Part shown: piece by piece, positions 1 to 64,000 of the stretch | Layout: every line of letters starts with the position of its first letter | Numbering within the stretch: the stretch's first letter is position 1 | Notes under the pieces: model-generated | What the model was told of the DNA's origin: nothing | What the model saw: the letters and a program-made list of their open reading frames with translations, nothing else | Databases searched by the model: none | Assembly: GCA_963664875.1 (NCBI GenBank) | Contig: OY761611.1 | Coordinates: forward strand, 64,001 to 128,000 | DNA from: Candidatus Kapaibacterium sp. | GTDB taxonomy: Bacteria > Bacteroidota > Ignavibacteria > Kapaibacteriales > UBA2268 | Reading direction: 5' to 3' | Length of the DNA stretch: 64,000 nt | Made by a program: the position numbers and the translations under genes

Positions 1-733
1 CGCAGCTTGTTACCAATTTTGTTTGATTCGCATCGTACAGATTGATATTCATAAATTTTACCATCTGCTTGATTTCGTCGCTGAGTATAAAGTTATGTCC
101 CTGCTTTTTGATATATTTACTCATGTAAAGCGGCGGGATATTCCTTACTGCATATTCTTTAAAAACGCCTGATCTGGCTTTGTCTAATACTGCATTATTT
201 ATGTCGCTTGCCAATATTTGGAATTTTACGTTCGGGAACATTGGCTGAATTCGTTCTTTGATGATAATAGCCAATGTATAGGCTTCTTCACCTGTGGAAG
301 ATGCAGCACTCCATATCCTAAAGACAGGATTGAACAAATCCTTTTTGGCTTTCAGTATTTCCGGCACAATCAGTTGCTCGAATGCATCAAATTGCTGTGG
401 TGCCCTGAAAAAATATGTTTCATTTATTGTGATGGCCTCAAAAAGGTCATTCATTTCTACTCTACCATTTGGAGAGTCTATGAACGTTAAATACTCTTCG
501 AAAGAATTCATATTGCGTGCCGCAATACGTTTTGCAATTCTTCCCTCTAACAGGTATTTTTTACTTTCTGTGAAATAAATGCCACTGAGTCTGTAAATTA
601 AGTCTCTCATATTGGCAAATGTATCATCACTCATCATAAGTTTTTTCTCCGTAGGTAATGACGAGAGACCCGGTTTGACTGAGCCTATAGCAGGTTTTGC
701 CTTGTTTCCAAATTTGAATAGTTGAGAAGCCAT
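1..733 (-). CDS. cheR: Chemotaxis protein-glutamate methyltransferase CheR (3' end runs off window; absent from ORF track)
   Basis: Manual translation from ATG at 733: MASQLFKF...IYRLSGIYFTESKKYLLEGRI...ITINETYFFR...RIWSAASSTGEEAYTLA...ILASDIN; these are canonical CheR motifs, and the frame is open to the window edge. Confidence 0.93.
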   Translation of the reverse strand, partial: MASQLFKFGNKAKPAIGSVKPGLSSLPTEKKLMMSDDTFANMRDLIYRLSGIYFTESKKYLLEGRIAKRIAARNMNSFEEYLTFIDSPNGRVEMNDLFEAITINETYFFRAPQQFDAFEQLIVPEILKAKKDLFNPVFRIWSAASSTGEEAYTLAIIIKERIQPMFPNVKFQILASDINNAVLDKARSGVFKEYAVRNIPPLYMSKYIKKQGHNFILSDEIKQMVKFMNINLYDANQTKLVTSC

Positions 734-768
734 AAATTTAATACTCTCAGGAAATAAAAATAATGATT

Positions 769-2136
769 TTAAATTAGTTCGTCTAAGATCTCTTTTGCGT
801 AGTTGCCCGAGTCACTTTCTTCCTGAGCTAAAATTTGCAAATCTTCTCTTAGAGAAATAATACTTAGCTGACTGATTAGGTCCAGCACTTCTTTTTTGTA
901 TTTATTATCTTCGCCTTGGAGTATGGAGCTTAACTTACTGTCCAGTCTCTCTGAATCTAATTTGCGTACTAATTCGATTACTGCAGAAGTACTTCCTTTC
1001 GGGTAATCTAATGCAGCGTATAAAATTGATGTCAATAGGTTATTGACGTTTTCCTCAGGCAATTCATGCCAGAATTGTGCTAATAATCCTACAAATTCTA
1101 CTTCGCTTCCGTCAGGCGCATGCTGGCTGAAGTAAGCATTGAAAAATGAAGTTATTACTTCATCAGGGCTATTCATTGCCAATACCGAAAGTATATGCAG
1201 CTGAGTGTCCTGATTGTTTTGTGCTACTTCATTGAGCAAAGAAGAAATGTCTTCCTGCCTATAGCTATCACCCAAAGCCACAAGACCGGCACCTCTGATT
1301 TCCAAATCTTCGTCCAATAAAGCATTCTGAGCTATATATCTAAGCTCTAAAGGGAGCTCTATTTCCTGCTCTAATCTAAAAGCAATAGCGTAAATTGTTT
1401 TTAGTATTATTGGCTGCAGTTCTTGGCTGATTGAAGGCAATTCTCCCAAAAGCTCGTAGCATAGTGACATATCTTCGCCGCTATAAGCTATAGCGTCTAT
1501 AGCTGCAAACTTTGTAAATGATTCCTCATTAGATCGTATTATCGAAATCAAAAAGTTTTGTGCTTCTTCTCCGCCGATTTTGCCGAGAGCATCTATAATA
1601 TTTGGGCGAAAATCTTCATTTCGCTCGTAGAGTTCTGTAAAGGCATCTATTGCTGCAGCACTTCCAATATTGCCGAGAGCTTCGATAGCCGAAGCTACGC
1701 AGTTGGAATCTTCGTCGTTTAGCAAAGGTAATATATATTCTATTTCGCTTTCACCGGCAGAAAGTCCGATAATGTCGCAAGCATATTTGCGAACATCCAT
1801 ATCGCTGTCGCCCAGATAAGGTAGGAGAGAGTTTACTGAATGTTGACCCAATTTTAGCAGAATATCGCCTGCCAAATTTCTGATTTCTATATTGCCGATA
1901 GTAATCAAATCAGAAATTGCTTCGGCAGCTACATGAGCCATAGTAGGGCAGACATTCATCAGAGCACGTGAGCATATATCTCTTATGCCTCGATCTTCAT
2001 CTTTAAGCCCTTGTGCAAATGCATTGATAGAATCTTGGTTACATTCACCAACATCCAATATATTTTGTGCTGCTAATAGCCTTTCATTTGGATCTTCCGA
2101 GTTTCGGAAAATGTGCAATTGAGTAGATAAATCCAT
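769..2136 (-). CDS. HEAT-repeat protein, CheR-associated
   Basis: Repeated HEAT-like units (IRNLAGDILLKLG, VRKYACDIIG, VASAIEALGNIG, IIDALGKIGG); directly upstream of cheR. Confidence 0.85.
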   Translation of the reverse strand: MDLSTQLHIFRNSEDPNERLLAAQNILDVGECNQDSINAFAQGLKDEDRGIRDICSRALMNVCPTMAHVAAEAISDLITIGNIEIRNLAGDILLKLGQHSVNSLLPYLGDSDMDVRKYACDIIGLSAGESEIEYILPLLNDEDSNCVASAIEALGNIGSAAAIDAFTELYERNEDFRPNIIDALGKIGGEEAQNFLISIIRSNEESFTKFAAIDAIAYSGEDMSLCYELLGELPSISQELQPIILKTIYAIAFRLEQEIELPLELRYIAQNALLDEDLEIRGAGLVALGDSYRQEDISSLLNEVAQNNQDTQLHILSVLAMNSPDEVITSFFNAYFSQHAPDGSEVEFVGLLAQFWHELPEENVNNLLTSILYAALDYPKGSTSAVIELVRKLDSERLDSKLSSILQGEDNKYKKEVLDLISQLSIISLREDLQILAQEESDSGNYAKEILDELI

Positions 2137-2278
2137 AATTAACTCTTTATGTCTTACACTAATATTTAGACGACTTCAACAGATAAAATTGTTCAAACTG
2201 TTGTTTTTTATGTCTTAATGCTCATTAATATTTATCGACAAGCATATTGGAAAAAACGTACCTGTTTCAAAATAATTT

Positions 2279-3703
2279 TTAACTTATATTTTTTCCGGTA
2301 ATATTTATTCCTAATTGCTCAATTCTGTACCTAAGTTTAGCTCTTGAAACTCCCATTAGCTTTGCAGCTTTGATTTGATTACCGTTAGTAATCTTAAGGG
2401 TTTGTATTATCAAATCTTTGATAATATTACCCATGGCAGCTCCGTTGCGAGAAATTTTCAGATAGTGCTGACCTTCGGCAAGTTCTACTGTTTCGTGGGA
2501 AGATACTTCCAAAGTGCTACCGATTGATTTCAAAAAGCTAAGTGAGTCTTTTGTGATTATCTCATTGGTTTCGAGCAAGATTACTCTCTCGATGGCATTC
2601 CTCAGTTCCCTGACGTTTCCCTTCCACGCATAAGTATTGATAATCGTAGCAGCTTCGGGAGAAAAGCCTGTTACATTTTTGCCAAACTTCTTGTTAAATT
2701 CTTTTACAAAAGCAGTAGCCAATTTGATTTTATCATCGCCTCTCTCTCTCAGAGCCGGCAAATTGATTACAGCAACATTCAATCTGTAAAACAAATCTTC
2801 TCGGAATTTGCCTTCTTTCACCAATTCTTCTAAATCTCGGTTTGTAGAAGCAACCACTCTAACGTCAACAGAAATTTCTTTCTGTCCGCCAAGTCTATAA
2901 AATCTTCTTTCCTGCAAGACTCTTAGTAGTTTGACCTGAAGCTCTAAACTTAATTCGCCAATCTCATCTAACAAAATAGTTCCGTGTTGTGCCTGTTCGA
3001 ACTTTCCTTGTTTGATTTTCTCCGTCGCACCTGTGAAAGCACCACGTTCGTAACCGAATAGCTCATTTTCAGCGAGTTCGTGAGGTATTGCACCACAGTT
3101 CACGGTGATGAAAGGACCTTTTGATCTTGGTGAATTGTCATGTATATAGCGGGCTATCAATTCCTTACCGGTACCTGACTCTCCAAGAATGAGAGCAGTT
3201 GTGTCGTCAGCACCTGCGATGATTTTACTCATCTCCAGAGCTTTCATCATGCCAATACTTTCGCCAAGTATTTCGCTTGGTGTTTCCTGTTTTACCTGTT
3301 CGGATAGAACCTCAACTCTTCTTTTTAAATCATAATTTTGGAGGGCACGCTCAACAGAAACCTCCAATTGTTCCAAATCGATAGGTTTAGTGATGAAATC
3401 TTCTGCACCTAATTTCATAGCTCTGACAGCCATTTTGATGTCAGAAAACGCAGTCATAATTATGACAGGCATCTGGTAGCCTTGTTTGCGGAGTTGTTCT
3501 AGTATATCCAGTCCGTTCGCATGACCTAAAAATATATCTAACAGAACCAAATCCGGGCCTATTGTATGCATTTCGTCTTGCGCCTTCTGAGGATCGGTGT
3601 AAGTTTCTACACGTGAAAATTTTGAAGACAAAATATCTCCAAGAGTCGAATTAACTAATGGGTCGTCTTCTATTACTACAATTGTGTAATTTTGTTTTGC
3701 CAC
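2279..3703 (-). CDS. Sigma54-dependent response regulator (REC-AAA+-Fis HTH, NtrC/AtoC family)
   Basis: REC (VIEDD, LLDIFL), Walker A GESGTGKE, GAFTGA, LDEIGE, FREDLFYRLNV, WKGNVREL, C-terminal HTH GNQIKAAKLMGVSR. Confidence 0.95.
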   Translation of the reverse strand: MAKQNYTIVVIEDDPLVNSTLGDILSSKFSRVETYTDPQKAQDEMHTIGPDLVLLDIFLGHANGLDILEQLRKQGYQMPVIIMTAFSDIKMAVRAMKLGAEDFITKPIDLEQLEVSVERALQNYDLKRRVEVLSEQVKQETPSEILGESIGMMKALEMSKIIAGADDTTALILGESGTGKELIARYIHDNSPRSKGPFITVNCGAIPHELAENELFGYERGAFTGATEKIKQGKFEQAQHGTILLDEIGELSLELQVKLLRVLQERRFYRLGGQKEISVDVRVVASTNRDLEELVKEGKFREDLFYRLNVAVINLPALRERGDDKIKLATAFVKEFNKKFGKNVTGFSPEAATIINTYAWKGNVRELRNAIERVILLETNEIITKDSLSFLKSIGSTLEVSSHETVELAEGQHYLKISRNGAAMGNIIKDLIIQTLKITNGNQIKAAKLMGVSRAKLRYRIEQLGINITGKNIS

Positions 3704-3730
3704 GTTTTCTTGCCGGGATTAGTTATAAAA

Positions 3731-4810
3731 TTAGTTTCTTGGTACAGGTAATTTGACATAAAAAGTAGTGCCTTCGCCGATTTTACTTTCCACATCAATT
3801 ATTCCGTTATGCTGGTGCATAATACGCTGGGTTATAGGCAAGCCCAAACCGGTTCCATCCGCTTTTCTGGTAAAGAAAGGATTAAAAATCTTTTGAAGAT
3901 CTTCCGGTGGAATGCCTACTCCGTTGTCTGTAATGGCTACAATGGCGAATTCCCCCTCGCCGTGCTTTGTAGCCGGTTCTGTATAAGTTTTTATTTTTAT
4001 ATTACCTTTAGTTTTGATTGCATCTGCAGCGTTTGTAATTAGATTTATAAACACTTGTTGCAGCTGTTTATTGTCTGCAGGAACCATAGGCAATTTTTCA
4101 TCAAAATCGAGTTCTACTATTATTTCCTTGCGTTTCAGCACAGATGACACTAACTCAAGGGTAGTAGGTATCAAATTATTCAGGTTTATTCCCTGAATAT
4201 CCGGCATAGCAGGGCGAGAAAAGTTTAAAGTTACTTCCACTATCCTTGCTATTCTATCGACCCCCTGCATAGCAGTTTCAACATATTTATATTCAGCAGC
4301 GGTCTTTTCGATATTTCTCTGTAGTATTTGCAAATTAAGATTTACAGCTGCTAATGGATTGCGAATTTCGTGTGCCACACCTGCTGATAATTGACCAAGA
4401 AGAACTAACTTATCTGCCTGGACAAGTTTATCAGTCAGAGCGTGCTGTTCGCTGACATCGCGAGCAATAGCCTGAATAAGTTTTTGACCGTTGTAATCTA
4501 CAAACCTCGCACTGACTTCCACCATCAAAGTGTCGCCGTTTCCTTTATCCAAGCTCAGCTCGGAAAGGACAATCGGAGAACTTGTTTTCTTTAATAATTT
4601 AAAGATACGTCTGAATTGAGGAAGAGTGGTTCCTATCAAATCATCTTTGGTTTTTCCCAATAAAGTAGCCGAGTAATCATTAGCGTCGAGCACGCTCCAT
4701 GATTCGGGTTGTACGATAAAAACTGCATCGGTAGCGTTGTCAAAAAATGATTTGTACCAAGCAAGTTTTTTCTCTAATTTTTCTATTTGTAAGTCTTTGT
4801 CAGAAAGCAT
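3731..4810 (-). CDS. Cytoplasmic PAS sensor histidine kinase
   Basis: N-terminal PAS; H-box AHEIRNPL, N-box QVFINLITNAADA, DNGVGI, FNPFFT, GTGLGL; no TM segment. Confidence 0.93.
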   Translation of the reverse strand: MLSDKDLQIEKLEKKLAWYKSFFDNATDAVFIVQPESWSVLDANDYSATLLGKTKDDLIGTTLPQFRRIFKLLKKTSSPIVLSELSLDKGNGDTLMVEVSARFVDYNGQKLIQAIARDVSEQHALTDKLVQADKLVLLGQLSAGVAHEIRNPLAAVNLNLQILQRNIEKTAAEYKYVETAMQGVDRIARIVEVTLNFSRPAMPDIQGINLNNLIPTTLELVSSVLKRKEIIVELDFDEKLPMVPADNKQLQQVFINLITNAADAIKTKGNIKIKTYTEPATKHGEGEFAIVAITDNGVGIPPEDLQKIFNPFFTRKADGTGLGLPITQRIMHQHNGIIDVESKIGEGTTFYVKLPVPRN

Positions 4811-4814
4811 AAAT

Positions 4815-7001
4815 CTACTTTTTCTCAGGTATAGTCGGTTTATTAACTTCGTCAGTATTAGTACTGTCCTTCTTCAGATCCTTAAAAGGATTTTGGAAAT
4901 CTATCAAACCTTGTGGTTTTTTCAAATCCATATCTTTTATCAAAGTTTGAGGATTGTTGAATAAATCCTTTCCTTGTTGGAGCATTTGTTCTTTTTGTTG
5001 TTGCATCATTTCCTTTGGATTAGACTTTAACGGGTCAAATCCTTTAGGATTTTGTTGTGGCTGATTTGGATCTCCGATTGCATTTGGTCGTTTTAGTATT
5101 TGCTGTCCTTCGCCCGCTTTTTTACCTTTCTCCAACTTAAATGTATCAGGTGTTTTAGGTATAAACTTAAACTCCAGATTATCCTCTGTTCCGCTCTCCA
5201 CCGCTACTTTATATTTTGTGCTAAGCAAGACATCTGCGGCATATTCTGACTCAGGATACTCGCTGATTAGCTTTGCGTAGTATATTTTGGCACTATCGAG
5301 ATTGTCTATATCATTTTCGTAAGTCCAGCCAATAGAATATAATGATTTTGGAGCTAAAGTATGCTTAGGATATTTGGTATATAGCTTGAGGAACTGATCT
5401 ATTGCAAAATAAAATTCGCCGTATTTGCGGAGATCTGCTCCGGAATTATATAACTCAGCTACAGAGTCAATAACCATAGCCTCAGTAAAGCCTAAGAGCT
5501 TGCCTGCTTCTTCGGAATATTCGGTCAGAGGAAACTTATTAACAATTTCTTCTAAGATGGAATCAGCAACGTAAGGGTCTTTTTCTCTTACAATATGGGC
5601 ATAGTTAAAATAATATTTTGCTGATGTGGTATCGTTCGTAGGTGCCACTTCAACTGCCATTTTATAATAATAGAAAGCAGAATCGGGTTCCGCGAGCTTT
5701 TCCTGCACTCTTGCCAAATCGTAAAATGTAGAAGCTAATTTTGGACGCAAAGTATCGGGTACATATTCGTCTTTCTGCATTCTGATAAGTCCGGGCTCTG
5801 CTTCAGTTTTGAGCATATCCCAAATATTTACGTTGTAATATATATCATTAGATACATCAAAAACAGGGCTGCGGCTTGTGCGCGCTTTAGCGAAATATCC
5901 TCGTGAAGCAATCCATTCGTGATTGTTGAATTTGTCCATACCGCGTTCGTAGTAGTAGCAATTGAGAGCTGGGTTGCTGACAAAAGCTGAGTCTGCGTAC
6001 CTTTCATATTCCGGCATAGAGTTATTATCTTCCTGCAAACGTTTCGTCTGCATTCTTTCAATGTAAATGTAAGGCTTCCATTCTTCCCATTTTCTGTCAG
6101 AATCGAGGTCTGCGAGTATTTCTTCAGCAGCTTCGTATTCGCCTAACCTATTGAGGCAGGCAGCTTCATAAAGGTAAGATTCGAAAGTAGCAAGATAGTC
6201 GGGGGAGTATTCCCTTGCTTTAATAAATTCGGCTTTTGCTCTTTCAAATTTTCCCATTCTGTAGAGAAGTGCAGCCATGGCAACCTGCCATTCTGCTTTA
6301 TACTTACCGTTGTCTGTCTGAATGATTGCTTGTTTGTATGGTCGAAGTGCAGCCTCGAGATCTGCCTGATAAAGTGCAAGTTCTGCTTCGAGACGGAAGG
6401 CTTCGGACAAAATGTCGTAACGCTCTAACTGCCACGCAATATCCACAGTACGTGAAAGCATTATCTTACCGGGGTAAAATTTACGCTGAATTAGCAAAGT
6501 TTTTGACAGAAGCAAATGAGCATCCGGTGACCATTCACCATCGGGATATTTATCTATTAGCTCTCCGCATTTTATTTCGGCAGGCAACCATTCGTTTTTG
6601 TAAAAGAATGTTTTTGCCATTAGGTATAGCGTACCTTCGACATACTTGCTTTTAGGGTGTTTCGCCAAAATTTTGGAGCCCTTTATCAGCACAGAATCAA
6701 GCTTTACTTTTACTGGCTGTAGTTTTTCTTTTGCAATGATAAATCCTTTCAGGAAAGGAGGTGTGCCTTTGTCCGATTCCATTTTGGAATAAATCTCCGG
6801 GTCAGGAATATAAACATGGGGAGTAACACGCTCTTTCTCATCGAAATAAGAAAATTCGTCTTCACTTTTAGCCATTAGGGCTTCTGCGTTGTAATATGTG
6901 TTGAAGTAGGTAGTAAAATTATCGTACTGCCTACATCCTGCCAGTATAATTACTGATAAAGAAAATATAAGAAAATGTATTTTATATTTAGATAAAAGCA
7001 T
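4815..7001 (-). CDS. TPR-repeat lipoprotein (possibly PorW/SprE-like)
   Basis: Likely start ATG 7001 gives signal MLLSKYKIHFLIFSLSVIILAGC (lipobox); NFTTYFNTYYN, KYPDGEW, KYPKHTLAPKSLY and EYPESEYA TPR/BamD-like motifs; low-complexity Q/P/K tail. Confidence 0.75.
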   Translation of the reverse strand: MLLSKYKIHFLIFSLSVIILAGCRQYDNFTTYFNTYYNAEALMAKSEDEFSYFDEKERVTPHVYIPDPEIYSKMESDKGTPPFLKGFIIAKEKLQPVKVKLDSVLIKGSKILAKHPKSKYVEGTLYLMAKTFFYKNEWLPAEIKCGELIDKYPDGEWSPDAHLLLSKTLLIQRKFYPGKIMLSRTVDIAWQLERYDILSEAFRLEAELALYQADLEAALRPYKQAIIQTDNGKYKAEWQVAMAALLYRMGKFERAKAEFIKAREYSPDYLATFESYLYEAACLNRLGEYEAAEEILADLDSDRKWEEWKPYIYIERMQTKRLQEDNNSMPEYERYADSAFVSNPALNCYYYERGMDKFNNHEWIASRGYFAKARTSRSPVFDVSNDIYYNVNIWDMLKTEAEPGLIRMQKDEYVPDTLRPKLASTFYDLARVQEKLAEPDSAFYYYKMAVEVAPTNDTTSAKYYFNYAHIVREKDPYVADSILEEIVNKFPLTEYSEEAGKLLGFTEAMVIDSVAELYNSGADLRKYGEFYFAIDQFLKLYTKYPKHTLAPKSLYSIGWTYENDIDNLDSAKIYYAKLISEYPESEYAADVLLSTKYKVAVESGTEDNLEFKFIPKTPDTFKLEKGKKAGEGQQILKRPNAIGDPNQPQQNPKGFDPLKSNPKEMMQQQKEQMLQQGKDLFNNPQTLIKDMDLKKPQGLIDFQNPFKDLKKDSTNTDEVNKPTIPEKK

Positions 7002-7171
7002 ATCAATCCCGCATAATTCTTGAATAATAGCTCTCTTGGACAAACTATCACTCCATATTACCGCAATATAATAAAAATTGGCTAATATTAGCAACAATTC
7101 AATCAAACGGAAAGAAATAAGTGATATTTTATTTCAAGTTTATTTTGGTAATATACACGGGTAATACCGGC

Positions 7172-7981
7172 TTAGTTCATGGCAGTAAAGGCTCGTGACT
7201 GCACTTCGGATACCAAATTACCCGTAAGTTCGGTTAGCCTTTGAGAATTGAGCCTGATGTTTTGTTCGAGTTCTCGTATTTTATTTTTGAGCTTGAGTTT
7301 TCTGGATGTCACCCAAAAGGCATCTTTAAGCTTTTCGTTTATCTTGAAAGCATCGGAGTTTTTCAAATCTTCTATTTTTTGCTTTTCTCTTTGGATTTGT
7401 ATTTCAAGCTGTTTGATTTCAGTTCGCAAAGAAATTTCTTTAAGCTTTGGAGCTGCTATTTGCTCTTGGGTGTTTTCGCATAGTGCTGTATAAAACATCC
7501 TAAGCCTATCCAGATTCTTAGTTCTGTAAGCTTCCTGCACATTATTCCAATACTTATCAAAAAGCTCTGAGTTGCCGTTTGCGTCCGGGTGTAGTTTTTT
7601 TACTAACTGACGGTAAAGCTGAGGAATTTCGTAATTAACATTAACGTCGCAATTGTCATGATTTGGCTGAGAGTTTGAGGAAAATTCCTTTTCAACTACA
7701 ACATCTACCATATTGAGAGTACGCTGCGAAATCCTTTCACCTCTTTTGATTTTGCCGGTGAGAATTTCGAGCCTCCTTTCCAACTCGGAATGTTGCCTTG
7801 ATTTTTTTTTCAATTCTGATTCCAATTTACCAAATACAGTGTCATAGGTAAACAGCAAAGCGGGTTTTACCTCATGATTAAGTTTAAACCAATCGTCTAA
7901 TATATTTAGCAACTCTTGTTTGTATTGCTCTTTTTGTTGCAAAAGATCGCTTACAACAGAGGAACCTGAATCTTTAAACAT
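7172..7981 (-). CDS. Coiled-coil protein with internal J-domain (HPD) motif
   Basis: LYRQLVKKLHPDANG...VQEAY flanked by long coiled coils. Confidence 0.75.
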   Translation of the reverse strand: MFKDSGSSVVSDLLQQKEQYKQELLNILDDWFKLNHEVKPALLFTYDTVFGKLESELKKKSRQHSELERRLEILTGKIKRGERISQRTLNMVDVVVEKEFSSNSQPNHDNCDVNVNYEIPQLYRQLVKKLHPDANGNSELFDKYWNNVQEAYRTKNLDRLRMFYTALCENTQEQIAAPKLKEISLRTEIKQLEIQIQREKQKIEDLKNSDAFKINEKLKDAFWVTSRKLKLKNKIRELEQNIRLNSQRLTELTGNLVSEVQSRAFTAMN

Positions 7982-8026
7982 ATTTTACTTCTCCTTTCGT
8001 TTTGCGTTTGTGTCCGTCCGTGGTTA

Positions 8027-8362
8027 TTATTGTAATTCATCAAGTGCTTCGAGCGCAAATCTCAAATGCGGAATGACAATAGATCCGCCAATTACTAATG
8101 CAATATTGCAGGCTTCATTGATTTCGTCCTTGGTAGCACCTGCCTGCACACTTTTTTCGATATGATACAGTATGCAATCATTGCAACGAAGCACCATAGA
8201 GCCTACTAACCCCATAAGTTCTTTGTTTTTTGAAGAGATTGCTCCTTCTTCGTATGTTTTGGTATCCAGAGCCATAAATCTTTTATATGGCAGGAAGTCC
8301 TGCTGCATGATTTTATCATTGCCGCTTTGTCTTCTGGCGTGGAAATCGTCAAATTTCTTCAT
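8027..8362 (-). CDS. Carboxymuconolactone decarboxylase / AhpD-family protein
   Basis: KNKELMGLVGS..LRCNDCILYH..GATKDEINEA: CxxC AhpD-like core. Confidence 0.88.
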   Translation of the reverse strand: MKKFDDFHARRQSGNDKIMQQDFLPYKRFMALDTKTYEEGAISSKNKELMGLVGSMVLRCNDCILYHIEKSVQAGATKDEINEACNIALVIGGSIVIPHLRFALEALDELQ

Positions 8363-8573
8363 AAAAATTCTAAATTGTTTTTCTAATGTGCTAAAGTTTT
8401 CAATAAGTATGCCGATAACAAAATGTTTCGCTGTTCTCTTTGTAAAGATAAGTATTAATAGCTAATATTGTGAGCTTATTTTTCCACATTATGAAAAGGT
8501 GTGAAGGGAGAAACTAACTGATAATTAGATATTTACATCTTTATCTGGCGACGGGTGAGGCAGTCTTAGATTG

Positions 8574-8613
8574 AAAAAAAAAGCAAAAATCTTCTGGGAA
8601 GAAATTTGCTTTT
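8574..8613 (-). terminator. Putative intrinsic terminator after BatA-domain gene
   Basis: AAAAGCAAA-AATCTTCTGGGAAGAAA-TTTGCTTTT inverted repeat with an A9 run (U-tract on the minus strand). Confidence 0.55.
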
Positions 8614-8671
8614 ATATTCTAAATTATCGTATTAAATTGTCTAAAAACAGCCTGAATGGCTAAAATTATCA

Positions 8672-10732
8672 TTACTCTTCAGATTCTGACCGGGAGACTC
8701 TCGCGACTATCATTTCAAGTAAAAGACAAAGTAGAGTAGCCGCTACGAAAAATTTCCACAACTCTGTACCCAATCTCACTCTTGTAATAGAATCTTCAGG
8801 CGAAACCGACAACTCCGCGAAATTTACTGAGGCATCCGGTGCTATACTGTTTACAAATCTTTCAATTTGCTCTTCATCAGCTACTGCCAAATCTGACTCA
8901 GTAGTAATAGGATTGACTGAGAAGATGGAAATTGCTTTCCCGTCTGAGTTTGTAATTTTATAAGACCCCGGTATTTCCGTATTACCAATTACCAGTTTTT
9001 CTCCACTTGGAAGTGATACTCTGTAGGTAAATGATTCGACTTTATTCGGATCTAATATTTTAAATTGGTCTTCTGCTGCAAATCTTTTGTCAAGTTCGAT
9101 TGTTATACTGCTACCGGGAGAAGTAAAAAGAAGATTTTCCTCTTTAGCTTTGAGGTAAAGTATTGCACGATTAACCACTGCAGGGAATAAACTTGTAATC
9201 GGGAAACTGCCTGCATCAAGTGTTGGCGGTAGAGACAGATAAAGCACTTTGCCTTCTCCAATCTTCAATTCTGACAGCAACGGCTTGCCCAAGACTTTAA
9301 CGAGGCTACTTCCTTGGTTGATATTTATCAAATTAGTGATTTCAGGAGCTTCGAGTATGGTGTTGTTGTTGCCGGAATTAAAAACACCTTTAAAGAAAGG
9401 GTGACTCTGCTCAAATTCATTGATAGGAACTGCTCTGCCAATAGAACTTGTTTCATAAGAACCAAGAAAATATGCATTGCCTGTGTCATTTCTATCCGAA
9501 GGAGCAAATATTAGTGCTGCTTTTCCGGCAGAAATAAATGAATTTAAAGTCTGAGCTAAACCGGGCGATAAAAATTTGCCGTTGTAGATTACAACATCAT
9601 ATTTATTTAAATCAAGTCGGTTGAGCTCTTCAGGTTTATAGTATTCCAATGAATATCTATCAGGAATGACTTCCAAGGCTGCCCTTAAAAAATCAGACGA
9701 AGAGAAATCGGAAAAAACTGCAACTTTCGGTGCATCAGAGATAATAAAACCAAAATTGAATGTATTATCTGCGTCGAGCTCGTCAGCTTCTAACTCCAAG
9801 ACTGCCTCGACAAAGCCGGATTGATTATATGGTGCTGAAATCGCAATTGACTTTGTTTCTCCTGCTTCGATGTCGAAAGTACGCTGAGCAGATTTTTTAC
9901 CGTTAAAATAAAGATTTGCAACTGAATTTTCGACTTTTTGGGTGCCAAAGTTAGTAACTTCAAAAGAAAGATTGACCGGTGCATTCATCTCGAAAATGTT
10001 AGTTTCTACTCTGACCGAATCAATCGCCAGATTTTCGATTTTGCCGGCTTCTGATACAGGAATGAAATAAACAGTAGGAGAGAATTCTGTTTTTAAAGAA
10101 TCAGCAAACTCTCTTATGAAGTTGATTTTCTGACTGTCTGTAAGTATATAGATTTCTTTGTTTATGTTTTTAGAGTCCTGCAAAAGTGAAATTGCATCAA
10201 AAAGTGCTTTTTCTAATTGAACTTTAGAGTATGCGATATCAATTTCTCTTAATTCCTTTTTGAGGTTAGCTTTGTTGGTACTAAAATTCAACATTTTTCT
10301 GTTCGATTTATGCGAAGCAAGAGGCATAATCAAAGCTTCGTCACCCTCTTTGAAGAAATCTACAAGATTACCGGCATAGGCTATAGCATTTCTGAAACTG
10401 TTCCCGCTACCTGTATTTGCATCCATACTGTACGAGTTATCTACAATGATGACCGCACCTGTCTTTGCAAATGATTCGAAACCTGAAATTGTGCCTTTTA
10501 TAGTCGGCCGGGAAAACGCAAGAACCGCAAAAATAATCGCAAGGGTTCTGAGTATAAGAAGCAGAATCTGTTTGAGTTTTACACGCTTGATTTTAGTTTT
10601 TCTAAGTTCTTTGATGAATTTCAAAGAAGAAAACTCAATCTTCTTTAATTTACGAAGATTGAGTAAATGTAGAATAACAGGTATAGAGGCACCTATAAGG
10701 CCTATTAAAACTAAAGGATTCAAAAAATTCAT
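8672..10732 (-). CDS. BatA-domain / VWA membrane protein
   Basis: N-terminal MNFLNP...PVILHLL...FSSL..LLLILR...RP (BatA), VWA MIDAS DNSYSM, CARDB-like region, C-terminal ELWK..LLLEM TM. Confidence 0.88.
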   Translation of the reverse strand: MNFLNPLVLIGLIGASIPVILHLLNLRKLKKIEFSSLKFIKELRKTKIKRVKLKQILLLILRTLAIIFAVLAFSRPTIKGTISGFESFAKTGAVIIVDNSYSMDANTGSGNSFRNAIAYAGNLVDFFKEGDEALIMPLASHKSNRKMLNFSTNKANLKKELREIDIAYSKVQLEKALFDAISLLQDSKNINKEIYILTDSQKINFIREFADSLKTEFSPTVYFIPVSEAGKIENLAIDSVRVETNIFEMNAPVNLSFEVTNFGTQKVENSVANLYFNGKKSAQRTFDIEAGETKSIAISAPYNQSGFVEAVLELEADELDADNTFNFGFIISDAPKVAVFSDFSSSDFLRAALEVIPDRYSLEYYKPEELNRLDLNKYDVVIYNGKFLSPGLAQTLNSFISAGKAALIFAPSDRNDTGNAYFLGSYETSSIGRAVPINEFEQSHPFFKGVFNSGNNNTILEAPEITNLININQGSSLVKVLGKPLLSELKIGEGKVLYLSLPPTLDAGSFPITSLFPAVVNRAILYLKAKEENLLFTSPGSSITIELDKRFAAEDQFKILDPNKVESFTYRVSLPSGEKLVIGNTEIPGSYKITNSDGKAISIFSVNPITTESDLAVADEEQIERFVNSIAPDASVNFAELSVSPEDSITRVRLGTELWKFFVAATLLCLLLEMIVARVSRSESEE

Positions 10733-10773
10733 ATTATAAAAAACCTATCTTGTCAAATGTAATCAACATACAA

Positions 10774-11241
10774 CTATTCGTCAGTAAAATAGAATTCAGA
10801 GAGGTCATCAAATTTGATATTTGTAACAATCCATCCTAATTCCGGAGAATTATAGAAAGTGAAAATCCATCTCATAGGATAGTTTTCATGTAAACCAAGA
10901 AATCTCAATCTGATGTAGGAAGCAGAAATCATTTCTGAGCTTACTGCTTCGTATCCTTTCAGATTACCGTATATTTCCATAGCTTTTTTTGTTTGCGAGA
11001 TTAGCTGTTTACGAGCTTCTTTTTTTTCAGATAAAGGACTATCAGCTAAAATCCCATCAAATGCTTTTACGATTTCTAGCTTAATAATGTTATCAAAAAA
11101 AACAGAAGTTTTTGAGATTAATTCATCAGGTACACCGATAAACTGTTGTCTCATCGAAGCCGAACTTTCTCCGTTATTCTGCGAGTAAGAGTTGGCTGTT
11201 AGCAAAATACCCAAAATAAGCAGAGTATTAAATATTCTCAT
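10774..11241 (-). CDS. Hypothetical exported protein
   Basis: Signal peptide MRIFNTLLILGILLTA; in line with rluB and the BatA gene. Confidence 0.7.
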   Translation of the reverse strand: MRIFNTLLILGILLTANSYSQNNGESSASMRQQFIGVPDELISKTSVFFDNIIKLEIVKAFDGILADSPLSEKKEARKQLISQTKKAMEIYGNLKGYEAVSSEMISASYIRLRFLGLHENYPMRWIFTFYNSPELGWIVTNIKFDDLSEFYFTDE

Positions 11242-11257
11242 AATAATCTCCTATTTA

Positions 11258-12034
11258 TCAGCTTCTGATGCCGACTAATTTTTTCAGAGCTCTTATTTCG
11301 TTAGTTCTTAGGTGGCGATATTCGCCTTTGTCCATACCACTGACGTTTAAAGTTGCAAAATGTTTACGGTGCAACTGTTTTACTACATAATCGAAATGTT
11401 CAAAGATGCGACGAACTTCTCGGTTTCTTCCCTCGCGAATTGAGACATACACTACAGTTCTGTCTTTAGAGTCGTAGAGCAACTCAATCGGTCCGGTAGT
11501 GCCGTCTTCTAATTCGACACCTTTGACAATAGCTTCAGCATGCTCAGGTAGCAAAGGCCTGTCGAGCACAGTTCTGTAAACCTTTTCAATTTCATACTTA
11601 GGGTGCATCAGTCTATTTGCAAGTTCCCCGTCATTAGTAAGGAGCAAAGTGCCGGTAGTGTTTCTGTCGAGTCTGCCGACCGGATATACACGAGAACTTG
11701 TCTTGACAATGTCCATGACAGTTTTTCTGCCCAAATCGTCACTGGTAGTTGTGATTACATCCTTAGGTTTATTGAGCAGTATATAAACATATCTGATAAT
11801 TTCTTTTACCGGATCTCCATTTACTGTAATAAAATCACTTCTAAGCACTTTTGTGCCAAGTTCAGTAACAACCTTACCGTTAACTTTCACCTTACCTGCC
11901 TCTATTAACTCATCTGCTTTTCTTCTGGAGCAGGTACCCGTTTCAGCCAAATACTTATTGAGCCTCAAAGGAGCATTCTCTTTGTCGATGGCTTCTCGTG
12001 GGTCTCTTGGCTTGTAATTCTTATTCGTTTTCAT
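11258..12034 (-). CDS. rluB: rRNA pseudouridine synthase (RsuA/RluB family)
   Basis: S4 domain RLNKYLA..CSRRKADELI; LLNKP; catalytic YPVGRLD; EGRNREVRR. Confidence 0.88.
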   Translation of the reverse strand: MKTNKNYKPRDPREAIDKENAPLRLNKYLAETGTCSRRKADELIEAGKVKVNGKVVTELGTKVLRSDFITVNGDPVKEIIRYVYILLNKPKDVITTTSDDLGRKTVMDIVKTSSRVYPVGRLDRNTTGTLLLTNDGELANRLMHPKYEIEKVYRTVLDRPLLPEHAEAIVKGVELEDGTTGPIELLYDSKDRTVVYVSIREGRNREVRRIFEHFDYVVKQLHRKHFATLNVSGMDKGEYRHLRTNEIRALKKLVGIRS

Positions 12035-12274
12035 TTCTCACCGGTAATAATATTCTATACTACAAATTTACGCATTTGTAGGCTAAGAAAAAAATCATAT
12101 AATCCGCCCTAATCTTTAGCAAAAAATAATGAAACATACGTTCGTTTATTCCGTCAAAGCAAAAGTACAAGTTGGTACAGGAAAAAGGAAAAAAATATTA
12201 AACCTTTTGCCTAACAACTGACTCTATAATTTTGACATTTCGCATATTAAATCAAACGGTTGATCAAAAAAGAG

Positions 12275-12305
12275 TTTGAAATATGCAAACTAGAAATTAT
12301 ATTTG
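12275..12305 (+). promoter_or_regulatory. Bacteroidetes-type primary-sigma promoter for inositol cluster
   Basis: TTTG (12275-12278), 19 nt spacer, TATATTTG (12298-12305): matches the -33/-7 consensus, 37 nt before the ATG. Confidence 0.7.
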
Positions 12306-12306
12306 T

Positions 12307-12322
12307 ACGAACGAACGTTTGA
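12307..12322. promoter_or_regulatory. Candidate repressor operator (imperfect palindrome)
   Basis: ACGAACGAACGTTTGA immediately after the -7 box; a related inverted copy TGAAACATACGTTCGT lies at 12130-12145 and a half-site TCAAACG at 12252. Confidence 0.5.
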
Positions 12323-12342
12323 TAAAATAATTAGAGACTAAT

Positions 12343-13041
12343 ATGAACTTTGGTTTGATAGCAGCAGGAGAGGGTACAAGGTTGAAAGCCGGCGGCTGGG
12401 ATAAACCAAAAGGTTTAGCTCAAATTAACGGGGAACCCCTTATCAAAAGGTTTTTAGACCTTGCAAATTATTACAATGCAGAAAAAATATGTATCATAGT
12501 GAACGAAGAGTCGCCCGAGCTTGTTGAATATATCAACTCTTATGAAAGCTCTTCAGCAATTCACCTCAAAGTAAAATCTACTCCGAGTTCTTTGCACAGC
12601 TTCTACGAAATATCCAAGTTTTCAGAATCAGAATCTATATTCCTGTTTACAGTAGATACTGTTTTTGATTCAAAAGAATTCGATAAGTTTTATGAGTTTT
12701 CTCTCTACACTCAATACGACGGAGTATGGGGGATAAGCAATTTTATAGATGACGAAAAGCCTCTTTACGTCAGTCTCAAAGAAAATAATCTGATTGACGG
12801 TTTTCATGACGAAGGCGAGTTTGAGTATGTTACCGGTGGATTCTATTATATGAAACCTACTCTTCACAAACATCTCAAATCAGCTGTCGAATCCGGCATG
12901 GAAAGAATGAGAAATTTCCAAAGATTTTTGATTGAATTAAATCATGATATTTACGGATATAATTTTTCTAAAATTGTTGATGTAGATCATGTCTCAGATA
13001 TAGCAAAAGCTGAAGCGTTTTTAAAAGAAAGAAACAAGTAA
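12343..13041 (+). CDS. Sugar-phosphate nucleotidyltransferase (putative inositol-1-phosphate cytidylyltransferase)
   Basis: GLIAAGEGTRL...KPK motif and C-terminal DVDHVSDI; clustered with MIPS and a CDP-alcohol phosphotransferase. Confidence 0.8.
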   Translation: MNFGLIAAGEGTRLKAGGWDKPKGLAQINGEPLIKRFLDLANYYNAEKICIIVNEESPELVEYINSYESSSAIHLKVKSTPSSLHSFYEISKFSESESIFLFTVDTVFDSKEFDKFYEFSLYTQYDGVWGISNFIDDEKPLYVSLKENNLIDGFHDEGEFEYVTGGFYYMKPTLHKHLKSAVESGMERMRNFQRFLIELNHDIYGYNFSKIVDVDHVSDIAKAEAFLKERNK

Positions 13042-13069
13042 TTTTATTTAGTAAAGCAGAAAGCAAGAC

Positions 13070-13531
13070 ATGAGAAATATCATAATATTTGCCTTGATAA
13101 TTTTTTTCCTGCCGGGCTTCTTTTGGGCTGAAGGTAAATCAGCCGACAAAAAAAAAGGTACTTTGCTTGTCAAAGTTACAGGTCTGAGGACTAATAAAGG
13201 CTATGTGGTTTGCCATCTGTTTAATGATGCAGACGGTTATCCGCTAAAATCAAAAAAAGCCTTAGTTTTTCAAGATGATTTGGACATCAAAGACAGCACA
13301 GCTTCTTTTGTTTTTACTGATTTGCCTTATGGCAAATATGCTTTTACTACTCATCATGATGAGAACGCTAATCATAAAATGGATAAGACTTGGCTTGGAT
13401 TGCCTGCTGAGGGCTGGGCTTGCTCTAATAATGTTATGGGTATATTAGGAGTGGGACCACCAAGTTTCAAAGAAGCACATTTTGTAGTCAATAAAGATAC
13501 GGTTGTACAACAAATCAAAATGAATTATTAA
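13070..13531 (+). CDS. DUF2141-family exported protein
   Basis: Signal peptide; LLVKVTGL..KG, FTDLPYGKYA..HDENAN...GLPAEGW..SNN pattern. Confidence 0.85.
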   Translation: MRNIIIFALIIFFLPGFFWAEGKSADKKKGTLLVKVTGLRTNKGYVVCHLFNDADGYPLKSKKALVFQDDLDIKDSTASFVFTDLPYGKYAFTTHHDENANHKMDKTWLGLPAEGWACSNNVMGILGVGPPSFKEAHFVVNKDTVVQQIKMNY

Positions 13532-13550
13532 ACTTGGGGAATTATATATA

Positions 13551-14438
13551 ATGCAATTGGAATTTGCTGCTATCAAAAGGGCAAAAAAGTTTTCTCCTAA
13601 TCATATAGAAAATGATGCTCTTATACTGACTCAGACTGCTGAAGAACTAATCAGACTTGGCGCGAAGGTTAAGTTTTACGACGAAGAAATGCTTTTTGGC
13701 GACAGCATAAAAGAAGATTTTATATTTTCTATGTCAAGAGAAGTAGATGTAATCAAAAAACTTAAACAACTACAAAAGCAGGGAAAAGTAATCATCAATT
13801 CGCCGAAAGCTGTAAAAAACTGTTTCCGCGAAAATGTAACTACCAAACTATTAGTGTATGGAATTCCATATCCGGATAGTGTAATTATCAAAACTAACGA
13901 TTTTGATCCGATTACTCTTTCCAAATTTAACGGTTCCAAAGTATGGATAAAACGAGATAAACATATTCAGCATAGTGAAGATAGGACTCTTGCCACATGC
14001 GATGCCGAAAGAGATAATATTGTAAGAGAGTTTGGAAGAAGAGGTATCAAAAAAGCAATTGTGCAGGAACATTTGATTGGTAATGAAGTTAAGTTTTACG
14101 GTGTTCGTGGCTCTGAGTTTTTCCATTGGTATTACTCACACAAAAACATTCCGAATATCCAACTTGACGAAGAGAGATTTATCACCTTAGCTCGCAGAGC
14201 TGCAGAGACTTTGAAAGTAGATGTTTATGGTGGCGATGCTCTTATCTTACCTGACGGTACTATTTATATCATTGATTTCAATGATTGGCCAAGCTTTGCT
14301 CCTTGCAGAAATGAAGCTGCCCAAGCAATCGCTAAAATGATTTACCGTAAGGCACAGTTCAAAATTCTTACTAATGAGACTTCTTTCGTTTCGGAAGAGA
14401 CTCAGGAAGTAGTGGAAATAGAAACAAACTTCAACTAA
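13551..14438 (+). CDS. ATP-grasp fold enzyme
   Basis: VIINS, GIPYP, VWIKR, IVQEH, VKFYGV, YGGDALI..G.IYIIDFNDWPSF. Confidence 0.75.
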   Translation: MQLEFAAIKRAKKFSPNHIENDALILTQTAEELIRLGAKVKFYDEEMLFGDSIKEDFIFSMSREVDVIKKLKQLQKQGKVIINSPKAVKNCFRENVTTKLLVYGIPYPDSVIIKTNDFDPITLSKFNGSKVWIKRDKHIQHSEDRTLATCDAERDNIVREFGRRGIKKAIVQEHLIGNEVKFYGVRGSEFFHWYYSHKNIPNIQLDEERFITLARRAAETLKVDVYGGDALILPDGTIYIIDFNDWPSFAPCRNEAAQAIAKMIYRKAQFKILTNETSFVSEETQEVVEIETNFN

Positions 14439-14447
14439 TTTGGATGA

Positions 14448-15356
14448 ATGATGGCTGAGATGAATGTAGCGGCTACTTTGAAATCAAAAGATACTGAAGA
14501 GACTCTTGATATCCTTTTTTATAGACCGCTTGGATTTTTGCTTGCTAAGTTTTGTGCCAAAACAGGTATTACTCCTAATACTGTAACTTGGACAAGCATC
14601 GTGCTTGGCGGTTTTGCAGGTCATGCCTTTTACTATTCTGATTTGAATATCAATATAATCGGAATGTTGGTTTTGATTTTTGCAAATCTGCTTGATTCTA
14701 CAGACGGACAGCTCGCCCGCATGACAAATCAATGCACACGTATGGGTAGATTCTTAGATGGTTTTGGTGGTAATATCTGGTTTTTGAGCATATATATCCA
14801 CTTAGGACTCAGAATGATCAATGAAGGCTACGAGCCTTGGATTTTTGGTTTTGTCATAGTTACAGGGCTATTCCATTCGTTCCAGGCTGCTATGGCTGAT
14901 TATTACAGAAACGCTCATTTATTTTTTATTCAGGGCAAAAGTGGTTCTGAAGTTGACAGTTCAAAAAAATTGGAAGAACAGTATCTGGCTGCTTCATGGA
15001 AAAGAGAATTTTGGACTAAGACATTTTTGTTGCTTTACAAGAATTACACGGTTGAGCAGGAAATACTATCCAAAAACCTTCAGAAGTTATATGCAAAAAT
15101 AGCTGAAAAATATCCGGAGGGCACGCCTGAGTGGCTTGTTGCTAACTTCAGAAAAGGAAGCAAGCCTCTGATGAAATATACAAACATATTGACAACTAAC
15201 ACACGAATGTGGGCTTTGTTTTTCTCTATGTTTTTTGGTGAGGTGATTTGGTACTTGGTGTTCGAAGTTACTGTATTGAATATACTTCTTATTCAAATGG
15301 TAATCAGACAGGAAAGATTGAGCAAAAAGATGATATTGGAAATTGAGCAGGCATAA
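14448..15356 (+). CDS. CDP-alcohol phosphatidyltransferase family protein
   Basis: ITPNTVT and DSTDGQLARMTNQCTRMGRFLD motifs; multiple TM helices. Confidence 0.9.
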   Translation: MMAEMNVAATLKSKDTEETLDILFYRPLGFLLAKFCAKTGITPNTVTWTSIVLGGFAGHAFYYSDLNINIIGMLVLIFANLLDSTDGQLARMTNQCTRMGRFLDGFGGNIWFLSIYIHLGLRMINEGYEPWIFGFVIVTGLFHSFQAAMADYYRNAHLFFIQGKSGSEVDSSKKLEEQYLAASWKREFWTKTFLLLYKNYTVEQEILSKNLQKLYAKIAEKYPEGTPEWLVANFRKGSKPLMKYTNILTTNTRMWALFFSMFFGEVIWYLVFEVTVLNILLIQMVIRQERLSKKMILEIEQA

Positions 15357-16388
15357 GTGAAGAAGCAAAATACATATAAAACCATATTTATGATTGTTGG
15401 TTTGGCGATTTTCTCTTATCTCGTTTATAATTTTGGGATAGAGAGAATAATGCAGAATCTGCAGGAAACCGGCTGGTGGTTTGCAGCGATTGTTGCTACA
15501 TGGGGATTTGTTTATCTGTTCAACGCTTTCTCATGGTCAAGAATTGTAAAGGCTAAAGAAAACAAGATTCCTTTCAGTCAGGTTTTTGGTTTGACAGTTA
15601 GCGGCTTTTCTTTGAATTATATTACTCCTTTTGTAGGACTTGGCGGCGAGCCATATCGCATAATGGCCTATAAAGAATATATAGGAACAGAAAAGTCAGT
15701 CTCATCTGTAATTATTTTTACCTTGATGCACATGATTAGTCATGTTGTGTTTTGGGTATTCAGTATGGCTTGGGTTATTTTATTCTTGGAAATGCCTATG
15801 CACTACTGGCTAATTATGGCAGTAATTTTTATAGTGCTGCTTCTATTGCTTTCGGTTTATATCAAAGCAATGAAATCCGGATTTTTCAATACATTAAAAT
15901 GGGTGGCATCCAAGCTACCTATTAAGAAATTGAATGAAGTAATAGAAACTCATCACGACAAACTTGACGAAGCAGATAGATTTATCCGTGACTTTTACAA
16001 TACTCGTAAAAAAGATTTTTACTTAGTTGTCTTCTACGAATTTGTTTCGAGAGTGATTAGCTCATTGGAATACTACTTTATTCTAATGGCTGTAGGAGTC
16101 AATATCGGGATATTTGAAGCGATATTTATCAATGCAGGTATGTCTTTGGTAATCAATCTTACATTTTTCATTCCGTTCCAGCTTGGGGCGCGTGAAGGTT
16201 CGCTTGTGTTTGTACATGGTATGTTAGGAATCGATTCTTCGCTTGGCATATATGCGGGGCTTGTGAATCGAGTTAGAGAATTTTTCTGGATTTTAATGGG
16301 TTTAACTTTTATACAGCTTTCCGGAAGAAAGACCAAATATAAAGAAGAAAGAATGAATGAATTAGTAGAGGCGGACAATGCAAACTAA
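15357..16388 (+). CDS. Lysylphosphatidylglycerol-synthase-TM / flippase-like membrane protein (UPF0104)
   Basis: Polytopic; NYITP..GLGGEPYR and PFQLGAREG motifs; GTG start abuts the upstream stop. Confidence 0.85.
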   Translation: MKKQNTYKTIFMIVGLAIFSYLVYNFGIERIMQNLQETGWWFAAIVATWGFVYLFNAFSWSRIVKAKENKIPFSQVFGLTVSGFSLNYITPFVGLGGEPYRIMAYKEYIGTEKSVSSVIIFTLMHMISHVVFWVFSMAWVILFLEMPMHYWLIMAVIFIVLLLLLSVYIKAMKSGFFNTLKWVASKLPIKKLNEVIETHHDKLDEADRFIRDFYNTRKKDFYLVVFYEFVSRVISSLEYYFILMAVGVNIGIFEAIFINAGMSLVINLTFFIPFQLGAREGSLVFVHGMLGIDSSLGIYAGLVNRVREFFWILMGLTFIQLSGRKTKYKEERMNELVEADNAN

Positions 16389-17085
16389 AGCGATTTTATT
16401 TGATTTTGGCGGTACTATAGATACAAATGGTGTCCACTGGAGCGAAAAGTTTTGGGATACTTACGAAAGATGTAATATCTCAATCGAAAAAAAGGATTTT
16501 GAATCTGCGTATGTAAGCACGGAAAAATTGCTTGGTAGAGACAAAAGAATCAAACCGGAGATGAGCTTTTACACTATTATAAGAGAGAAACTGCTAATCC
16601 ATTTATATTTTTTGATTCAGAACAGCAAACTACCTCATACAACCAAAGTGGATGAGCTTGCTGATAAGTTAGCAGATGATTGCTATGCTAATATCAAAAA
16701 TGTAATAGAAAATGCAAATCTCACTATGGCAAAGCTGAAGCATAAATACACTCTCGGAGTTGTTTCTAATTTTTACGGTAATATTGATAAAGTACTGAAA
16801 GAATTTGGCTTGCATGAACTTTACGAGCTCATCGTTGATTCGACGATTGTCGGGATACGCAAGCCCGATCCGGAAATTTACAGACTTGCCATAGATAAAC
16901 TTGGGTTTACAGCAAGTGATGTCGCAATAGTTGGTGATTCATATACAAATGATATGGAGCCGGGAAGAACGCTTGGCTGCAAAACAGTTTGGCTCAAAGG
17001 CAGATCATGGAAAGAGGAGACTCAAACAGAGGCTGCCGACCACATAATTACAAAATTTGAAGAGCTTGAAAATCTTTTTCTCTAA
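16378..17085 (+). CDS. HAD-superfamily hydrolase
   Basis: AILFDFGGT, GVVSN, RKPDPEIY, VGDSYTND motifs. Confidence 0.9.
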   Translation: MQTKAILFDFGGTIDTNGVHWSEKFWDTYERCNISIEKKDFESAYVSTEKLLGRDKRIKPEMSFYTIIREKLLIHLYFLIQNSKLPHTTKVDELADKLADDCYANIKNVIENANLTMAKLKHKYTLGVVSNFYGNIDKVLKEFGLHELYELIVDSTIVGIRKPDPEIYRLAIDKLGFTASDVAIVGDSYTNDMEPGRTLGCKTVWLKGRSWKEETQTEAADHIITKFEELENLFL

Positions 17086-17157
17086 AGAGATTTTGGGGAT
17101 TAATATAAATAATTGCATAAATAGCAAACTAACTAAATATTCTATTTGAGGTTACAA

Positions 17158-18474
17158 ATGGGAAAATATCAAATCAAAGATGCCAATGGAAAACTTGGGG
17201 TATTGGTCGTAGGTATGAACGGTGCGGTAGCATCTACTTTTATTGCCGGTGTTTTATCAATTCGTAAAGGTTTGACTAAACCTATCGGTTCTGTTTCGCA
17301 GATGCAAACTATCAGAATCGGTAAAAGAATTGATAATAACTTCCCACTTATTAAAGATTTTGCTCCTTTAGCAAAATTGGAAGACATCGTATTTGGTGGT
17401 TGGGATATCGAAAATAAAGATATGTACGAAGCGACTTCCTCAAACGGTGTTTTGACAGAAAAAGATGTTGATGCTGTTAAAGATGAATTGCAACAGTTGC
17501 ACTGTATGCCTGCTGTTTTCGAGCAACGCTATGTGCTAAAACTTAATGGTGAGTTCGTAAAAAAAGGCGAAACTAAAGAAGATCTTGCTAATCAGCTTAG
17601 AGAAGATATTCGCAAATTTAAGCAAGAAAATGGTATTGACCGTATGGTAATGGTATGGTGCGGTTCTACTGAAGTTTATATGCAGATAAGCGATGTACAC
17701 CAAACTCTTGCAGCTTTTGAGCAAGGTTTGAAAGATAACCATGCCGGGATCTCTCCTTCTATGATTTATGCTTATGCTGCATTGAAAGAAGGCGTGCCTT
17801 ATGTAAACGGTGCTCCAAACTTGACTGTAGATATGCCTGCTATGATGGAACTTGCAGATTTGACTAAAATGCCGATTTCCGGTAAAGACTTCAAAACAGG
17901 TCAAACTCTAATCAAAACTGTGATTTCTCCTATGCTTAAAGCAAGAATGATTGGTCTTCGTGGCTGGTTTTCTACTAATATTCTTGGCAACAGAGACGGT
18001 GAAGTATTGGACGATCCTGAATCATTCAAAACAAAAGAGCAATCTAAACTATCTGTTATCGATTCTATTATTCAACCGGAATTGTATCCTGACTTATATA
18101 AAGATTACTACCATAAAGTCAGAATAAATTACTATCCGCCAAAAGGCGACAACAAAGAAGGTTGGGATCAAATTGATATATTCGGCTGGATGGGCTACCC
18201 AATGGAGTTGAAAATCAACTTCCTTTGCCGTGACTCTATCTTAGCTGCACCGATTGCACTTGATTTGGTTCTTTTCACTGATCTTGCAATGAGAGCAGGA
18301 ATGTACGGCATACAGGAATGGTTGTCATTCTACTTGAAGAGCCCAATGCACAGACCAAATGTTGTGCCTGAAAATGACCTCTTTATCCAGTTAATCAAAC
18401 TTAAAAACACTTTGAGATTGATGATGGGAGAAGAAGTAGTTACTCACGTTGAAGAGCAGGCTGACGAAATCTAA
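17158..18474 (+). CDS. ino1: myo-inositol-1-phosphate synthase
   Basis: GAVAST, FGGWDI, VWCGSTE, NGAPN, GKDFKTGQT, STNILGNRDG, DNKEGWD, CRDSILAAP; start taken at ATG 17158 after GAGG. Confidence 0.95.
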   Translation: MGKYQIKDANGKLGVLVVGMNGAVASTFIAGVLSIRKGLTKPIGSVSQMQTIRIGKRIDNNFPLIKDFAPLAKLEDIVFGGWDIENKDMYEATSSNGVLTEKDVDAVKDELQQLHCMPAVFEQRYVLKLNGEFVKKGETKEDLANQLREDIRKFKQENGIDRMVMVWCGSTEVYMQISDVHQTLAAFEQGLKDNHAGISPSMIYAYAALKEGVPYVNGAPNLTVDMPAMMELADLTKMPISGKDFKTGQTLIKTVISPMLKARMIGLRGWFSTNILGNRDGEVLDDPESFKTKEQSKLSVIDSIIQPELYPDLYKDYYHKVRINYYPPKGDNKEGWDQIDIFGWMGYPMELKINFLCRDSILAAPIALDLVLFTDLAMRAGMYGIQEWLSFYLKSPMHRPNVVPENDLFIQLIKLKNTLRLMMGEEVVTHVEEQADEI

Positions 18475-18483
18475 TTTATTTTT

Positions 18484-18523
18484 CTATTGCATCCGGCGTT
18501 GAATATAGCGCCGGGTGCAGTAG
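18484..18523 (+). terminator. Strong RNA hairpin after ino1 (terminator or mRNA stabiliser)
   Basis: CTATTGCATCCGGCGT / GCGCCGGGTGCAGTAG 16-bp stem with G-U pairs on the + strand; no U-tract follows. Confidence 0.55.
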
Positions 18524-18692
18524 GTTATGAAGTAGCAAGATTATAGAGCGACAGAATTGTGAGCCGAAACGTACATGTAAATTGTAGCTTTGCGGTGTTT
18601 TTCCACTTCACCACGCTTTCAACGTGCTACACTCAAGAGGTGAATTGAGAATGATTAGTGTTACGTAGTGGTGATAATATTGAGTGCAAAAG

Positions 18693-18822
18693 CTCACTGA
18701 GCGAGCGTAGCGAGTCGAAGTGTGATTCTCATCCGTAGGCTTACTTTCTCTCAAGCTTAGGGTACTTTGTTCTCAACCGTAGTGTTTTTTTCTTCTCAAC
18801 CGTAGGGTTAACCCTACGGCTG
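18693..18822. repeat. REP-like element plus four ~22-bp-period direct repeats ending in a perfect 20-bp palindrome
   Basis: CTCACTGAGCGAGCGTAGCGAGTCGAAGTG (18693-18722); TTCTCA(A/T)CCGTAG-like units at 18726, 18748, 18770 and 18793; CCGTAGGGTTAACCCTACGG at 18800-18819. Confidence 0.65.
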
Positions 18823-18907
18823 ATTTCTTTCAAAATTGGCTTTTTACTTTTTAACAAACATTAAACTGACTAAATTTTTTTACTCTTTCTAAGATGAAAG
18901 TTTACAA

Positions 18908-20290
18908 ATGAAACAAAAAGCAATGACAAGAGGTATTATCTATATAGTTCTATTAGCACTTTTTCAAGTGTCGGTAAGTTTTTCTGAGGAGCTTGATTTA
19001 CAAACTTTCTTAGAAAAGGCTATTGAACATAAAGGAATTGAAAAAAGGTTTGAGCTGCAAAAGCAAAAATCTGAAATGACTAAAGATGAAGTGCAAAGCC
19101 TTAAAATTTTGCCTGATGTGTCCTTGGAGCTTAGAGGTGGCATTGTACCTGAAGCGAGAGGAAATGTAAACTACTCACCCGACGAAGCAACAGATTTGGA
19201 AGGGTGGGGGCCGTTCTTTCAAAGCGAGATTAAATTTGTGCAACCGCTTTATACATTTGGTAGAATAAGCAATGCTGAAAGTGGAGCTGATTTTTTGATT
19301 CAGTCAGAAACTGCAAAGTATGAGTCTGAGAAAGCAGAATTGAAAAAGATTCTGATTGATTTATATTTTTCGACAGCTGCTGCATACAAAGCAAGCCTTA
19401 TAGCCGGCGAAGTAGAATCAGGAATGTCAAAGTTGATGGAAGAAATCGAAAAAGAACTTGAGAAAGATGATTCAGAGATTGACGACGGCGACGTCCTCGA
19501 AGCTAAAAGCTTTAGATATGTTGTTGATGAAATAGTTGAAAATAGCAAAAAGAACAAAAAATCAGGAATTTATGCAGTTAACCTTGCTTCGGGAATTGAA
19601 CTTACTGACACTGCTAAAGTAGAAAATGCAATTCCTGAGTTTGATTTTGGATTAATATCCTTTCAAAATATATGGGATTATGCTGAAAATAACAACAAGC
19701 AGATACAGCAGATAGCTTACGGTTTGAAAGCAATGGATAGTAAAATTGAGATGAGTAATTCTGAAAAGTATCCTATGCTATACCTTGCAGGTGGAATAAT
19801 GTACGGAATTGCTCCTAATAGAGATGATCAGAAAAATCCATTTGTTTATGATCCTTTCAATTATCTCACTGCCGGAGCTTTTGTAGGGATGAAATGGAAT
19901 ATGAATCTTTTCAGAACAGGCATAGCAGAAAAGAAAGATGAACTATCTAAAGCAATTTTAAGCGAAGAAGAGCAACTTCTAATAAGTCAGAAAAAAGCAG
20001 AGCTTTATGATTTGTATTTAGATGTGCAAAAAGACTATAAGCTTTTAGAATCTGTTGATAAATCAGAAAAAGACGCAAGAGCCTGGCTGACTATGAGCTT
20101 TGATAATTGGGAAATGGGAATAGGTGACCCAGAAAAACTAATCAAAGCATATAAGACATACTTTCAGCTAAAAGGCCAAAACGTGCAAAAACAGTTAGAT
20201 GTGCAAAAGAAACTTACAAAACTTGCAAATGAAATAGGAAATATTGAGCTAATAATCAAATGGGTGAAAAATGGAAAAGTTATTCTCTAA
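18908..20290 (+). CDS. TolC-family outer membrane channel
   Basis: Signal peptide, LDLQTFLEKA start, LPDVSL, QPLYTFG, YPMLYL and helical repeats typical of outer-membrane efflux proteins. Confidence 0.85.
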   Translation: MKQKAMTRGIIYIVLLALFQVSVSFSEELDLQTFLEKAIEHKGIEKRFELQKQKSEMTKDEVQSLKILPDVSLELRGGIVPEARGNVNYSPDEATDLEGWGPFFQSEIKFVQPLYTFGRISNAESGADFLIQSETAKYESEKAELKKILIDLYFSTAAAYKASLIAGEVESGMSKLMEEIEKELEKDDSEIDDGDVLEAKSFRYVVDEIVENSKKNKKSGIYAVNLASGIELTDTAKVENAIPEFDFGLISFQNIWDYAENNNKQIQQIAYGLKAMDSKIEMSNSEKYPMLYLAGGIMYGIAPNRDDQKNPFVYDPFNYLTAGAFVGMKWNMNLFRTGIAEKKDELSKAILSEEEQLLISQKKAELYDLYLDVQKDYKLLESVDKSEKDARAWLTMSFDNWEMGIGDPEKLIKAYKTYFQLKGQNVQKQLDVQKKLTKLANEIGNIELIIKWVKNGKVIL

Positions 20291-20864
20291 AATCTCGACA
20301 ACATTGTTGCTTTTAGCTGTTCTAGCTATTAGTGCTTATGCTGCAGACAGCCCAATGGATGTTGTAAAAAAATCCAACGATAAAGTATCTGCTATCAATG
20401 CAAAAAGTTCGAAACTCGACGATAAAGCAAAAAAACAGATGCTGGATGTGATTGGCTCAGTTACCAGTTGGTCTGAAATCAGCGGAGAAGTTGCATCAAA
20501 ACTGAGAGGTCTAACACCACAACAGCAAAAAGAATTTAAAGAAAAATTTGAAGAATTGCTCAGGATATCTTCTGTTAATAAATTAGGCAGATATAGAGCT
20601 GACGGATTCGAATATGTAGAAGAAAAAATAGACGGAGACAAAGCAACTGTCAAAACTTTGGCACTCTACAAAAAAGAGAAAGTAGAGCTTGTCTATGAAC
20701 TCAAAAAAATTGCCGGTAAATGGATGATAGTAAATTATATAGTTGATGGAGTGGATACTATCAGAAACTATCAAAAGCAATTTTCTAGGCTTCTTAAAAA
20801 GAAAGACTTCAACGGAATTATCGAAGTGCTTGACAAAAACATCCAAGAATCTAAAAGCGAATAA
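20271..20864 (+). CDS. MlaC/Ttg2D/HpnM-like periplasmic lipid-binding protein
   Basis: Signal peptide; LTPQQQKEF..F, ATVKT, WMIVNYIVDGV..IRNYQKQF pattern. Confidence 0.85.
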   Translation: MEKLFSKISTTLLLLAVLAISAYAADSPMDVVKKSNDKVSAINAKSSKLDDKAKKQMLDVIGSVTSWSEISGEVASKLRGLTPQQQKEFKEKFEELLRISSVNKLGRYRADGFEYVEEKIDGDKATVKTLALYKKEKVELVYELKKIAGKWMIVNYIVDGVDTIRNYQKQFSRLLKKKDFNGIIEVLDKNIQESKSE

Positions 20865-20866
20865 TC

Positions 20867-23245
20867 ATGAAAAAAATATATCAGAAGATAATTGATTATA
20901 TAATTGGTATATCAGTCAGAAAGCCATGGTTGATGCTCGGATTTGTTATTCTTATAACTGTACCAGCCGCTTATTTGCTGAAGGATATTAAAGTAGATAC
21001 TAATCTTATCAAGCTCCTTCCAAAGCATGCAAAAGCTGCAGTAGCCACTCGCGAGTTGGAAGAAATGGTTGGAGACGGGGGACACTTTATTGTTTTATTT
21101 GAAGGAGACAATAGAGAGAGCCTGATTAAAGCAGTAGAATATACTGCTACCGAAATGAAAAAAATTGATGAGCTCCAAGACGTTCATTATAAATGGCCTA
21201 CTGAGTTTTTGCAGAAATACAGATATTCTCTTTTGCCAACCGAATATTTGGACAAAATGTATGAACAGCTAATCCAATGGGAAGCTAAAGTCAATCCTTT
21301 TGTCGATAATATGCTGGTTGAAGAAAAGAAAGAAATGACTCACGGCGACAAAGAAGACGAGCAGGATCTAAAAATACTAATCCAACAATATCAGCACATG
21401 ACAGAGTATCACGAAAGTGCTGACGGAAAGATTTTTGGAATTTTGGCTCCAACTGCCAAAGGCGTTACGAATATTGGTGCTATAAAAAAAATCAAAGAGC
21501 AAATTAAAGCTATATCGGACGAGGCATCAAAAAAATACGGTGTATGGTCAGGAATTACAGGCAATCACCAAAATAAACTGAATGAATATGATATTATCAT
21601 GTTTGATTTGAATCAGTCATCTATTATTGCCGGGATTCTGATTATTCTTGTTCTTCTTATTAGCTATCGAGCCATTTCACCGATTTTTGTGACTATCTTG
21701 CCGCTAATAATAGGCTTGGTGTGGGCATTCGCTTTAGTGCCACATTATGTAGGCCCGCTTAATCTGATAACTGCATTTTTACTTTTAATCTTATTTGGTA
21801 TGGGTATAGATTATGCTATACACATAGTAAAAAGATTTCAGCTCGAATCCAATAAAACATCGCTCGAAGAAGCACTTCGCGAGACATACCATTCCACAGG
21901 TGTGGCGGTTGGACTTTCAGGTCTGACCACGGGTATCTCTCTAAGTATATTGGCTTTATCTGATTTTCGAGGTTTTTCAGAATTTGGAATAATCAGTGCC
22001 TTAGCCATCTTTATGGTACTAATGGCAATGTACTTGGCTTTGCCCGTCTTTATCGTACTTTTTGCCAGATTTAAAGGTATGCACAAAATGCCTATGGTCA
22101 GGAAACGAGTGTTCCTTCCAAATAAAGCTGCAACTGCAATTATAAGTGTTTTTGTGCTTGCTTCTATGCTGTATGCCGCCTTTAACCTGACTTTTGACTA
22201 CAATCTTGCCAATATGAACTTTGATAATCAAAAAATAGTGAATGTCGAAGAACTCAAACAGAAGCAGGGTAAGGTATATTCTAACTCTATGGGAGTAGCT
22301 GCCATTTTGCTTGCTCCTTCCGTTGAGGAAGTAGATCACTTAAAGCAGCAACTTTATGATGCAAAAAGTAAAGACAGCTCAAGCCTGATTGGCAGAATCC
22401 GTTCTATTAGGGACTATGCACCAAGTGAAGCAGATTTTGAAGAGAAACTGTTTTTAATTGAAGATATCAAAGATCAGGTATCAGGCAAGTGGACTCAGCG
22501 AATCGAAGACGCAGATCTTAAATCCATGATTGCTGATTTTATTGCATGGGAGCCACCAACTGCTCCGCCTACTATAGAAGAAATACCAAATATCATAAAA
22601 GCCAATTACGTTAGTCGCAATGGTACAGGTCATTTTCTTGTAACAGTAAATCCGAGTGAGGAAAGAAAAGACGGACGTAATGCTATGGCTTTTACTGATG
22701 ATTTATACTCAGTCAGTATGGATAAGTCTGTAAAAGGGCCAATAGGAGAGACAGTAGTTTTCGCTGAGGTACTGAAACTTGTTACAAGTGAAAGCTGGTG
22801 GATTGCTCTTGCAACATTTGCAGGAGTTGTGATTTTGATATTTCTAAATAATCACTCAGTTAAAAGAACTTTAGTTGTTCTTGTACCTTTGGTCGCTGGG
22901 ATGATGCTTACATTTGGAATTTTTGCACTTGCCGGATTTAAGCTTACTTTCTTTAATATGGTTGTAATTCCTGCACTCCTTGGCATGGGGGTAGATGGAG
23001 GGATACATTATGTACAAAGATGGTTTGAAGTAAATCGCGATACAGATGCTACACAAAAAGAGCTTTTCGAGCCGCTCTCTTTGGCGATTGTTACAACAAT
23101 GCTCGGTTATTCGGGAATGATGTTTGCAAATCATTCCGGTATCAGCTCAATTGGTAATTTTGCTGTTATCGGTTTGGGGTTGATTTGGTTTGCTACATTA
23201 GTATTTTTACCGGGAATTTTAAAAATGTTTGAACGCAAAAACTAA
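20867..23245 (+). CDS. MMPL/RND-family lipid transporter (HpnN-like)
   Basis: Two repeats of TM, periplasmic domain and five TMs; GMGIDYAIH and GMGVDGGIH; FRGFSEFG; about 790 aa. Confidence 0.88.
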   Translation: MKKIYQKIIDYIIGISVRKPWLMLGFVILITVPAAYLLKDIKVDTNLIKLLPKHAKAAVATRELEEMVGDGGHFIVLFEGDNRESLIKAVEYTATEMKKIDELQDVHYKWPTEFLQKYRYSLLPTEYLDKMYEQLIQWEAKVNPFVDNMLVEEKKEMTHGDKEDEQDLKILIQQYQHMTEYHESADGKIFGILAPTAKGVTNIGAIKKIKEQIKAISDEASKKYGVWSGITGNHQNKLNEYDIIMFDLNQSSIIAGILIILVLLISYRAISPIFVTILPLIIGLVWAFALVPHYVGPLNLITAFLLLILFGMGIDYAIHIVKRFQLESNKTSLEEALRETYHSTGVAVGLSGLTTGISLSILALSDFRGFSEFGIISALAIFMVLMAMYLALPVFIVLFARFKGMHKMPMVRKRVFLPNKAATAIISVFVLASMLYAAFNLTFDYNLANMNFDNQKIVNVEELKQKQGKVYSNSMGVAAILLAPSVEEVDHLKQQLYDAKSKDSSSLIGRIRSIRDYAPSEADFEEKLFLIEDIKDQVSGKWTQRIEDADLKSMIADFIAWEPPTAPPTIEEIPNIIKANYVSRNGTGHFLVTVNPSEERKDGRNAMAFTDDLYSVSMDKSVKGPIGETVVFAEVLKLVTSESWWIALATFAGVVILIFLNNHSVKRTLVVLVPLVAGMMLTFGIFALAGFKLTFFNMVVIPALLGMGVDGGIHYVQRWFEVNRDTDATQKELFEPLSLAIVTTMLGYSGMMFANHSGISSIGNFAVIGLGLIWFATLVFLPGILKMFERKN

Positions 23246-23263
23246 AAATAAGTGGTTGGTGTT

Positions 23264-23986
23264 ATGGGTCGTAAACCAAATACAGAAGTTAAAGAAAGAA
23301 TACTCAATACTGCAATTACATTGATCGCAGAGAGGGGATACAATGCAGTTGGAGTAAGAGAGATAGCAAAAAACGCAGATGTGTCTATCTCCATGATATC
23401 TTACTATTTTAACGGAAAGATGGGGATTTTGAAAGAAATCCTTAATATGTTTTTTGATAAATATTTGCAAATGCTTGAGGATACGGTTGATAACGAACTG
23501 ACACCAAACGACAATTTGCAAAATCTTTTTGTCAATATTTCTAAACTAATTTCTGAAAATCATGATATTTGTAAGATAGTGTTTTTGGCTATTCCGCACG
23601 ATAATCAAGAGCTTCAGGAGTTTAAGTTAGAGAAAATCCCATGCCTTATCAATCCTTCTCTGAAATTGTATCAGTCTCTAGGGTTCGATATTGAAGATAA
23701 GGTTAGGTTTAGTATCGTCGGACCTACAATTTCTCATATGCTTTTTTCTCACTTTTTCAATAAACCAATAATGAAAGAAGTTTTGGGATATGACGTTGAT
23801 TTAAGCACAAAAAATATCTATACTGAAACTATGGTTGATTTGTTCCTCGACGGTATGAATGGGGTGATTAAAAAACAAAGAGCTGAGAAAAAACAAGACT
23901 TAAAAGAAGAGTTGAAAGTAAACGAAGAATTGTGGCAAGGGAAAACAGCTCTACAAGTAGAAAAGGCTAAAGAAAGCATAGTATAA
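23264..23986 (+). CDS. TetR/AcrR-family transcriptional regulator
   Basis: KERILNTAITLIAERGYNAVGVREIAKNADVSISMISYYFNGK HTH; probable start ATG 23264. Confidence 0.92.
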   Translation: MGRKPNTEVKERILNTAITLIAERGYNAVGVREIAKNADVSISMISYYFNGKMGILKEILNMFFDKYLQMLEDTVDNELTPNDNLQNLFVNISKLISENHDICKIVFLAIPHDNQELQEFKLEKIPCLINPSLKLYQSLGFDIEDKVRFSIVGPTISHMLFSHFFNKPIMKEVLGYDVDLSTKNIYTETMVDLFLDGMNGVIKKQRAEKKQDLKEELKVNEELWQGKTALQVEKAKESIV

Positions 23987-24007
23987 AGTGCCGGAAGCAT
24001 TCTTTAT

Positions 24008-24055
24008 GAACAAGGGTCTTTATCCAATCTAATGAAATCGGATTTGCCCTTGTTC
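24008..24055. terminator. Possible hairpin between convergent TetR and REC-kinase genes
   Basis: GAACAAGGG...CCCTTGTTC inverted repeat with an inner ATCC/GGAT pair. Confidence 0.4.
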
Positions 24056-24086
24056 TCTTATATAGTTTTCATATACTTTTGTCGGA

Positions 24087-25184
24087 TTATTTTGCTATAG
24101 GGAATGTAACTCTGACGTTAGTATATCTTCCCGGTTCGCTGACGATTTGAAAATTGCCGTTGTGTAGTTCTGTAATCCTTTTGGCTATAGCAACTCCAAG
24201 CCCATTGCCCTGCTGCTCGTAAACTTTTCTTTCAAACTGAACGTAAGCACCAAGATTGTCTATCTGTGCTTTTGTCATACCTCTACCAAAATCGGTAAAT
24301 TCAATTACATATTTGTTTTTGGAAGCAGTAGCGATAACTTTTATATCTGTTCCTTTGTCTGAAAATTTGAGGCAGTTATCAATTATTTCTTCTACTACTT
24401 TCATCAGATACTCTTCGCTGATGGCAAGAACTGTTTCGTCAATGTCGTATTTAATATCTTCAGTTCTGTCATAGACAGAAGCTTTGTAAAGTACTATTTC
24501 TTTAACAAAGAAGTCTGAAATATGTAGCCTGTGAGCTAATAAATCTTCCATTTCGTGCTTGTTAGTAGCTAATATTTCCAAATTTGCATAATAGAGGTAA
24601 TTTTCAAATAGTCTATGAAGCCTTTGAGCACCGTCATAGATATTAGAAAGCATATCTTTTGCATCTTCGGGTGTAGCATTGTCGTAATTGTTTTTCAGAA
24701 ATTCGGACAAGCCCAAAATAATATTAAGTGGGGTTCTGATTTCATGTGGTATTGCGCGTCGAATGTTCGAACGCAAATCTTCCATTTTTCTGTTATATGC
24801 TTTTTCATTTATTTCTTTTTTTCTCAATCTGACTTCAACTGCAGATAGCAATTCATCAATATCATAAGGTTTTGTGATATAATGGTCAGCACCAAGATTC
24901 ATGCCGTCTCTGATGTCAAATTTTTCTGATTTGGCAGAAAGAAATAGAAAAGGAATCACTGCAGTTACTGGCTCTTTTTGTAACTCTTTCAAGACATCAA
25001 AACCGCTTAGCTTCGGCATCATAATATCCGAAATAATCAGGTCAGGCAGCACTTCTTGTGCTCTTAGGAGGCCTTGCTCGCCATTAGCCGCATCGATTAC
25101 ATCATATCCGGTCAGCTGCAAAGTCCTAACAAGATCCTGCCTTATAAGTTCTTCGTCTTCAATGACCAGTATAACTTTATTCAT
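24087..25184 (-). CDS. Hybrid response regulator / histidine kinase (REC-HisKA-HATPase)
   Basis: VIEDE, ISDIMMP, YITKP; PHEIRTPL; DNCLKFS; DFGRGM; GNGLG. Confidence 0.9.
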   Translation of the reverse strand: MNKVILVIEDEELIRQDLVRTLQLTGYDVIDAANGEQGLLRAQEVLPDLIISDIMMPKLSGFDVLKELQKEPVTAVIPFLFLSAKSEKFDIRDGMNLGADHYITKPYDIDELLSAVEVRLRKKEINEKAYNRKMEDLRSNIRRAIPHEIRTPLNIILGLSEFLKNNYDNATPEDAKDMLSNIYDGAQRLHRLFENYLYYANLEILATNKHEMEDLLAHRLHISDFFVKEIVLYKASVYDRTEDIKYDIDETVLAISEEYLMKVVEEIIDNCLKFSDKGTDIKVIATASKNKYVIEFTDFGRGMTKAQIDNLGAYVQFERKVYEQQGNGLGVAIAKRITELHNGNFQIVSEPGRYTNVRVTFPIAK

Positions 25185-25192
25185 ATTACACC

Positions 25193-26938
25193 TTAGAGAT
25201 TATTAGGGATTCTGAAAGTGAAAGTAGAGCCGATATTTTTTCTGCTCTTGACTTCTATTTTTCCGTTTAGCTGTTTAATAGATTGCAATACAACAGCCAT
25301 GCCAAGACCTGTGCCTGAGATAGTTCCGACATTGTCAGCTCTGTAAAACAAATCAAAAATCTTTTCCTGCTCATCCTCAGGAATGCCGATACCAAAATCC
25401 TCAACTGAAATGACTGCAATATCTCTGAAGACAGCAGCATCAATATTGACATGTTTTGATTCATCTGAATATTTGAGAGCATTTGTAATCAGATTAAGCA
25501 AAATCAGTCGAAGCAGTTTGTCGTCAGTATTCAAGTAGTCTTCTTCTGTAGATATTTTGATGTTGACAGTTCTTCCTTTGCCAAGTGTAAGTTTTAAATC
25601 GTTGACCAGCATGGAAATAAAATCTTTTAACTTGATTTTGGACAATCTGATATGTTTGTTTTGCTCGTCTTTTCCGATATAAATCACATTTTCAATCAAA
25701 TCAGTCATAATATCCACTGTTTTCATGATTCTGCTGAGATAGTCCTTTTTCTCTTCTTCAGAAAGACGTACAAAAAACTTATCTAAAAGCTGAGCTGCAG
25801 ATTTAATTATTGTTAGCGGAGTTCTGAACTCGTGCGATACCATACTTACAAATTTAGACTTCATCTCATTGAGTTCTTTTTCGGCTGCAAGCATTTTTCG
25901 AGCTTCTGATTCAGCTCTTTCGCGAATTCTGATTTCTTCTTTTAGCTTATGAATAAGCAGTTGCAAATCTTCAGTTCTCTCTTCCACTTTTAGTTCGAGT
26001 ATTTCGTTAGATTTGCGTAATTGGTTTTCTCTTTGCTTTCTGTCCGAAATATCAACAAAACTTTCTATAAAAAACTTTTGAGTGCCAAGATTGATAGAAG
26101 ATATAGTCCTCAGGATTGGCAGAGTCTTTTTATTGGTTTTTAGTTCAGATTCGAAGTTTGTGAAACTGTTTCTGGAATCCCCGGAAAAATGCACTGTAGA
26201 TAAGAATTTTTCTCGTTTTGAGCCAAGGATTTCATTTTCAGGTAGTCCGATCATAGTCTCGCCAACAGGATTAATTCTGATTATGTAATCAGTATCAGCG
26301 TCAATTACCATGATACCTGAATGAACCGAGTCGAAAATAGTGCGAAGTTCGCGTCGGCTTTTAGCAAGATCCATCGTCCTTTCTGCAACTTTCTGCTCTA
26401 ATATAAGTTTTGAGCGATTGAGGTTGATAAAAAGCTTGGTGTTTTCAAGTGAACCTGCAAATAATCCGGCATGCAGAGAGCATAATTTTAATAAATCTAT
26501 ATCAAAATCGCTTTCTTCACATTTTAGTAAAATCAAGACTAAGCCCAAAACACCCCAGGAAGCTTTTAGCGGTATTACAAGTGCTGTACTAAAGCTCTTT
26601 ATTGGTTCGTTTTGTAGTGAATACAAATGAATTTTACCTGATTCAAGTACTTTGCCTATGTTGCCGTTATCAATGAAATCAGAATAGATTGTTTCCAAAC
26701 TGTCACTAAATTCTTCTGGCAGGCATAGGTTTTGTTCAAATTCAAAACTTGTGTCATTAAGAAGGTAAAAAGAGGAAATATTATCATAAGGGAGTTTTGA
26801 GAAAACTTTAATACCATCTGCAATAACAAGGTTAATGCGTTCGGTATAAGCTCTGTTTTTGACATATTGTTCTATATCGTGCAAAAATGATGCACAAACA
26901 GCAGACATATAAGTTATATTTTCTCGTTCCTGTCTCAA
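25193..26938 (-). CDS. GAF/PAS sensor histidine kinase
   Basis: GAF-like N-terminus (IPLKASWGVLG), PAS, SHEFRTPL, NLITNALKYS, DFGIGI, GTGLG. Confidence 0.9.
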   Translation of the reverse strand: MRQERENITYMSAVCASFLHDIEQYVKNRAYTERINLVIADGIKVFSKLPYDNISSFYLLNDTSFEFEQNLCLPEEFSDSLETIYSDFIDNGNIGKVLESGKIHLYSLQNEPIKSFSTALVIPLKASWGVLGLVLILLKCEESDFDIDLLKLCSLHAGLFAGSLENTKLFINLNRSKLILEQKVAERTMDLAKSRRELRTIFDSVHSGIMVIDADTDYIIRINPVGETMIGLPENEILGSKREKFLSTVHFSGDSRNSFTNFESELKTNKKTLPILRTISSINLGTQKFFIESFVDISDRKQRENQLRKSNEILELKVEERTEDLQLLIHKLKEEIRIRERAESEARKMLAAEKELNEMKSKFVSMVSHEFRTPLTIIKSAAQLLDKFFVRLSEEEKKDYLSRIMKTVDIMTDLIENVIYIGKDEQNKHIRLSKIKLKDFISMLVNDLKLTLGKGRTVNIKISTEEDYLNTDDKLLRLILLNLITNALKYSDESKHVNIDAAVFRDIAVISVEDFGIGIPEDEQEKIFDLFYRADNVGTISGTGLGMAVVLQSIKQLNGKIEVKSRKNIGSTFTFRIPNNL

Positions 26939-27787
26939 TTATACCTTCAGTAATAGTGCGACTGATTCTTGATATTGTTTATATATTTCGTCGATATTCT
27001 TTGTAAAATAGTTGTCCGGTAATTTTAAGAATTCCCAGACCTCTTTATTGGGTTTTGGTATTATTTCTTCGTTATTATCGCCAAATTCCAGTAGGGTAGA
27101 GGCAATATTTGCTACATGCACACATGAAACGAGCAAGCTCAGTTTGCCTGAAACTTTACCTGTATAAAGGTTGCTGATAACATCACGAATGTTAATTGGC
27201 AGTTTCCACTTTTCAGCGAGCAAATCCCCAACAACCGTATGTGTAATACCCAAAAATTTCAACTCAGCTTCTCTGAGAGATACTTTATTAGCAAGCGAGT
27301 AGTTATATGCTTTGGCATATTCATTTGGGACATACTTGTAAAAAAGTAACTTTCCAATATCATGCAGAATGCCTGCAATAAAGTAATTTTCTAAATTTCT
27401 GACACCAATTGTCATGCCGGCGTGTCTTGTTATTGTGCCCACTGCGATTGAATGTTTCCAAAGGTTAACAGGATTGAAAGAGGCAGGAGCATTTAATTTG
27501 GAAAACATCTCGATAATAGAGAGAGCAAGAACTAAGTTTTTTACTTCTTCAAAACCAATAAAAGTGATGGCTTGAGTAATCGTAGTAATTCTGCCTCTGA
27601 AGCCGTAAATCGAAGAATTTGCAGCTTTCAGTATTTTAGAAGCAGATGCCTGATCCTGGCTGATTATATTGGCTACATCAGTAGGAGTCGAGCGGTGATT
27701 AGACATCACATCCGATAGTTTTGTATATACTGTCGGTAAAGTAGGGAATTCGTCAATTCTGTCTATTATGTTTTGTATGTTTTTCAA
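26939..27787 (-). CDS. HDOD-domain protein
   Basis: FPTLP, ISQDQA..KILKAANS, AITFIG, LWKHS, AGILHDIGK, HTVVG..LAEKWKLP. Confidence 0.92.
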   Translation of the reverse strand: MKNIQNIIDRIDEFPTLPTVYTKLSDVMSNHRSTPTDVANIISQDQASASKILKAANSSIYGFRGRITTITQAITFIGFEEVKNLVLALSIIEMFSKLNAPASFNPVNLWKHSIAVGTITRHAGMTIGVRNLENYFIAGILHDIGKLLFYKYVPNEYAKAYNYSLANKVSLREAELKFLGITHTVVGDLLAEKWKLPINIRDVISNLYTGKVSGKLSLLVSCVHVANIASTLLEFGDNNEEIIPKPNKEVWEFLKLPDNYFTKNIDEIYKQYQESVALLLKV

Positions 27788-28128
27788 TTATCTTGCTTTT
27801 CTGAGTTATTGGAAATAATACTTTTAGCTTTGAGCACGATTGCAATATTGAATAAATCTTTCTCAATTTTTTGCTCCGGTTCCCAAATCATTCTTTCTCT
27901 AAGCAGTGCATTGGCTTTTTCTTTTAACTCATCACTCAATTCAAACGTAGATGATTCTTCATCAGATTGGATATAGATATTGCTTACATTCCAAGTCTTC
28001 AAAATAATCTTGTGTTTTGGATTAAGTTTAATTCCCTGAGGAAGTAAAGTTTGCCCAAAATTGTTTATCACAGGTTCGGCTAATACCATACCTTCGATAA
28101 TATCATCTATGGAGACTAATGAAGCCAT
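27784..28128 (-). CDS. Small HDOD-associated hypothetical protein
   Basis: IEGMVLAEPV.NNFGQTLL..GIKL resembles the N-terminal module of HD-GYP proteins; overlaps the HDOD start by 4 nt. Confidence 0.7.
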   Translation of the reverse strand: MASLVSIDDIIEGMVLAEPVINNFGQTLLPQGIKLNPKHKIILKTWNVSNIYIQSDEESSTFELSDELKEKANALLRERMIWEPEQKIEKDLFNIAIVLKAKSIISNNSEKQDN

Positions 28129-28137
28129 TTATTTATA

Positions 28138-28908
28138 TTATATCCCATTTTTTAATTCAGAAAGAAAGACTTTATCGGTAAAATCCATTTTGATTGGGGT
28201 AACCGATACATAATTATTGAAAAGAGCATAGTCATCTGTGTCTGTATTTTGCAGGTTTTCTTCGTACCTGCCACTAAACCAATAGTACTCTCTTCCAAAA
28301 GGATCTTTTCTTTTTTCGTAGCTATCCTGCCAAATTGCAGGACTTTGTTCAGTATATCTTATACCTTTGATTTTATCTTTTTCGACCGCAGGTACGTTTA
28401 CGTTAAACAGCGTACCTTTAGGTATATTAAGTTTAAGCATTTTTTGTGCCAATTCTAAAGCGTACTCTGCAGCGGTTTCACAGTCATAATCTACGTCATG
28501 AGAGCCTACCGATATTGCCATAGATGGAATTTCTGCAAGCATTCCTTCTACTGCTCCACCTACAGTGCCGGAGTATAAAACATTTATTGCATTATTTTGT
28601 CCGTGGTTGATACCTGAAACTACTAAGTCCGGTTTTCTCTCACAAATTGCATTTATACCGAGCTTAGCGCAATCGGCAGGAGTGCCGGTTACTGCATAGC
28701 CTACTATGGCATCACTAACCCGATATTTTTTCACTCTTAGCGGGTTTTGAATAGTAACAGCGTTGCTTACTGCACTCATCTGTCTATCCGGTGCTACAAC
28801 TATCACTTCACCCATTTTACTTAGGCTTTCTGCCAACTGTCTGATACCTTTTGAATCAATGCCGTCGTCGTTTGTTATTAGAATTAATGGTCTGTTATCC
28901 TGTGGCAT
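28138..28908 (-). CDS. surE: 5'/3'-nucleotidase SurE
   Basis: ILITNDDGI, VVAP, GTPADC, SGINHG.N, YSGTVGGA. Confidence 0.96.
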   Translation of the reverse strand: MPQDNRPLILITNDDGIDSKGIRQLAESLSKMGEVIVVAPDRQMSAVSNAVTIQNPLRVKKYRVSDAIVGYAVTGTPADCAKLGINAICERKPDLVVSGINHGQNNAINVLYSGTVGGAVEGMLAEIPSMAISVGSHDVDYDCETAAEYALELAQKMLKLNIPKGTLFNVNVPAVEKDKIKGIRYTEQSPAIWQDSYEKRKDPFGREYYWFSGRYEENLQNTDTDDYALFNNYVSVTPIKMDFTDKVFLSELKNGI

Positions 28909-28909
28909 T

Positions 28910-30316
28910 TTATATTGTCCTCACTACATCATAATAAATAACTACTGCCATAAATATCAACAGAGCAACCATGCCGACCTGCTGAATTGCCATCTTTACT
29001 TTTATAGGTACTTCTCTTCTAATGATTGCTTCAATTATTATAAATACCAGATGTCCACCGTCCAAGGCTGGGAAAGGAAGTATATTTATAACAGCAAGAG
29101 TGGTAGAAAGCATAGCCATAAAAAGCAAGAAACTTGATATGCCTTGCTCTGCTTGCTTGCCTGCCTGTTTTGCTATCATAATTGGGCCGCCTACTGACTG
29201 CTTCAAAGATATATTACCTTCAAAAATTTGCCCAATCGAAGAGAAAAACAAATCAATATAATCTACTGTTTTGGTATATCCGTATGAGATTGATTCGAAT
29301 AAGCCATATTTATGTATTGAAAACTCACCGGTGTATATAACACCAATAGGGATTCCGATTTTGCCATTCTCGTTTGGAGTTACATTCAGAGTTGCTAAGC
29401 CTCCTGCTCTGAGAACAGCTATTTCCACAGGAACACTTTTGTATTTCTGCAATTCATCAACAAATTGATTTGTATTGAAAATCTCTGTGCCACCTACTGT
29501 CATCACAGTATCGTTGTTTTTTAATCCTGCTTTCAAAGCGGAACCGTCAGAGCTTGGTTCTCCAAATACTACACGCATACCGTAAGGGGCGATGCCAAGT
29601 TCTTTTTCGTTCGCCATCTGTTGTAAAATTGCTGCTCCATCAGCAGTTAGCATTGAAGGCTCACCGTTTCTGATAAGCTTGATATTTCTTTCTTTTCCTA
29701 AATCATCAGTAGTGAGTCCAAGTACCAATTCCTGCCATGTCGAAACAGGTTTCGAATTGATTTCGAGTATTTGGTCACCTGTTTGCAAGCCTGCTTTGTC
29801 TGCTATTGAGTTTTCTGTTACATGACCTATTCTATTAGTCTTATACTCTGCCTCTCCTTTGAAAAAAGCAATGCCACCAACGATAAGCACTGACAGAAGG
29901 AAATTCATGATAACTCCGGCAGAAATCACAATAGATTTTTGGAATACATTTTTAGATCTAAATTCGTATTCTTTTGGCTCTTGTCCTGCAAATTCTGTAT
30001 CGAAAGATTCGTCAACCATCCCTGAAATTTTTACATATCCACCAATAGGGAAGAGTGCTAATCTATAATCTGTATGACCATTAAGTTCAATAGCATCGGG
30101 ATCATCTATGTGTTCTGTATCTGTCTTGATTTTGATATTTCCGAAAGTAAAACCGTTGATTTTGTTCCAGCCAAAGACTCTTTGCCCCATACCAACGGAA
30201 AATACATCGGCACGCATACCGCTGAGTCTTGCTGCAATAAAATGACCAAATTCGTGTACTACTACCAGTACACCTATTACTATAACAAAATAAAAGAGTG
30301 TGGATAGAAATTCCAT
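28910..30316 (-). CDS. rseP: RIP metalloprotease RseP
   Basis: HEFGH, PIGGYVK, two PDZ domains, NILPFPALDGG; follows dxr. Confidence 0.95.
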   Translation of the reverse strand: MEFLSTLFYFVIVIGVLVVVHEFGHFIAARLSGMRADVFSVGMGQRVFGWNKINGFTFGNIKIKTDTEHIDDPDAIELNGHTDYRLALFPIGGYVKISGMVDESFDTEFAGQEPKEYEFRSKNVFQKSIVISAGVIMNFLLSVLIVGGIAFFKGEAEYKTNRIGHVTENSIADKAGLQTGDQILEINSKPVSTWQELVLGLTTDDLGKERNIKLIRNGEPSMLTADGAAILQQMANEKELGIAPYGMRVVFGEPSSDGSALKAGLKNNDTVMTVGGTEIFNTNQFVDELQKYKSVPVEIAVLRAGGLATLNVTPNENGKIGIPIGVIYTGEFSIHKYGLFESISYGYTKTVDYIDLFFSSIGQIFEGNISLKQSVGGPIMIAKQAGKQAEQGISSFLLFMAMLSTTLAVINILPFPALDGGHLVFIIIEAIIRREVPIKVKMAIQQVGMVALLIFMAVVIYYDVVRTI

Positions 30317-30334
30317 GTTTTTAATCCGTTTATT

Positions 30335-31480
30335 TTATACTAATTTTTTTACAAATTCTCTTGTTTTAGCATCAGTTTCTACGACTAATTCGATTTCACC
30401 ATTGAATCTGCTGTCGATAGAGTCCAAAGCTTTATCAATTAAATGAGGGATTTTCTCAAAAGTTATTTTATTGCTTAGAAAAGCAGCAACAGCTATTTCA
30501 TTGGCAGCATTCACAACAGTAGGAGCATGCCCGCCTTCCTTTAAAGATTCGAATGCAATTTCGAGGCATCTGAATTTTTCATAATCAGGCTTTGTGAAAT
30601 TAAGAGTTGCTATTTTGCTTAGGTCTAATCTCGGGAAATCAGAATGTAGCCTTTCAGGGTAATAAAGGGCATGAGATATAGGGATGCGCATATCCGGCAA
30701 GCCAAGTTGAGCTTTGAGTGAACCGTCTTTAAATTGAACAAGCGAATGTACTATTGACTCAGGATGCACAAGCACATCAATCATTTCCAAATCTATATCG
30801 AACAACCAGTAAGCTTCTATTACTTCAAATCCCTTATTCATCATTGTAGCTGAATCAATAGTGATTTTACTGCCCATAGCCCAATTTGGATGATTAAGGG
30901 CATCGGCAACGCTCAGCTGAGAAAAATGCTCTTTTGGTGTGTTCCTGAATGGGCCGCCCGAAGCAGTTAGAATAATCTTTTCGATATGTTCGGGATTTTC
31001 TCCGACAAGGCATTGAAGAATAGCGTTATGTTCGCTATCAATAGCCATGAGCTTAGCACCGCTTTCTTTAGCGGCTTTTGTAAGTATAGAACCTGCACTT
31101 ACAAGGGTTTCTTTGTTGGCAAGTGCTATAGTTTTGCCTCGCTTGGCAGCTTCTAAAGTCGGTAAAACTCCTGCAAAACCTACTAATGAAGAAAGTAAGA
31201 CATCATAATCGTCTTCGCGTGCGACCTTGTCTAAGGCATCTGCACCAACGAGGATATCTCCCTTAAAGTCAGAAATAGTTTTAAATTTGGCAGCTGCATC
31301 TTCATCTGTGATTATAACCCCTTTGGGATTAAATTCCTCACATTGTTTTTTTAAAGTATCTATGCTTTTATTTATGCTGAGATAGTTTATTTCGAATTTA
31401 TTCCAGGACTGACGAATAACGTCTAAAGCCTGAGTCCCTATAGAGCCTGTGGCTCCGAGGATTGATATTTTAGTGCTCAT
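30335..31480 (-). CDS. dxr: 1-deoxy-D-xylulose-5-phosphate reductoisomerase
   Basis: ILGATGSIG, LANKE, DSEH, TASGGPF, HPNWAMG.KITIDSATMMNKG, NAANE. Confidence 0.97.
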   Translation of the reverse strand: MSTKISILGATGSIGTQALDVIRQSWNKFEINYLSINKSIDTLKKQCEEFNPKGVIITDEDAAAKFKTISDFKGDILVGADALDKVAREDDYDVLLSSLVGFAGVLPTLEAAKRGKTIALANKETLVSAGSILTKAAKESGAKLMAIDSEHNAILQCLVGENPEHIEKIILTASGGPFRNTPKEHFSQLSVADALNHPNWAMGSKITIDSATMMNKGFEVIEAYWLFDIDLEMIDVLVHPESIVHSLVQFKDGSLKAQLGLPDMRIPISHALYYPERLHSDFPRLDLSKIATLNFTKPDYEKFRCLEIAFESLKEGGHAPTVVNAANEIAVAAFLSNKITFEKIPHLIDKALDSIDSRFNGEIELVVETDAKTREFVKKLV

Positions 31481-31485
31481 AATAC

Positions 31486-33156
31486 TTAAAAGTCATTGGT
31501 AATATCTTTTTGTTGTCTTTCAGAAAAGAATCTGAATTTGTCTATAGCAGTTTGTTCGTTTTGAACTACTTTTATTTTGACGAAATACTTCAACATAAGT
31601 TTATGCAAAGGCGAAATAGTTCCTTCAGTCAGATACTGTGCAATACTTGGATTTACAGTCAGTAGAATCCTAAACTCACGAGAAGATTTTCTGAAATTTC
31701 TAAGCCATCTTTCGATGCTGTTGATAAGTACTGCTTTTGATGTAATTCTACCTGTACCACTGCAAGTAGGGCAGGTTTCAGTAATCTTTTCGGCAATATT
31801 CTGATTGATTCTTTGCCTTGTAATCTGCAGCAAACCGAGCTGAGTCAAAGGATATACAACTGTTTTGGCTCTGTCTTTTGCTAATTCGCGCTTCATTTCC
31901 ACATATAGCTTTCTTCTGTTTTGCTCTTGAGCCATGTCAATGAAGTCTATAATAATCATGCCTGCCATGTCTCTCAATCGGATTTGGCGAGCCATTTCGC
32001 GTGCTGCTTCCATATTGGTACGCACAGCATTCTTTTCCTGATCAGACTCGACAGCTCTGCCTGAGTTTACATCGACTACAAACATAGCTTCTGTCTGTTC
32101 AATCGCAATATCGCCGCCACTCGGAAGATTTACTTTTCTTCTATAAGTTTTAGCAAGCTCTTTTTCAATGCCGTAAGCATCAAAAATAGGTCTGGCACCG
32201 GCATATAGTTCGAGCTTATATAATGATTTAGGAGATGACCATTTCAGATAATTGTATATTTCTTTATACAATTTTTTAGAATCTACTACTACTCTTTGCA
32301 CTTGCGGAGTTAGCAAATCTCTGATAACACTCGCTGCAAGTTTCATATCTTTGTAAAGCAGACCCGGTTTTTTAGTTTTTTGAACCTTCTGCTCAATTTC
32401 CTGCCATTTTATAAGCAAATCTTCCCAGTCTTTTTCGAGCTCGACTTCTGATTTACCTTTAGCAGCAGTTCTTATAATACAACCCGAACCTTTAGGCAAG
32501 ACCTTCCTTGCAAGTTGTCGTAGTCTTCTTCTTTCCTGATAGGAATGGATTTTTTTGGAAACACCCAGAATATTATCGAAAGGAAGAAGCACAACATATC
32601 TGCCCGGCAGGGCAATTTTTGTAGTAACCTTAACACCTTTGTGCCCATAAGCTTCACGCACTACCTGAACAATTACATCTTGTTTAGGTTCTAAATTGAT
32701 TTGAACTGCTCCGGAGCGTTTAGTTACAAAAGTAGCTTTTCCGGCGGCACGAGTACCGGCAGAAAATTGCATTCGTCTTAGTGCTACTTGGGAATTATTG
32801 TCTAAAGTGGCAGGATAAATGATTGGCCCTTTGCTTTCAGTTACAACTGGAGAAACCGTTTCAGTTTCATCTTGCTGAGCTATATCATCATCTTCATCGT
32901 CGTCCTCTTCATACATATTATTTTCGAGCGAATCGTCCACGTCAGAGAAGTGAAGAAAAGCATCCTGTCTTAGACCAATGTCGATAAACGCCGCATTGAT
33001 ACCTTGCATGACCTTACTGACTTTGCCAAGATAGACGTTGCCGATATATCTTTCTTTTTCGGGGAATTCTATAAAAAACTCAGCGAGCTGCCCATCTTCA
33101 GTAATAGCGACTCTGACTTCGTTTATAGTACTATTTATAATTATCTCTTTTCTCAT
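31486..33156 (-). CDS. rng: Rne/Rng-family ribonuclease
   Basis: GNVYLGKV..V, AAFIDIG, IIRT, VDVNSG, IARQ-like MARQIRLRD, IIDFIDM, Zn-link CPTCSGTG. Confidence 0.9.
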   Translation of the reverse strand: MRKEIIINSTINEVRVAITEDGQLAEFFIEFPEKERYIGNVYLGKVSKVMQGINAAFIDIGLRQDAFLHFSDVDDSLENNMYEEDDDEDDDIAQQDETETVSPVVTESKGPIIYPATLDNNSQVALRRMQFSAGTRAAGKATFVTKRSGAVQINLEPKQDVIVQVVREAYGHKGVKVTTKIALPGRYVVLLPFDNILGVSKKIHSYQERRRLRQLARKVLPKGSGCIIRTAAKGKSEVELEKDWEDLLIKWQEIEQKVQKTKKPGLLYKDMKLAASVIRDLLTPQVQRVVVDSKKLYKEIYNYLKWSSPKSLYKLELYAGARPIFDAYGIEKELAKTYRRKVNLPSGGDIAIEQTEAMFVVDVNSGRAVESDQEKNAVRTNMEAAREMARQIRLRDMAGMIIIDFIDMAQEQNRRKLYVEMKRELAKDRAKTVVYPLTQLGLLQITRQRINQNIAEKITETCPTCSGTGRITSKAVLINSIERWLRNFRKSSREFRILLTVNPSIAQYLTEGTISPLHKLMLKYFVKIKVVQNEQTAIDKFRFFSERQQKDITNDF

Positions 33157-33249
33157 ACCGAAATATCTAATATGCCTTAATACATAATTTCAAAGATACC
33201 AAATTAAAGTGATAATAAATAGTAAAAGGGGGGAATAGATATAAAAAAA

Positions 33250-33344
33250 GGCCAAGCTTACTTTGTGCCTTAAGACGAAACTTACCGTTGCTTCCTTCCG
33301 GACCTGGCGGGGTTGGGTTTGACTTAACCACAAAGGGCTTGACC
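33250..33344 (-). ncRNA. ffs: Signal recognition particle RNA (4.5S)
   Basis: Reverse complement contains CCGCCAGGTCCGGAAGGAAGCAACGG (helix 8 with GGAA loop); the termini GGTCAAGC / GCTTGGCC pair; followed by a U-run; TATATTTG promoter at 33359-33366. Confidence 0.93.
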
Positions 33345-33621
33345 AAAAATTTAGAATACAAATATAGGGAGTATTTGCAAGTAAAGCAAGTAAAAGTTTT
33401 TCTTTCTGTTAAAAACACCAATAGCTTTCTTAACAGAATTATTGTATGTCATTACGTCACAAAGTATAAGCGAAATGATATTTAGTTTGAAAAAATTAAA
33501 AATGACAACACTAATCTCTATTTTTTCGTGTATTATTATCATTTCTCACAAAAAAATGATAAATTGGAATCGTGTAATTATACGTCTATGACAGATAAAT
33601 GGACATCCAAAGGAAGAGACA

Positions 33622-34224
33622 ATGTTTATTACGTTTGAAGGTATAGATGGGTGCGGCAAAACCACTCAACTTAAAAAACTTGCTGATTACCTGACCAAAA
33701 CAGGAAAAAAAGTAATGACAATTCGAGAGCCGGGAGGCAATAAATTTTCTGAATCCATCAGAGAACTTTTGCTCGATAAGTCAAATAATTTATCTCCTGT
33801 TACAGAACTTCTTCTTTTTGAAGCGGCAAGGTCTCATCTTGTTGAAACTGTAATCAAGCCTGCTATTTCGGATGGAGTTATAGTTTTATCTGACAGATTT
33901 TATGATTCAACTACTGCTTATCAGGGGTTTGGAAGAGGCCTTGATATGGACGACGTTATTCAATGCAATGCTATAGCTACAGGTGCTTTGAAGCCCGATA
34001 TAACTTTTTATTTAGATGTCCCGCTTGAAGTTGCTGCCCAACGTTCCGGCAACCGAGAAAAAGATAGGATAGAATTAGCAGGGAATTCATTTTTCGAAAG
34101 AGTGAGGCTGGGTTTTCGCGAGTTGGCTAAAATGGAATCACATAGGATTATTCAAATAGACGCTACCCAAGCTGCTGAAGAGACTTTTGCGATAATACTT
34201 TCACACTTAGAAGGTAGATTGTGA
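33622..34224 (+). CDS. tmk: Thymidylate kinase
   Basis: FITFEGIDGCGKTTQ, REPGG, DRFYDSTTAYQG. Confidence 0.96.
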   Translation: MFITFEGIDGCGKTTQLKKLADYLTKTGKKVMTIREPGGNKFSESIRELLLDKSNNLSPVTELLLFEAARSHLVETVIKPAISDGVIVLSDRFYDSTTAYQGFGRGLDMDDVIQCNAIATGALKPDITFYLDVPLEVAAQRSGNREKDRIELAGNSFFERVRLGFRELAKMESHRIIQIDATQAAEETFAIILSHLEGRL

Positions 34225-34259
34225 AATTGTCTTAGTCATGAGCCTTAAAGAGCAATGTC

Positions 34260-34850
34260 TTATAATCTCGATACAGAGCTGTTTCCTTTAAGATAGAAAC
34301 GTAAAGGCAATTCTTTTGAAAGATTGATGCCTATCCTCGTTGTAGTTACTATGTCATTATCTCTAATATCAATTCCGTCTGTTATCAGAAACTCCGAATT
34401 ACCTAATTGTTTATAATTGTCTTGTTTATTTATTGAAAAGGCTTGAGCTATTTTGCCGGGGCCGTTACATAGTTGTGATATGATTTTTGTCTTTCGTCTC
34501 TCTTTCATTGTTTCAATTCCTGATATTGGCTCTATACCTCTTAATAGTACAGCAGAACCTTCGCCCGAAGAACCTGACACAATATTTATACAGTGGTGGA
34601 TTCCATATATCTGATAAACATAAATAATTCCCCCTGCTTCAAACATTGGAGCATTCCTTTTGGTTTTGCCTCTATGAGCATGGTTTGCTAAGTCTCCATC
34701 GGGGATATAAGCTTCGGTTTCTACGATAATACCGCTAAGTGTTTGACCATTAGACTCGTTTTTGATAAAGATTTTACCTATGAGGTCTTTGGCTAATTTT
34801 AGTGTGTCCGCCTCAAAATATTCTTTTGGAAGAAAACTTTGCTTTGTCAT
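34260..34850 (-). CDS. mpg: DNA-3-methyladenine glycosylase (AAG/MPG family)
   Basis: IVETEAY, YVYQIYGIHHCINIV, AVLLRGIEP, NGPGK, RIGI; probable start ATG 34850. Confidence 0.93.
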   Translation of the reverse strand: MTKQSFLPKEYFEADTLKLAKDLIGKIFIKNESNGQTLSGIIVETEAYIPDGDLANHAHRGKTKRNAPMFEAGGIIYVYQIYGIHHCINIVSGSSGEGSAVLLRGIEPISGIETMKERRKTKIISQLCNGPGKIAQAFSINKQDNYKQLGNSEFLITDGIDIRDNDIVTTTRIGINLSKELPLRFYLKGNSSVSRL

Positions 34851-35045
34851 TTTAAACCCAATGTAGTAAAAAATAAAAATACCAAAAAAAAGATAGAAAA
34901 TATTAATCGACATCTAAAGTTTTCAAATAAATTCTAAATTTTACTATATTTATACTGAAATAGAAGTGCTAAACAAAATCCGGTGCTTTTACTAAATACA
35001 GTTTTGCAAAAAATATTTTTGAATTTCAAATAGAAAGTAGATATC

Positions 35046-36098
35046 ATGAATAATATAGAAAAAAGACAATTTCACATAGGAAAACATCAGTTTAATAATC
35101 CCCTTATGCTTGCTCCTATGGAGGGAGTCTCTGATTTACCTTTTAGAATTATGTGCAAAAGGTTAGGGGCTGATCTCGTTTTTACTGAGTTTATTGCATC
35201 AGATGCACTAATCAGAGATTCTATGAAGTCAAAGCAAAAAATGGATATAGTAGATGAAGAGAGACCTGTGGCTGTTCAAATTTTTGGTCAGCACAAAGAA
35301 GCAATGGTTCATTCAGCCAAAATGATTGAAGATTCGGGGGCTGAGATTGTTGATATCAATTATGGCTGCTGGGTCAAAAAAGTAGTAAATAATAACAGCG
35401 GTGCTGCATATCTGAAAGATCCTGAGCGGATGGCAGATATGACAAACGCTGTAGCAAACGCAGTTTCAATTCCGGTTACTATCAAAACACGCATAGGTTG
35501 GGACCACAGTTCCATAGTAATAGAAAAAGTAGCAAAGATGCAGGAAGAGGCAGGTGCAAAACAGATTTCTCTGCATTGCAGAACAAGAGATATGGGAATG
35601 ACCGGCAAAGCTGACTGGTCATGGATTGATGTAGTCAAACCGCATATTTCTATTCCCCTCATACTAAATGGGGATATTAAAACGCCCCAAGATGTTCTTT
35701 CTGCTTTTCAGACCACCAAAGCTGATGGTATGATGATAGGCAGAGCTGCAGTTGGCTATCCTTTCCTTTTCAGAAGAGCTAAAGTGCTTTTAGAAACAGG
35801 AACAGACCCGGGAGAGCCAACAGTAGAAGAAATGTTCGATGCATGTATTCAGCACTTGGATTTGAATATAAAATACAAAGGCGAATCAAGAGGTTTTATC
35901 GAGTTCAGGAAGCATTACTCGGGGTATTTGCGAGGCTTGTTTGGTGCTTCTTCCATAAGACAAAAACTTGTTTTAGCCCAATCCTACGATGAAGTGCGTC
36001 AGATATTAGATGAGTACATAGAATATTTAGATAAGGAAGACCGTCTTATTCCTTTTGAACATAAAGACGCACCAAAAGTAACTTGCAGAAATATATAA
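35046..36098 (+). CDS. dusB: tRNA-dihydrouridine synthase
   Basis: LAPMEGVSD, VQIFG, DINYGC, KTRIGW, HCRT, NGDI, MIGRAA, RKH. Confidence 0.92.
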   Translation: MNNIEKRQFHIGKHQFNNPLMLAPMEGVSDLPFRIMCKRLGADLVFTEFIASDALIRDSMKSKQKMDIVDEERPVAVQIFGQHKEAMVHSAKMIEDSGAEIVDINYGCWVKKVVNNNSGAAYLKDPERMADMTNAVANAVSIPVTIKTRIGWDHSSIVIEKVAKMQEEAGAKQISLHCRTRDMGMTGKADWSWIDVVKPHISIPLILNGDIKTPQDVLSAFQTTKADGMMIGRAAVGYPFLFRRAKVLLETGTDPGEPTVEEMFDACIQHLDLNIKYKGESRGFIEFRKHYSGYLRGLFGASSIRQKLVLAQSYDEVRQILDEYIEYLDKEDRLIPFEHKDAPKVTCRNI

Positions 36099-37276
36099 TG
36101 TTTAGATTTTATATCATATTGTTTGCCTTGTTGGCTGCATGTTCGCAACATAAAGATGAACCTGCAGAGTTAGAGTATTTGACTGTGCGGATAGAAAAAG
36201 AATTGGACAATCTGCACCACCAACTCAAAAACCATATAGAAGATTACAATTTCGATAAAGACAGTTCCTCTGTTATTAGGCTGCTTTATGATATTTATGG
36301 TTCAAACAAAAACATCAGAGCAGCAAGTTATGTGAATGAAAAAGGTATTTTATTGTATAGTGTGCCTGAGATGAGTGATGTATCCGGCATAAATATCTCA
36401 CATCAGGCACATGTAGATTACGTGTTGAAAAAGCATAAACCTGTCTTAGGCAAACAGTTTCGAGCAGTTCAGGGGTTTAATGCAGTAACTATGACAGAAC
36501 CTTTGATTGTAGAGGACACTCTGCATTCGTTTTATTCGATGTTACTCTCACCACAGTACTTATTTTCGGATATAGTCGATGACTATCCATACCTTGATTC
36601 CTGTGACGTTTGGGTGATGCAAAAAGACGGAACTATCCTTTACGATGAAGATATAGAAGAGATTGGGAAAAATATCTTCAAAGATGAATATTATTGCAAG
36701 CTACCAGGCTTTGCTCATATTATAGATACAATTACTCAAACCCCGCATGGAGTTATCAGTTATAAAGCAGGCGGAAAACATACCCAAAAGCTTGCCTGGC
36801 AATCAGTCCGGTACTTAACAGCAGATTGGATTATTGTTATAGAATATCCTGAAAAAGACCGTGTCTTTAAAAGGAAACCTCAGATGATAGGTCTCAAAAA
36901 CTCACAGGATGCACTGATTGAGCTATCAGAAAACCAACTTTTTCTGGATTTTATAGAAGCGAATGACGAAAGAAGTGTTGAAGAAATGATGAAGTTGTTT
37001 TTTGACGACTTCCCCGGATTATTTGCTATTCAATGGATTGACAACGAGGGTTACAATAAGGTAGGTTTCCCTTTGCACAATCTAAATTATCTTGGTCATA
37101 AGCTTTGGACCAAATGCAAAAGCCCAAACATACTTCAAGCATTAAAAGATAAAAACATAAGCAGATTTGAAGAGTATATTTCGAATGATTATCAAGCCTC
37201 TTTCTATTCTGTACCTTTGTATAATAATTCGAAATACTTAGGTATGGTTTACTTCGCTGAGTTAAACATCAAATAG
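36098..37276 (+). CDS. Cache-domain lipoprotein
   Basis: ATG overlaps the dusB stop (TAATG); lipobox LLAAC; Cache-like GINISHQAHV, FRAVQGF, WVMQKDGTILYD..EIGKNIF; no TM or output domain. Confidence 0.7.
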   Translation: MFRFYIILFALLAACSQHKDEPAELEYLTVRIEKELDNLHHQLKNHIEDYNFDKDSSSVIRLLYDIYGSNKNIRAASYVNEKGILLYSVPEMSDVSGINISHQAHVDYVLKKHKPVLGKQFRAVQGFNAVTMTEPLIVEDTLHSFYSMLLSPQYLFSDIVDDYPYLDSCDVWVMQKDGTILYDEDIEEIGKNIFKDEYYCKLPGFAHIIDTITQTPHGVISYKAGGKHTQKLAWQSVRYLTADWIIVIEYPEKDRVFKRKPQMIGLKNSQDALIELSENQLFLDFIEANDERSVEEMMKLFFDDFPGLFAIQWIDNEGYNKVGFPLHNLNYLGHKLWTKCKSPNILQALKDKNISRFEEYISNDYQASFYSVPLYNNSKYLGMVYFAELNIK

Positions 37277-39788
37277 AAGAATATGAGTCAATATCTACTT
37301 TAATTGTAAAATCGCCTTTGTTTTTTTCCTTTTCAAATATTGAGTCTGCGGCAGTAAGGTAGTGCATCAGATACTTTCCTGATGGGTCGTATTCCTTATT
37401 ACTTTTGATTACAGTGATATATCGGTATTTATTCCTGATACGGAAAAGTTGTGCTTCGTTTGGTCCGAGAACTTCGAAATACTTAGTGTTTCTTGGCAAA
37501 AGTGAAGAGTATTTTTTTGCAAGCTCGAACACTTTTCCGGCTTCTGTGCCGCTAAACTCAATCGTAATAAATCTATGAAAAGGTGGATAGCAGGCATCTT
37601 TTCGTTTTTGGATTTCTTCCTGATAAAATTCGAGATATTTGCCGTTAGCTGTGATTTTTATAGCCGGGTAATTCGGATGAGTACTCTGGATTATAACTTT
37701 GCCCCTTATTTTCCCTCCTCTGCCGGCTCTGCCTGCAACCTGCGTGAGCAATTGGTATGTCCTTTCAGAGCTGCGAAAATCCGGAATTAGCAGTTGGCTG
37801 TCAGCATTGACTATTCCCACAAGCGAAACTCTATCGAAATCGAGACCTTTGGCTACCATTTGCGTGCCAATCAGAATGTCAGTTTTACCGGAAGAAAAAT
37901 CTGTGAGCATTTTCCTATGTGCCCCTTTTTTTGAGGTAGTATCGAGATCCATTCGTGCAATTTTTGCCTCAATACCCTTCTCTTTTAATAGGGTATAAAG
38001 CTCTTCTTCAATTTTTTGAGTGCCGCTTCCTATTTCTTCTATTTTTTTTGAACCACATACTTCGCAGGAACTCGGGACGTAAATAGTATGACCGCAATAG
38101 TGGCATCGAAGTTGGTTCTTGGGCTTATGAAATGTAAGTGGAAGATCACAATTTTTACAGTAAGGCACATGACCACAATCAAAACATTCGAGCATATTGC
38201 TGTAGCCACGTCTGTTTTGAAATAAAATAATTCCTTCTTTGTTTTTTAATCTCGATTCGATTTCATTAAGTAGATATTCCGAAAAAACTCCGTTGACTTT
38301 TTTGTTTTGTCTCGCACTAATCATATCGACAATATCTATAAAGGGCAGTTTAGCACCGTCTGCTCTGTTTTTTATCTCCAAAAGTGTGTATTTACCTGAT
38401 TTAGCATTGTAATAGCTTTCTAATGAGGGAGTCGCAGAGCCAAGTACAAGCACTGCATCATCTATTCGGGCTCTGACCACAGCAAGATCTCTTGCGTTAT
38501 AGCGTGGATTTTTGGAGTCTTGTTTATAAGTGTTTTCATGTTCTTCGTCAACAATAATGAGCCCAAGGTTGTTAATAGGTGCAAAAATTGCAGATCGGAC
38601 ACCCAGTACAATTTTGACTTCGTCCCGCAAAATCTTCCGCCATGTGTCATAGCGTTCCCCACCGGAGAGACCGGAATGAGTAACAGCAATATTATCTCCA
38701 AAAACCAATTTGAATCTATCAATTAGCTGCGGAGTAAGAGAAATCTCAGGGACAAGGATAAGTACTTTGCGATTTATCCTGAGGGCTTCTTGTATTGCCT
38801 GTATATATATTAAAGTTTTTCCGCTACCGGTTACGCCATGCAGAAGAAAAGGATGAAAAGCAGCAGTAGTTATTGCTCGAGCAATAACTTGGCAAACTTC
38901 AGATTGCTCAGTGGTGAGTCTAAGCTTGCTTTCATCTCTTTTCGCAAGAGATTCAGTTTCTTCTTTGTTTGCGTTCCTATCAATAGTTCCCTGTTGTCGC
39001 TCGATCAATTCTTTTTTCAACAGTGCCTGAACATGCGAATGATTACATTCCGTTGCTGCAAGTGCACTCGACTGTAGAGGACCGATTCCATTTATTGTAT
39101 GATCCCAAACATATTTCAAAAGTTTAGCCTGCTTTTGGGATTTGATTTGCAAAGAGAGATACGAAGCCGAGAAATCGTTGGCTGTTTTAAGTCTTTTACT
39201 GTGAGGTAGAAGAATTAAAGCTGTTTTGGAGGTAGTTTCCTTAGATCTAACCGGCTCACATTCAATTATTTCATCGTTGATCAAAGCGTCAAGGATTGTG
39301 CTGACTGAAGCACTACCGATTCTTTTTGCTAATCTTGCAGGTGTAGTTTCTTTTCCTTCGAGCGACTTAATAATGCTAATAAGATCTGCTTTTTTGGAAT
39401 ATTTTTTATGCAGTAGCAACATTGTCTCAGTGCTTATATGTTTTTTGAGAGTAATGCGAATCATACTTTCAGGTAGAATGCCTTGTGGTAGCGCTGTCTT
39501 GAGTACTTCACCGAGTGAAGATTTGTAGTAGTCAGCAGTCCATTTGCAAAATTTTAACATATTAGCATTAAATATCGGCTTTTCGTCCAATACTTCTTCT
39601 ACAGTTTTAACGGTAAAGTCAGGTTTGTCTTCCCTTTTTTCGATAACAAATCCGGTAATAGTTTTTCTTCCAAATGAAACAAAAGCTCTTCTACCGATGT
39701 AAGACTCGGCAGAGTCATCATGTTCTATAGCATAAGTATAGAGTTTATTTCCAGGAATCGGAAGAGCTATATTGAATAAAGTAGTCAA
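37269..39788 (-). CDS. priA: Primosomal protein N' (replication restart helicase)
   Basis: LHGVTGSGKT, VPEISLTPQ, DEEH, GSATPS, NRRGY, four CxxC, GTQMVAKGLDF, QVAGRAGR; start uncertain (TTG 39788 preferred). Confidence 0.95.
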   Translation of the reverse strand: MTTLFNIALPIPGNKLYTYAIEHDDSAESYIGRRAFVSFGRKTITGFVIEKREDKPDFTVKTVEEVLDEKPIFNANMLKFCKWTADYYKSSLGEVLKTALPQGILPESMIRITLKKHISTETMLLLHKKYSKKADLISIIKSLEGKETTPARLAKRIGSASVSTILDALINDEIIECEPVRSKETTSKTALILLPHSKRLKTANDFSASYLSLQIKSQKQAKLLKYVWDHTINGIGPLQSSALAATECNHSHVQALLKKELIERQQGTIDRNANKEETESLAKRDESKLRLTTEQSEVCQVIARAITTAAFHPFLLHGVTGSGKTLIYIQAIQEALRINRKVLILVPEISLTPQLIDRFKLVFGDNIAVTHSGLSGGERYDTWRKILRDEVKIVLGVRSAIFAPINNLGLIIVDEEHENTYKQDSKNPRYNARDLAVVRARIDDAVLVLGSATPSLESYYNAKSGKYTLLEIKNRADGAKLPFIDIVDMISARQNKKVNGVFSEYLLNEIESRLKNKEGIILFQNRRGYSNMLECFDCGHVPYCKNCDLPLTFHKPKNQLRCHYCGHTIYVPSSCEVCGSKKIEEIGSGTQKIEEELYTLLKEKGIEAKIARMDLDTTSKKGAHRKMLTDFSSGKTDILIGTQMVAKGLDFDRVSLVGIVNADSQLLIPDFRSSERTYQLLTQVAGRAGRGGKIRGKVIIQSTHPNYPAIKITANGKYLEFYQEEIQKRKDACYPPFHRFITIEFSGTEAGKVFELAKKYSSLLPRNTKYFEVLGPNEAQLFRIRNKYRYITVIKSNKEYDPSGKYLMHYLTAADSIFEKEKNKGDFTIKVDIDSYSSI

Positions 39789-39942
39789 AACAGTTTTTTG
39801 TATCCGGTTTATTTGAGTTGAAAATAATCTACAAAGTACAAAAATACATATTAAAAGATGCAAGATAAAACAAATTTGACATTTGAATCGTATAGTCAGA
39901 TTATAAAAGATGATTTATAGAATAATAACGGAATGGAATAAG

Positions 39943-41148
39943 ATGAAAAGGTATTTTCTTGCACTTTTGATGAGTGTATTCACATTTACTGCTTGCAGTG
40001 CTGGTGACAGCAAAATAGAAACAAACGAATCAAATAGCTCTCTTCTTGCTGAAGCAAAAGTAGATCCGCTACAAGCCGAAAGGCTACAAGAAACAAACGC
40101 ACAAATTGCAAATTCGAGAAGCAACGCACTAACTGACGCTATTAAAAAATGCAGCCCGGCTATAGTTGGTATAAATGTAACAGAAGTAGTGCAGGTGCAA
40201 TATAGAAGATCGTTTCAAGAAGACATCTTCAGCTACTTTTTCGGAAGAAGGGCTACTCCTCGCACTAAGAAATATGAAGTTAAGGGATTGGGTTCCGGGT
40301 TTATTATATCTAAAGACGGCTACATACTCACAAATCACCATGTTGCCGGTAATGCTTCAAAAATAGTAGTTACAATGACAGACGGGTCAGAGCATCAAGC
40401 TAAAATTATTGGTTCAGATATGATTAGCGATGTAGCGTTATTGAAAATAGAAGGCGACAATTTCCCTTATTTGGAAATGGGCAATTCCGACGATTTGATG
40501 ATAGGCGAATGGGCAATTGCATTTGGCAATCCTTTTGGTCTTTTTGATATAAATTCAAAACCAACTGTAACGGTTGGTGTTATTTCTAATCAGGGTGTTA
40601 GTTTTTTGCATGAAGGCAGAAATGATACAAGAGTTTATAAAGATATGATACAGACAGATGCTGCCATCAGTTCCGGAAATTCAGGAGGTCCTTTGGTAAA
40701 TGCACTTGGTCAGGTTATTGGCATGAATACTATGATTTATTCTACTGCTCAGGATCAGAAAGGTGCAGGAAGCATAGGGATAGGATTTTCTATCCCAATT
40801 AACCGAGTGGCTAAAATTGTTGAGCAGTTTAAATCTGGAGTAGAGATAAGACGCAATTTCTATACAGGTATGGACGTTAAACGTGTTGATGAAATGCTTG
40901 CAAAACATCTCGGTATCGCAACAAACGACGGCGTAATAGTATATTCGATAAAAAGAGGCAGCCCTGCTTTAAAAGCAGGATTTGAACCCGGAGATGTAAT
41001 TCAAACCATAAACGACAGGCCAGTGCTTCGCGAAGAAGACTATTTTATCGAAATAGCAGATTCGCAAGTAGGAGACATCTTAAAATTTACTATCTTGCGA
41101 GATGATAAACCTATGCAAATAAGCTTAGAAATTGAAGAAGAAAAATAA
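39943..41148 (+). CDS. HtrA/DegP-family serine protease, single PDZ, probable lipoprotein
   Basis: FTAC lipobox; [33 protein letters not shown]-terminal PDZ. Confidence 0.93.
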
Positions 41149-41894
41149 TGATCGAAAATAATATTAGTGTTTTAAAAGCTGACGGACTTGTAAAAAGATA
41201 CAAAAAGCGTACTGTTGTGAAGGGAGTCAGCGTTGAAGTAAAACAAGGAGAGGTAGTAGGATTGCTGGGGCCAAACGGTGCCGGCAAAACTACTACTTTT
41301 TATATGATAACCGGAATGATAAAACCGAATAGTGGTAAAATTTATTTAGATAACAGCGAAATAACAGATAAAGCGATGTTTAAACGCTCGCGACTTGGGA
41401 TTTGTTATCTTCCACAAGAGGCTTCAATTTTTAGGAAGCTAAGTGTCGAAAAAAATATAATGGCTATTCTACAACTTCAAAAAATGACAGGTTCACAGCG
41501 AAAAGAAAAACTCGAGCAATTGTTAGAAAGTTTCCGTATTACACATATACGTAAAAGCAAAGGTTACATGCTGAGTGGAGGCGAGAGGAGAAGATGTGAA
41601 ATAGCAAGAACGCTTGCTGCAAATCCAAAATTTATTCTTTTAGATGAGCCTTTCGCCGGTATCGATCCTATCGCAGTTGAAGACATCATGCAAATTGTTC
41701 GCAATCTGAAAGATATGGGTATTGGTGTATTAATAACCGACCACAATGTTCATGAAACACTTTCGATTACCGATAAAGCCAATATACTTATAGACGGAAA
41801 TATGTACATTTCAGGTACAGCAGAAGAGATAGCTGCCAACGAAGAAGTAAAAAAAAGGTATCTCGGGGAAAATTTCAAATTAGAAAGATATTAG
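41148..41894 (+). CDS. lptB: LPS export ABC transporter ATP-binding protein
   Basis: [54 protein letters not shown]. Confidence 0.95.
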
Positions 41895-41979
41895 TGCCTA
41901 AATATTTGTTCTATTTAGCCGTAAATAAATAAGTATCATGCCTCGACTTTTATGTTAAAACAAAATACTATGGTAACTC

Positions 41980-44430
41980 ATGGCTGTACATAATTTAGAC
42001 CAAGAATCTCAGGAGATGTTAAATAATTTTGTCTCCGAAGCTCTTGATTCGTTGGACACCAACGAACCTTTAGTAGAAGAACTAAGAAATGAAGATAACG
42101 CAGAGTTCGTAAATGCTATTTTTAGAGTATTTCATACTTTAAAAGGTCTTTCCGGATTTTTTGATATGCAGGTGATTCACCATGTAACCCACGAAGCGGA
42201 AACTTTGCTTGATTTGATGAGAAAAGTCAATCGAGTGCAAGACGAAGACAGCATTTCGCTTATCTACTCATGTTTTGATTTCCTCAGAGCCTTGCTCGAT
42301 AAAGTTAGTGCCGAATTTACTGATGTTAGTGGGCATGACGAGGCAGAAGATTTAATCTTACTAATCAAAAACGAAATTGAAAAAGTTAAAGCAGGTAATG
42401 CTGCCGGAAGTAATCAGTTATCCGAAGAAGATTTCTTTAATTTCGAAGATGTTCCGGAAGAGACTTCAGAAGCAGCAAGTGCTGTGCAGACAGATTCTTC
42501 TAATCCGGAAGATGCATTTATGTTTGCCGATGATAATGATGATAGTGAGTCAGGTGGATTAGAAAGTTTAGTTTCGGATGAAATGTTGGGGCAGTATTTA
42601 AGTGATGCATTTGACTTGCTTGACACCTGCGAAAACAATCTGATGAAATTAGAAACTGAGCCCGATAATAAGCCACTCGCCGGAGAAACTTTTGGAGCTA
42701 TACACAGCCTCAAAGGGAATTCCGGATTTATGGGGTTTTCAGATATTGAAGAATTAAGCTCTGAAATGGAAACAATCCTTGATTCTGTAAGAAGCGGCGA
42801 TTTGGATATTGACGAAACAATCATTTCAATTTTACTTTCCAACGTAGAGGCGATTCGCAGCAAGCTGAAAGCCATGGCTGAAAATGGTTCTTCAGTCTCA
42901 GCAAGTGAAACTTCAAGTTCAGAAAATGAGCCTATCAGTGAAGACGACTTTTTCAATATTCCTGATGACACGGTATCAAAAGAGATAGCTGCAGAAGAAA
43001 ATGCAGAACCGGAAATTGAGGAATATGAAGAAAGTCTGGATGATTTCTTTATTGCTGCTCAAAATGATAATAATACTCAAGAAGTCTCTCATCAACAAGA
43101 AGAACAAAAAGAAAAAATGAAGCCGACAGCTTCTAAGAATGACGCCCCGGCTAAACCTGAAAAGATGGTTGTAGCAGAAAAACCAAAACCTGCTCCGCCA
43201 CAAGCTGCATCAAGTCCAAGACTTACAATGCAGAAAAAAGATATTAGAGTAGAAACTTCGAAGATTGACAAGTTATTTGATTTGGTGGGTGAGCTTATTA
43301 CTATCGAATCTATGGTAACTAATAATCCTGACCTAAAAGGTATGGATTTGCCAAACTTTGCTAAATCTGCAAATATGCTTAATAAAATAACCCGCGAGAT
43401 TCAAGAAGTTACTATGTCAGTGCGGATGATGCCTTTGGAAGGACTTTTCAATAAGATGAAAAGGCTTGTCAGAGACGTTTCTATCAAGATGAATAAAAAA
43501 GTTGATTTTGTCATTTCAGGTCAGGAAACTGAAATGGACAAAAACGTTATAGATGAAATTGCCGATCCACTAGTACATATTTTGAGAAATGCGATAGACC
43601 ATGGTGTCGAATCGCCTCAGGATAGAGCTGCAGCCGGAAAATCCGAAACCGGCAATGTATCTCTCAAAGCTAAGTACGAAGGTAATGAAATACTAATAGT
43701 TATAGAAGACGACGGTGCAGGAATAAACAGAGAAAGAGTCTTGCAAAAAGCAGAGGAAAAAGGTTTGCTTAGCGTACCTCCGGAAACGATGACAGATAGA
43801 GAAGTATTTATGCTTGTATTCGAACCCGGTTTTTCTACTGCTAAGCAGGTTACTGATATTTCCGGACGAGGTGTCGGAATGGATGTAGTCAAAAAGAATA
43901 TAGAAAAACTCAGGGGCAGCATTGACGTCGAAAGTAAGTATGGTAAAGGTTCAAAATTTACTTTGAGAATTCCTCTTACCCTTGCGATTTTGGACGCAAT
44001 GCTTATTCGCATAGGTGCTTCTATTTTTGCTTTGCCGATACTATCTGTTTCAGAATCGTTCAGAACGGAATTATCAACTATTTCCGAAACTATGGACGGC
44101 CTTGAAATGGTCAAAATCAGAGAAGAAATAATTCCTGTCGTTCGCCTCCACGAGTTATATAAAAAGGATCCTGATAGTAAAAACATAGATAACGGTGTGC
44201 TTATAATAGCTGAATCACGAGACAGAAAATTAGCTTTATTTGCCGATGAGATTGTGGGGCAGCAGCAGGCGGTTATCAAAGGATTTTCGCAATATATCGG
44301 CAAAGTACCGGGCATAACCGGTTGTATGATACTCGGAGATGGCGGTATCGGACTGATTATTGATATAGAAGGCCTTTTTGATATGGCTGAAAATAAAATT
44401 GAGTTTGCAAATGTAGAACAATACCTATAA
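41980..44430 (+). CDS. cheA: Chemotaxis histidine kinase CheA with two HPt domains
   Basis: FHTLKG and IHSLKG HPt motifs; IRVETSKIDKL..LVGEL; HILRNAIDHG; DDGAGI; SGRGVGMDVVK; PLTLAI; CheW domain. Confidence 0.95.
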   Translation: MAVHNLDQESQEMLNNFVSEALDSLDTNEPLVEELRNEDNAEFVNAIFRVFHTLKGLSGFFDMQVIHHVTHEAETLLDLMRKVNRVQDEDSISLIYSCFDFLRALLDKVSAEFTDVSGHDEAEDLILLIKNEIEKVKAGNAAGSNQLSEEDFFNFEDVPEETSEAASAVQTDSSNPEDAFMFADDNDDSESGGLESLVSDEMLGQYLSDAFDLLDTCENNLMKLETEPDNKPLAGETFGAIHSLKGNSGFMGFSDIEELSSEMETILDSVRSGDLDIDETIISILLSNVEAIRSKLKAMAENGSSVSASETSSSENEPISEDDFFNIPDDTVSKEIAAEENAEPEIEEYEESLDDFFIAAQNDNNTQEVSHQQEEQKEKMKPTASKNDAPAKPEKMVVAEKPKPAPPQAASSPRLTMQKKDIRVETSKIDKLFDLVGELITIESMVTNNPDLKGMDLPNFAKSANMLNKITREIQEVTMSVRMMPLEGLFNKMKRLVRDVSIKMNKKVDFVISGQETEMDKNVIDEIADPLVHILRNAIDHGVESPQDRAAAGKSETGNVSLKAKYEGNEILIVIEDDGAGINRERVLQKAEEKGLLSVPPETMTDREVFMLVFEPGFSTAKQVTDISGRGVGMDVVKKNIEKLRGSIDVESKYGKGSKFTLRIPLTLAILDAMLIRIGASIFALPILSVSESFRTELSTISETMDGLEMVKIREEIIPVVRLHELYKKDPDSKNIDNGVLIIAESRDRKLALFADEIVGQQQAVIKGFSQYIGKVPGITGCMILGDGGIGLIIDIEGLFDMAENKIEFANVEQYL

Positions 44431-44437
44431 AGAAATT

Positions 44438-44944
44438 ATGACTGAAAACTTAGACTTAGATATCTATAACTCTTCCGAGACAGAAGAGGATACACTCAAA
44501 GATCAATTTTTGTCATTTTCTTTGGGTAAAGAGTATTATGCTCTGGAAATTGTTTTTGTAACTGAAATCATCGGGATACAAAAGATTACTGAAGTGCCTA
44601 ATGTGAAAGATCATATAAAAGGAATTATAAATCTTAGAGGTATGATTATCCCGGTTGTGGATATTCGATATCGCTTCGGCATGAAAATGGTACCTTATAA
44701 CGATAGAACTTGTATTATAGTTGTAACGGTAAATGGATCTCAGATTGGTTTGATTGTAGATGAAGTGCAGGAAGTGCTGACTATAGCTTCAGACAAAATC
44801 TTTTCAGCTCCGCATACATATAAAGGCTCAAAAAGCAAATTTATAAACGGAGTTACAAAAATCAACGAGACAGTAGTTATACTTTTGGATATACAGAAAC
44901 TACTTTACGACGAAAAAGAATTAGTTGAAGAAGAAGCAGAATAG
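44438..44944 (+). CDS. cheW: Chemotaxis adaptor CheW
   Basis: FLSFSL..EYYAL, GIINLRG.IIPVVD, GLIVDEV. Confidence 0.95.
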   Translation: MTENLDLDIYNSSETEEDTLKDQFLSFSLGKEYYALEIVFVTEIIGIQKITEVPNVKDHIKGIINLRGMIIPVVDIRYRFGMKMVPYNDRTCIIVVTVNGSQIGLIVDEVQEVLTIASDKIFSAPHTYKGSKSKFINGVTKINETVVILLDIQKLLYDEKELVEEEAE

Positions 44945-44948
44945 CGAT

Positions 44949-45821
44949 ATGGAAAATAAAATTGAAAGACTGAAAGAATTTCACTCTTCAGGTATCATAT
45001 CTATCAGCGATGAGGATTTTGATGCTATCAGAAAATATGTCTATAACACAATAGGCATCAATATCACTGAAGAAAAGAGAAATTTGCTGCAAAGTAGGTT
45101 GCAAAAAATACTAAGAAAAGAGTCATTTAAAAACTTTAAAGATTATTATGATGCTTTGGTTAGCGATTCCAGCGGTGTCGCACTTAGTGAACTTGCTAAC
45201 AACATTTCTACTAACTATACCTATTTTTATAGAGAAAACGAACATTTTGACTTTTTTGTAGATACTGCATTGAAAGAGATATTAAAAAAGAAAGTAGCAC
45301 AAAAAAGCAATGATATTCGTCTTTGGTCTGCCGGTTGTTCCTCAGGCGAAGAGCCATATACCTTAATGATGATGATGATGCAAAAAATGGGGGATATGTA
45401 CTCTAAGTTTGATGCAGGAATTTTAGCGACCGACATTTCACTGAAAGCTCTTACACTTGCGAAAGAAGGTGTTTATGAAAAAGACAAACTTAAACGCCTA
45501 CCGGAAGGTTATAGCAGCAAATATTTTGAAAAGCTTGACGAAGGCATTTTCAAAATCAAAAACATTGTCAAAAAGGAAGTTACATTTCGTAGATTCAATC
45601 TGATGAATGATATATTTCCTTTCAAAAAACAATTTGATGCTATTTTTTGTCGCAATGTGATGATATATTTCGATAATGACACTAGAGCTACTTTGGTCAG
45701 AAAGTTTTATGACTTTTTGGAAGATGGTGGTTATCTGTTTATTGGACACTCAGAGACAATAAGGAGAGGTATTGTAAATTTGAAGCCAATCGCTCCTGCT
45801 ATCTATAAAAAAGAGGGTTGA
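44949..45821 (+). CDS. cheR: Chemotaxis methyltransferase CheR
   Basis: STNYTYFYRE, WSAGCSSGEEPY, ILATDIS, IFCRNVMIYFD, IGHSE; probable start ATG 44949. Confidence 0.95.
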   Translation: MENKIERLKEFHSSGIISISDEDFDAIRKYVYNTIGINITEEKRNLLQSRLQKILRKESFKNFKDYYDALVSDSSGVALSELANNISTNYTYFYRENEHFDFFVDTALKEILKKKVAQKSNDIRLWSAGCSSGEEPYTLMMMMMQKMGDMYSKFDAGILATDISLKALTLAKEGVYEKDKLKRLPEGYSSKYFEKLDEGIFKIKNIVKKEVTFRRFNLMNDIFPFKKQFDAIFCRNVMIYFDNDTRATLVRKFYDFLEDGGYLFIGHSETIRRGIVNLKPIAPAIYKKEG

Positions 45822-45822
45822 A

Positions 45823-46875
45823 ATGCCAAATAGAATTAAAGTTTTGATTATTGACGATTCCGCATTAGTTAGAGATATTTTGAAAAAAGGCTTAAGTGCT
45901 GATCCCATGATAGAAGTAGTAGGGGCAGCACCTGATGTTTTCGCCGGTAGGGATATGATTGTAAAACTTCGGCCAAATGTTTTGACGCTTGATGTGGAAA
46001 TGCCTAGAATGGATGGTATTGAATTTTTGAAAAAGCTAATGCCTCAGTTCCCTATTCCGGTTGTTATGGTAAGTTCGCTTACTCAAAAAGGTAAGGAAAT
46101 AACAATGCAGGCTTTAGATGCCGGGGCTGTAGATTTTGTATCCAAACCTGCATCTAACGTTGCAAGAGGCCTCAATGACATGATGCTCGAGCTTATAACA
46201 AAAATAAAAATAGCCTCTACTGCCAATGTCGCTCACTGGAAAAACAGAAAATATGAACCTACCCAGCCTAAGGTAAAACCTGCAGCTGCTTATGCACTTG
46301 CTGAGTCAACTGATAAAGTTATTGCTATTGGTGCTTCTACAGGTGGTACCGAAGCGATAAGAAAAGTAGTAGAATCTTTGCCTCCGACTACTCCGGGGAT
46401 TGTAGTGGTGCAACACATGCCAAAAGGATTTACTGATACTTTTGCAAAAAGATTAAACGAACTTTCGTACATGAATGTTAAAGAAGCGGAAGAAGGTGAT
46501 AAAATTCAATCCGGAAGGATTCTGATTGCACCTGGTGATTATCACATGGAAGTTGTCAGATCCGGTGGCTTCTATCATGTTAAGTTAAATCAAGAAGATA
46601 AAGTAAACGGACACAGACCTGCTGTGGATGTCCTATTTTCTTCAGTTGCCAAATATGTCGGAAAAAATGCATACGGTGTTATTTTGACAGGTATGGGTGG
46701 CGATGGAGGAAAAGGACTGAAAGAGATGAAAGATGCCGGGGCTAAAACAATAGGTCAAGATCAGGCAAGCTCTGTGGTTTATGGTATGCCTAAAGTTGCT
46801 TTTGAACTTGGAGGGGTTGACAAACAATATCCTCTTGATGATATTCCTCGTGCATTGATGCAGCTAATCAAATAA
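45823..46875 (+). CDS. cheB: Chemotaxis response regulator methylesterase CheB
   Basis: REC domain plus GASTGG, QHMP, HRPAVD, LTGMGGDG. Confidence 0.96.
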   Translation: MPNRIKVLIIDDSALVRDILKKGLSADPMIEVVGAAPDVFAGRDMIVKLRPNVLTLDVEMPRMDGIEFLKKLMPQFPIPVVMVSSLTQKGKEITMQALDAGAVDFVSKPASNVARGLNDMMLELITKIKIASTANVAHWKNRKYEPTQPKVKPAAAYALAESTDKVIAIGASTGGTEAIRKVVESLPPTTPGIVVVQHMPKGFTDTFAKRLNELSYMNVKEAEEGDKIQSGRILIAPGDYHMEVVRSGGFYHVKLNQEDKVNGHRPAVDVLFSSVAKYVGKNAYGVILTGMGGDGGKGLKEMKDAGAKTIGQDQASSVVYGMPKVAFELGGVDKQYPLDDIPRALMQLIK

Positions 46876-46913
46876 AATTTGAGTCTTTACTTTTGTAAAT
46901 AATCTTTTGAAAT

Positions 46914-49235
46914 ATGTCCCAAAAAATTGAAAAATACAATCTTTCTATTCTGATAGCAGAAGATGACCCAACAGCACTTTTCTTACTGAAAAGAGTCTGC
47001 GAAAAATATATGGAGCGAGTCTATACTGCTGTAAACGGTGAAGAAGCTCTAAAACTATACACAGAACTTAATCCGGATATTGTGCTTACAGATGTAGCTA
47101 TGCCTATCATGGATGGTATGCGTCTAATAGCTAATATCAGGCAAAATGATAAAACTATTCCTGTGATACTTCACACAGCTTTTGGTGACAAAGATACCTT
47201 AGTAAGTTCAATCAGTTTAGGTGTTTCTAAGTACATACAAAAACCTAACGGTATGGAAGAGCTGCCACCTATTTTAGAAGAACTCTCAGCACAGTTGCTG
47301 CTAAAAAAGCAATTAGAAACTAAAAATAAAAGGATAAATATCCTTTTCAACGCAATTGAGCATAGCTCAACAATGGTAGCGATACTTGATCTGGAAGGAA
47401 AGATAGAATATGTAAATCCTATCTTTTTTGAAGTAATAAAAAAGAACTGCGAAGAGGTAATAGGTAATACTCCTGATAATATTTTTGAGTTTCAGGAAAA
47501 TATACCCTACTCAGAATTGATTTCTATTGCTAAAAATGGTGCGGAAGTTTTTTTAGAAGCAAAAGTTAAAGACGCTGATAGTGACATTTTTATCAAATTT
47601 ATTCTACATTCTGTGGAATTTGAGGGAGATTTGCATAACTATGTTATGCTAATCGACAATATTACAGATAGAAAGAAATACGAAGAAAGCCTAATCAAAT
47701 CAAAAGAAATATTAGAACAGAAAGTAAAAGAACGCACTATAGAATTGCTTTCTGCCAAAGAGCAGGCGGAAGAAGCAAGTAAAGCAAAAAGTCTTTTCCT
47801 TGCTAAAGTGAGTCATGAGCTAAGGACACCTCTCAATGGGGTTATAGGTATTGCCAGTTTACTTGTAGATACTGATCTTGATGATAAACAACAAAAATAC
47901 TTGCAAATAATAAGGTCATCTTCATTGTCTCTACTTGGAATTATTAACGATATTCTTGACTATTCCAAGTTAGAAACTACAGGGATGACTCTACATATGC
48001 AGAAAACTGACATACAGTCTAATCTTGATAATGTTTGCAATTTACTGCAGTTAGAGGCTCAAAAGAAAGGTATTCTTTTGGCAAGAGAGTTTGAATTGAA
48101 AGGTGCGCTGTATCTTGCCGATAGCAAAAGATTAGAACAAATAATTACTAATCTTGTTGGTAATGCTATTAAGTTTACTGAAAAGGGAAGCGTAACTTTA
48201 TGTGCAAAAATAACTGCGTCCACTCCAAAACAAGATGAAATCCTAATCTCCATTATTGATACCGGTATAGGTATCAAAAAAGAAAGTAATGTCAATATCT
48301 TTGATAGTTTTACTCAAGCAGAGCATACAATGACCAGGAAGTTTGGCGGTACAGGTCTCGGTCTGACAATCAGTAAAGATTTGATTGATTTGATGGGAGG
48401 TGAAATCTGGTATGAAAGCGAATGGGGAGTAGGTACAACATTTTACATTAAACTCAAACTCGACAAACACTTGGACAATTCCTTAGCTACTGTTCAAAAT
48501 ACTGAAACTGTTGATCTTAGTAATTTGAAAGGTAGTGTGTTATGTGCTGAAGATAGTCTTATCAATGTTGAGGTGTTCAAAGGCATATTTGCGACAACTA
48601 CTCTCGATGTTGTTTTCGTGTCAAATGGTGCAGAAGCGGTAAATATGCTCGGTAATAAAAATTTTGATTTGATTTTGATGGATGTCCAAATGCCTGAAAT
48701 GGACGGACTAACTGCCACCAAAATTATCAAAAGTGATCCTAAGTATAAACATATCCCAATCGTAGGTCTGACAGCACATGCTGCCAAAGAAAACAGAACC
48801 GAATGTTTGGTGGCAGGTATGCAGGATGTTATAGTCAAACCTGTAGAGAAAAACACACTACTTGAGAAGATATGTACTTATCTAAGTGTCGGCACAGACA
48901 GCTATGATTTAACGGGCTTGCTTGATTCAATAAATTATAACAACAACACGCTGAAGCGATTGATAGAGTACTTCGTCAAAAACCATAAAGTAGAGATAGA
49001 GGATATCGAAACTGCAGTCTCTAATGATGATTATAACAGTTTACACAGAATCATTCATAAAATGAAATCTGAGGTTGGCAATTTTGGAGCAAAGAACTTA
49101 GTTGCCTTATCTGCAGAGATTGAGCAAGCGATAAAATATGAAGAGTATGATGAAGTAAAAGATAAAATAATTGAGTTTAAAAAACTTCTAAATATTTTAG
49201 ATACTGATTTACAAAATTACCTGAACAACTTATGA
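46914..49235 (+). CDS. Hybrid histidine kinase REC-PAS-HisKA-HATPase-REC-HPt
   Basis: AEDD/TDVAMP; PAS; SHELRTPL; NLVGNAIKFT; GGTGLGL; MDVQMP; IHKMKS (HPt). Confidence 0.93.
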   Translation: MSQKIEKYNLSILIAEDDPTALFLLKRVCEKYMERVYTAVNGEEALKLYTELNPDIVLTDVAMPIMDGMRLIANIRQNDKTIPVILHTAFGDKDTLVSSISLGVSKYIQKPNGMEELPPILEELSAQLLLKKQLETKNKRINILFNAIEHSSTMVAILDLEGKIEYVNPIFFEVIKKNCEEVIGNTPDNIFEFQENIPYSELISIAKNGAEVFLEAKVKDADSDIFIKFILHSVEFEGDLHNYVMLIDNITDRKKYEESLIKSKEILEQKVKERTIELLSAKEQAEEASKAKSLFLAKVSHELRTPLNGVIGIASLLVDTDLDDKQQKYLQIIRSSSLSLLGIINDILDYSKLETTGMTLHMQKTDIQSNLDNVCNLLQLEAQKKGILLAREFELKGALYLADSKRLEQIITNLVGNAIKFTEKGSVTLCAKITASTPKQDEILISIIDTGIGIKKESNVNIFDSFTQAEHTMTRKFGGTGLGLTISKDLIDLMGGEIWYESEWGVGTTFYIKLKLDKHLDNSLATVQNTETVDLSNLKGSVLCAEDSLINVEVFKGIFATTTLDVVFVSNGAEAVNMLGNKNFDLILMDVQMPEMDGLTATKIIKSDPKYKHIPIVGLTAHAAKENRTECLVAGMQDVIVKPVEKNTLLEKICTYLSVGTDSYDLTGLLDSINYNNNTLKRLIEYFVKNHKVEIEDIETAVSNDDYNSLHRIIHKMKSEVGNFGAKNLVALSAEIEQAIKYEEYDEVKDKIIEFKKLLNILDTDLQNYLNNL

Positions 49236-49627
49236 AAACTTTAATTGTAGAAGACGATTATATTACCTCGCAAGTAATGCAGGAAATCATGTTTAACTAC
49301 GGCGAATGTGACATTGCCGAAAATGGTAAAATTGCAATCGAGCTATTTACTCAGGCTTTTGAGCAAGAGCAAAAATATGATTTGATATTTTTGGATATTA
49401 TGATGCCTGAAATGGACGGACAGGACGTGCTTGCTCTTATTAGGCAAATAGAAGAGCAATATGGAATTAAAGGTCTTGACGGTGTCAAAATAATAATGTC
49501 CACAGCATTAGACGATTATGCTAATCTGAGCAAAGCTTTTGGTAATCAGTGCGAAGGTTATGTGGTAAAACCTATAGAAAAAGAAAAAGTTATCAAAGCT
49601 CTTCGGACTGCCGGGCTGATTGATTAG
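49232..49627 (+). CDS. Single-domain response regulator (CheY-like)
   Basis: LIVEDD, FLDIMMP, ST, YVVKP; 131 aa; overlaps the kinase stop (ATGA). Confidence 0.88.
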   Translation: MKTLIVEDDYITSQVMQEIMFNYGECDIAENGKIAIELFTQAFEQEQKYDLIFLDIMMPEMDGQDVLALIRQIEEQYGIKGLDGVKIIMSTALDDYANLSKAFGNQCEGYVVKPIEKEKVIKALRTAGLID

Positions 49628-50228
49628 ACTTTCTGTTTTTTATATACCAATTAATAACTAAGCCTATTATTATAACTCCACCGATGGGTAATAATATCTT
49701 ACCGTACAGTTCCATATAGTGGAATATTTCTTCGAGGTGCTCCCCAAATAGGGCACCTAATGCTAATAGTATGCCATTCCATAATAATGCGCTAAGGGCT
49801 GAAAGCACTACAGTTTTCCAAAATATCAGATGGCTCATACCGGCAAAAAATGAAATAACTGCTCTTGTGCCTGACAAAAATCTATTAGCAATAATAAGAG
49901 CATACCCATATTTTTGGAACCAACCTTCTACTTTTTTTACTCCGTCTCTTGAAATAAAGCTAAAAACAGAACTATGCATGATTTTTTCATCAACATTTCT
50001 GCCAAGCAAAAACATTATAACAAAACCAACGACAGAGCCTAATGTAGTAGCAATCAATAGAGGTACAAAACCTACCGAGCCTATGGCTATCAATGTGCCG
50101 GCAAAGACAATCACAGAATCACCCGGAGCCGGAGGAAAAAGATTTTCTATAAGAGTAGTAAAAAAAGCAATCACCAGCACCCAAAACCACGGCACTGATG
50201 ATAAAATTTCTATTGTAGATTCGAACAT
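49593..50228 (-). CDS. DedA-family membrane protein
   Basis: ENLFPPAPGD, GSVVG, F.KYG...I..RFL.G.R...S..AG; probable start ATG 50228. Confidence 0.9.
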   Translation of the reverse strand: MFESTIEILSSVPWFWVLVIAFFTTLIENLFPPAPGDSVIVFAGTLIAIGSVGFVPLLIATTLGSVVGFVIMFLLGRNVDEKIMHSSVFSFISRDGVKKVEGWFQKYGYALIIANRFLSGTRAVISFFAGMSHLIFWKTVVLSALSALLWNGILLALGALFGEHLEEIFHYMELYGKILLPIGGVIIIGLVINWYIKNRKSNQSARQSEEL

Positions 50229-50300
50229 TTTGCATATTTTTATGTTTATAATGCCCAAAAATAGCTAATTATTTTCTACTATCACAGATAAAAAATAGGT

Positions 50301-50912
50301 ATGACTAATTTATTTACCGACATATTAGACCATCCTCAAATTTTTGGCAAACAGCTTAAAACTTTAAGGCTGTCTCTTGAGTTTACTATCGAATTTGTTG
50401 CTTCCGAAACAGGTTTAAGTAAAAGTTTTATTTCGCTTGTAGAAAGCGGCAAAAGAAATATAAATCTGATAGATTTACAAAAATTGCTCAGGGTTTATCG
50501 TTATTCTGTTATACGTTTCTTTAGTGATACTGCTGATGCAGTAGAAGGTAAAAAGTACAATCCTGAGAGGAATGTACAAACAGAGGAGCACTCTATACTA
50601 ATCGAAGGGAGCAGAAATCCGGGGAAACATCATTTAATCCTAAAACGTCCTGTGTGCAATAAAGAAGATTTAGCAATATTAAATTTGTTTTTGCCGGCAG
50701 GTGTCGAATATCCTAAGGATTACTTTAGTTGTGATGCTGTAATCAGAGGCGTTGTGCTATCCGGTGAAATGCTCGTTCATTTTCAAGACGATGAGATTTT
50801 AATAAAAGAAGGCGAAGAATTTTCTTTTAATGGGGAAAGACAGCATGTCTTTAGAAATCATAAAAAGGAGAACCTTTCAGCTCTCCTGATTATACAATAT
50901 CCATATTTCTAA
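50301..50912 (+). CDS. XRE-family HTH regulator with cupin domain
   Basis: LKTLR...VASETGLSKSFISLVESGKR; C-terminal cupin VLSGEM...EGEEFSF...HVFRN. Confidence 0.85.
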   Translation: MTNLFTDILDHPQIFGKQLKTLRLSLEFTIEFVASETGLSKSFISLVESGKRNINLIDLQKLLRVYRYSVIRFFSDTADAVEGKKYNPERNVQTEEHSILIEGSRNPGKHHLILKRPVCNKEDLAILNLFLPAGVEYPKDYFSCDAVIRGVVLSGEMLVHFQDDEILIKEGEEFSFNGERQHVFRNHKKENLSALLIIQYPYF

Positions 50913-53900
50913 TCTGCCCAGCTTTTACTGATTTTAGTGCCTGTGTCAATATCATTCTCGAGTTTAAGGAATACATCCACTTCTTCCTGGAGCTCTTCGA
51001 CGTGGGAGATTAGTCCGACAATGCGGTTTTCGTTTCTTAGAGTTTTTAAAGTGTTAAATACCATCGATAAAGAGTTTTTATCGAGCGAGCCAAATCCTTC
51101 GTCGAGGAAAAAGAAATTTTGATTTGTTTCTGCTTGTGCTTGTACACTTTCAGCAAGAGATAATGCCAAAGATAAAGATGCCTGAAAGGTCTGCCCACCG
51201 GATAGTGTTTTTACGCTTCTTGACTTGCCTTCATTCATATAGTCACGTACTTCAAAATTGTTTTTTTCGTTTAATATCAGCTCTAATTGTCTGTTTGTCA
51301 GCACGGCAAATCGTTTGTTTGCCAAATTGCAGAGCTGCTGCAAATAAACAGTCGAAATATAATTGACAAACCCATTCTTTTGAAAAAGGCGAGATAGTAT
51401 TTGAATATTCTGCTTTCTAATATTTAGTTTTTCGTCTTCTTTTTCTAATTCTTCTTTTTGTCTCAAATCTGAAGTGAGTTTTGCTATTTCATGTTGCACT
51501 GAGCCGAGTTTTTCTGTTATTTCGGTAATATCATCTTTTACTTGCTGCATTAGCTGATTTGTTTCCAAATGAAGTTCTTTATCATATTTCCTGTCATTAA
51601 TATCATTTGTAAGCTCATGCAATGAGTTTTCCAATTTTGCCTTTTGGAGCTTGTATGTTTCTATCTTCTCTTTTAAAGATATTTTATCCATAGGTTTGTT
51701 AAGTATTAACCTTACTGAGTCTAAAGAGTCGAAAGTACTATCTGCAATTTTGTTATTCATAATTGATGTTATTTGAGCAATTCCCTCACTTAACGCTTGC
51801 AATTGTTCAGATTTGAGATTTATAGTTGTAACCAAGTTTGATTGATTTCTCTCCAAATCTTTCATCTTTGCAGTAATATCTGTAAACTTCTCATCAGTAT
51901 CTGCTACATGTTTTTCAATTGCTTTTGCATTTGCGAGAAGCTCATCTTGTGATTTTTTAATATTCAAATCGAAGATGCCTTTATCTAAGGCGTTTTTGAG
52001 AGTGTTTTGTTCTGATGTAAGGGAAGCTCTTTCTAATTCAAGCTGCGTAAGTTTATGGCTCAAATTCTCAATATTTACAGTTGCTTTATTTAGTGATTCT
52101 TCCAATTCTTTTAGCTGATTGAGTAAGGAGTCATATTCTTCAGTCTCTTCGGTAAATATAGCTATGACCTGTTTTAGTTTTTCTGAATTTTTTTTGTATT
52201 CCGGATTCCACTTATATTCGGAACTAAGATTAGAAAGCTGAGCGTTTATAGATGACAATTCGTCAGTAAATTCAGTTTTTTGCTCTTTTATGTTTTTTAG
52301 TTCAATCTGATATTTTGAGAGGCTGCTTTTTTGATACTGGACAACCTTGTAGTCAGCGTCCAATTTTTCTAAAGTTTTTACTATGTGTTCTGTAAGAGCT
52401 TTCTCATGCTCATATTTTCTGATAGCAGGATGAGTGGTAGAACCACAATAAGGGCAAGGCATTCCCTCTTTGAGTTCCTGCACTTCTTTTGCAATAGCTG
52501 TTCGGGCATCAATTTCTTCAATTTTGATCTTTGAAGCATACGTTCTTTTTCTATCGACTCAGCAGATTCTTCGAGTGTGATTATCATCGACTCGATTTCA
52601 TCTTTAGGAGTTTCAGATAAGTACTGATTGCCTTCGTAGATATCCATTATTCCTTTTTTTTGAACGTTTTGTTTTTTCTCCAGATTAGAAAGCTTTTCTG
52701 TGAGAGAACTGATTTGTCTGAGCAGCAGAGTTTCTTGTTTATACCATGCTTCAATTTCTTTAAGTACAGCAAGCTCGTCCTTTTTCCCTCTGATATGTTG
52801 TATTTTATTCTTTAGATTTTCAATGTTTAACTTTGTTTCTGCTGCATCAGCTTTTGATTTGTTGAGTTCAAAATTTGCTTTTGCTATAGCTTTTTCATTT
52901 ATATCTGATTTTTCTAAAGAATCTTTGATTTTGATAAGGGTTTGCAGATTTTCTATTTGTTTAAGATATTCTGTTTTTTTTGCTAATTCAGCTTCGATTT
53001 TTTGAAGATTGTCTGTTTCCTTAATTATATCATCTTCGACTTTTGTCAATTCAGATTTGGCATTGGCAACTTCAGTTTCTATCAATGCCTTATCTTTATT
53101 CTGTCTGTCCAAATTATTCAAATCATTTTCAAAGGTTTCTTTGCTATGTAAATAACAATTTAAGTCTTGCTCAATTGCTAATATTTCTTCTTCCTGCTCT
53201 TTGTGTCTGGTCAATTGAATTGTAATATCTTCTTTTTTTGAGAATAGCTTATGCAATTCTTCAAAAGATTTGATTTCAGATTGTAGATTTTTAGATTTAG
53301 TCTCTAAGTCAGCAAGTTGAATTTTTGCTGAGTTTAGTTCATGTTCTTTTTGTGTAAGTGTGTCTCGATTAGCGCTTGCAAGCTCAGCAAGTCTGCCTTG
53401 TAAGAATTGTAAAGCTTCCTCGTTTTTAGCATTTAGAGATTTGACCTTTTCCGATAAATCGAATTTTTCTAATCTGAATATTTCTTGCAACATTTTGGTT
53501 CTGTCTGTGTCTCCAAGCTGCAAAAACTCCTGAAACTTGCCCTGAGGAATAATTATAGTTCTTCGGAAGTTATCGTAAGAAAGACCCAGAATGTCGTCAG
53601 CTTTATTTGAATCTAACGGCAACCATGTATCATTTTCTTTGACATAAGCATTTCTTGAGTAAGTGCCGACCTGATCAAAATGCTTTTTGTTTCGCTTAGC
53701 AGTAACCGTAAATCTATATTGCTTGTCTTCTCTACCGGCGGAAAAAATAAAATCTATAGCTAACTCATTCGATTTGAGATTCATCATGTTATAGCTTCGT
53801 TTGTCGTTGCCTGAAAGTCGCTCCGTATTGCCATATAAAGCGTAGGTGATAGCTTCGAGAATAGTAGATTTTCCGCTACCGACTCCTCCAAAAATTCCGA

Positions 53901-53991
53901 AAAGATGATTCGCTGTAAGCTTGGAGAAATCAATAACTTGTTCTTCTTGATAAGAATATATACCTTTTAGTTTTAACAAAATGGGAATCAT
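50909..53991 (-). pseudogene. sbcC: SbcC/Rad50 ATPase split by a single-base frameshift (or sequencing error)
   Basis: N-part has GGVGSGKST and PQGKF; C-part has zinc hook CPYCGS, LSGGQ, FLDEGFGSLD and ISHV. The frames join with +1 nt near 52530-52550 (…IEKERMLQ / KIKIEEIDARTAIAKEVQELKEGMPC…). Confidence 0.85.
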
Positions 53992-53992
53992 T

Positions 53993-55216
53993 TTATTTCT
54001 CCTCACTAATAATCTCTTTAAACAAATCTAAAAGCTCTGAATTAGGTTCTTGTCCGCTGTTCTTAGATTTGAAGTAGCTGATAAAATGCTTGGAAATATC
54101 TGCAGTCAAATCTATAGAGTCTGTATTGTTGATAGCATCATTGTTAGAGATTAAAACATGTGGGATGATAGCGATTATGCCATCATGGGCTTCATAAAGT
54201 CGCTTTTTATCCATTCCGGTGAGGTATTCATCACTCACTATTGTAAGTTCTACAAGGGCTTTTGGATTTGCTTTAAGTTGGCTTATGGCATCATCAATTC
54301 CCTGACACATAAGTCTAAGTAAAGGTCTGCCTGCTTTGAGCTCAACTTTTTCAACTTTTGGTGAATTACCCGCTTCGAAGTCAAGTACAAGGACAAATTT
54401 TTGTTGATTTGCTTCGCTGAAGCTAAACGCCAAAGGGCTACCGGAATAATAGACAGGGCAGGGGGCGTTATCGACCTGTTGCATCCTGTGAAGATGCCCC
54501 AAGGCGACATAGTCTATTGAGTCCGGTATGTTTGATGTATGGACATCCTGCACTCCACCTATATGCAATATAGGTTTTTCATCTTCCGGTTCTTCCGGTA
54601 TTAAACCTCCTTTTTTAATCATAAATAGATGAGCCAAAAGGATGTTCACTCCATTTTTATCGCAATATTTGTCTGCTATTGATTGCCAATAATTTTGCAA
54701 ATAAAGCCGTAGTTCTTCTTCTGAGTTCTCTATGTCAAAAGCAGTTTTTAATCTTTGCTCGTTTGCGTATGCAGTAGTAATTATTCGAAGCGGTTCATTT
54801 GCATTTGGAAGAAGTAATTCTATAAAGCCTTTATCACTTTGGGTAACTCTAATTCCTGTTTCTAATGAAGTTTTATCAGCAAGAAAGTCCGGCTTGCCTG
54901 CGAGAAAAATCCCGCATTCTTTTGCGAGAGGGTCAGGGCTTTCAAATCTATCAGCCGAATCATGATTGCCTGCTATAGCAATGACGGGGCGGGTTCCTCC
55001 ATTAGTCATTTTTTTTGTCGCTCTGTAAAAAAGGCTAAGAGCTTCTGATGGAGGATTGAAAGTATCAAAAATGTCGCCGGCGACTATAATAGCATCAACA
55101 TTATGTTCGTTGGCTATTTGATTTATTTCTTCCAAAACTTCAATCTGTTCTTCCAATCTCGAGAAGACATCTAATTTTTTTCCCAGATGCCAATCTGAAG
55201 TGTGTAGTATTTTCAT
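53993..55216 (-). CDS. sbcD: Exonuclease SbcD
   Basis: HTSDWHLG, AGDIFD, GNHD, AH, LGHLH, YSGS..FSE. Confidence 0.95.
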   Translation of the reverse strand: MKILHTSDWHLGKKLDVFSRLEEQIEVLEEINQIANEHNVDAIIVAGDIFDTFNPPSEALSLFYRATKKMTNGGTRPVIAIAGNHDSADRFESPDPLAKECGIFLAGKPDFLADKTSLETGIRVTQSDKGFIELLLPNANEPLRIITTAYANEQRLKTAFDIENSEEELRLYLQNYWQSIADKYCDKNGVNILLAHLFMIKKGGLIPEEPEDEKPILHIGGVQDVHTSNIPDSIDYVALGHLHRMQQVDNAPCPVYYSGSPLAFSFSEANQQKFVLVLDFEAGNSPKVEKVELKAGRPLLRLMCQGIDDAISQLKANPKALVELTIVSDEYLTGMDKKRLYEAHDGIIAIIPHVLISNNDAINNTDSIDLTADISKHFISYFKSKNSGQEPNSELLDLFKEIISEEK

Positions 55217-55381
55217 TTCATTTCTTTGATTATTCTGTCAAATTATCCAATGCCAATATAATGATATATGGCTAATGCGTCAATAGCAAGAAAGACGTAT
55301 TTTTATTTTTACGTGTTATCCGCAAAAGGTAGAAATGAAAGAAATATTATTTATATTTGTAGATTATTATAAAAAGGAGAT

Positions 55382-55912
55382 ATGATGGAAAATACTTTGG
55401 ACAATTTACAATTAGAGAAACAAAAACGAAAAAAACTGCTGCTTTTTATTGGGAAGTTTCTATTGATAGTTATCGCTTATTACTCAATAGTTCTATTCCT
55501 AAGTGAAGAATTGTTTGCTCCCTATGTCAATGCAACTGCTTATCTGAGTTCGCTACTGATTAGATTGTTTTATGATTCAGTAACTGTCAGCGGTAACTTT
55601 ATAGGTAGTGGTACCAGCTTCATTAGTCTATCTTTTGGTTGCGAAGGTACAGAGCCGTTGGTCATTTTTATTGCGGCAATGGTGGGTTTCCCGATTGCGG
55701 CTAAGCAGAAACTTATGCCGACTATTGCGGGTGTTGGGATTTTATACTTCCTCAATCTAATTAGAGTTTTGGGGCTTTTTATTGTAAATTCGACTTTCCC
55801 TTCGATTTTTGTCGAAGTCCATGAGATATACTTCCCCATACTATTTATAATGTTTGCTTTTGTTCAATTTTTTATAAGTCTGAAATGGTCACTGAAAAAC
55901 ACTCAAAAATAG
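55382..55912 (+). CDS. Exosortase/archaeosortase-family transpeptidase
   Basis: TM protein with GCEG (Cys), LNLIR (Arg) and VHE (His) triad pattern. Confidence 0.82.
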   Translation: MMENTLDNLQLEKQKRKKLLLFIGKFLLIVIAYYSIVLFLSEELFAPYVNATAYLSSLLIRLFYDSVTVSGNFIGSGTSFISLSFGCEGTEPLVIFIAAMVGFPIAAKQKLMPTIAGVGILYFLNLIRVLGLFIVNSTFPSIFVEVHEIYFPILFIMFAFVQFFISLKWSLKNTQK

Positions 55913-56550
55913 ATAGATTATTCGGAAGAAAAATTTGGTTGCAGTTTGCAGTTAAATCCATAATCCTAATAGTTATGTACATTTTGCTTTTGCCCTTGCT
56001 TGTCAATTTTTCCGGTGCAATATTGGAAGGAATCGGCAATAGCTACTACGAAAGATTCCAAAATGATGGTTCTTCTCATAAAGTCAAAATAGTCAGAAAA
56101 AATCTGAATCAAGACTTTAATGTGATGACTCATTTTTATGAGAAAGCAACAGACGATGGGGGACATGCTATCAAAGAACTGGAAATCAACATACGAAACG
56201 AAGTACTTAATCCAATAGCCGTATTTTTGATAATATTTCTTTCCTTTCCATTTGGTGAAAGATTTCGACTAAAATCTTTCTCGATAGCCTTGACAATAAT
56301 TCTGGTCTTTATTGCATTTAAACTATTTGCTATGGTTTATGACAATTACAATATGCCGGACTATGTCTTAAAAGATCTTGTTTTTTTGCTTGACTATCCT
56401 GTTTATTTGTTTAATATGGCACTTGCCTCGCTTGGTACCAGTATCAATTATGCATTTCCGGCGATAGTTGCTCTGATTGCTAATTATATTTTTATTGAAG
56501 AAATATTTATTACTAAACTTGATTTAGATAATAAAATGCTAAATCAGTAA
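55885..56550 (+). CDS. Exosortase-associated membrane protein
   Basis: About 4 TM segments; overlaps the exosortase gene end. Confidence 0.65.
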   Translation: MVTEKHSKIDRLFGRKIWLQFAVKSIILIVMYILLLPLLVNFSGAILEGIGNSYYERFQNDGSSHKVKIVRKNLNQDFNVMTHFYEKATDDGGHAIKELEINIRNEVLNPIAVFLIIFLSFPFGERFRLKSFSIALTIILVFIAFKLFAMVYDNYNMPDYVLKDLVFLLDYPVYLFNMALASLGTSINYAFPAIVALIANYIFIEEIFITKLDLDNKMLNQ

Positions 56551-56677
56551 AAAAATATGTAACTATTTTAGAGCTCATGTGTTTTTACTTTAAGGGAGTA
56601 ATTGTGTTTATATTTCCAAAATCGTAATCTTAGATTTATAAAATAATTGAATTCAATATTTAATCAGGAGAAACTGC

Positions 56678-59575
56678 ATGATAAAAAATATGCTGAAAGC
56701 ATTATGCATAGCAGCCTCGCTCGGTATTTTGTCAACAGGCTTGTCGGCAGATGATATCAAACTTCCTGCTTCTTTAAGCAGAGAAACTACTTATCAGATA
56801 AAGCAATTAGATAATTCAAAAACTTCACTAAAAAACTGGACCATCGTTAATGATGATGTTACAGGTAAACCCAAAAGAGCATTTGGTACTCCAGTGAATT
56901 TTGCTGATTTTGGCATGCCTAGCGAAGGAAATGTAGAGCAGATTGCCCGCAGATTTTTTGAATTGTATGGCAACGATTTTGGAATAAGTACATCTGATAT
57001 CAGACTTGTTGCTAAAAATTATGCTAATAACAGGTGGCATGTAAAATTTAAACAGTATTATAATGACATGGAAGTTATGTTCTCGGACATTTCTGTTACC
57101 ATTTTTAAAAACGGTAATATAATGTCTGCTAATACCGAATTTTACAACGATATTGATGTACCTGCTCAGCCAAAAATCAGTTATCAGACTGCAATCAACA
57201 GAGCCTCCGACAAATCGACAAAAGCAAAGATTAAAGATGTAATTCTATCCAAACCATTGCTAAAAGTAATGCCTTATGTAGTAAACAAGAGCCTTGCTTA
57301 TAAACTGGTATATGAACATCAGTACCAAACAAATGAGCTAAATGAGCAATTTACTTCTTACGTTGATGCTAATTCAGGCGAAGTTTTATGGCGATTCGGC
57401 AATCTTATGCATGCTGCTAAAGAAGTAAAAGTTAGTGGCATTATCAAAGATAAATATGCTGATGCTGCTAAAGAATCAAAATACTTCCCAAATCAAAAAA
57501 TAAGAGTTGATGGCAATATTTATTATACTGATAAAGATGGCAAGTTAGCACTAAATACTGAATCTACTGATGCAACTGCATATTTGGACGGAAAATATGT
57601 ACAAGTGTATAATGTAAATGAATCAATTTCTCAGGATAACTTTTCTTTGTCAGGAAGCAATGTAGAATTCAGTTGGAGTGATGAAAATTCTACTCTTTTT
57701 GAAAGAAATCTATACTATCACACCAATGTTGTACATCAATACTTTAAAACTATAGATCCTAATCAGAATTTCTGTGATTTTCCGATAGAAGTATCTCTAA
57801 TGAGCGGTACCGGTTCTCCTAATGCAATGTCAGGTGGGGAACAGATATATTTTATTAATATTGACAATACGTCTGCAGAGCTTGCAGGTTCAGGTAGTGT
57901 GCTTTATCATGAGTATGGACATAGTATGAATAGATTTCACTATGCAGCGAGTGGCTCGAATGTTGGTATGATCAATACTGCTTGCAATGAAGCTCTTGCT
58001 GATATTACTTCGTGTGCTATTCTGAACGATTCACAAGTCGGAAAAAGCGTATTTACAAGTGACAGAAATCGATTTATTAGAGATGTAAATAATGACAATA
58101 AATACCCGGACGATGTAGAAAGTGATCCGCATTATACAGGTCAAATTTTGGCAGGAGCCCTATGGGATTTCTATAAGCTAACCGATATGGAAACTTTGAA
58201 TAGAGTTTCTCACTTTGCTAAATATGAAACTCCTGACGATGCTAATGACGGTAATTCATTTGCAGAATGGTTCCTTGCTTGTATAGTAGCAGATGATGAT
58301 GATGGAGATTTATCCAATGGGACTCCGCATTTGCAAGAGTTGGTAACAGCCTTTGATAAGCATAATATTGGAATTAGTCTCATTTCAGGAAAAGCATTCT
58401 ATCATAAACCTGTTGGACTATATACTAACGGCAATGGTTCTTATGATGTTAACTTTAGTTTTGCAACAGGCACAAATTATGAATTCCTAAAAAGCTTAGT
58501 TCAAGTAGAAAAAGCAGAAGTAGTCTGGTCGCACTGGGGTTCGCAGGAGTTTCATACGGTAGATGCCACAATAAATCCTGATGGCACATATTCTGCAAAA
58601 ATTCCGGAACAGCAAAACGGTTCTATACTGAAATATCATGTTAATCTCACACTTTCAAGCAGCGACGATGTAATTCAATATTCCTCAGAAGAATCATTTG
58701 AAGGTGGCGATCTTTTATTCGTTGGTTATAAAACATTCTTTGAAGATGACTTTGAGTCAGAAAAAGGCTGGGTAATTGGTGAAGACGAAGACGATGCTAC
58801 TCAAGGGATATGGGAGAGAGAAATACCCCAGGAAGTACTCTTCCAAAGATATCAGTTCCAACCGGGCGAAGATCATTCTGAAAATGGAGAATACTGCCTT
58901 GTAACTGATAAATATGGTGAAGATGATATGGCATTCCTATATTCTTATGCCGACGGAAGAACAACAGTTACATCGCCTCGCATAGATTTATCAAAAGCAT
59001 TTAGACCTGTTTTAGAATATTATCACTGGACAATGATTGCGAATTTTAGTAACAGTTCTCATCAGGTTGGTTCAGATTTTTATGTCAGCAACGATGACGG
59101 TTTGACTTGGACCAAAATAGACGAGCTTAATAAAGATATGATGTCATGGAGCAAACGATACGTAGATATTAAAAAATATATTAGCGATTTTACAAATCAA
59201 ATGAGATTTAAAGTTGTTGCAGATGGTTATACTCAAAGTGGTGGAGAGTTAGTTTTACTGGAAGTGCTTGTAGATGACCTGAAAATTATGGATTTGGATC
59301 CGGATGTATCCGTCGCATCTAATCAAGAAATTGGTATGAAGCTATTTCCTAATCCTGTAAGCGATAACTTATCTGTGATTTCTGATACAATGATTGAAGC
59401 AATCGAAATTACTGACATTTTTGGGAATACTGTTTATACTGCCTCAAATTTATCATCTGACAATATGCTTTGGGATTTGTCGGACATAAACGGCAATAAA
59501 GTAGCAAGCGGAACTTATTTTATCAGAATAACCGATGCAGATGGTGTTAAAGTAAACAAAATCATAGTGCAGTAA
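56678..59575 (+). CDS. Secreted M4/M36-like zinc metallopeptidase with T9SS type-A C-terminal domain
   Basis: Signal peptide; FTP/PepSY-like propeptide (VKFKQYYN, YVDANSGEVL); HEYGH...NEALAD; PHYTGQI; C-terminal FPNP...SGTYFIRI....KIIV. Confidence 0.85.
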   Translation: MIKNMLKALCIAASLGILSTGLSADDIKLPASLSRETTYQIKQLDNSKTSLKNWTIVNDDVTGKPKRAFGTPVNFADFGMPSEGNVEQIARRFFELYGNDFGISTSDIRLVAKNYANNRWHVKFKQYYNDMEVMFSDISVTIFKNGNIMSANTEFYNDIDVPAQPKISYQTAINRASDKSTKAKIKDVILSKPLLKVMPYVVNKSLAYKLVYEHQYQTNELNEQFTSYVDANSGEVLWRFGNLMHAAKEVKVSGIIKDKYADAAKESKYFPNQKIRVDGNIYYTDKDGKLALNTESTDATAYLDGKYVQVYNVNESISQDNFSLSGSNVEFSWSDENSTLFERNLYYHTNVVHQYFKTIDPNQNFCDFPIEVSLMSGTGSPNAMSGGEQIYFINIDNTSAELAGSGSVLYHEYGHSMNRFHYAASGSNVGMINTACNEALADITSCAILNDSQVGKSVFTSDRNRFIRDVNNDNKYPDDVESDPHYTGQILAGALWDFYKLTDMETLNRVSHFAKYETPDDANDGNSFAEWFLACIVADDDDGDLSNGTPHLQELVTAFDKHNIGISLISGKAFYHKPVGLYTNGNGSYDVNFSFATGTNYEFLKSLVQVEKAEVVWSHWGSQEFHTVDATINPDGTYSAKIPEQQNGSILKYHVNLTLSSSDDVIQYSSEESFEGGDLLFVGYKTFFEDDFESEKGWVIGEDEDDATQGIWEREIPQEVLFQRYQFQPGEDHSENGEYCLVTDKYGEDDMAFLYSYADGRTTVTSPRIDLSKAFRPVLEYYHWTMIANFSNSSHQVGSDFYVSNDDGLTWTKIDELNKDMMSWSKRYVDIKKYISDFTNQMRFKVVADGYTQSGGELVLLEVLVDDLKIMDLDPDVSVASNQEIGMKLFPNPVSDNLSVISDTMIEAIEITDIFGNTVYTASNLSSDNMLWDLSDINGNKVASGTYFIRITDADGVKVNKIIVQ

Positions 59576-59633
59576 GTTTAGCTACAAAACTTTGCTGATA
59601 TGGCAGCAATTTACAGACGATAAAATTGATTTA

Positions 59634-59676
59634 AAGGGTAGGGGATGAAGTTGATTCTCTACCCTTGATTTTTTTT
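59634..59676 (+). terminator. Intrinsic terminator
   Basis: AAGGGTAGGGGA / TCTCTACCCTT stem followed by a T8 run. Confidence 0.7.
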
Positions 59677-59806
59677 GAGCTTGGAAAGGTAGTGTAAATT
59701 AAACTCTGTCTGTTTCATCTTCAAGGCGGACATCAATCTTTATCTCGTCATTATCTGTGCTATAGATAAGCATTTCGCAGTTATTTTGTGTATTTTCTTT
59801 TTTATC

Positions 59807-60169
59807 TTACAAGTACAATTCAATTCTGGTACAATCACAACTAATATACTCTCCATCTCGAATATATGAAGGAAGGTAACCCAAGCATATTTCAAAATCA
59901 AATACACAAACAATACCATCTTTACGATTTATCACTTTTCCTACTATATGATAATCCCACAAGTCAGTTTGCTCTTCCAATAAAAAAACAGCATCATCAA
60001 CAATCTTTACATTTTCAACTATCAAAACATTAAGTGGTACATTAATTGTTTCAAACAACTTGAATTCTAATGGGTGTGAAAATGCATTTATTGTTCTTGT
60101 CCCATCTGAAATAACTATTGAAGCTTCTAACGCTTCTTCATCAAGCCAATCAATTTTAATAATTTTCAT
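59807..60169 (-). CDS. Hypothetical protein (possible orphan immunity protein)
   Basis: Probable start ATG 60169 (MKIIKIDWLDEE) after AGGAA; acidic, beta-rich, about 120 aa. Confidence 0.6.
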   Translation of the reverse strand: MKIIKIDWLDEEALEASIVISDGTRTINAFSHPLEFKLFETINVPLNVLIVENVKIVDDAVFLLEEQTDLWDYHIVGKVINRKDGIVCVFDFEICLGYLPSYIRDGEYISCDCTRIELYL

Positions 60170-60310
60170 ATTATATTTCCTAATATATCTAAAAGTATTC
60201 AGTGCTTTTTTTTGCAATTGCTTGAGTGTCTTAATATGGAAAGTAGTTATATCACCAGATATTTTCATGTTCTATTGACTTAAACCCAATCTCTATTTCT
60301 ATTCATATCT

Positions 60311-60946
60311 CTATAAACTTTTCGAACGATTGGCATCGACATAAGAACGTAAGCATTCTAAGACCTTATGTGTCTCTTGTATTAGCTCATACTCACTCAC
60401 ATCATAAGGTTCCATAAGATCAGGATCCTCTTCTAATGAATCACAGGTTGTGCTAAGTCTAGACAGTAGATCTTCAACACTTTCTATATCTTCTTTACCT
60501 TCGATCGCATTTATAACATCGATATTTGAAGTAGGATATAAATGTCCCCAACTATATACACTATTTAGAGAAAAAATAGATTTAGTATAAATATCGTTAT
60601 CAATAGTCTTATTAAGATAGTTTTCTAAGAACAAAATCCATACATTTAAAAGATCAACTTTATCCACTTGAATAGAATTTATCTCTAAAAAATCAAATAA
60701 TTTCTTAGCTTCTTGTTCCCAGTCTATCTTTCTAAATGTATTATCAAAATCATTATAAAATGCACGATAAGACATTCTATAAAATTCATCTAATTTATTT
60801 TCTATATTTTTATTTGTGAATAAATTATTATTCCTCAAAATTTGATATAAATCTATATACTGACCAACGAAATAAGCATCATTAAACTTAATCTCATATC
60901 CTAAACGTATTTTGATTAAGCTTCTAACTAATATGATATCATACAT
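60311..60946 (-). CDS. Hypothetical AT-rich protein
   Basis: ATG 60946 preceded by AGGAGG; N/I/Y/K-rich helical sequence. Confidence 0.6.
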   Translation of the reverse strand: MYDIILVRSLIKIRLGYEIKFNDAYFVGQYIDLYQILRNNNLFTNKNIENKLDEFYRMSYRAFYNDFDNTFRKIDWEQEAKKLFDFLEINSIQVDKVDLLNVWILFLENYLNKTIDNDIYTKSIFSLNSVYSWGHLYPTSNIDVINAIEGKEDIESVEDLLSRLSTTCDSLEEDPDLMEPYDVSEYELIQETHKVLECLRSYVDANRSKSL

Positions 60947-61040
60947 TATGTTCCTCCTATTCTTTGGTTTCCGTTTCTTTGCTTTTTTATCGCACAAAAA
61001 AAGAAGTTGAAAAAGTAACACCAATCTCTTATTTAAATCA

Positions 61041-61145
61041 CCTGTAAAGGTAAGTCTTGCCGCCCTTACAGGGTTCTGTTTACTCAATACTTGCAAACGT
61101 CCCATGGCGCTGCCATGGGCTATTATCTATCAGCCTTTCATGCTG
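61041..61145. repeat. REP-like palindromic element
   Basis: CCTGTAAAGG...CCCTTACAGG; CCCATGGC-GCT-GCCATGGG (61101-61119); CAGCCTTTCATGCTG. Confidence 0.6.
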
Positions 61146-61378
61146 AAAAAAAAATTCCACATTCAGTCAACAAATTAAACAAAGTTTAAAATAATAAATT
61201 TTTCTTTCTTGTAATATGATTTTAGAAAAGACAAATCTTTACTACAAGTACTTCCCACCTACCATCAAGTTACTAAAATATTAAGATAAAAAACAATTGA
61301 AATTTCTCTACATTATCGCAATATGCCTAAAAGTAATATTTTTGAGGGTAAGTTTTTTCAAGTTGGTATATATAACAC

Positions 61379-61414
61379 AAAAAAAGGAGCTCTCTTAAAA
61401 GAAAGCTCCTCTTT
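61379..61414 (-). terminator. Intrinsic terminator of pruA
   Basis: AGGAGCT...AGCTCCT stem with an A-run on the + strand (U-tract on the minus strand). Confidence 0.75.
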
Positions 61415-61441
61415 GTATATCTCTAAGAGACTTATTAAGTC

Positions 61442-62983
61442 TTAGTATCTTGTTGTAACTGATTTACCTTGCATGAATAATGCTAAGTAATCGCGGCTAC
61501 CTGCTTTAGAGTCTGTACCAGACATATTGAAACCACCGAATGGCTGTACGTCAACCAATGCACCAGTGATTTTTCTGTTTAGGTATAAGTTACCGCAGTG
61601 GAATTCGCGTTTAGCTCTCTGCAATTTAGCAACATTATTAGAAATAACGCCACCAGTCAAACCATAGATAGTGTTGTTTGCAATCTTCAAAGCATCATCA
61701 TAATCTTCTGCTTTGATAATCGCCAAAACAGGCCCGAAGATTTCTTCCAAAGAAATTTTTGCATCAGGAGCAACATCTGTAAATACAGTAGGTTTGATGA
61801 AATATCCGTTGCCTTCTGCTTTTTCACCGCCTGTAAGCAATGTACAGTTAGCTTTACCCCATTCGATATATTCCAAAATTGATCTTTCTGCAGAAGCACT
61901 AACAACAGGTCCCATGCGGAAGTTATCAGCAGGGTTACCCATTTGAATTTTTTCTACTTCTGTTTTTACTCTTGCTACAAATTCATCGTAGATAGATTTA
62001 TCAACAACTACGCGAGAGCAAGCAGAGCATTTTTGACCTTGGAAGCCAAATGCAGAAGTAACTGCAGCATCTACTGCCAAATCCATATCTGCTTCAGAAT
62101 CAACGATAAGAGTGTCTTTACCGCCCATTTCAGCGATAACGCGTTTAATCCAGATTTGACCCGGAGATTTTTTAGCAGCTAATTCATTGATTCTTAGACC
62201 AACTTCCATAGATCCTGTGAATGAGATGAAGCGAGTAAGTGGGTGCTCTACCATGTAGTCACCTGCTTCTGCACCTGAAGCCACAAAGAAGTTCAATACA
62301 CCTGCAGGAAGTCCGGCTTCGTGCATGATGTTTGAGAATAACCAAGCCATCATTGGAGTTTCAGAAGAAGGTTTCATAACTACAGTATTGCCGGCAGCAA
62401 TCGCAGCAGAAGAAATACCAATCATGATAGCAAACGGGAAGTTCCAAGGTGGAATACAAAGACCAACACCTAACGGAATATAGAAATAGTTGTTGTCTTC
62501 GCCAGGGTAAGGAGTAACTTCCTGACGTTGAGCATAGCGGATAGCTTCACGACCGTAGAATTCTAAAAAGTCGATAGCTTCGCAAGTGTCCGCATCAGCT
62601 TCTAAGAAGTTTTTACCTGCTTCGGAGATCATCCATGCATTAATTTCTAATCTTCTTCTTTTGATAACAGCAGCAGCTTTGAAAAGGTATTGTGCTCTTT
62701 CGTAAGCATCAACATATTTCCAAGTTTCGAAAGCTTTTGCAGCAGATTGGATAGCTTCTTCAGCTTCTTTTTGTCCGCCTTTCTGGAAAGTACCAATCAA
62801 CTCGTCTTTGTTAGCTGGATTATAAGATTTAGTTTTTTTCTCTGTAAATACTTCAACGCCATTGATGATGTTGCCATATTCTTTACCAAATTGGGCACGA
62901 ACTTTTTCAATAGCTTCTTTCTGTGCTTTGAAAATTTCAGGATTGCTAAAATCCAAATAAGTCATATTAGCAAAAGGTTGCAT
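61442..62983 (-). CDS. pruA: L-glutamate gamma-semialdehyde (P5C) dehydrogenase
   Basis: EAIDFLEFY, IPPWNFP, FTGS, AEMGGK, AFGFQGQKCSACSR, EEIFGP, QPFGGFNMSGT; start ATG 62983 after AGGAG. Confidence 0.93.
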   Translation of the reverse strand: MQPFANMTYLDFSNPEIFKAQKEAIEKVRAQFGKEYGNIINGVEVFTEKKTKSYNPANKDELIGTFQKGGQKEAEEAIQSAAKAFETWKYVDAYERAQYLFKAAAVIKRRRLEINAWMISEAGKNFLEADADTCEAIDFLEFYGREAIRYAQRQEVTPYPGEDNNYFYIPLGVGLCIPPWNFPFAIMIGISSAAIAAGNTVVMKPSSETPMMAWLFSNIMHEAGLPAGVLNFFVASGAEAGDYMVEHPLTRFISFTGSMEVGLRINELAAKKSPGQIWIKRVIAEMGGKDTLIVDSEADMDLAVDAAVTSAFGFQGQKCSACSRVVVDKSIYDEFVARVKTEVEKIQMGNPADNFRMGPVVSASAERSILEYIEWGKANCTLLTGGEKAEGNGYFIKPTVFTDVAPDAKISLEEIFGPVLAIIKAEDYDDALKIANNTIYGLTGGVISNNVAKLQRAKREFHCGNLYLNRKITGALVDVQPFGGFNMSGTDSKAGSRDYLALFMQGKSVTTRY

Positions 62984-63254
62984 GTGATTGCTCCTGAGCT
63001 TGTGTGTTAAAAAAAAATATATGTGATTCGATTGTTTTTTTGCATTGCCTATAAAACACAAAAATACAAAAGCATGCAGAATTCAAAAACTGAATTTAGT
63101 CCACATTTGTTTTGCATTTTCATGGTAAGTCATTACAAACTTCAGTTTAAGGAAAATACTGAAACTGTGCAAGTTACATTTTGTTTATCTATTACTTACT
63201 TTGTCCTGTCTTTCCTAAGCTGACATTTGAAGGTTTATACAAGTCAGTGAGCAA

Positions 63255-64000
63255 TTAGTTCTGTGTTGCCTGCAATTCTGCAATTAGTTTTGCAAAATCG
63301 TCTTCTTCTATTGTATATTTTTCGTTACAATAGTGGCATGTAAGTTCGTTGTCGCCTACTTTTTTCATGTCTTGTATTTCTTCCAATCCAATTGTTTTTA
63401 GTTTCCCGAGGAAATTCTCTTTACTGCAACGACAGTAAAAATCAATTTGAGAACTTTTTACTAATTCAAATTCAAAAGGCAATATCTCTCTCATCATGTC
63501 CAAAGGTGTCATACCTTTTTCAAAATAATCGCTTAAAGATTGAATTTTTATTAGTGCCTCATACAGCATTTGGTTATCTTCATCAGTAGCACCCGGCATA
63601 GATTGTACTATAATCCCGCCTGATTGTTTGATCCAGCCCTCTTCGTCGAATGTAACATCCAAAATCACTGCAGAAGGTATTTGCTCTGATTGGTGATAGT
63701 AGTAAGATAAGTCAGAAGCAATGTCTCCGCCTTGAAGAGGAATTACACCCTGCACCGGTTCATTACTGTTGTAAATGTATCTGGTTACTTTGAACAATCC
63801 AAGCCCGAGAGCATCTGATAGATCATTTATTTTTCGGTCGTTAGCATCAGCAGCAAGATTGACAAATCCTCTTACTTCGCCTACCTGAATAGCTTCTGCT
63901 AAGACTCTGCTGATTGGACCGTTACCCTCTGCTTCTACTACAATTCGCTCATCGCCTTTTAGAAACATAGCTAATGAAGATGCTGCAGACATAGTCCGAG
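63255..64000 (-). CDS. hslO: Hsp33 redox chaperone (5' end off window)
   Basis: GNGPI, GEVRG, QSEQIPS, GGIIVQ.MPG, CRCS and CHYC zinc motif. Confidence 0.94.
   Translation of the reverse strand, partial: RTMSAASSLAMFLKGDERIVVEAEGNGPISRVLAEAIQVGEVRGFVNLAADANDRKINDLSDALGLGLFKVTRYIYNSNEPVQGVIPLQGGDIASDLSYYYHQSEQIPSAVILDVTFDEEGWIKQSGGIIVQSMPGATDEDNQMLYEALIKIQSLSDYFEKGMTPLDMMREILPFEFELVKSSQIDFYCRCSKENFLGKLKTIGLEEIQDMKKVGDNELTCHYCNEKYTIEEDDFAKLIAELQATQN

Follow-up and report, generated by a model that had tools for sequence, protein, structure and literature searches.

The window (the whole 64,000-nucleotide stretch of DNA analyzed here) contains eleven open reading frames between positions 12343 and 23986, all on the + strand and all judged to be real genes. 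The preliminary description had placed these genes in two tightly packed blocks, and the reading frames, Pfam assignments, and gap sizes bear this out. The genes and accompanying features are as follows.

12133..12150, no strand: operator-like box A (AACG-AA-CGT core, reverse orientation), conserved in 5/5 same-genus genomes
12306..12323, no strand: operator-like box B, 20 bp 5′ of the first start codon; candidate site of the locus TetR
12343..13041, +: NTP transferase, predicted inositol-phosphate cytidylyltransferase (IPCT-like; PF12804, 5e-8; NF041135, about 34 bits, cut-off 580)
13070..13531, +: DUF2141 protein (PF09912; N-terminal hydrophobic segment 4-22)
13551..14438, +: ATP-grasp enzyme of an unnamed family (predicted model with ATP-grasp fold), candidate inositol(-phosphate) kinase or ligase
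14448..15356, +: CDP-alcohol phosphotransferase (PF01066, 7e-12; motif DSTDGQLAR...GRFLDGFG-G)
15357..16388, +: LPG-synthase-TM/HpnL-like membrane protein, possible flippase (PF03706, 2e-34; TIGR00374 above cut-off, HpnL below)
16378..17085, +: HAD-IA hydrolase, predicted phosphatase (PF13419, PF00702; motif I, DFGGT)
17146..18474, +: myo-inositol-1-phosphate synthase (MIPS), likely start ATG 17161 (PF07994, 3e-103; PF01658, 6e-33)
18483..18524, +: strong RNA hairpin 3′ of the MIPS stop, without a U-tract (−32.2 kcal/mol, z −7.2)
18686..18825, no strand: two short genome-wide repeats (about 30 and about 5 overlapping genomic matches)
18872..18907, +: conserved AT-rich leader before TolC, nearly invariant in 5/5 same-genus genomes
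18908..20290, +: TolC-like outer-membrane factor of a distinct subfamily (PF02321; conserved barrel-loop motifs)
20271..20864, +: MlaC/Ttg2D/HpnM-like periplasmic carrier (PF05494, 1e-23; signal peptide; profile matches Ttg2D/MlaC structures)
20867..23245, +: MMPL/RND inner-membrane transporter, HpnN-related (PF03176; HpnN TIGR03480, 252 bits, cut-off 752)
23252..23986, +: TetR-family regulator (PF00440), one of seven TetR genes in the genome

The Pfam families of genes 1 to 11 were NTP_transf_3, DUF2141, none, CDP-OH_P_transf, LPG_synthase_TM, HAD_2, MIPS, OEP, MlaC, MMPL, and TetR_N, respectively, and the intergenic gaps were 28, 19, 9, 0, −11, 75, 433, −20, 2, and 6 bp, the 75-bp gap from HAD to MIPS being measured to the ATG at 17161. 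All eleven genes were collinear in 4/4 same-genus genomes, where the gap between the blocks was about 173 to 224 bp versus 433 bp here; the two repeats add length to it. Block 1 corresponds to the alternative (CDP-inositol) lipid cluster, which is published but unproven, with an ATP-grasp enzyme and DUF2141 in addition. Block 2 is a TolC-MlaC-MMPL cassette without an adaptor gene.

Enzymes of the MIPS family make inositol phosphate, and the gene is single-copy in this genome. It is adjoined by the NTP transferase, CDP-alcohol phosphotransferase, and HAD genes, the gene content by which the alternative inositol-lipid cluster is recognized, and block 1, which had been proposed to be an inositol-lipid cluster, matches the Heaver-type alternative. 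A BT_1523-type PIP synthase was not detected beside MIPS (BT1523 model NF052561, 25.7 bits; cut-off, 350), nor was a fused IPCT/DIPPS above the NF041135 cut-off (two separate genes, 34.4 and 23.5 bits; cut-off, 580). The full DX2DGX2AR...GX3DX3D motif is not present in the locus phosphotransferase, where Gly replaces the fourth Asp; among 19 relatives whose motif was read, this position was Gly in 16 and Asp, Glu, and Thr in one each. The missing Asp counts against the pathway proposed below, every step of which is a prediction.

Gene 3 matched no Pfam family at an E value of 0.01 and gave only weak matches to the RimK family. Its predicted model (pLDDT 89.6) adopts the ATP-grasp fold and aligned with ArgX (Z 22.1, rmsd 2.8, 250 aligned), RimK (Z 21.9), and ITPK1 (Z 19.4, rmsd 3.4, 259 aligned). 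The top Foldseek matches of the model were D-Ala ligases, and the best PDB matches of the gene 3 profile were ITPKs, at weak significance (E = 0.002 to 0.009). MIPS was present in 21 of the 22 other genomes carrying this family, lying within 10 kb in 19. Gene 3 may encode an inositol(-phosphate) kinase or ligase. The ITPK1 family is known from eukaryotes and Lokiarchaeota, according to the cited part of PMC8024741.

The predicted model of the TolC-like protein (pLDDT 86.5) combines four strands with long helices, the full OEP architecture, and matched OprN/TolC by Foldseek (E = 1e-16). R305, P311, and N318 are invariant and belong to the loop that joins strands 290-301 and 319-329. The carrier gene was the sole match to the MlaC profile in the genome. 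No periplasmic adaptor is encoded in the cluster; a genome-derived adaptor profile gave nine matches, all elsewhere in the genome, that could serve unlinked. The HlyD-type adaptor was likewise absent from 54/54 TolC+MlaC loci by adaptor profile search. This absence and the intact OEP architecture fit a cassette that secretes a lipid or other lipophilic product out of the cell via the TolC tunnel, with the MlaC-like protein in the adaptor's place. We give this possibility little credence, as the MlaEFD interchange described below and the adjacency to membrane-lipid genes suit an envelope lipid better, and in three related genera the MMPL is followed by, or fused to, an Omp85-like barrel.

The preliminary description had inferred that the two blocks are coupled and called for neighborhood analysis across genomes, which revealed the order MIPS-TolC-MlaC-MMPL in 9/9 judgeable genomes of the order, representing five genera with 39 to 49% MMPL identity; in one genome (G519), the MIPS-TolC gap is just about 43 bp. 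Because the cassette follows MIPS in all nine, the linkage is not due to chance. The opposing reading, in which the juxtaposed operons are unrelated or the genes form a hopanoid transport set (HpnL-HpnM-HpnN), draws on the presence of the cassette in only 11/254 genomes of the order and on HpnL, HpnM, and HpnN being the best NCBIfam matches of three locus genes. All three scores are far under cut-off (119/196, 48.7/160, and 252/752 bits), however, and the 100% complete genome yielded no squalene-hopene cyclase candidate for TIGR01507. With the cyclase absent and the linkage kept in five genera, this reading is largely refuted, and we regard its probability as close to negligible. The sterol transporter model BstA (NF045600) scored 181 bits against a cut-off of 1400.

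Block 1 also occurs without the cassette: this MMPL was found in 0/22 other genomes with the ATP-grasp gene. Elsewhere in the phylum, 20 block-1 loci were compared: the cassette was missing from all of them, 15 contained MlaE, MlaF, and MlaD inside the cluster, and five contained neither transporter. MlaE-MlaF-MlaD was present in 0/9 cassette-bearing clusters versus 15/20 without the cassette, a contrast between kin groups picked by different markers, and two unlinked MlaE homologues lie elsewhere in the genome studied here. The DUF2141 gene, which occupies the slot held by MlaE-MlaF-MlaD in most related clusters, was found in 8/9 cassette-bearing clusters versus 0/20 other block-1 loci. This pattern looks like a transporter swap, and the exchange supports a lipid-transport role for the cassette. 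It also bears on the idea that the inositol-phosphate product of block 1 stays soluble, as a solute resembling di-myo-inositol-phosphate, or is attached to a surface polymer as a decoration, and that the neighboring cassette has other cargo. The weak IPCT/DIPPS matches, the variant phosphotransferase motif, and an ATP-grasp fold closest to ligases are compatible with such a product. We nevertheless consider it highly improbable, given MlaEFD in those 15 related loci, a flippase-like gene in 18/20, and the production of inositol lipids by species with the alternative cluster, as stated in the cited part of PMC9246714.

Since systems of the MlaEFD type are known chiefly as inward transporters, the swap leaves the direction of transport unfixed. 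The cassette might retrieve or import lipids, such as a ceramide acceptor or a misplaced outer-membrane lipid, as Mla systems do; in favor of this are its position in place of MlaEFD, the MlaC fold of the carrier, and its presence in all 61 genomes of family f36 with or without MIPS. Against it, the closest solved structures to the MMPL are those of HpnN (5khn and 6wu0), its nearest solved relatives being HpnN and MmpL exporters, and the genome holds its own ceramide gene homologues. We judge inward transport or upkeep unlikely.

The cassette is not specific to inositol lipids, since it adjoins ceramide genes in Acidobacteriota and is found in 61/61 f36 genomes, only 26 of which have MIPS. Thirteen other genomes contained both cassette and MIPS, in no case within 10 kb. 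Outside the genus, 157 MMPL-relative loci were compared: 54 had both TolC and MlaC, 29 had IPCT-like genes (including other phyla; IPCT/DIPPS identity verified on four examples), and 16 had MIPS. Among 15 close MMPL relatives with at least 6 kb upstream, only two had any head-group match, one of them doubtful. The original suggestion of transport dedicated to an inositol lipid thus did not hold: the cassette also stands with ceramide genes or without inositol genes, and block 1 is usually without it. The best reading treats the cassette as a module of general use for complex envelope lipids, which in this family has become attached to the inositol head-group genes.

Regarding the lipid acceptor, in six loci (five titled Acidobacteriota, one metagenomic) TolC-MlaC run directly into homologues of Spt, YghO/bCerS, and CerR (E. 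coli BL21 queries). The five Acidobacteriota MMPLs form one clade in the tree and therefore represent one event. One Bacteroidota block-1 locus (L251) also contains the Spt trio. In this genome, the best matches to Spt, bCerS, and CerR (E = 3e-79, 6e-64, and 6e-32) are unlinked to the locus; the nearest PDB structure to the Spt-like protein is a solved Spt, yet its score of 488 bits is below the NCBIfam cut-off of 640. Spt-like genes were present in 96/96 MMPL genomes and do not discriminate, because they were also present in 214/304 others. The product could instead be a glycerolipid (phosphatidylinositol or a dialkyl-ether form) carried by the cassette, with ceramide uninvolved. Just one CDP-inositol lipid route has been worked out, and its acceptor is a glycerol ether (PMC4587543, in the part citing Jorge 2015), the Heaver model makes PI-DAG first (cited part of PMC9246714), and Spt is unlinked and nondiscriminating here. 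This alternative appears quite improbable to us, as cassette and block 1 each adjoin the Spt trio, in separate lineages.

Box B is the best site in the genome for its matrix (24.1 bits versus 15.7 for the next unrelated site), with 20 consecutive invariant columns in the same-genus alignment, and box A is second best genome-wide (21.1 bits). In another genus, the closest TetR homologue has a site immediately upstream that scores 25.4 bits with the same matrix. These sequence matches suggest that box B is likely bound by the locus TetR. The TetR gene follows the MMPL in 5/5 genus members, and a TetR gene also lies behind the MMPL fusion in G507; in three other genera, the MMPL has no adjoining TetR gene. 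TetR is a local addition to the locus. Control of the whole locus by one TetR, as first proposed, is thus upheld in part. In its favor, gene 1 is preceded by a box linked to this TetR subfamily, and no such box occurs elsewhere in the locus, including before block 2. Against it, TetR is not beside the MMPL in those three genera, a strong hairpin follows MIPS, and no RNA contig bridges 18474-18908, where RNA cover is low. The hairpin (z of −3.8, −2.1, −0.5, and −1.5 in four relatives) is possibly a terminator or stabilizer, and the AT-rich leader possibly an internal promoter or translation signal. The hairpin (−32 kcal/mol) and conserved leader between the blocks count against the joint explanation.

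Together, the eleven genes suggest that a lipid crosses the cell envelope here by a route not yet described. MIPS would supply inositol phosphate, which the NTP transferase would activate to CDP-inositol and from which the CDP-alcohol phosphotransferase would move phosphoinositol onto a lipid alcohol, by analogy with Rhodothermus IPCT/BEPIS and the Heaver model; more speculatively, the HAD phosphatase and ATP-grasp enzyme might tune phosphorylation of the inositol precursor. The LPG-synthase-TM protein may then flip the lipid. On the HpnN/HpnM precedent and the MlaEFD swap, the MMPL would extract it from the inner membrane, and the MlaC-like protein would shuttle it to the TolC-like protein as its receiver at the outer membrane; in this genus, TetR likely represses from the two boxes upstream of gene 1. 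We lean slightly toward the view that the locus builds an inositol-phosphate lipid via CDP-inositol, with ceramide as the probable backbone, and that the adaptor-less MMPL/MlaC-like/TolC-like set likely carries this lipid to the outer membrane, although cargo, outward direction, and the role of TolC are inferred. A broader and more tentative proposal, doubtful as a whole, is that the MMPL, carrier, and specialized TolC subfamily form a new outward pathway by which inositol-phosphoceramide and further complex sphingolipids reach the outer membrane, with a TolC-fold receiver there and no adaptor. Such a pathway, for which an MCE transporter could be exchanged, would account for the sphingolipid route that is missing in many single-LptFG phyla; the proposal also makes the ATP-grasp enzyme a would-be bacterial inositol kinase of the ITPK type.

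Several known systems resemble parts of this locus. The Bacteroides vulgatus/Prevotella alternative cluster, for which a CDP-inositol route leading to both PI-DAG and PI-DHC has been proposed but not confirmed (Heaver et al. 2022, PMC9246714), unites MIPS, NTP transferase, CDP-alcohol phosphotransferase, HAD, and LPG-synthase-like genes as in block 1. The ATP-grasp gene, DUF2141, exporter, and regulator found here are not named in the cited part of that paper; in addition, the phosphotransferase here has Gly for the fourth motif Asp, and the host belongs to an environmental lineage of Kapabacteria type. The Rhodothermus marinus IPCT/BEPIS pathway (Jorge 2015, via PMC4587543 and PMC9246714), with CDP-inositol as lipid head-group donor, shares MIPS, the cytidylyltransferase, and the phosphotransferase; it differs in its dialkyl-ether glycerol acceptor, and neither a transporter nor an ATP-grasp or HAD gene is mentioned in the citing passages. 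The ITPK1 family (PDB 2q7d, 7pup, 1z2n) resembles gene 3 in its ATP-grasp fold, D-x-N motif near the C terminus, and tie to MIPS, whereas gene 3 has no Pfam match and its overall fold scores slightly higher against the ArgX/RimK ligases.

For transport, the HpnN-HpnM-HpnS(-HpnL) hopanoid trafficking model (Lawrence et al. 2025, PMC12324291, in the part cited) likewise has an MMPL pump, an MlaC-like shuttle, and an HpnL-like membrane protein nearby, but the outer-membrane partner here is TolC-like rather than MlaA-like, hopene cyclase is lacking, and scores fall under the family cut-offs. Mla/MCE systems share the MlaC-fold carrier but not the organization, MlaE-MlaF-MlaD being absent from the cassette clusters. 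Like tripartite RND pumps of the AcrAB-TolC type, the locus has an RND-family pump, a TolC-fold channel, and a TetR repressor in one gene row; unlike them, it has a soluble lipid carrier gene between the channel and pump genes, no periplasmic adaptor, and a pump of the HpnN/MmpL branch. It differs from the Caulobacter-type LptF2G2 route in that single-sequence queries with E. coli BL21 LptF2 and LptG2 matched the same two genes, one LptF and one LptG, and no second pair was found in the genome. A preprint on Caulobacter LptF2/LptG2 sphingolipid transport (bioRxiv 10.64898/2026.04.12.717747) also draws attention to Myxococcus xanthus, where spt is followed by an MmpL gene. It suggests an MmpL as an alternative sphingolipid route in single-lptFG bacteria and thereby addresses the transport question that this locus raises; in the part cited, it reports no experiment on the MmpL and names no MlaC-like carrier or TolC (0 matches for "mla" and "tolc").

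Open reading frame positions and family searches confirmed the eleven genes and family assignments of the preliminary description. All 11 lie on the plus strand of the window in an 11.6-kb row whose base composition is like that of the remainder of the window, with successive intergenic gaps of 28, 19, 9, 0, −11, 75, 433, −20, 2, and 6 bp:

12133-12150 and 12306-12323: two operator-like sites (boxes) upstream of gene 1
12343-23986, plus strand: block 1 (genes 1 to 7: NTP transferase, DUF2141, ATP-grasp, CDP-alcohol phosphotransferase, LPG-synthase-TM protein, HAD, MIPS), then block 2 (the TolC-MlaC-MMPL cassette and TetR)
18686-18825: two short repeat families recurrent genome-wide, one of about 35 bp, the other a perfect palindrome of about 20 bp
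24087-28128, minus strand: response-regulator kinase, PAS kinase, HDOD protein, and a small gene, convergent toward the cluster end

The order of all eleven genes is kept in the four other genomes of the genus (4/4, 72 to 94% identity), where the blocks are separated by about 173 to 224 bp versus 433 bp in the window; the longer gap results from the genome-wide repeats. The response-regulator kinase next to the cluster end is also kept in 4/4 genus relatives, and nothing points to a link with the cluster.

A search of the order's 254 genomes found MMPL in 11, which all belong to the window's own family (6 genera). With G502 and G507 left out at contig ends, every genome with enough upstream DNA (9/9, from 5 genera) carries block 1 and MIPS followed by TolC-MlaC-MMPL, so that the previously proposed linkage of the cassette to MIPS withstood the neighborhood comparison. 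MMPL identity in these linked clusters is 39 to 49% outside the genus, and the inter-block gap narrows to only about 43 bp in G519. In a metagenome scan, a single MMPL query gave no match and an alignment query gave matches. Among 157 MMPL-relative loci (from the best 160 of at least 910 matches; L010 and L011, of the same genus, were dropped before counting), TolC and MlaC occur in 54, IPCT-like genes in 29 (four examples checked against NF041135), and MIPS in 16, in a set that is redundant (many Balneolaceae) and whose loci are often incomplete. Record titles among the listed loci include Latescibacterota, Balneolaceae, Gemmatimonadota, Aminicenantes, and Spirochaetota. One contig labeled Hyphomicrobiales (L023) equals a contig of the Kapabacteria family (G502:C340) in length, and their MMPLs are indistinguishable, probably a binning error.

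The ATP-grasp gene is a core member of the block-1 cluster: it is present in 22 of 400 other genomes of the phylum, together with MIPS in 21 of these 22 and within 10 kb of it in 19. We fetched 20 block-1 loci from 19 of these 22 genomes, leaving out G071, G375, and G405, where the two genes are non-adjacent. MMPL and MlaC were found in none of the 20. MlaE-MlaF-MlaD (MlaEFD) lies within the cluster in 15 of them, usually with the NTP transferase on one side and the ATP-grasp gene on the other, at the position occupied by DUF2141 in the window; five carry neither transport set, and MlaEFD was found in 0/9 cassette clusters. The 9 and the 20 are kin sets picked by different markers, and the contrast is given without a statistic. 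The head-group pathway can therefore be accompanied by one or the other of two unrelated lipid-transport sets. This exchange is the best evidence, from gene neighborhoods, that block 2 may handle the product of block 1, and it points to MlaEFD as another candidate route for that lipid. In 14 of the 20 loci (within L233-L249), an aminotransferase III and a Gfo/Idh oxidoreductase are added, which suggests an amino-inositol head group.

In its available text, the alternative inositol-lipid cluster of Heaver et al. (PMC9246714) matches block 1 in NTP transferase, CDP-alcohol phosphotransferase, LPG-synthase-like protein, HAD, and MIPS; the authors themselves call its functions unconfirmed. As cited second-hand in other papers, Rhodothermus IPCT/BEPIS is the only worked-out CDP-inositol lipid route. 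Block 1 goes beyond the Heaver model, as far as that text describes it, in the core ATP-grasp gene and in a phosphotransferase motif whose fourth Asp is replaced by Gly in the window protein and 16 of 19 relatives. The best PDB matches of the ATP-grasp profile are ITPK kinases, albeit weak (E 0.002 to 0.009), and the protein has the ITPK-type D-x-N motif, whereas the ligase PsnB has E-x-N. Its predicted structure is an ATP-grasp fold scoring Z 22.1 to ArgX and 21.9 to RimK versus 19.4 to ITPK1, and Foldseek placed D-Ala ligases at the top. An ESM Atlas search returned hypothetical-protein clusters only, with RimK in 16% of one cluster's members. Four block-1 loci carry two ATP-grasp genes in tandem. 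A literature search, with subscription journals mostly outside it, found no paper joining DUF2141 and sphingolipids, and the part of PMC12419801 available held nothing relevant.

In block 2, the outer-membrane protein has a complete TolC fold (predicted structure and structure search) and a conserved loop motif, with R305, P311, and N318 invariant; the carrier adopts an MlaC/Ttg2D fold. Both the cluster and all 54 other loci with TolC and MlaC (54/54, among the best 160 of at least 910 MMPL matches) were searched for an adaptor gene, and none was found. The MMPL, whose nearest solved structure is HpnN, scores far under the HpnN and BstA family cut-offs. A hopanoid cargo was rejected on the low HpnN-type scores and on a search of the window's genome that found no hopene cyclase. 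In one genus, MMPL carries a fused Omp85-like barrel (L266:76-3834, from G507, and P0012) and in two others the barrel lies behind it (L262:12849-14150; L268:3098-4537). The same barrel family adjoins MIPS in 5/20 MlaEFD-type or other block-1 loci, and a barrel query did not find it in the window's genome. Another MMPL relative (P0064) is fused to a family 2 glycosyltransferase.

The preliminary description had treated the cassette as dedicated to inositol lipid, which the wider survey contradicts. In family f36, probably Balneolaceae, the cassette is present in 61/61 genomes and MIPS in 26, of which 24 have it within 10 kb; none of 13 other genomes with both has them within 10 kb, and elsewhere the cassette adjoins ceramide genes. 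Fifteen close MMPL relatives (from the best 160 of at least 910) have long DNA upstream; five of them carry the Spt trio and only two any head-group match. In six listed loci of those best 160, TolC-MlaC run into homologs of E. coli BL21 Spt, YghO, and epimerase, which PMC9386255, in the portion available, lists for dihydroceramide synthesis; the five of these six Spt-trio loci that are in the MMPL tree form one clade. The trio is joined to block 1 in L251, a Bacteroidota locus (L251:4098-16545) with Spt, bCerS-like, CerR-like, MIPS, DUF5686 outer-membrane protein, fatty-acid hydroxylase, and block 1 genes. The window's genome has best matches to Spt, YghO, and epimerase, encoded by unlinked genes, the Spt scoring under the curated cut-off. 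Presence of Spt-like genes is non-discriminating: 96/96 MMPL genomes (partial matches G056, G081, and G175 dropped beforehand) versus 214/304 others. Almost every genome in the window genome's class, and in several other groups, has an Spt-like gene (about 450 to 520 bits, below the NCBIfam cut-off); in the phylum sample, 311/401 genomes have a match. The genome has one LptF and one LptG and therefore appears to lack the Caulobacter route. In Balneolaceae (L035, L046, L047, L053, L060, and similar loci), the stretch from TolC-MlaC to MMPL differs in gene content from locus to locus (DUF3047, Wzi-like, flippases, glycosyltransferases, methyltransferase, MIPS-IPCT), resembling a site into which interchangeable head-group modules fit.

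Control of the whole locus by one TetR, as originally proposed, fared less uniformly. Two boxes with core AACG-AA-CGT lie upstream of gene 1 in 5/5 genus members and rank first and second genome-wide with a matrix built from the relatives' sites, a partly circular result; the same genome scan found no box before TolC or TetR. In another genus, the matrix also gives 25.4 bits immediately before the closest TetR homolog (36%), which there heads an unrelated TolC-adaptor-RND operon. From this independent site, the boxes likely belong to the window's TetR subfamily. Ahead of the G510 cluster, a similar-looking box found by pattern fell under the matrix threshold, and the 20 other block-1 loci hold only two weak sites (12 to 13 bits). 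TetR follows MMPL only in the window's genus and G507 and is absent there in G510, G518, and G519. A −32 kcal/mol hairpin without U-tract follows MIPS, a conserved leader precedes TolC, and promoter and terminator scans were at chance (44 versus 39.4; 7 versus 7.0). Metatranscriptome contig sets X1 and X2 cover both blocks patchily, and none of their contigs spans 18474-18908, at low cover and with contigs that cannot show transcripts. Two genera have the lipid cluster immediately after a TolC or RND efflux operon (L263:8765-10001; L264:369-5473). An efflux-type operon of this kind may be the source of the window's TetR and boxes.

MIPS chemistry, CDP-activation and transfer, and lipid handling by HpnN and MlaC types are established for the families concerned. 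In the model that we propose, block 1 would form CDP-inositol and transfer the head group to ceramide, the lipid would be flipped and carried outward with hand-off from the carrier to TolC, and TetR would repress the locus. On balance, we lean slightly toward a cassette that delivers an inositol-phosphate lipid, probably ceramide-based, outward. The available parts of three sources (PMC11324152, PMC11087976, and bioRxiv 10.64898/2026.04.12.717747) state that passage of sphingolipids or inositol lipids to the outer membrane outside Caulobacter is open; here, one row, expressible as a unit, combines a head-group pathway with a candidate transporter of three parts. Our literature search, with subscription journals mostly outside it, gave no publication on the TolC-MlaC-MMPL set, on its association with inositol-lipid genes, or on the MlaEFD exchange. 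In its available text, the 2026 preprint raises the possibility of another route, through an MmpL next to spt in Myxococcus; unlike the cassette, that proposal includes neither carrier nor TolC. Each part of the locus resembles a described or proposed system, and a TolC working with a soluble carrier and without an adaptor would, if true, put a textbook fold to a new use.
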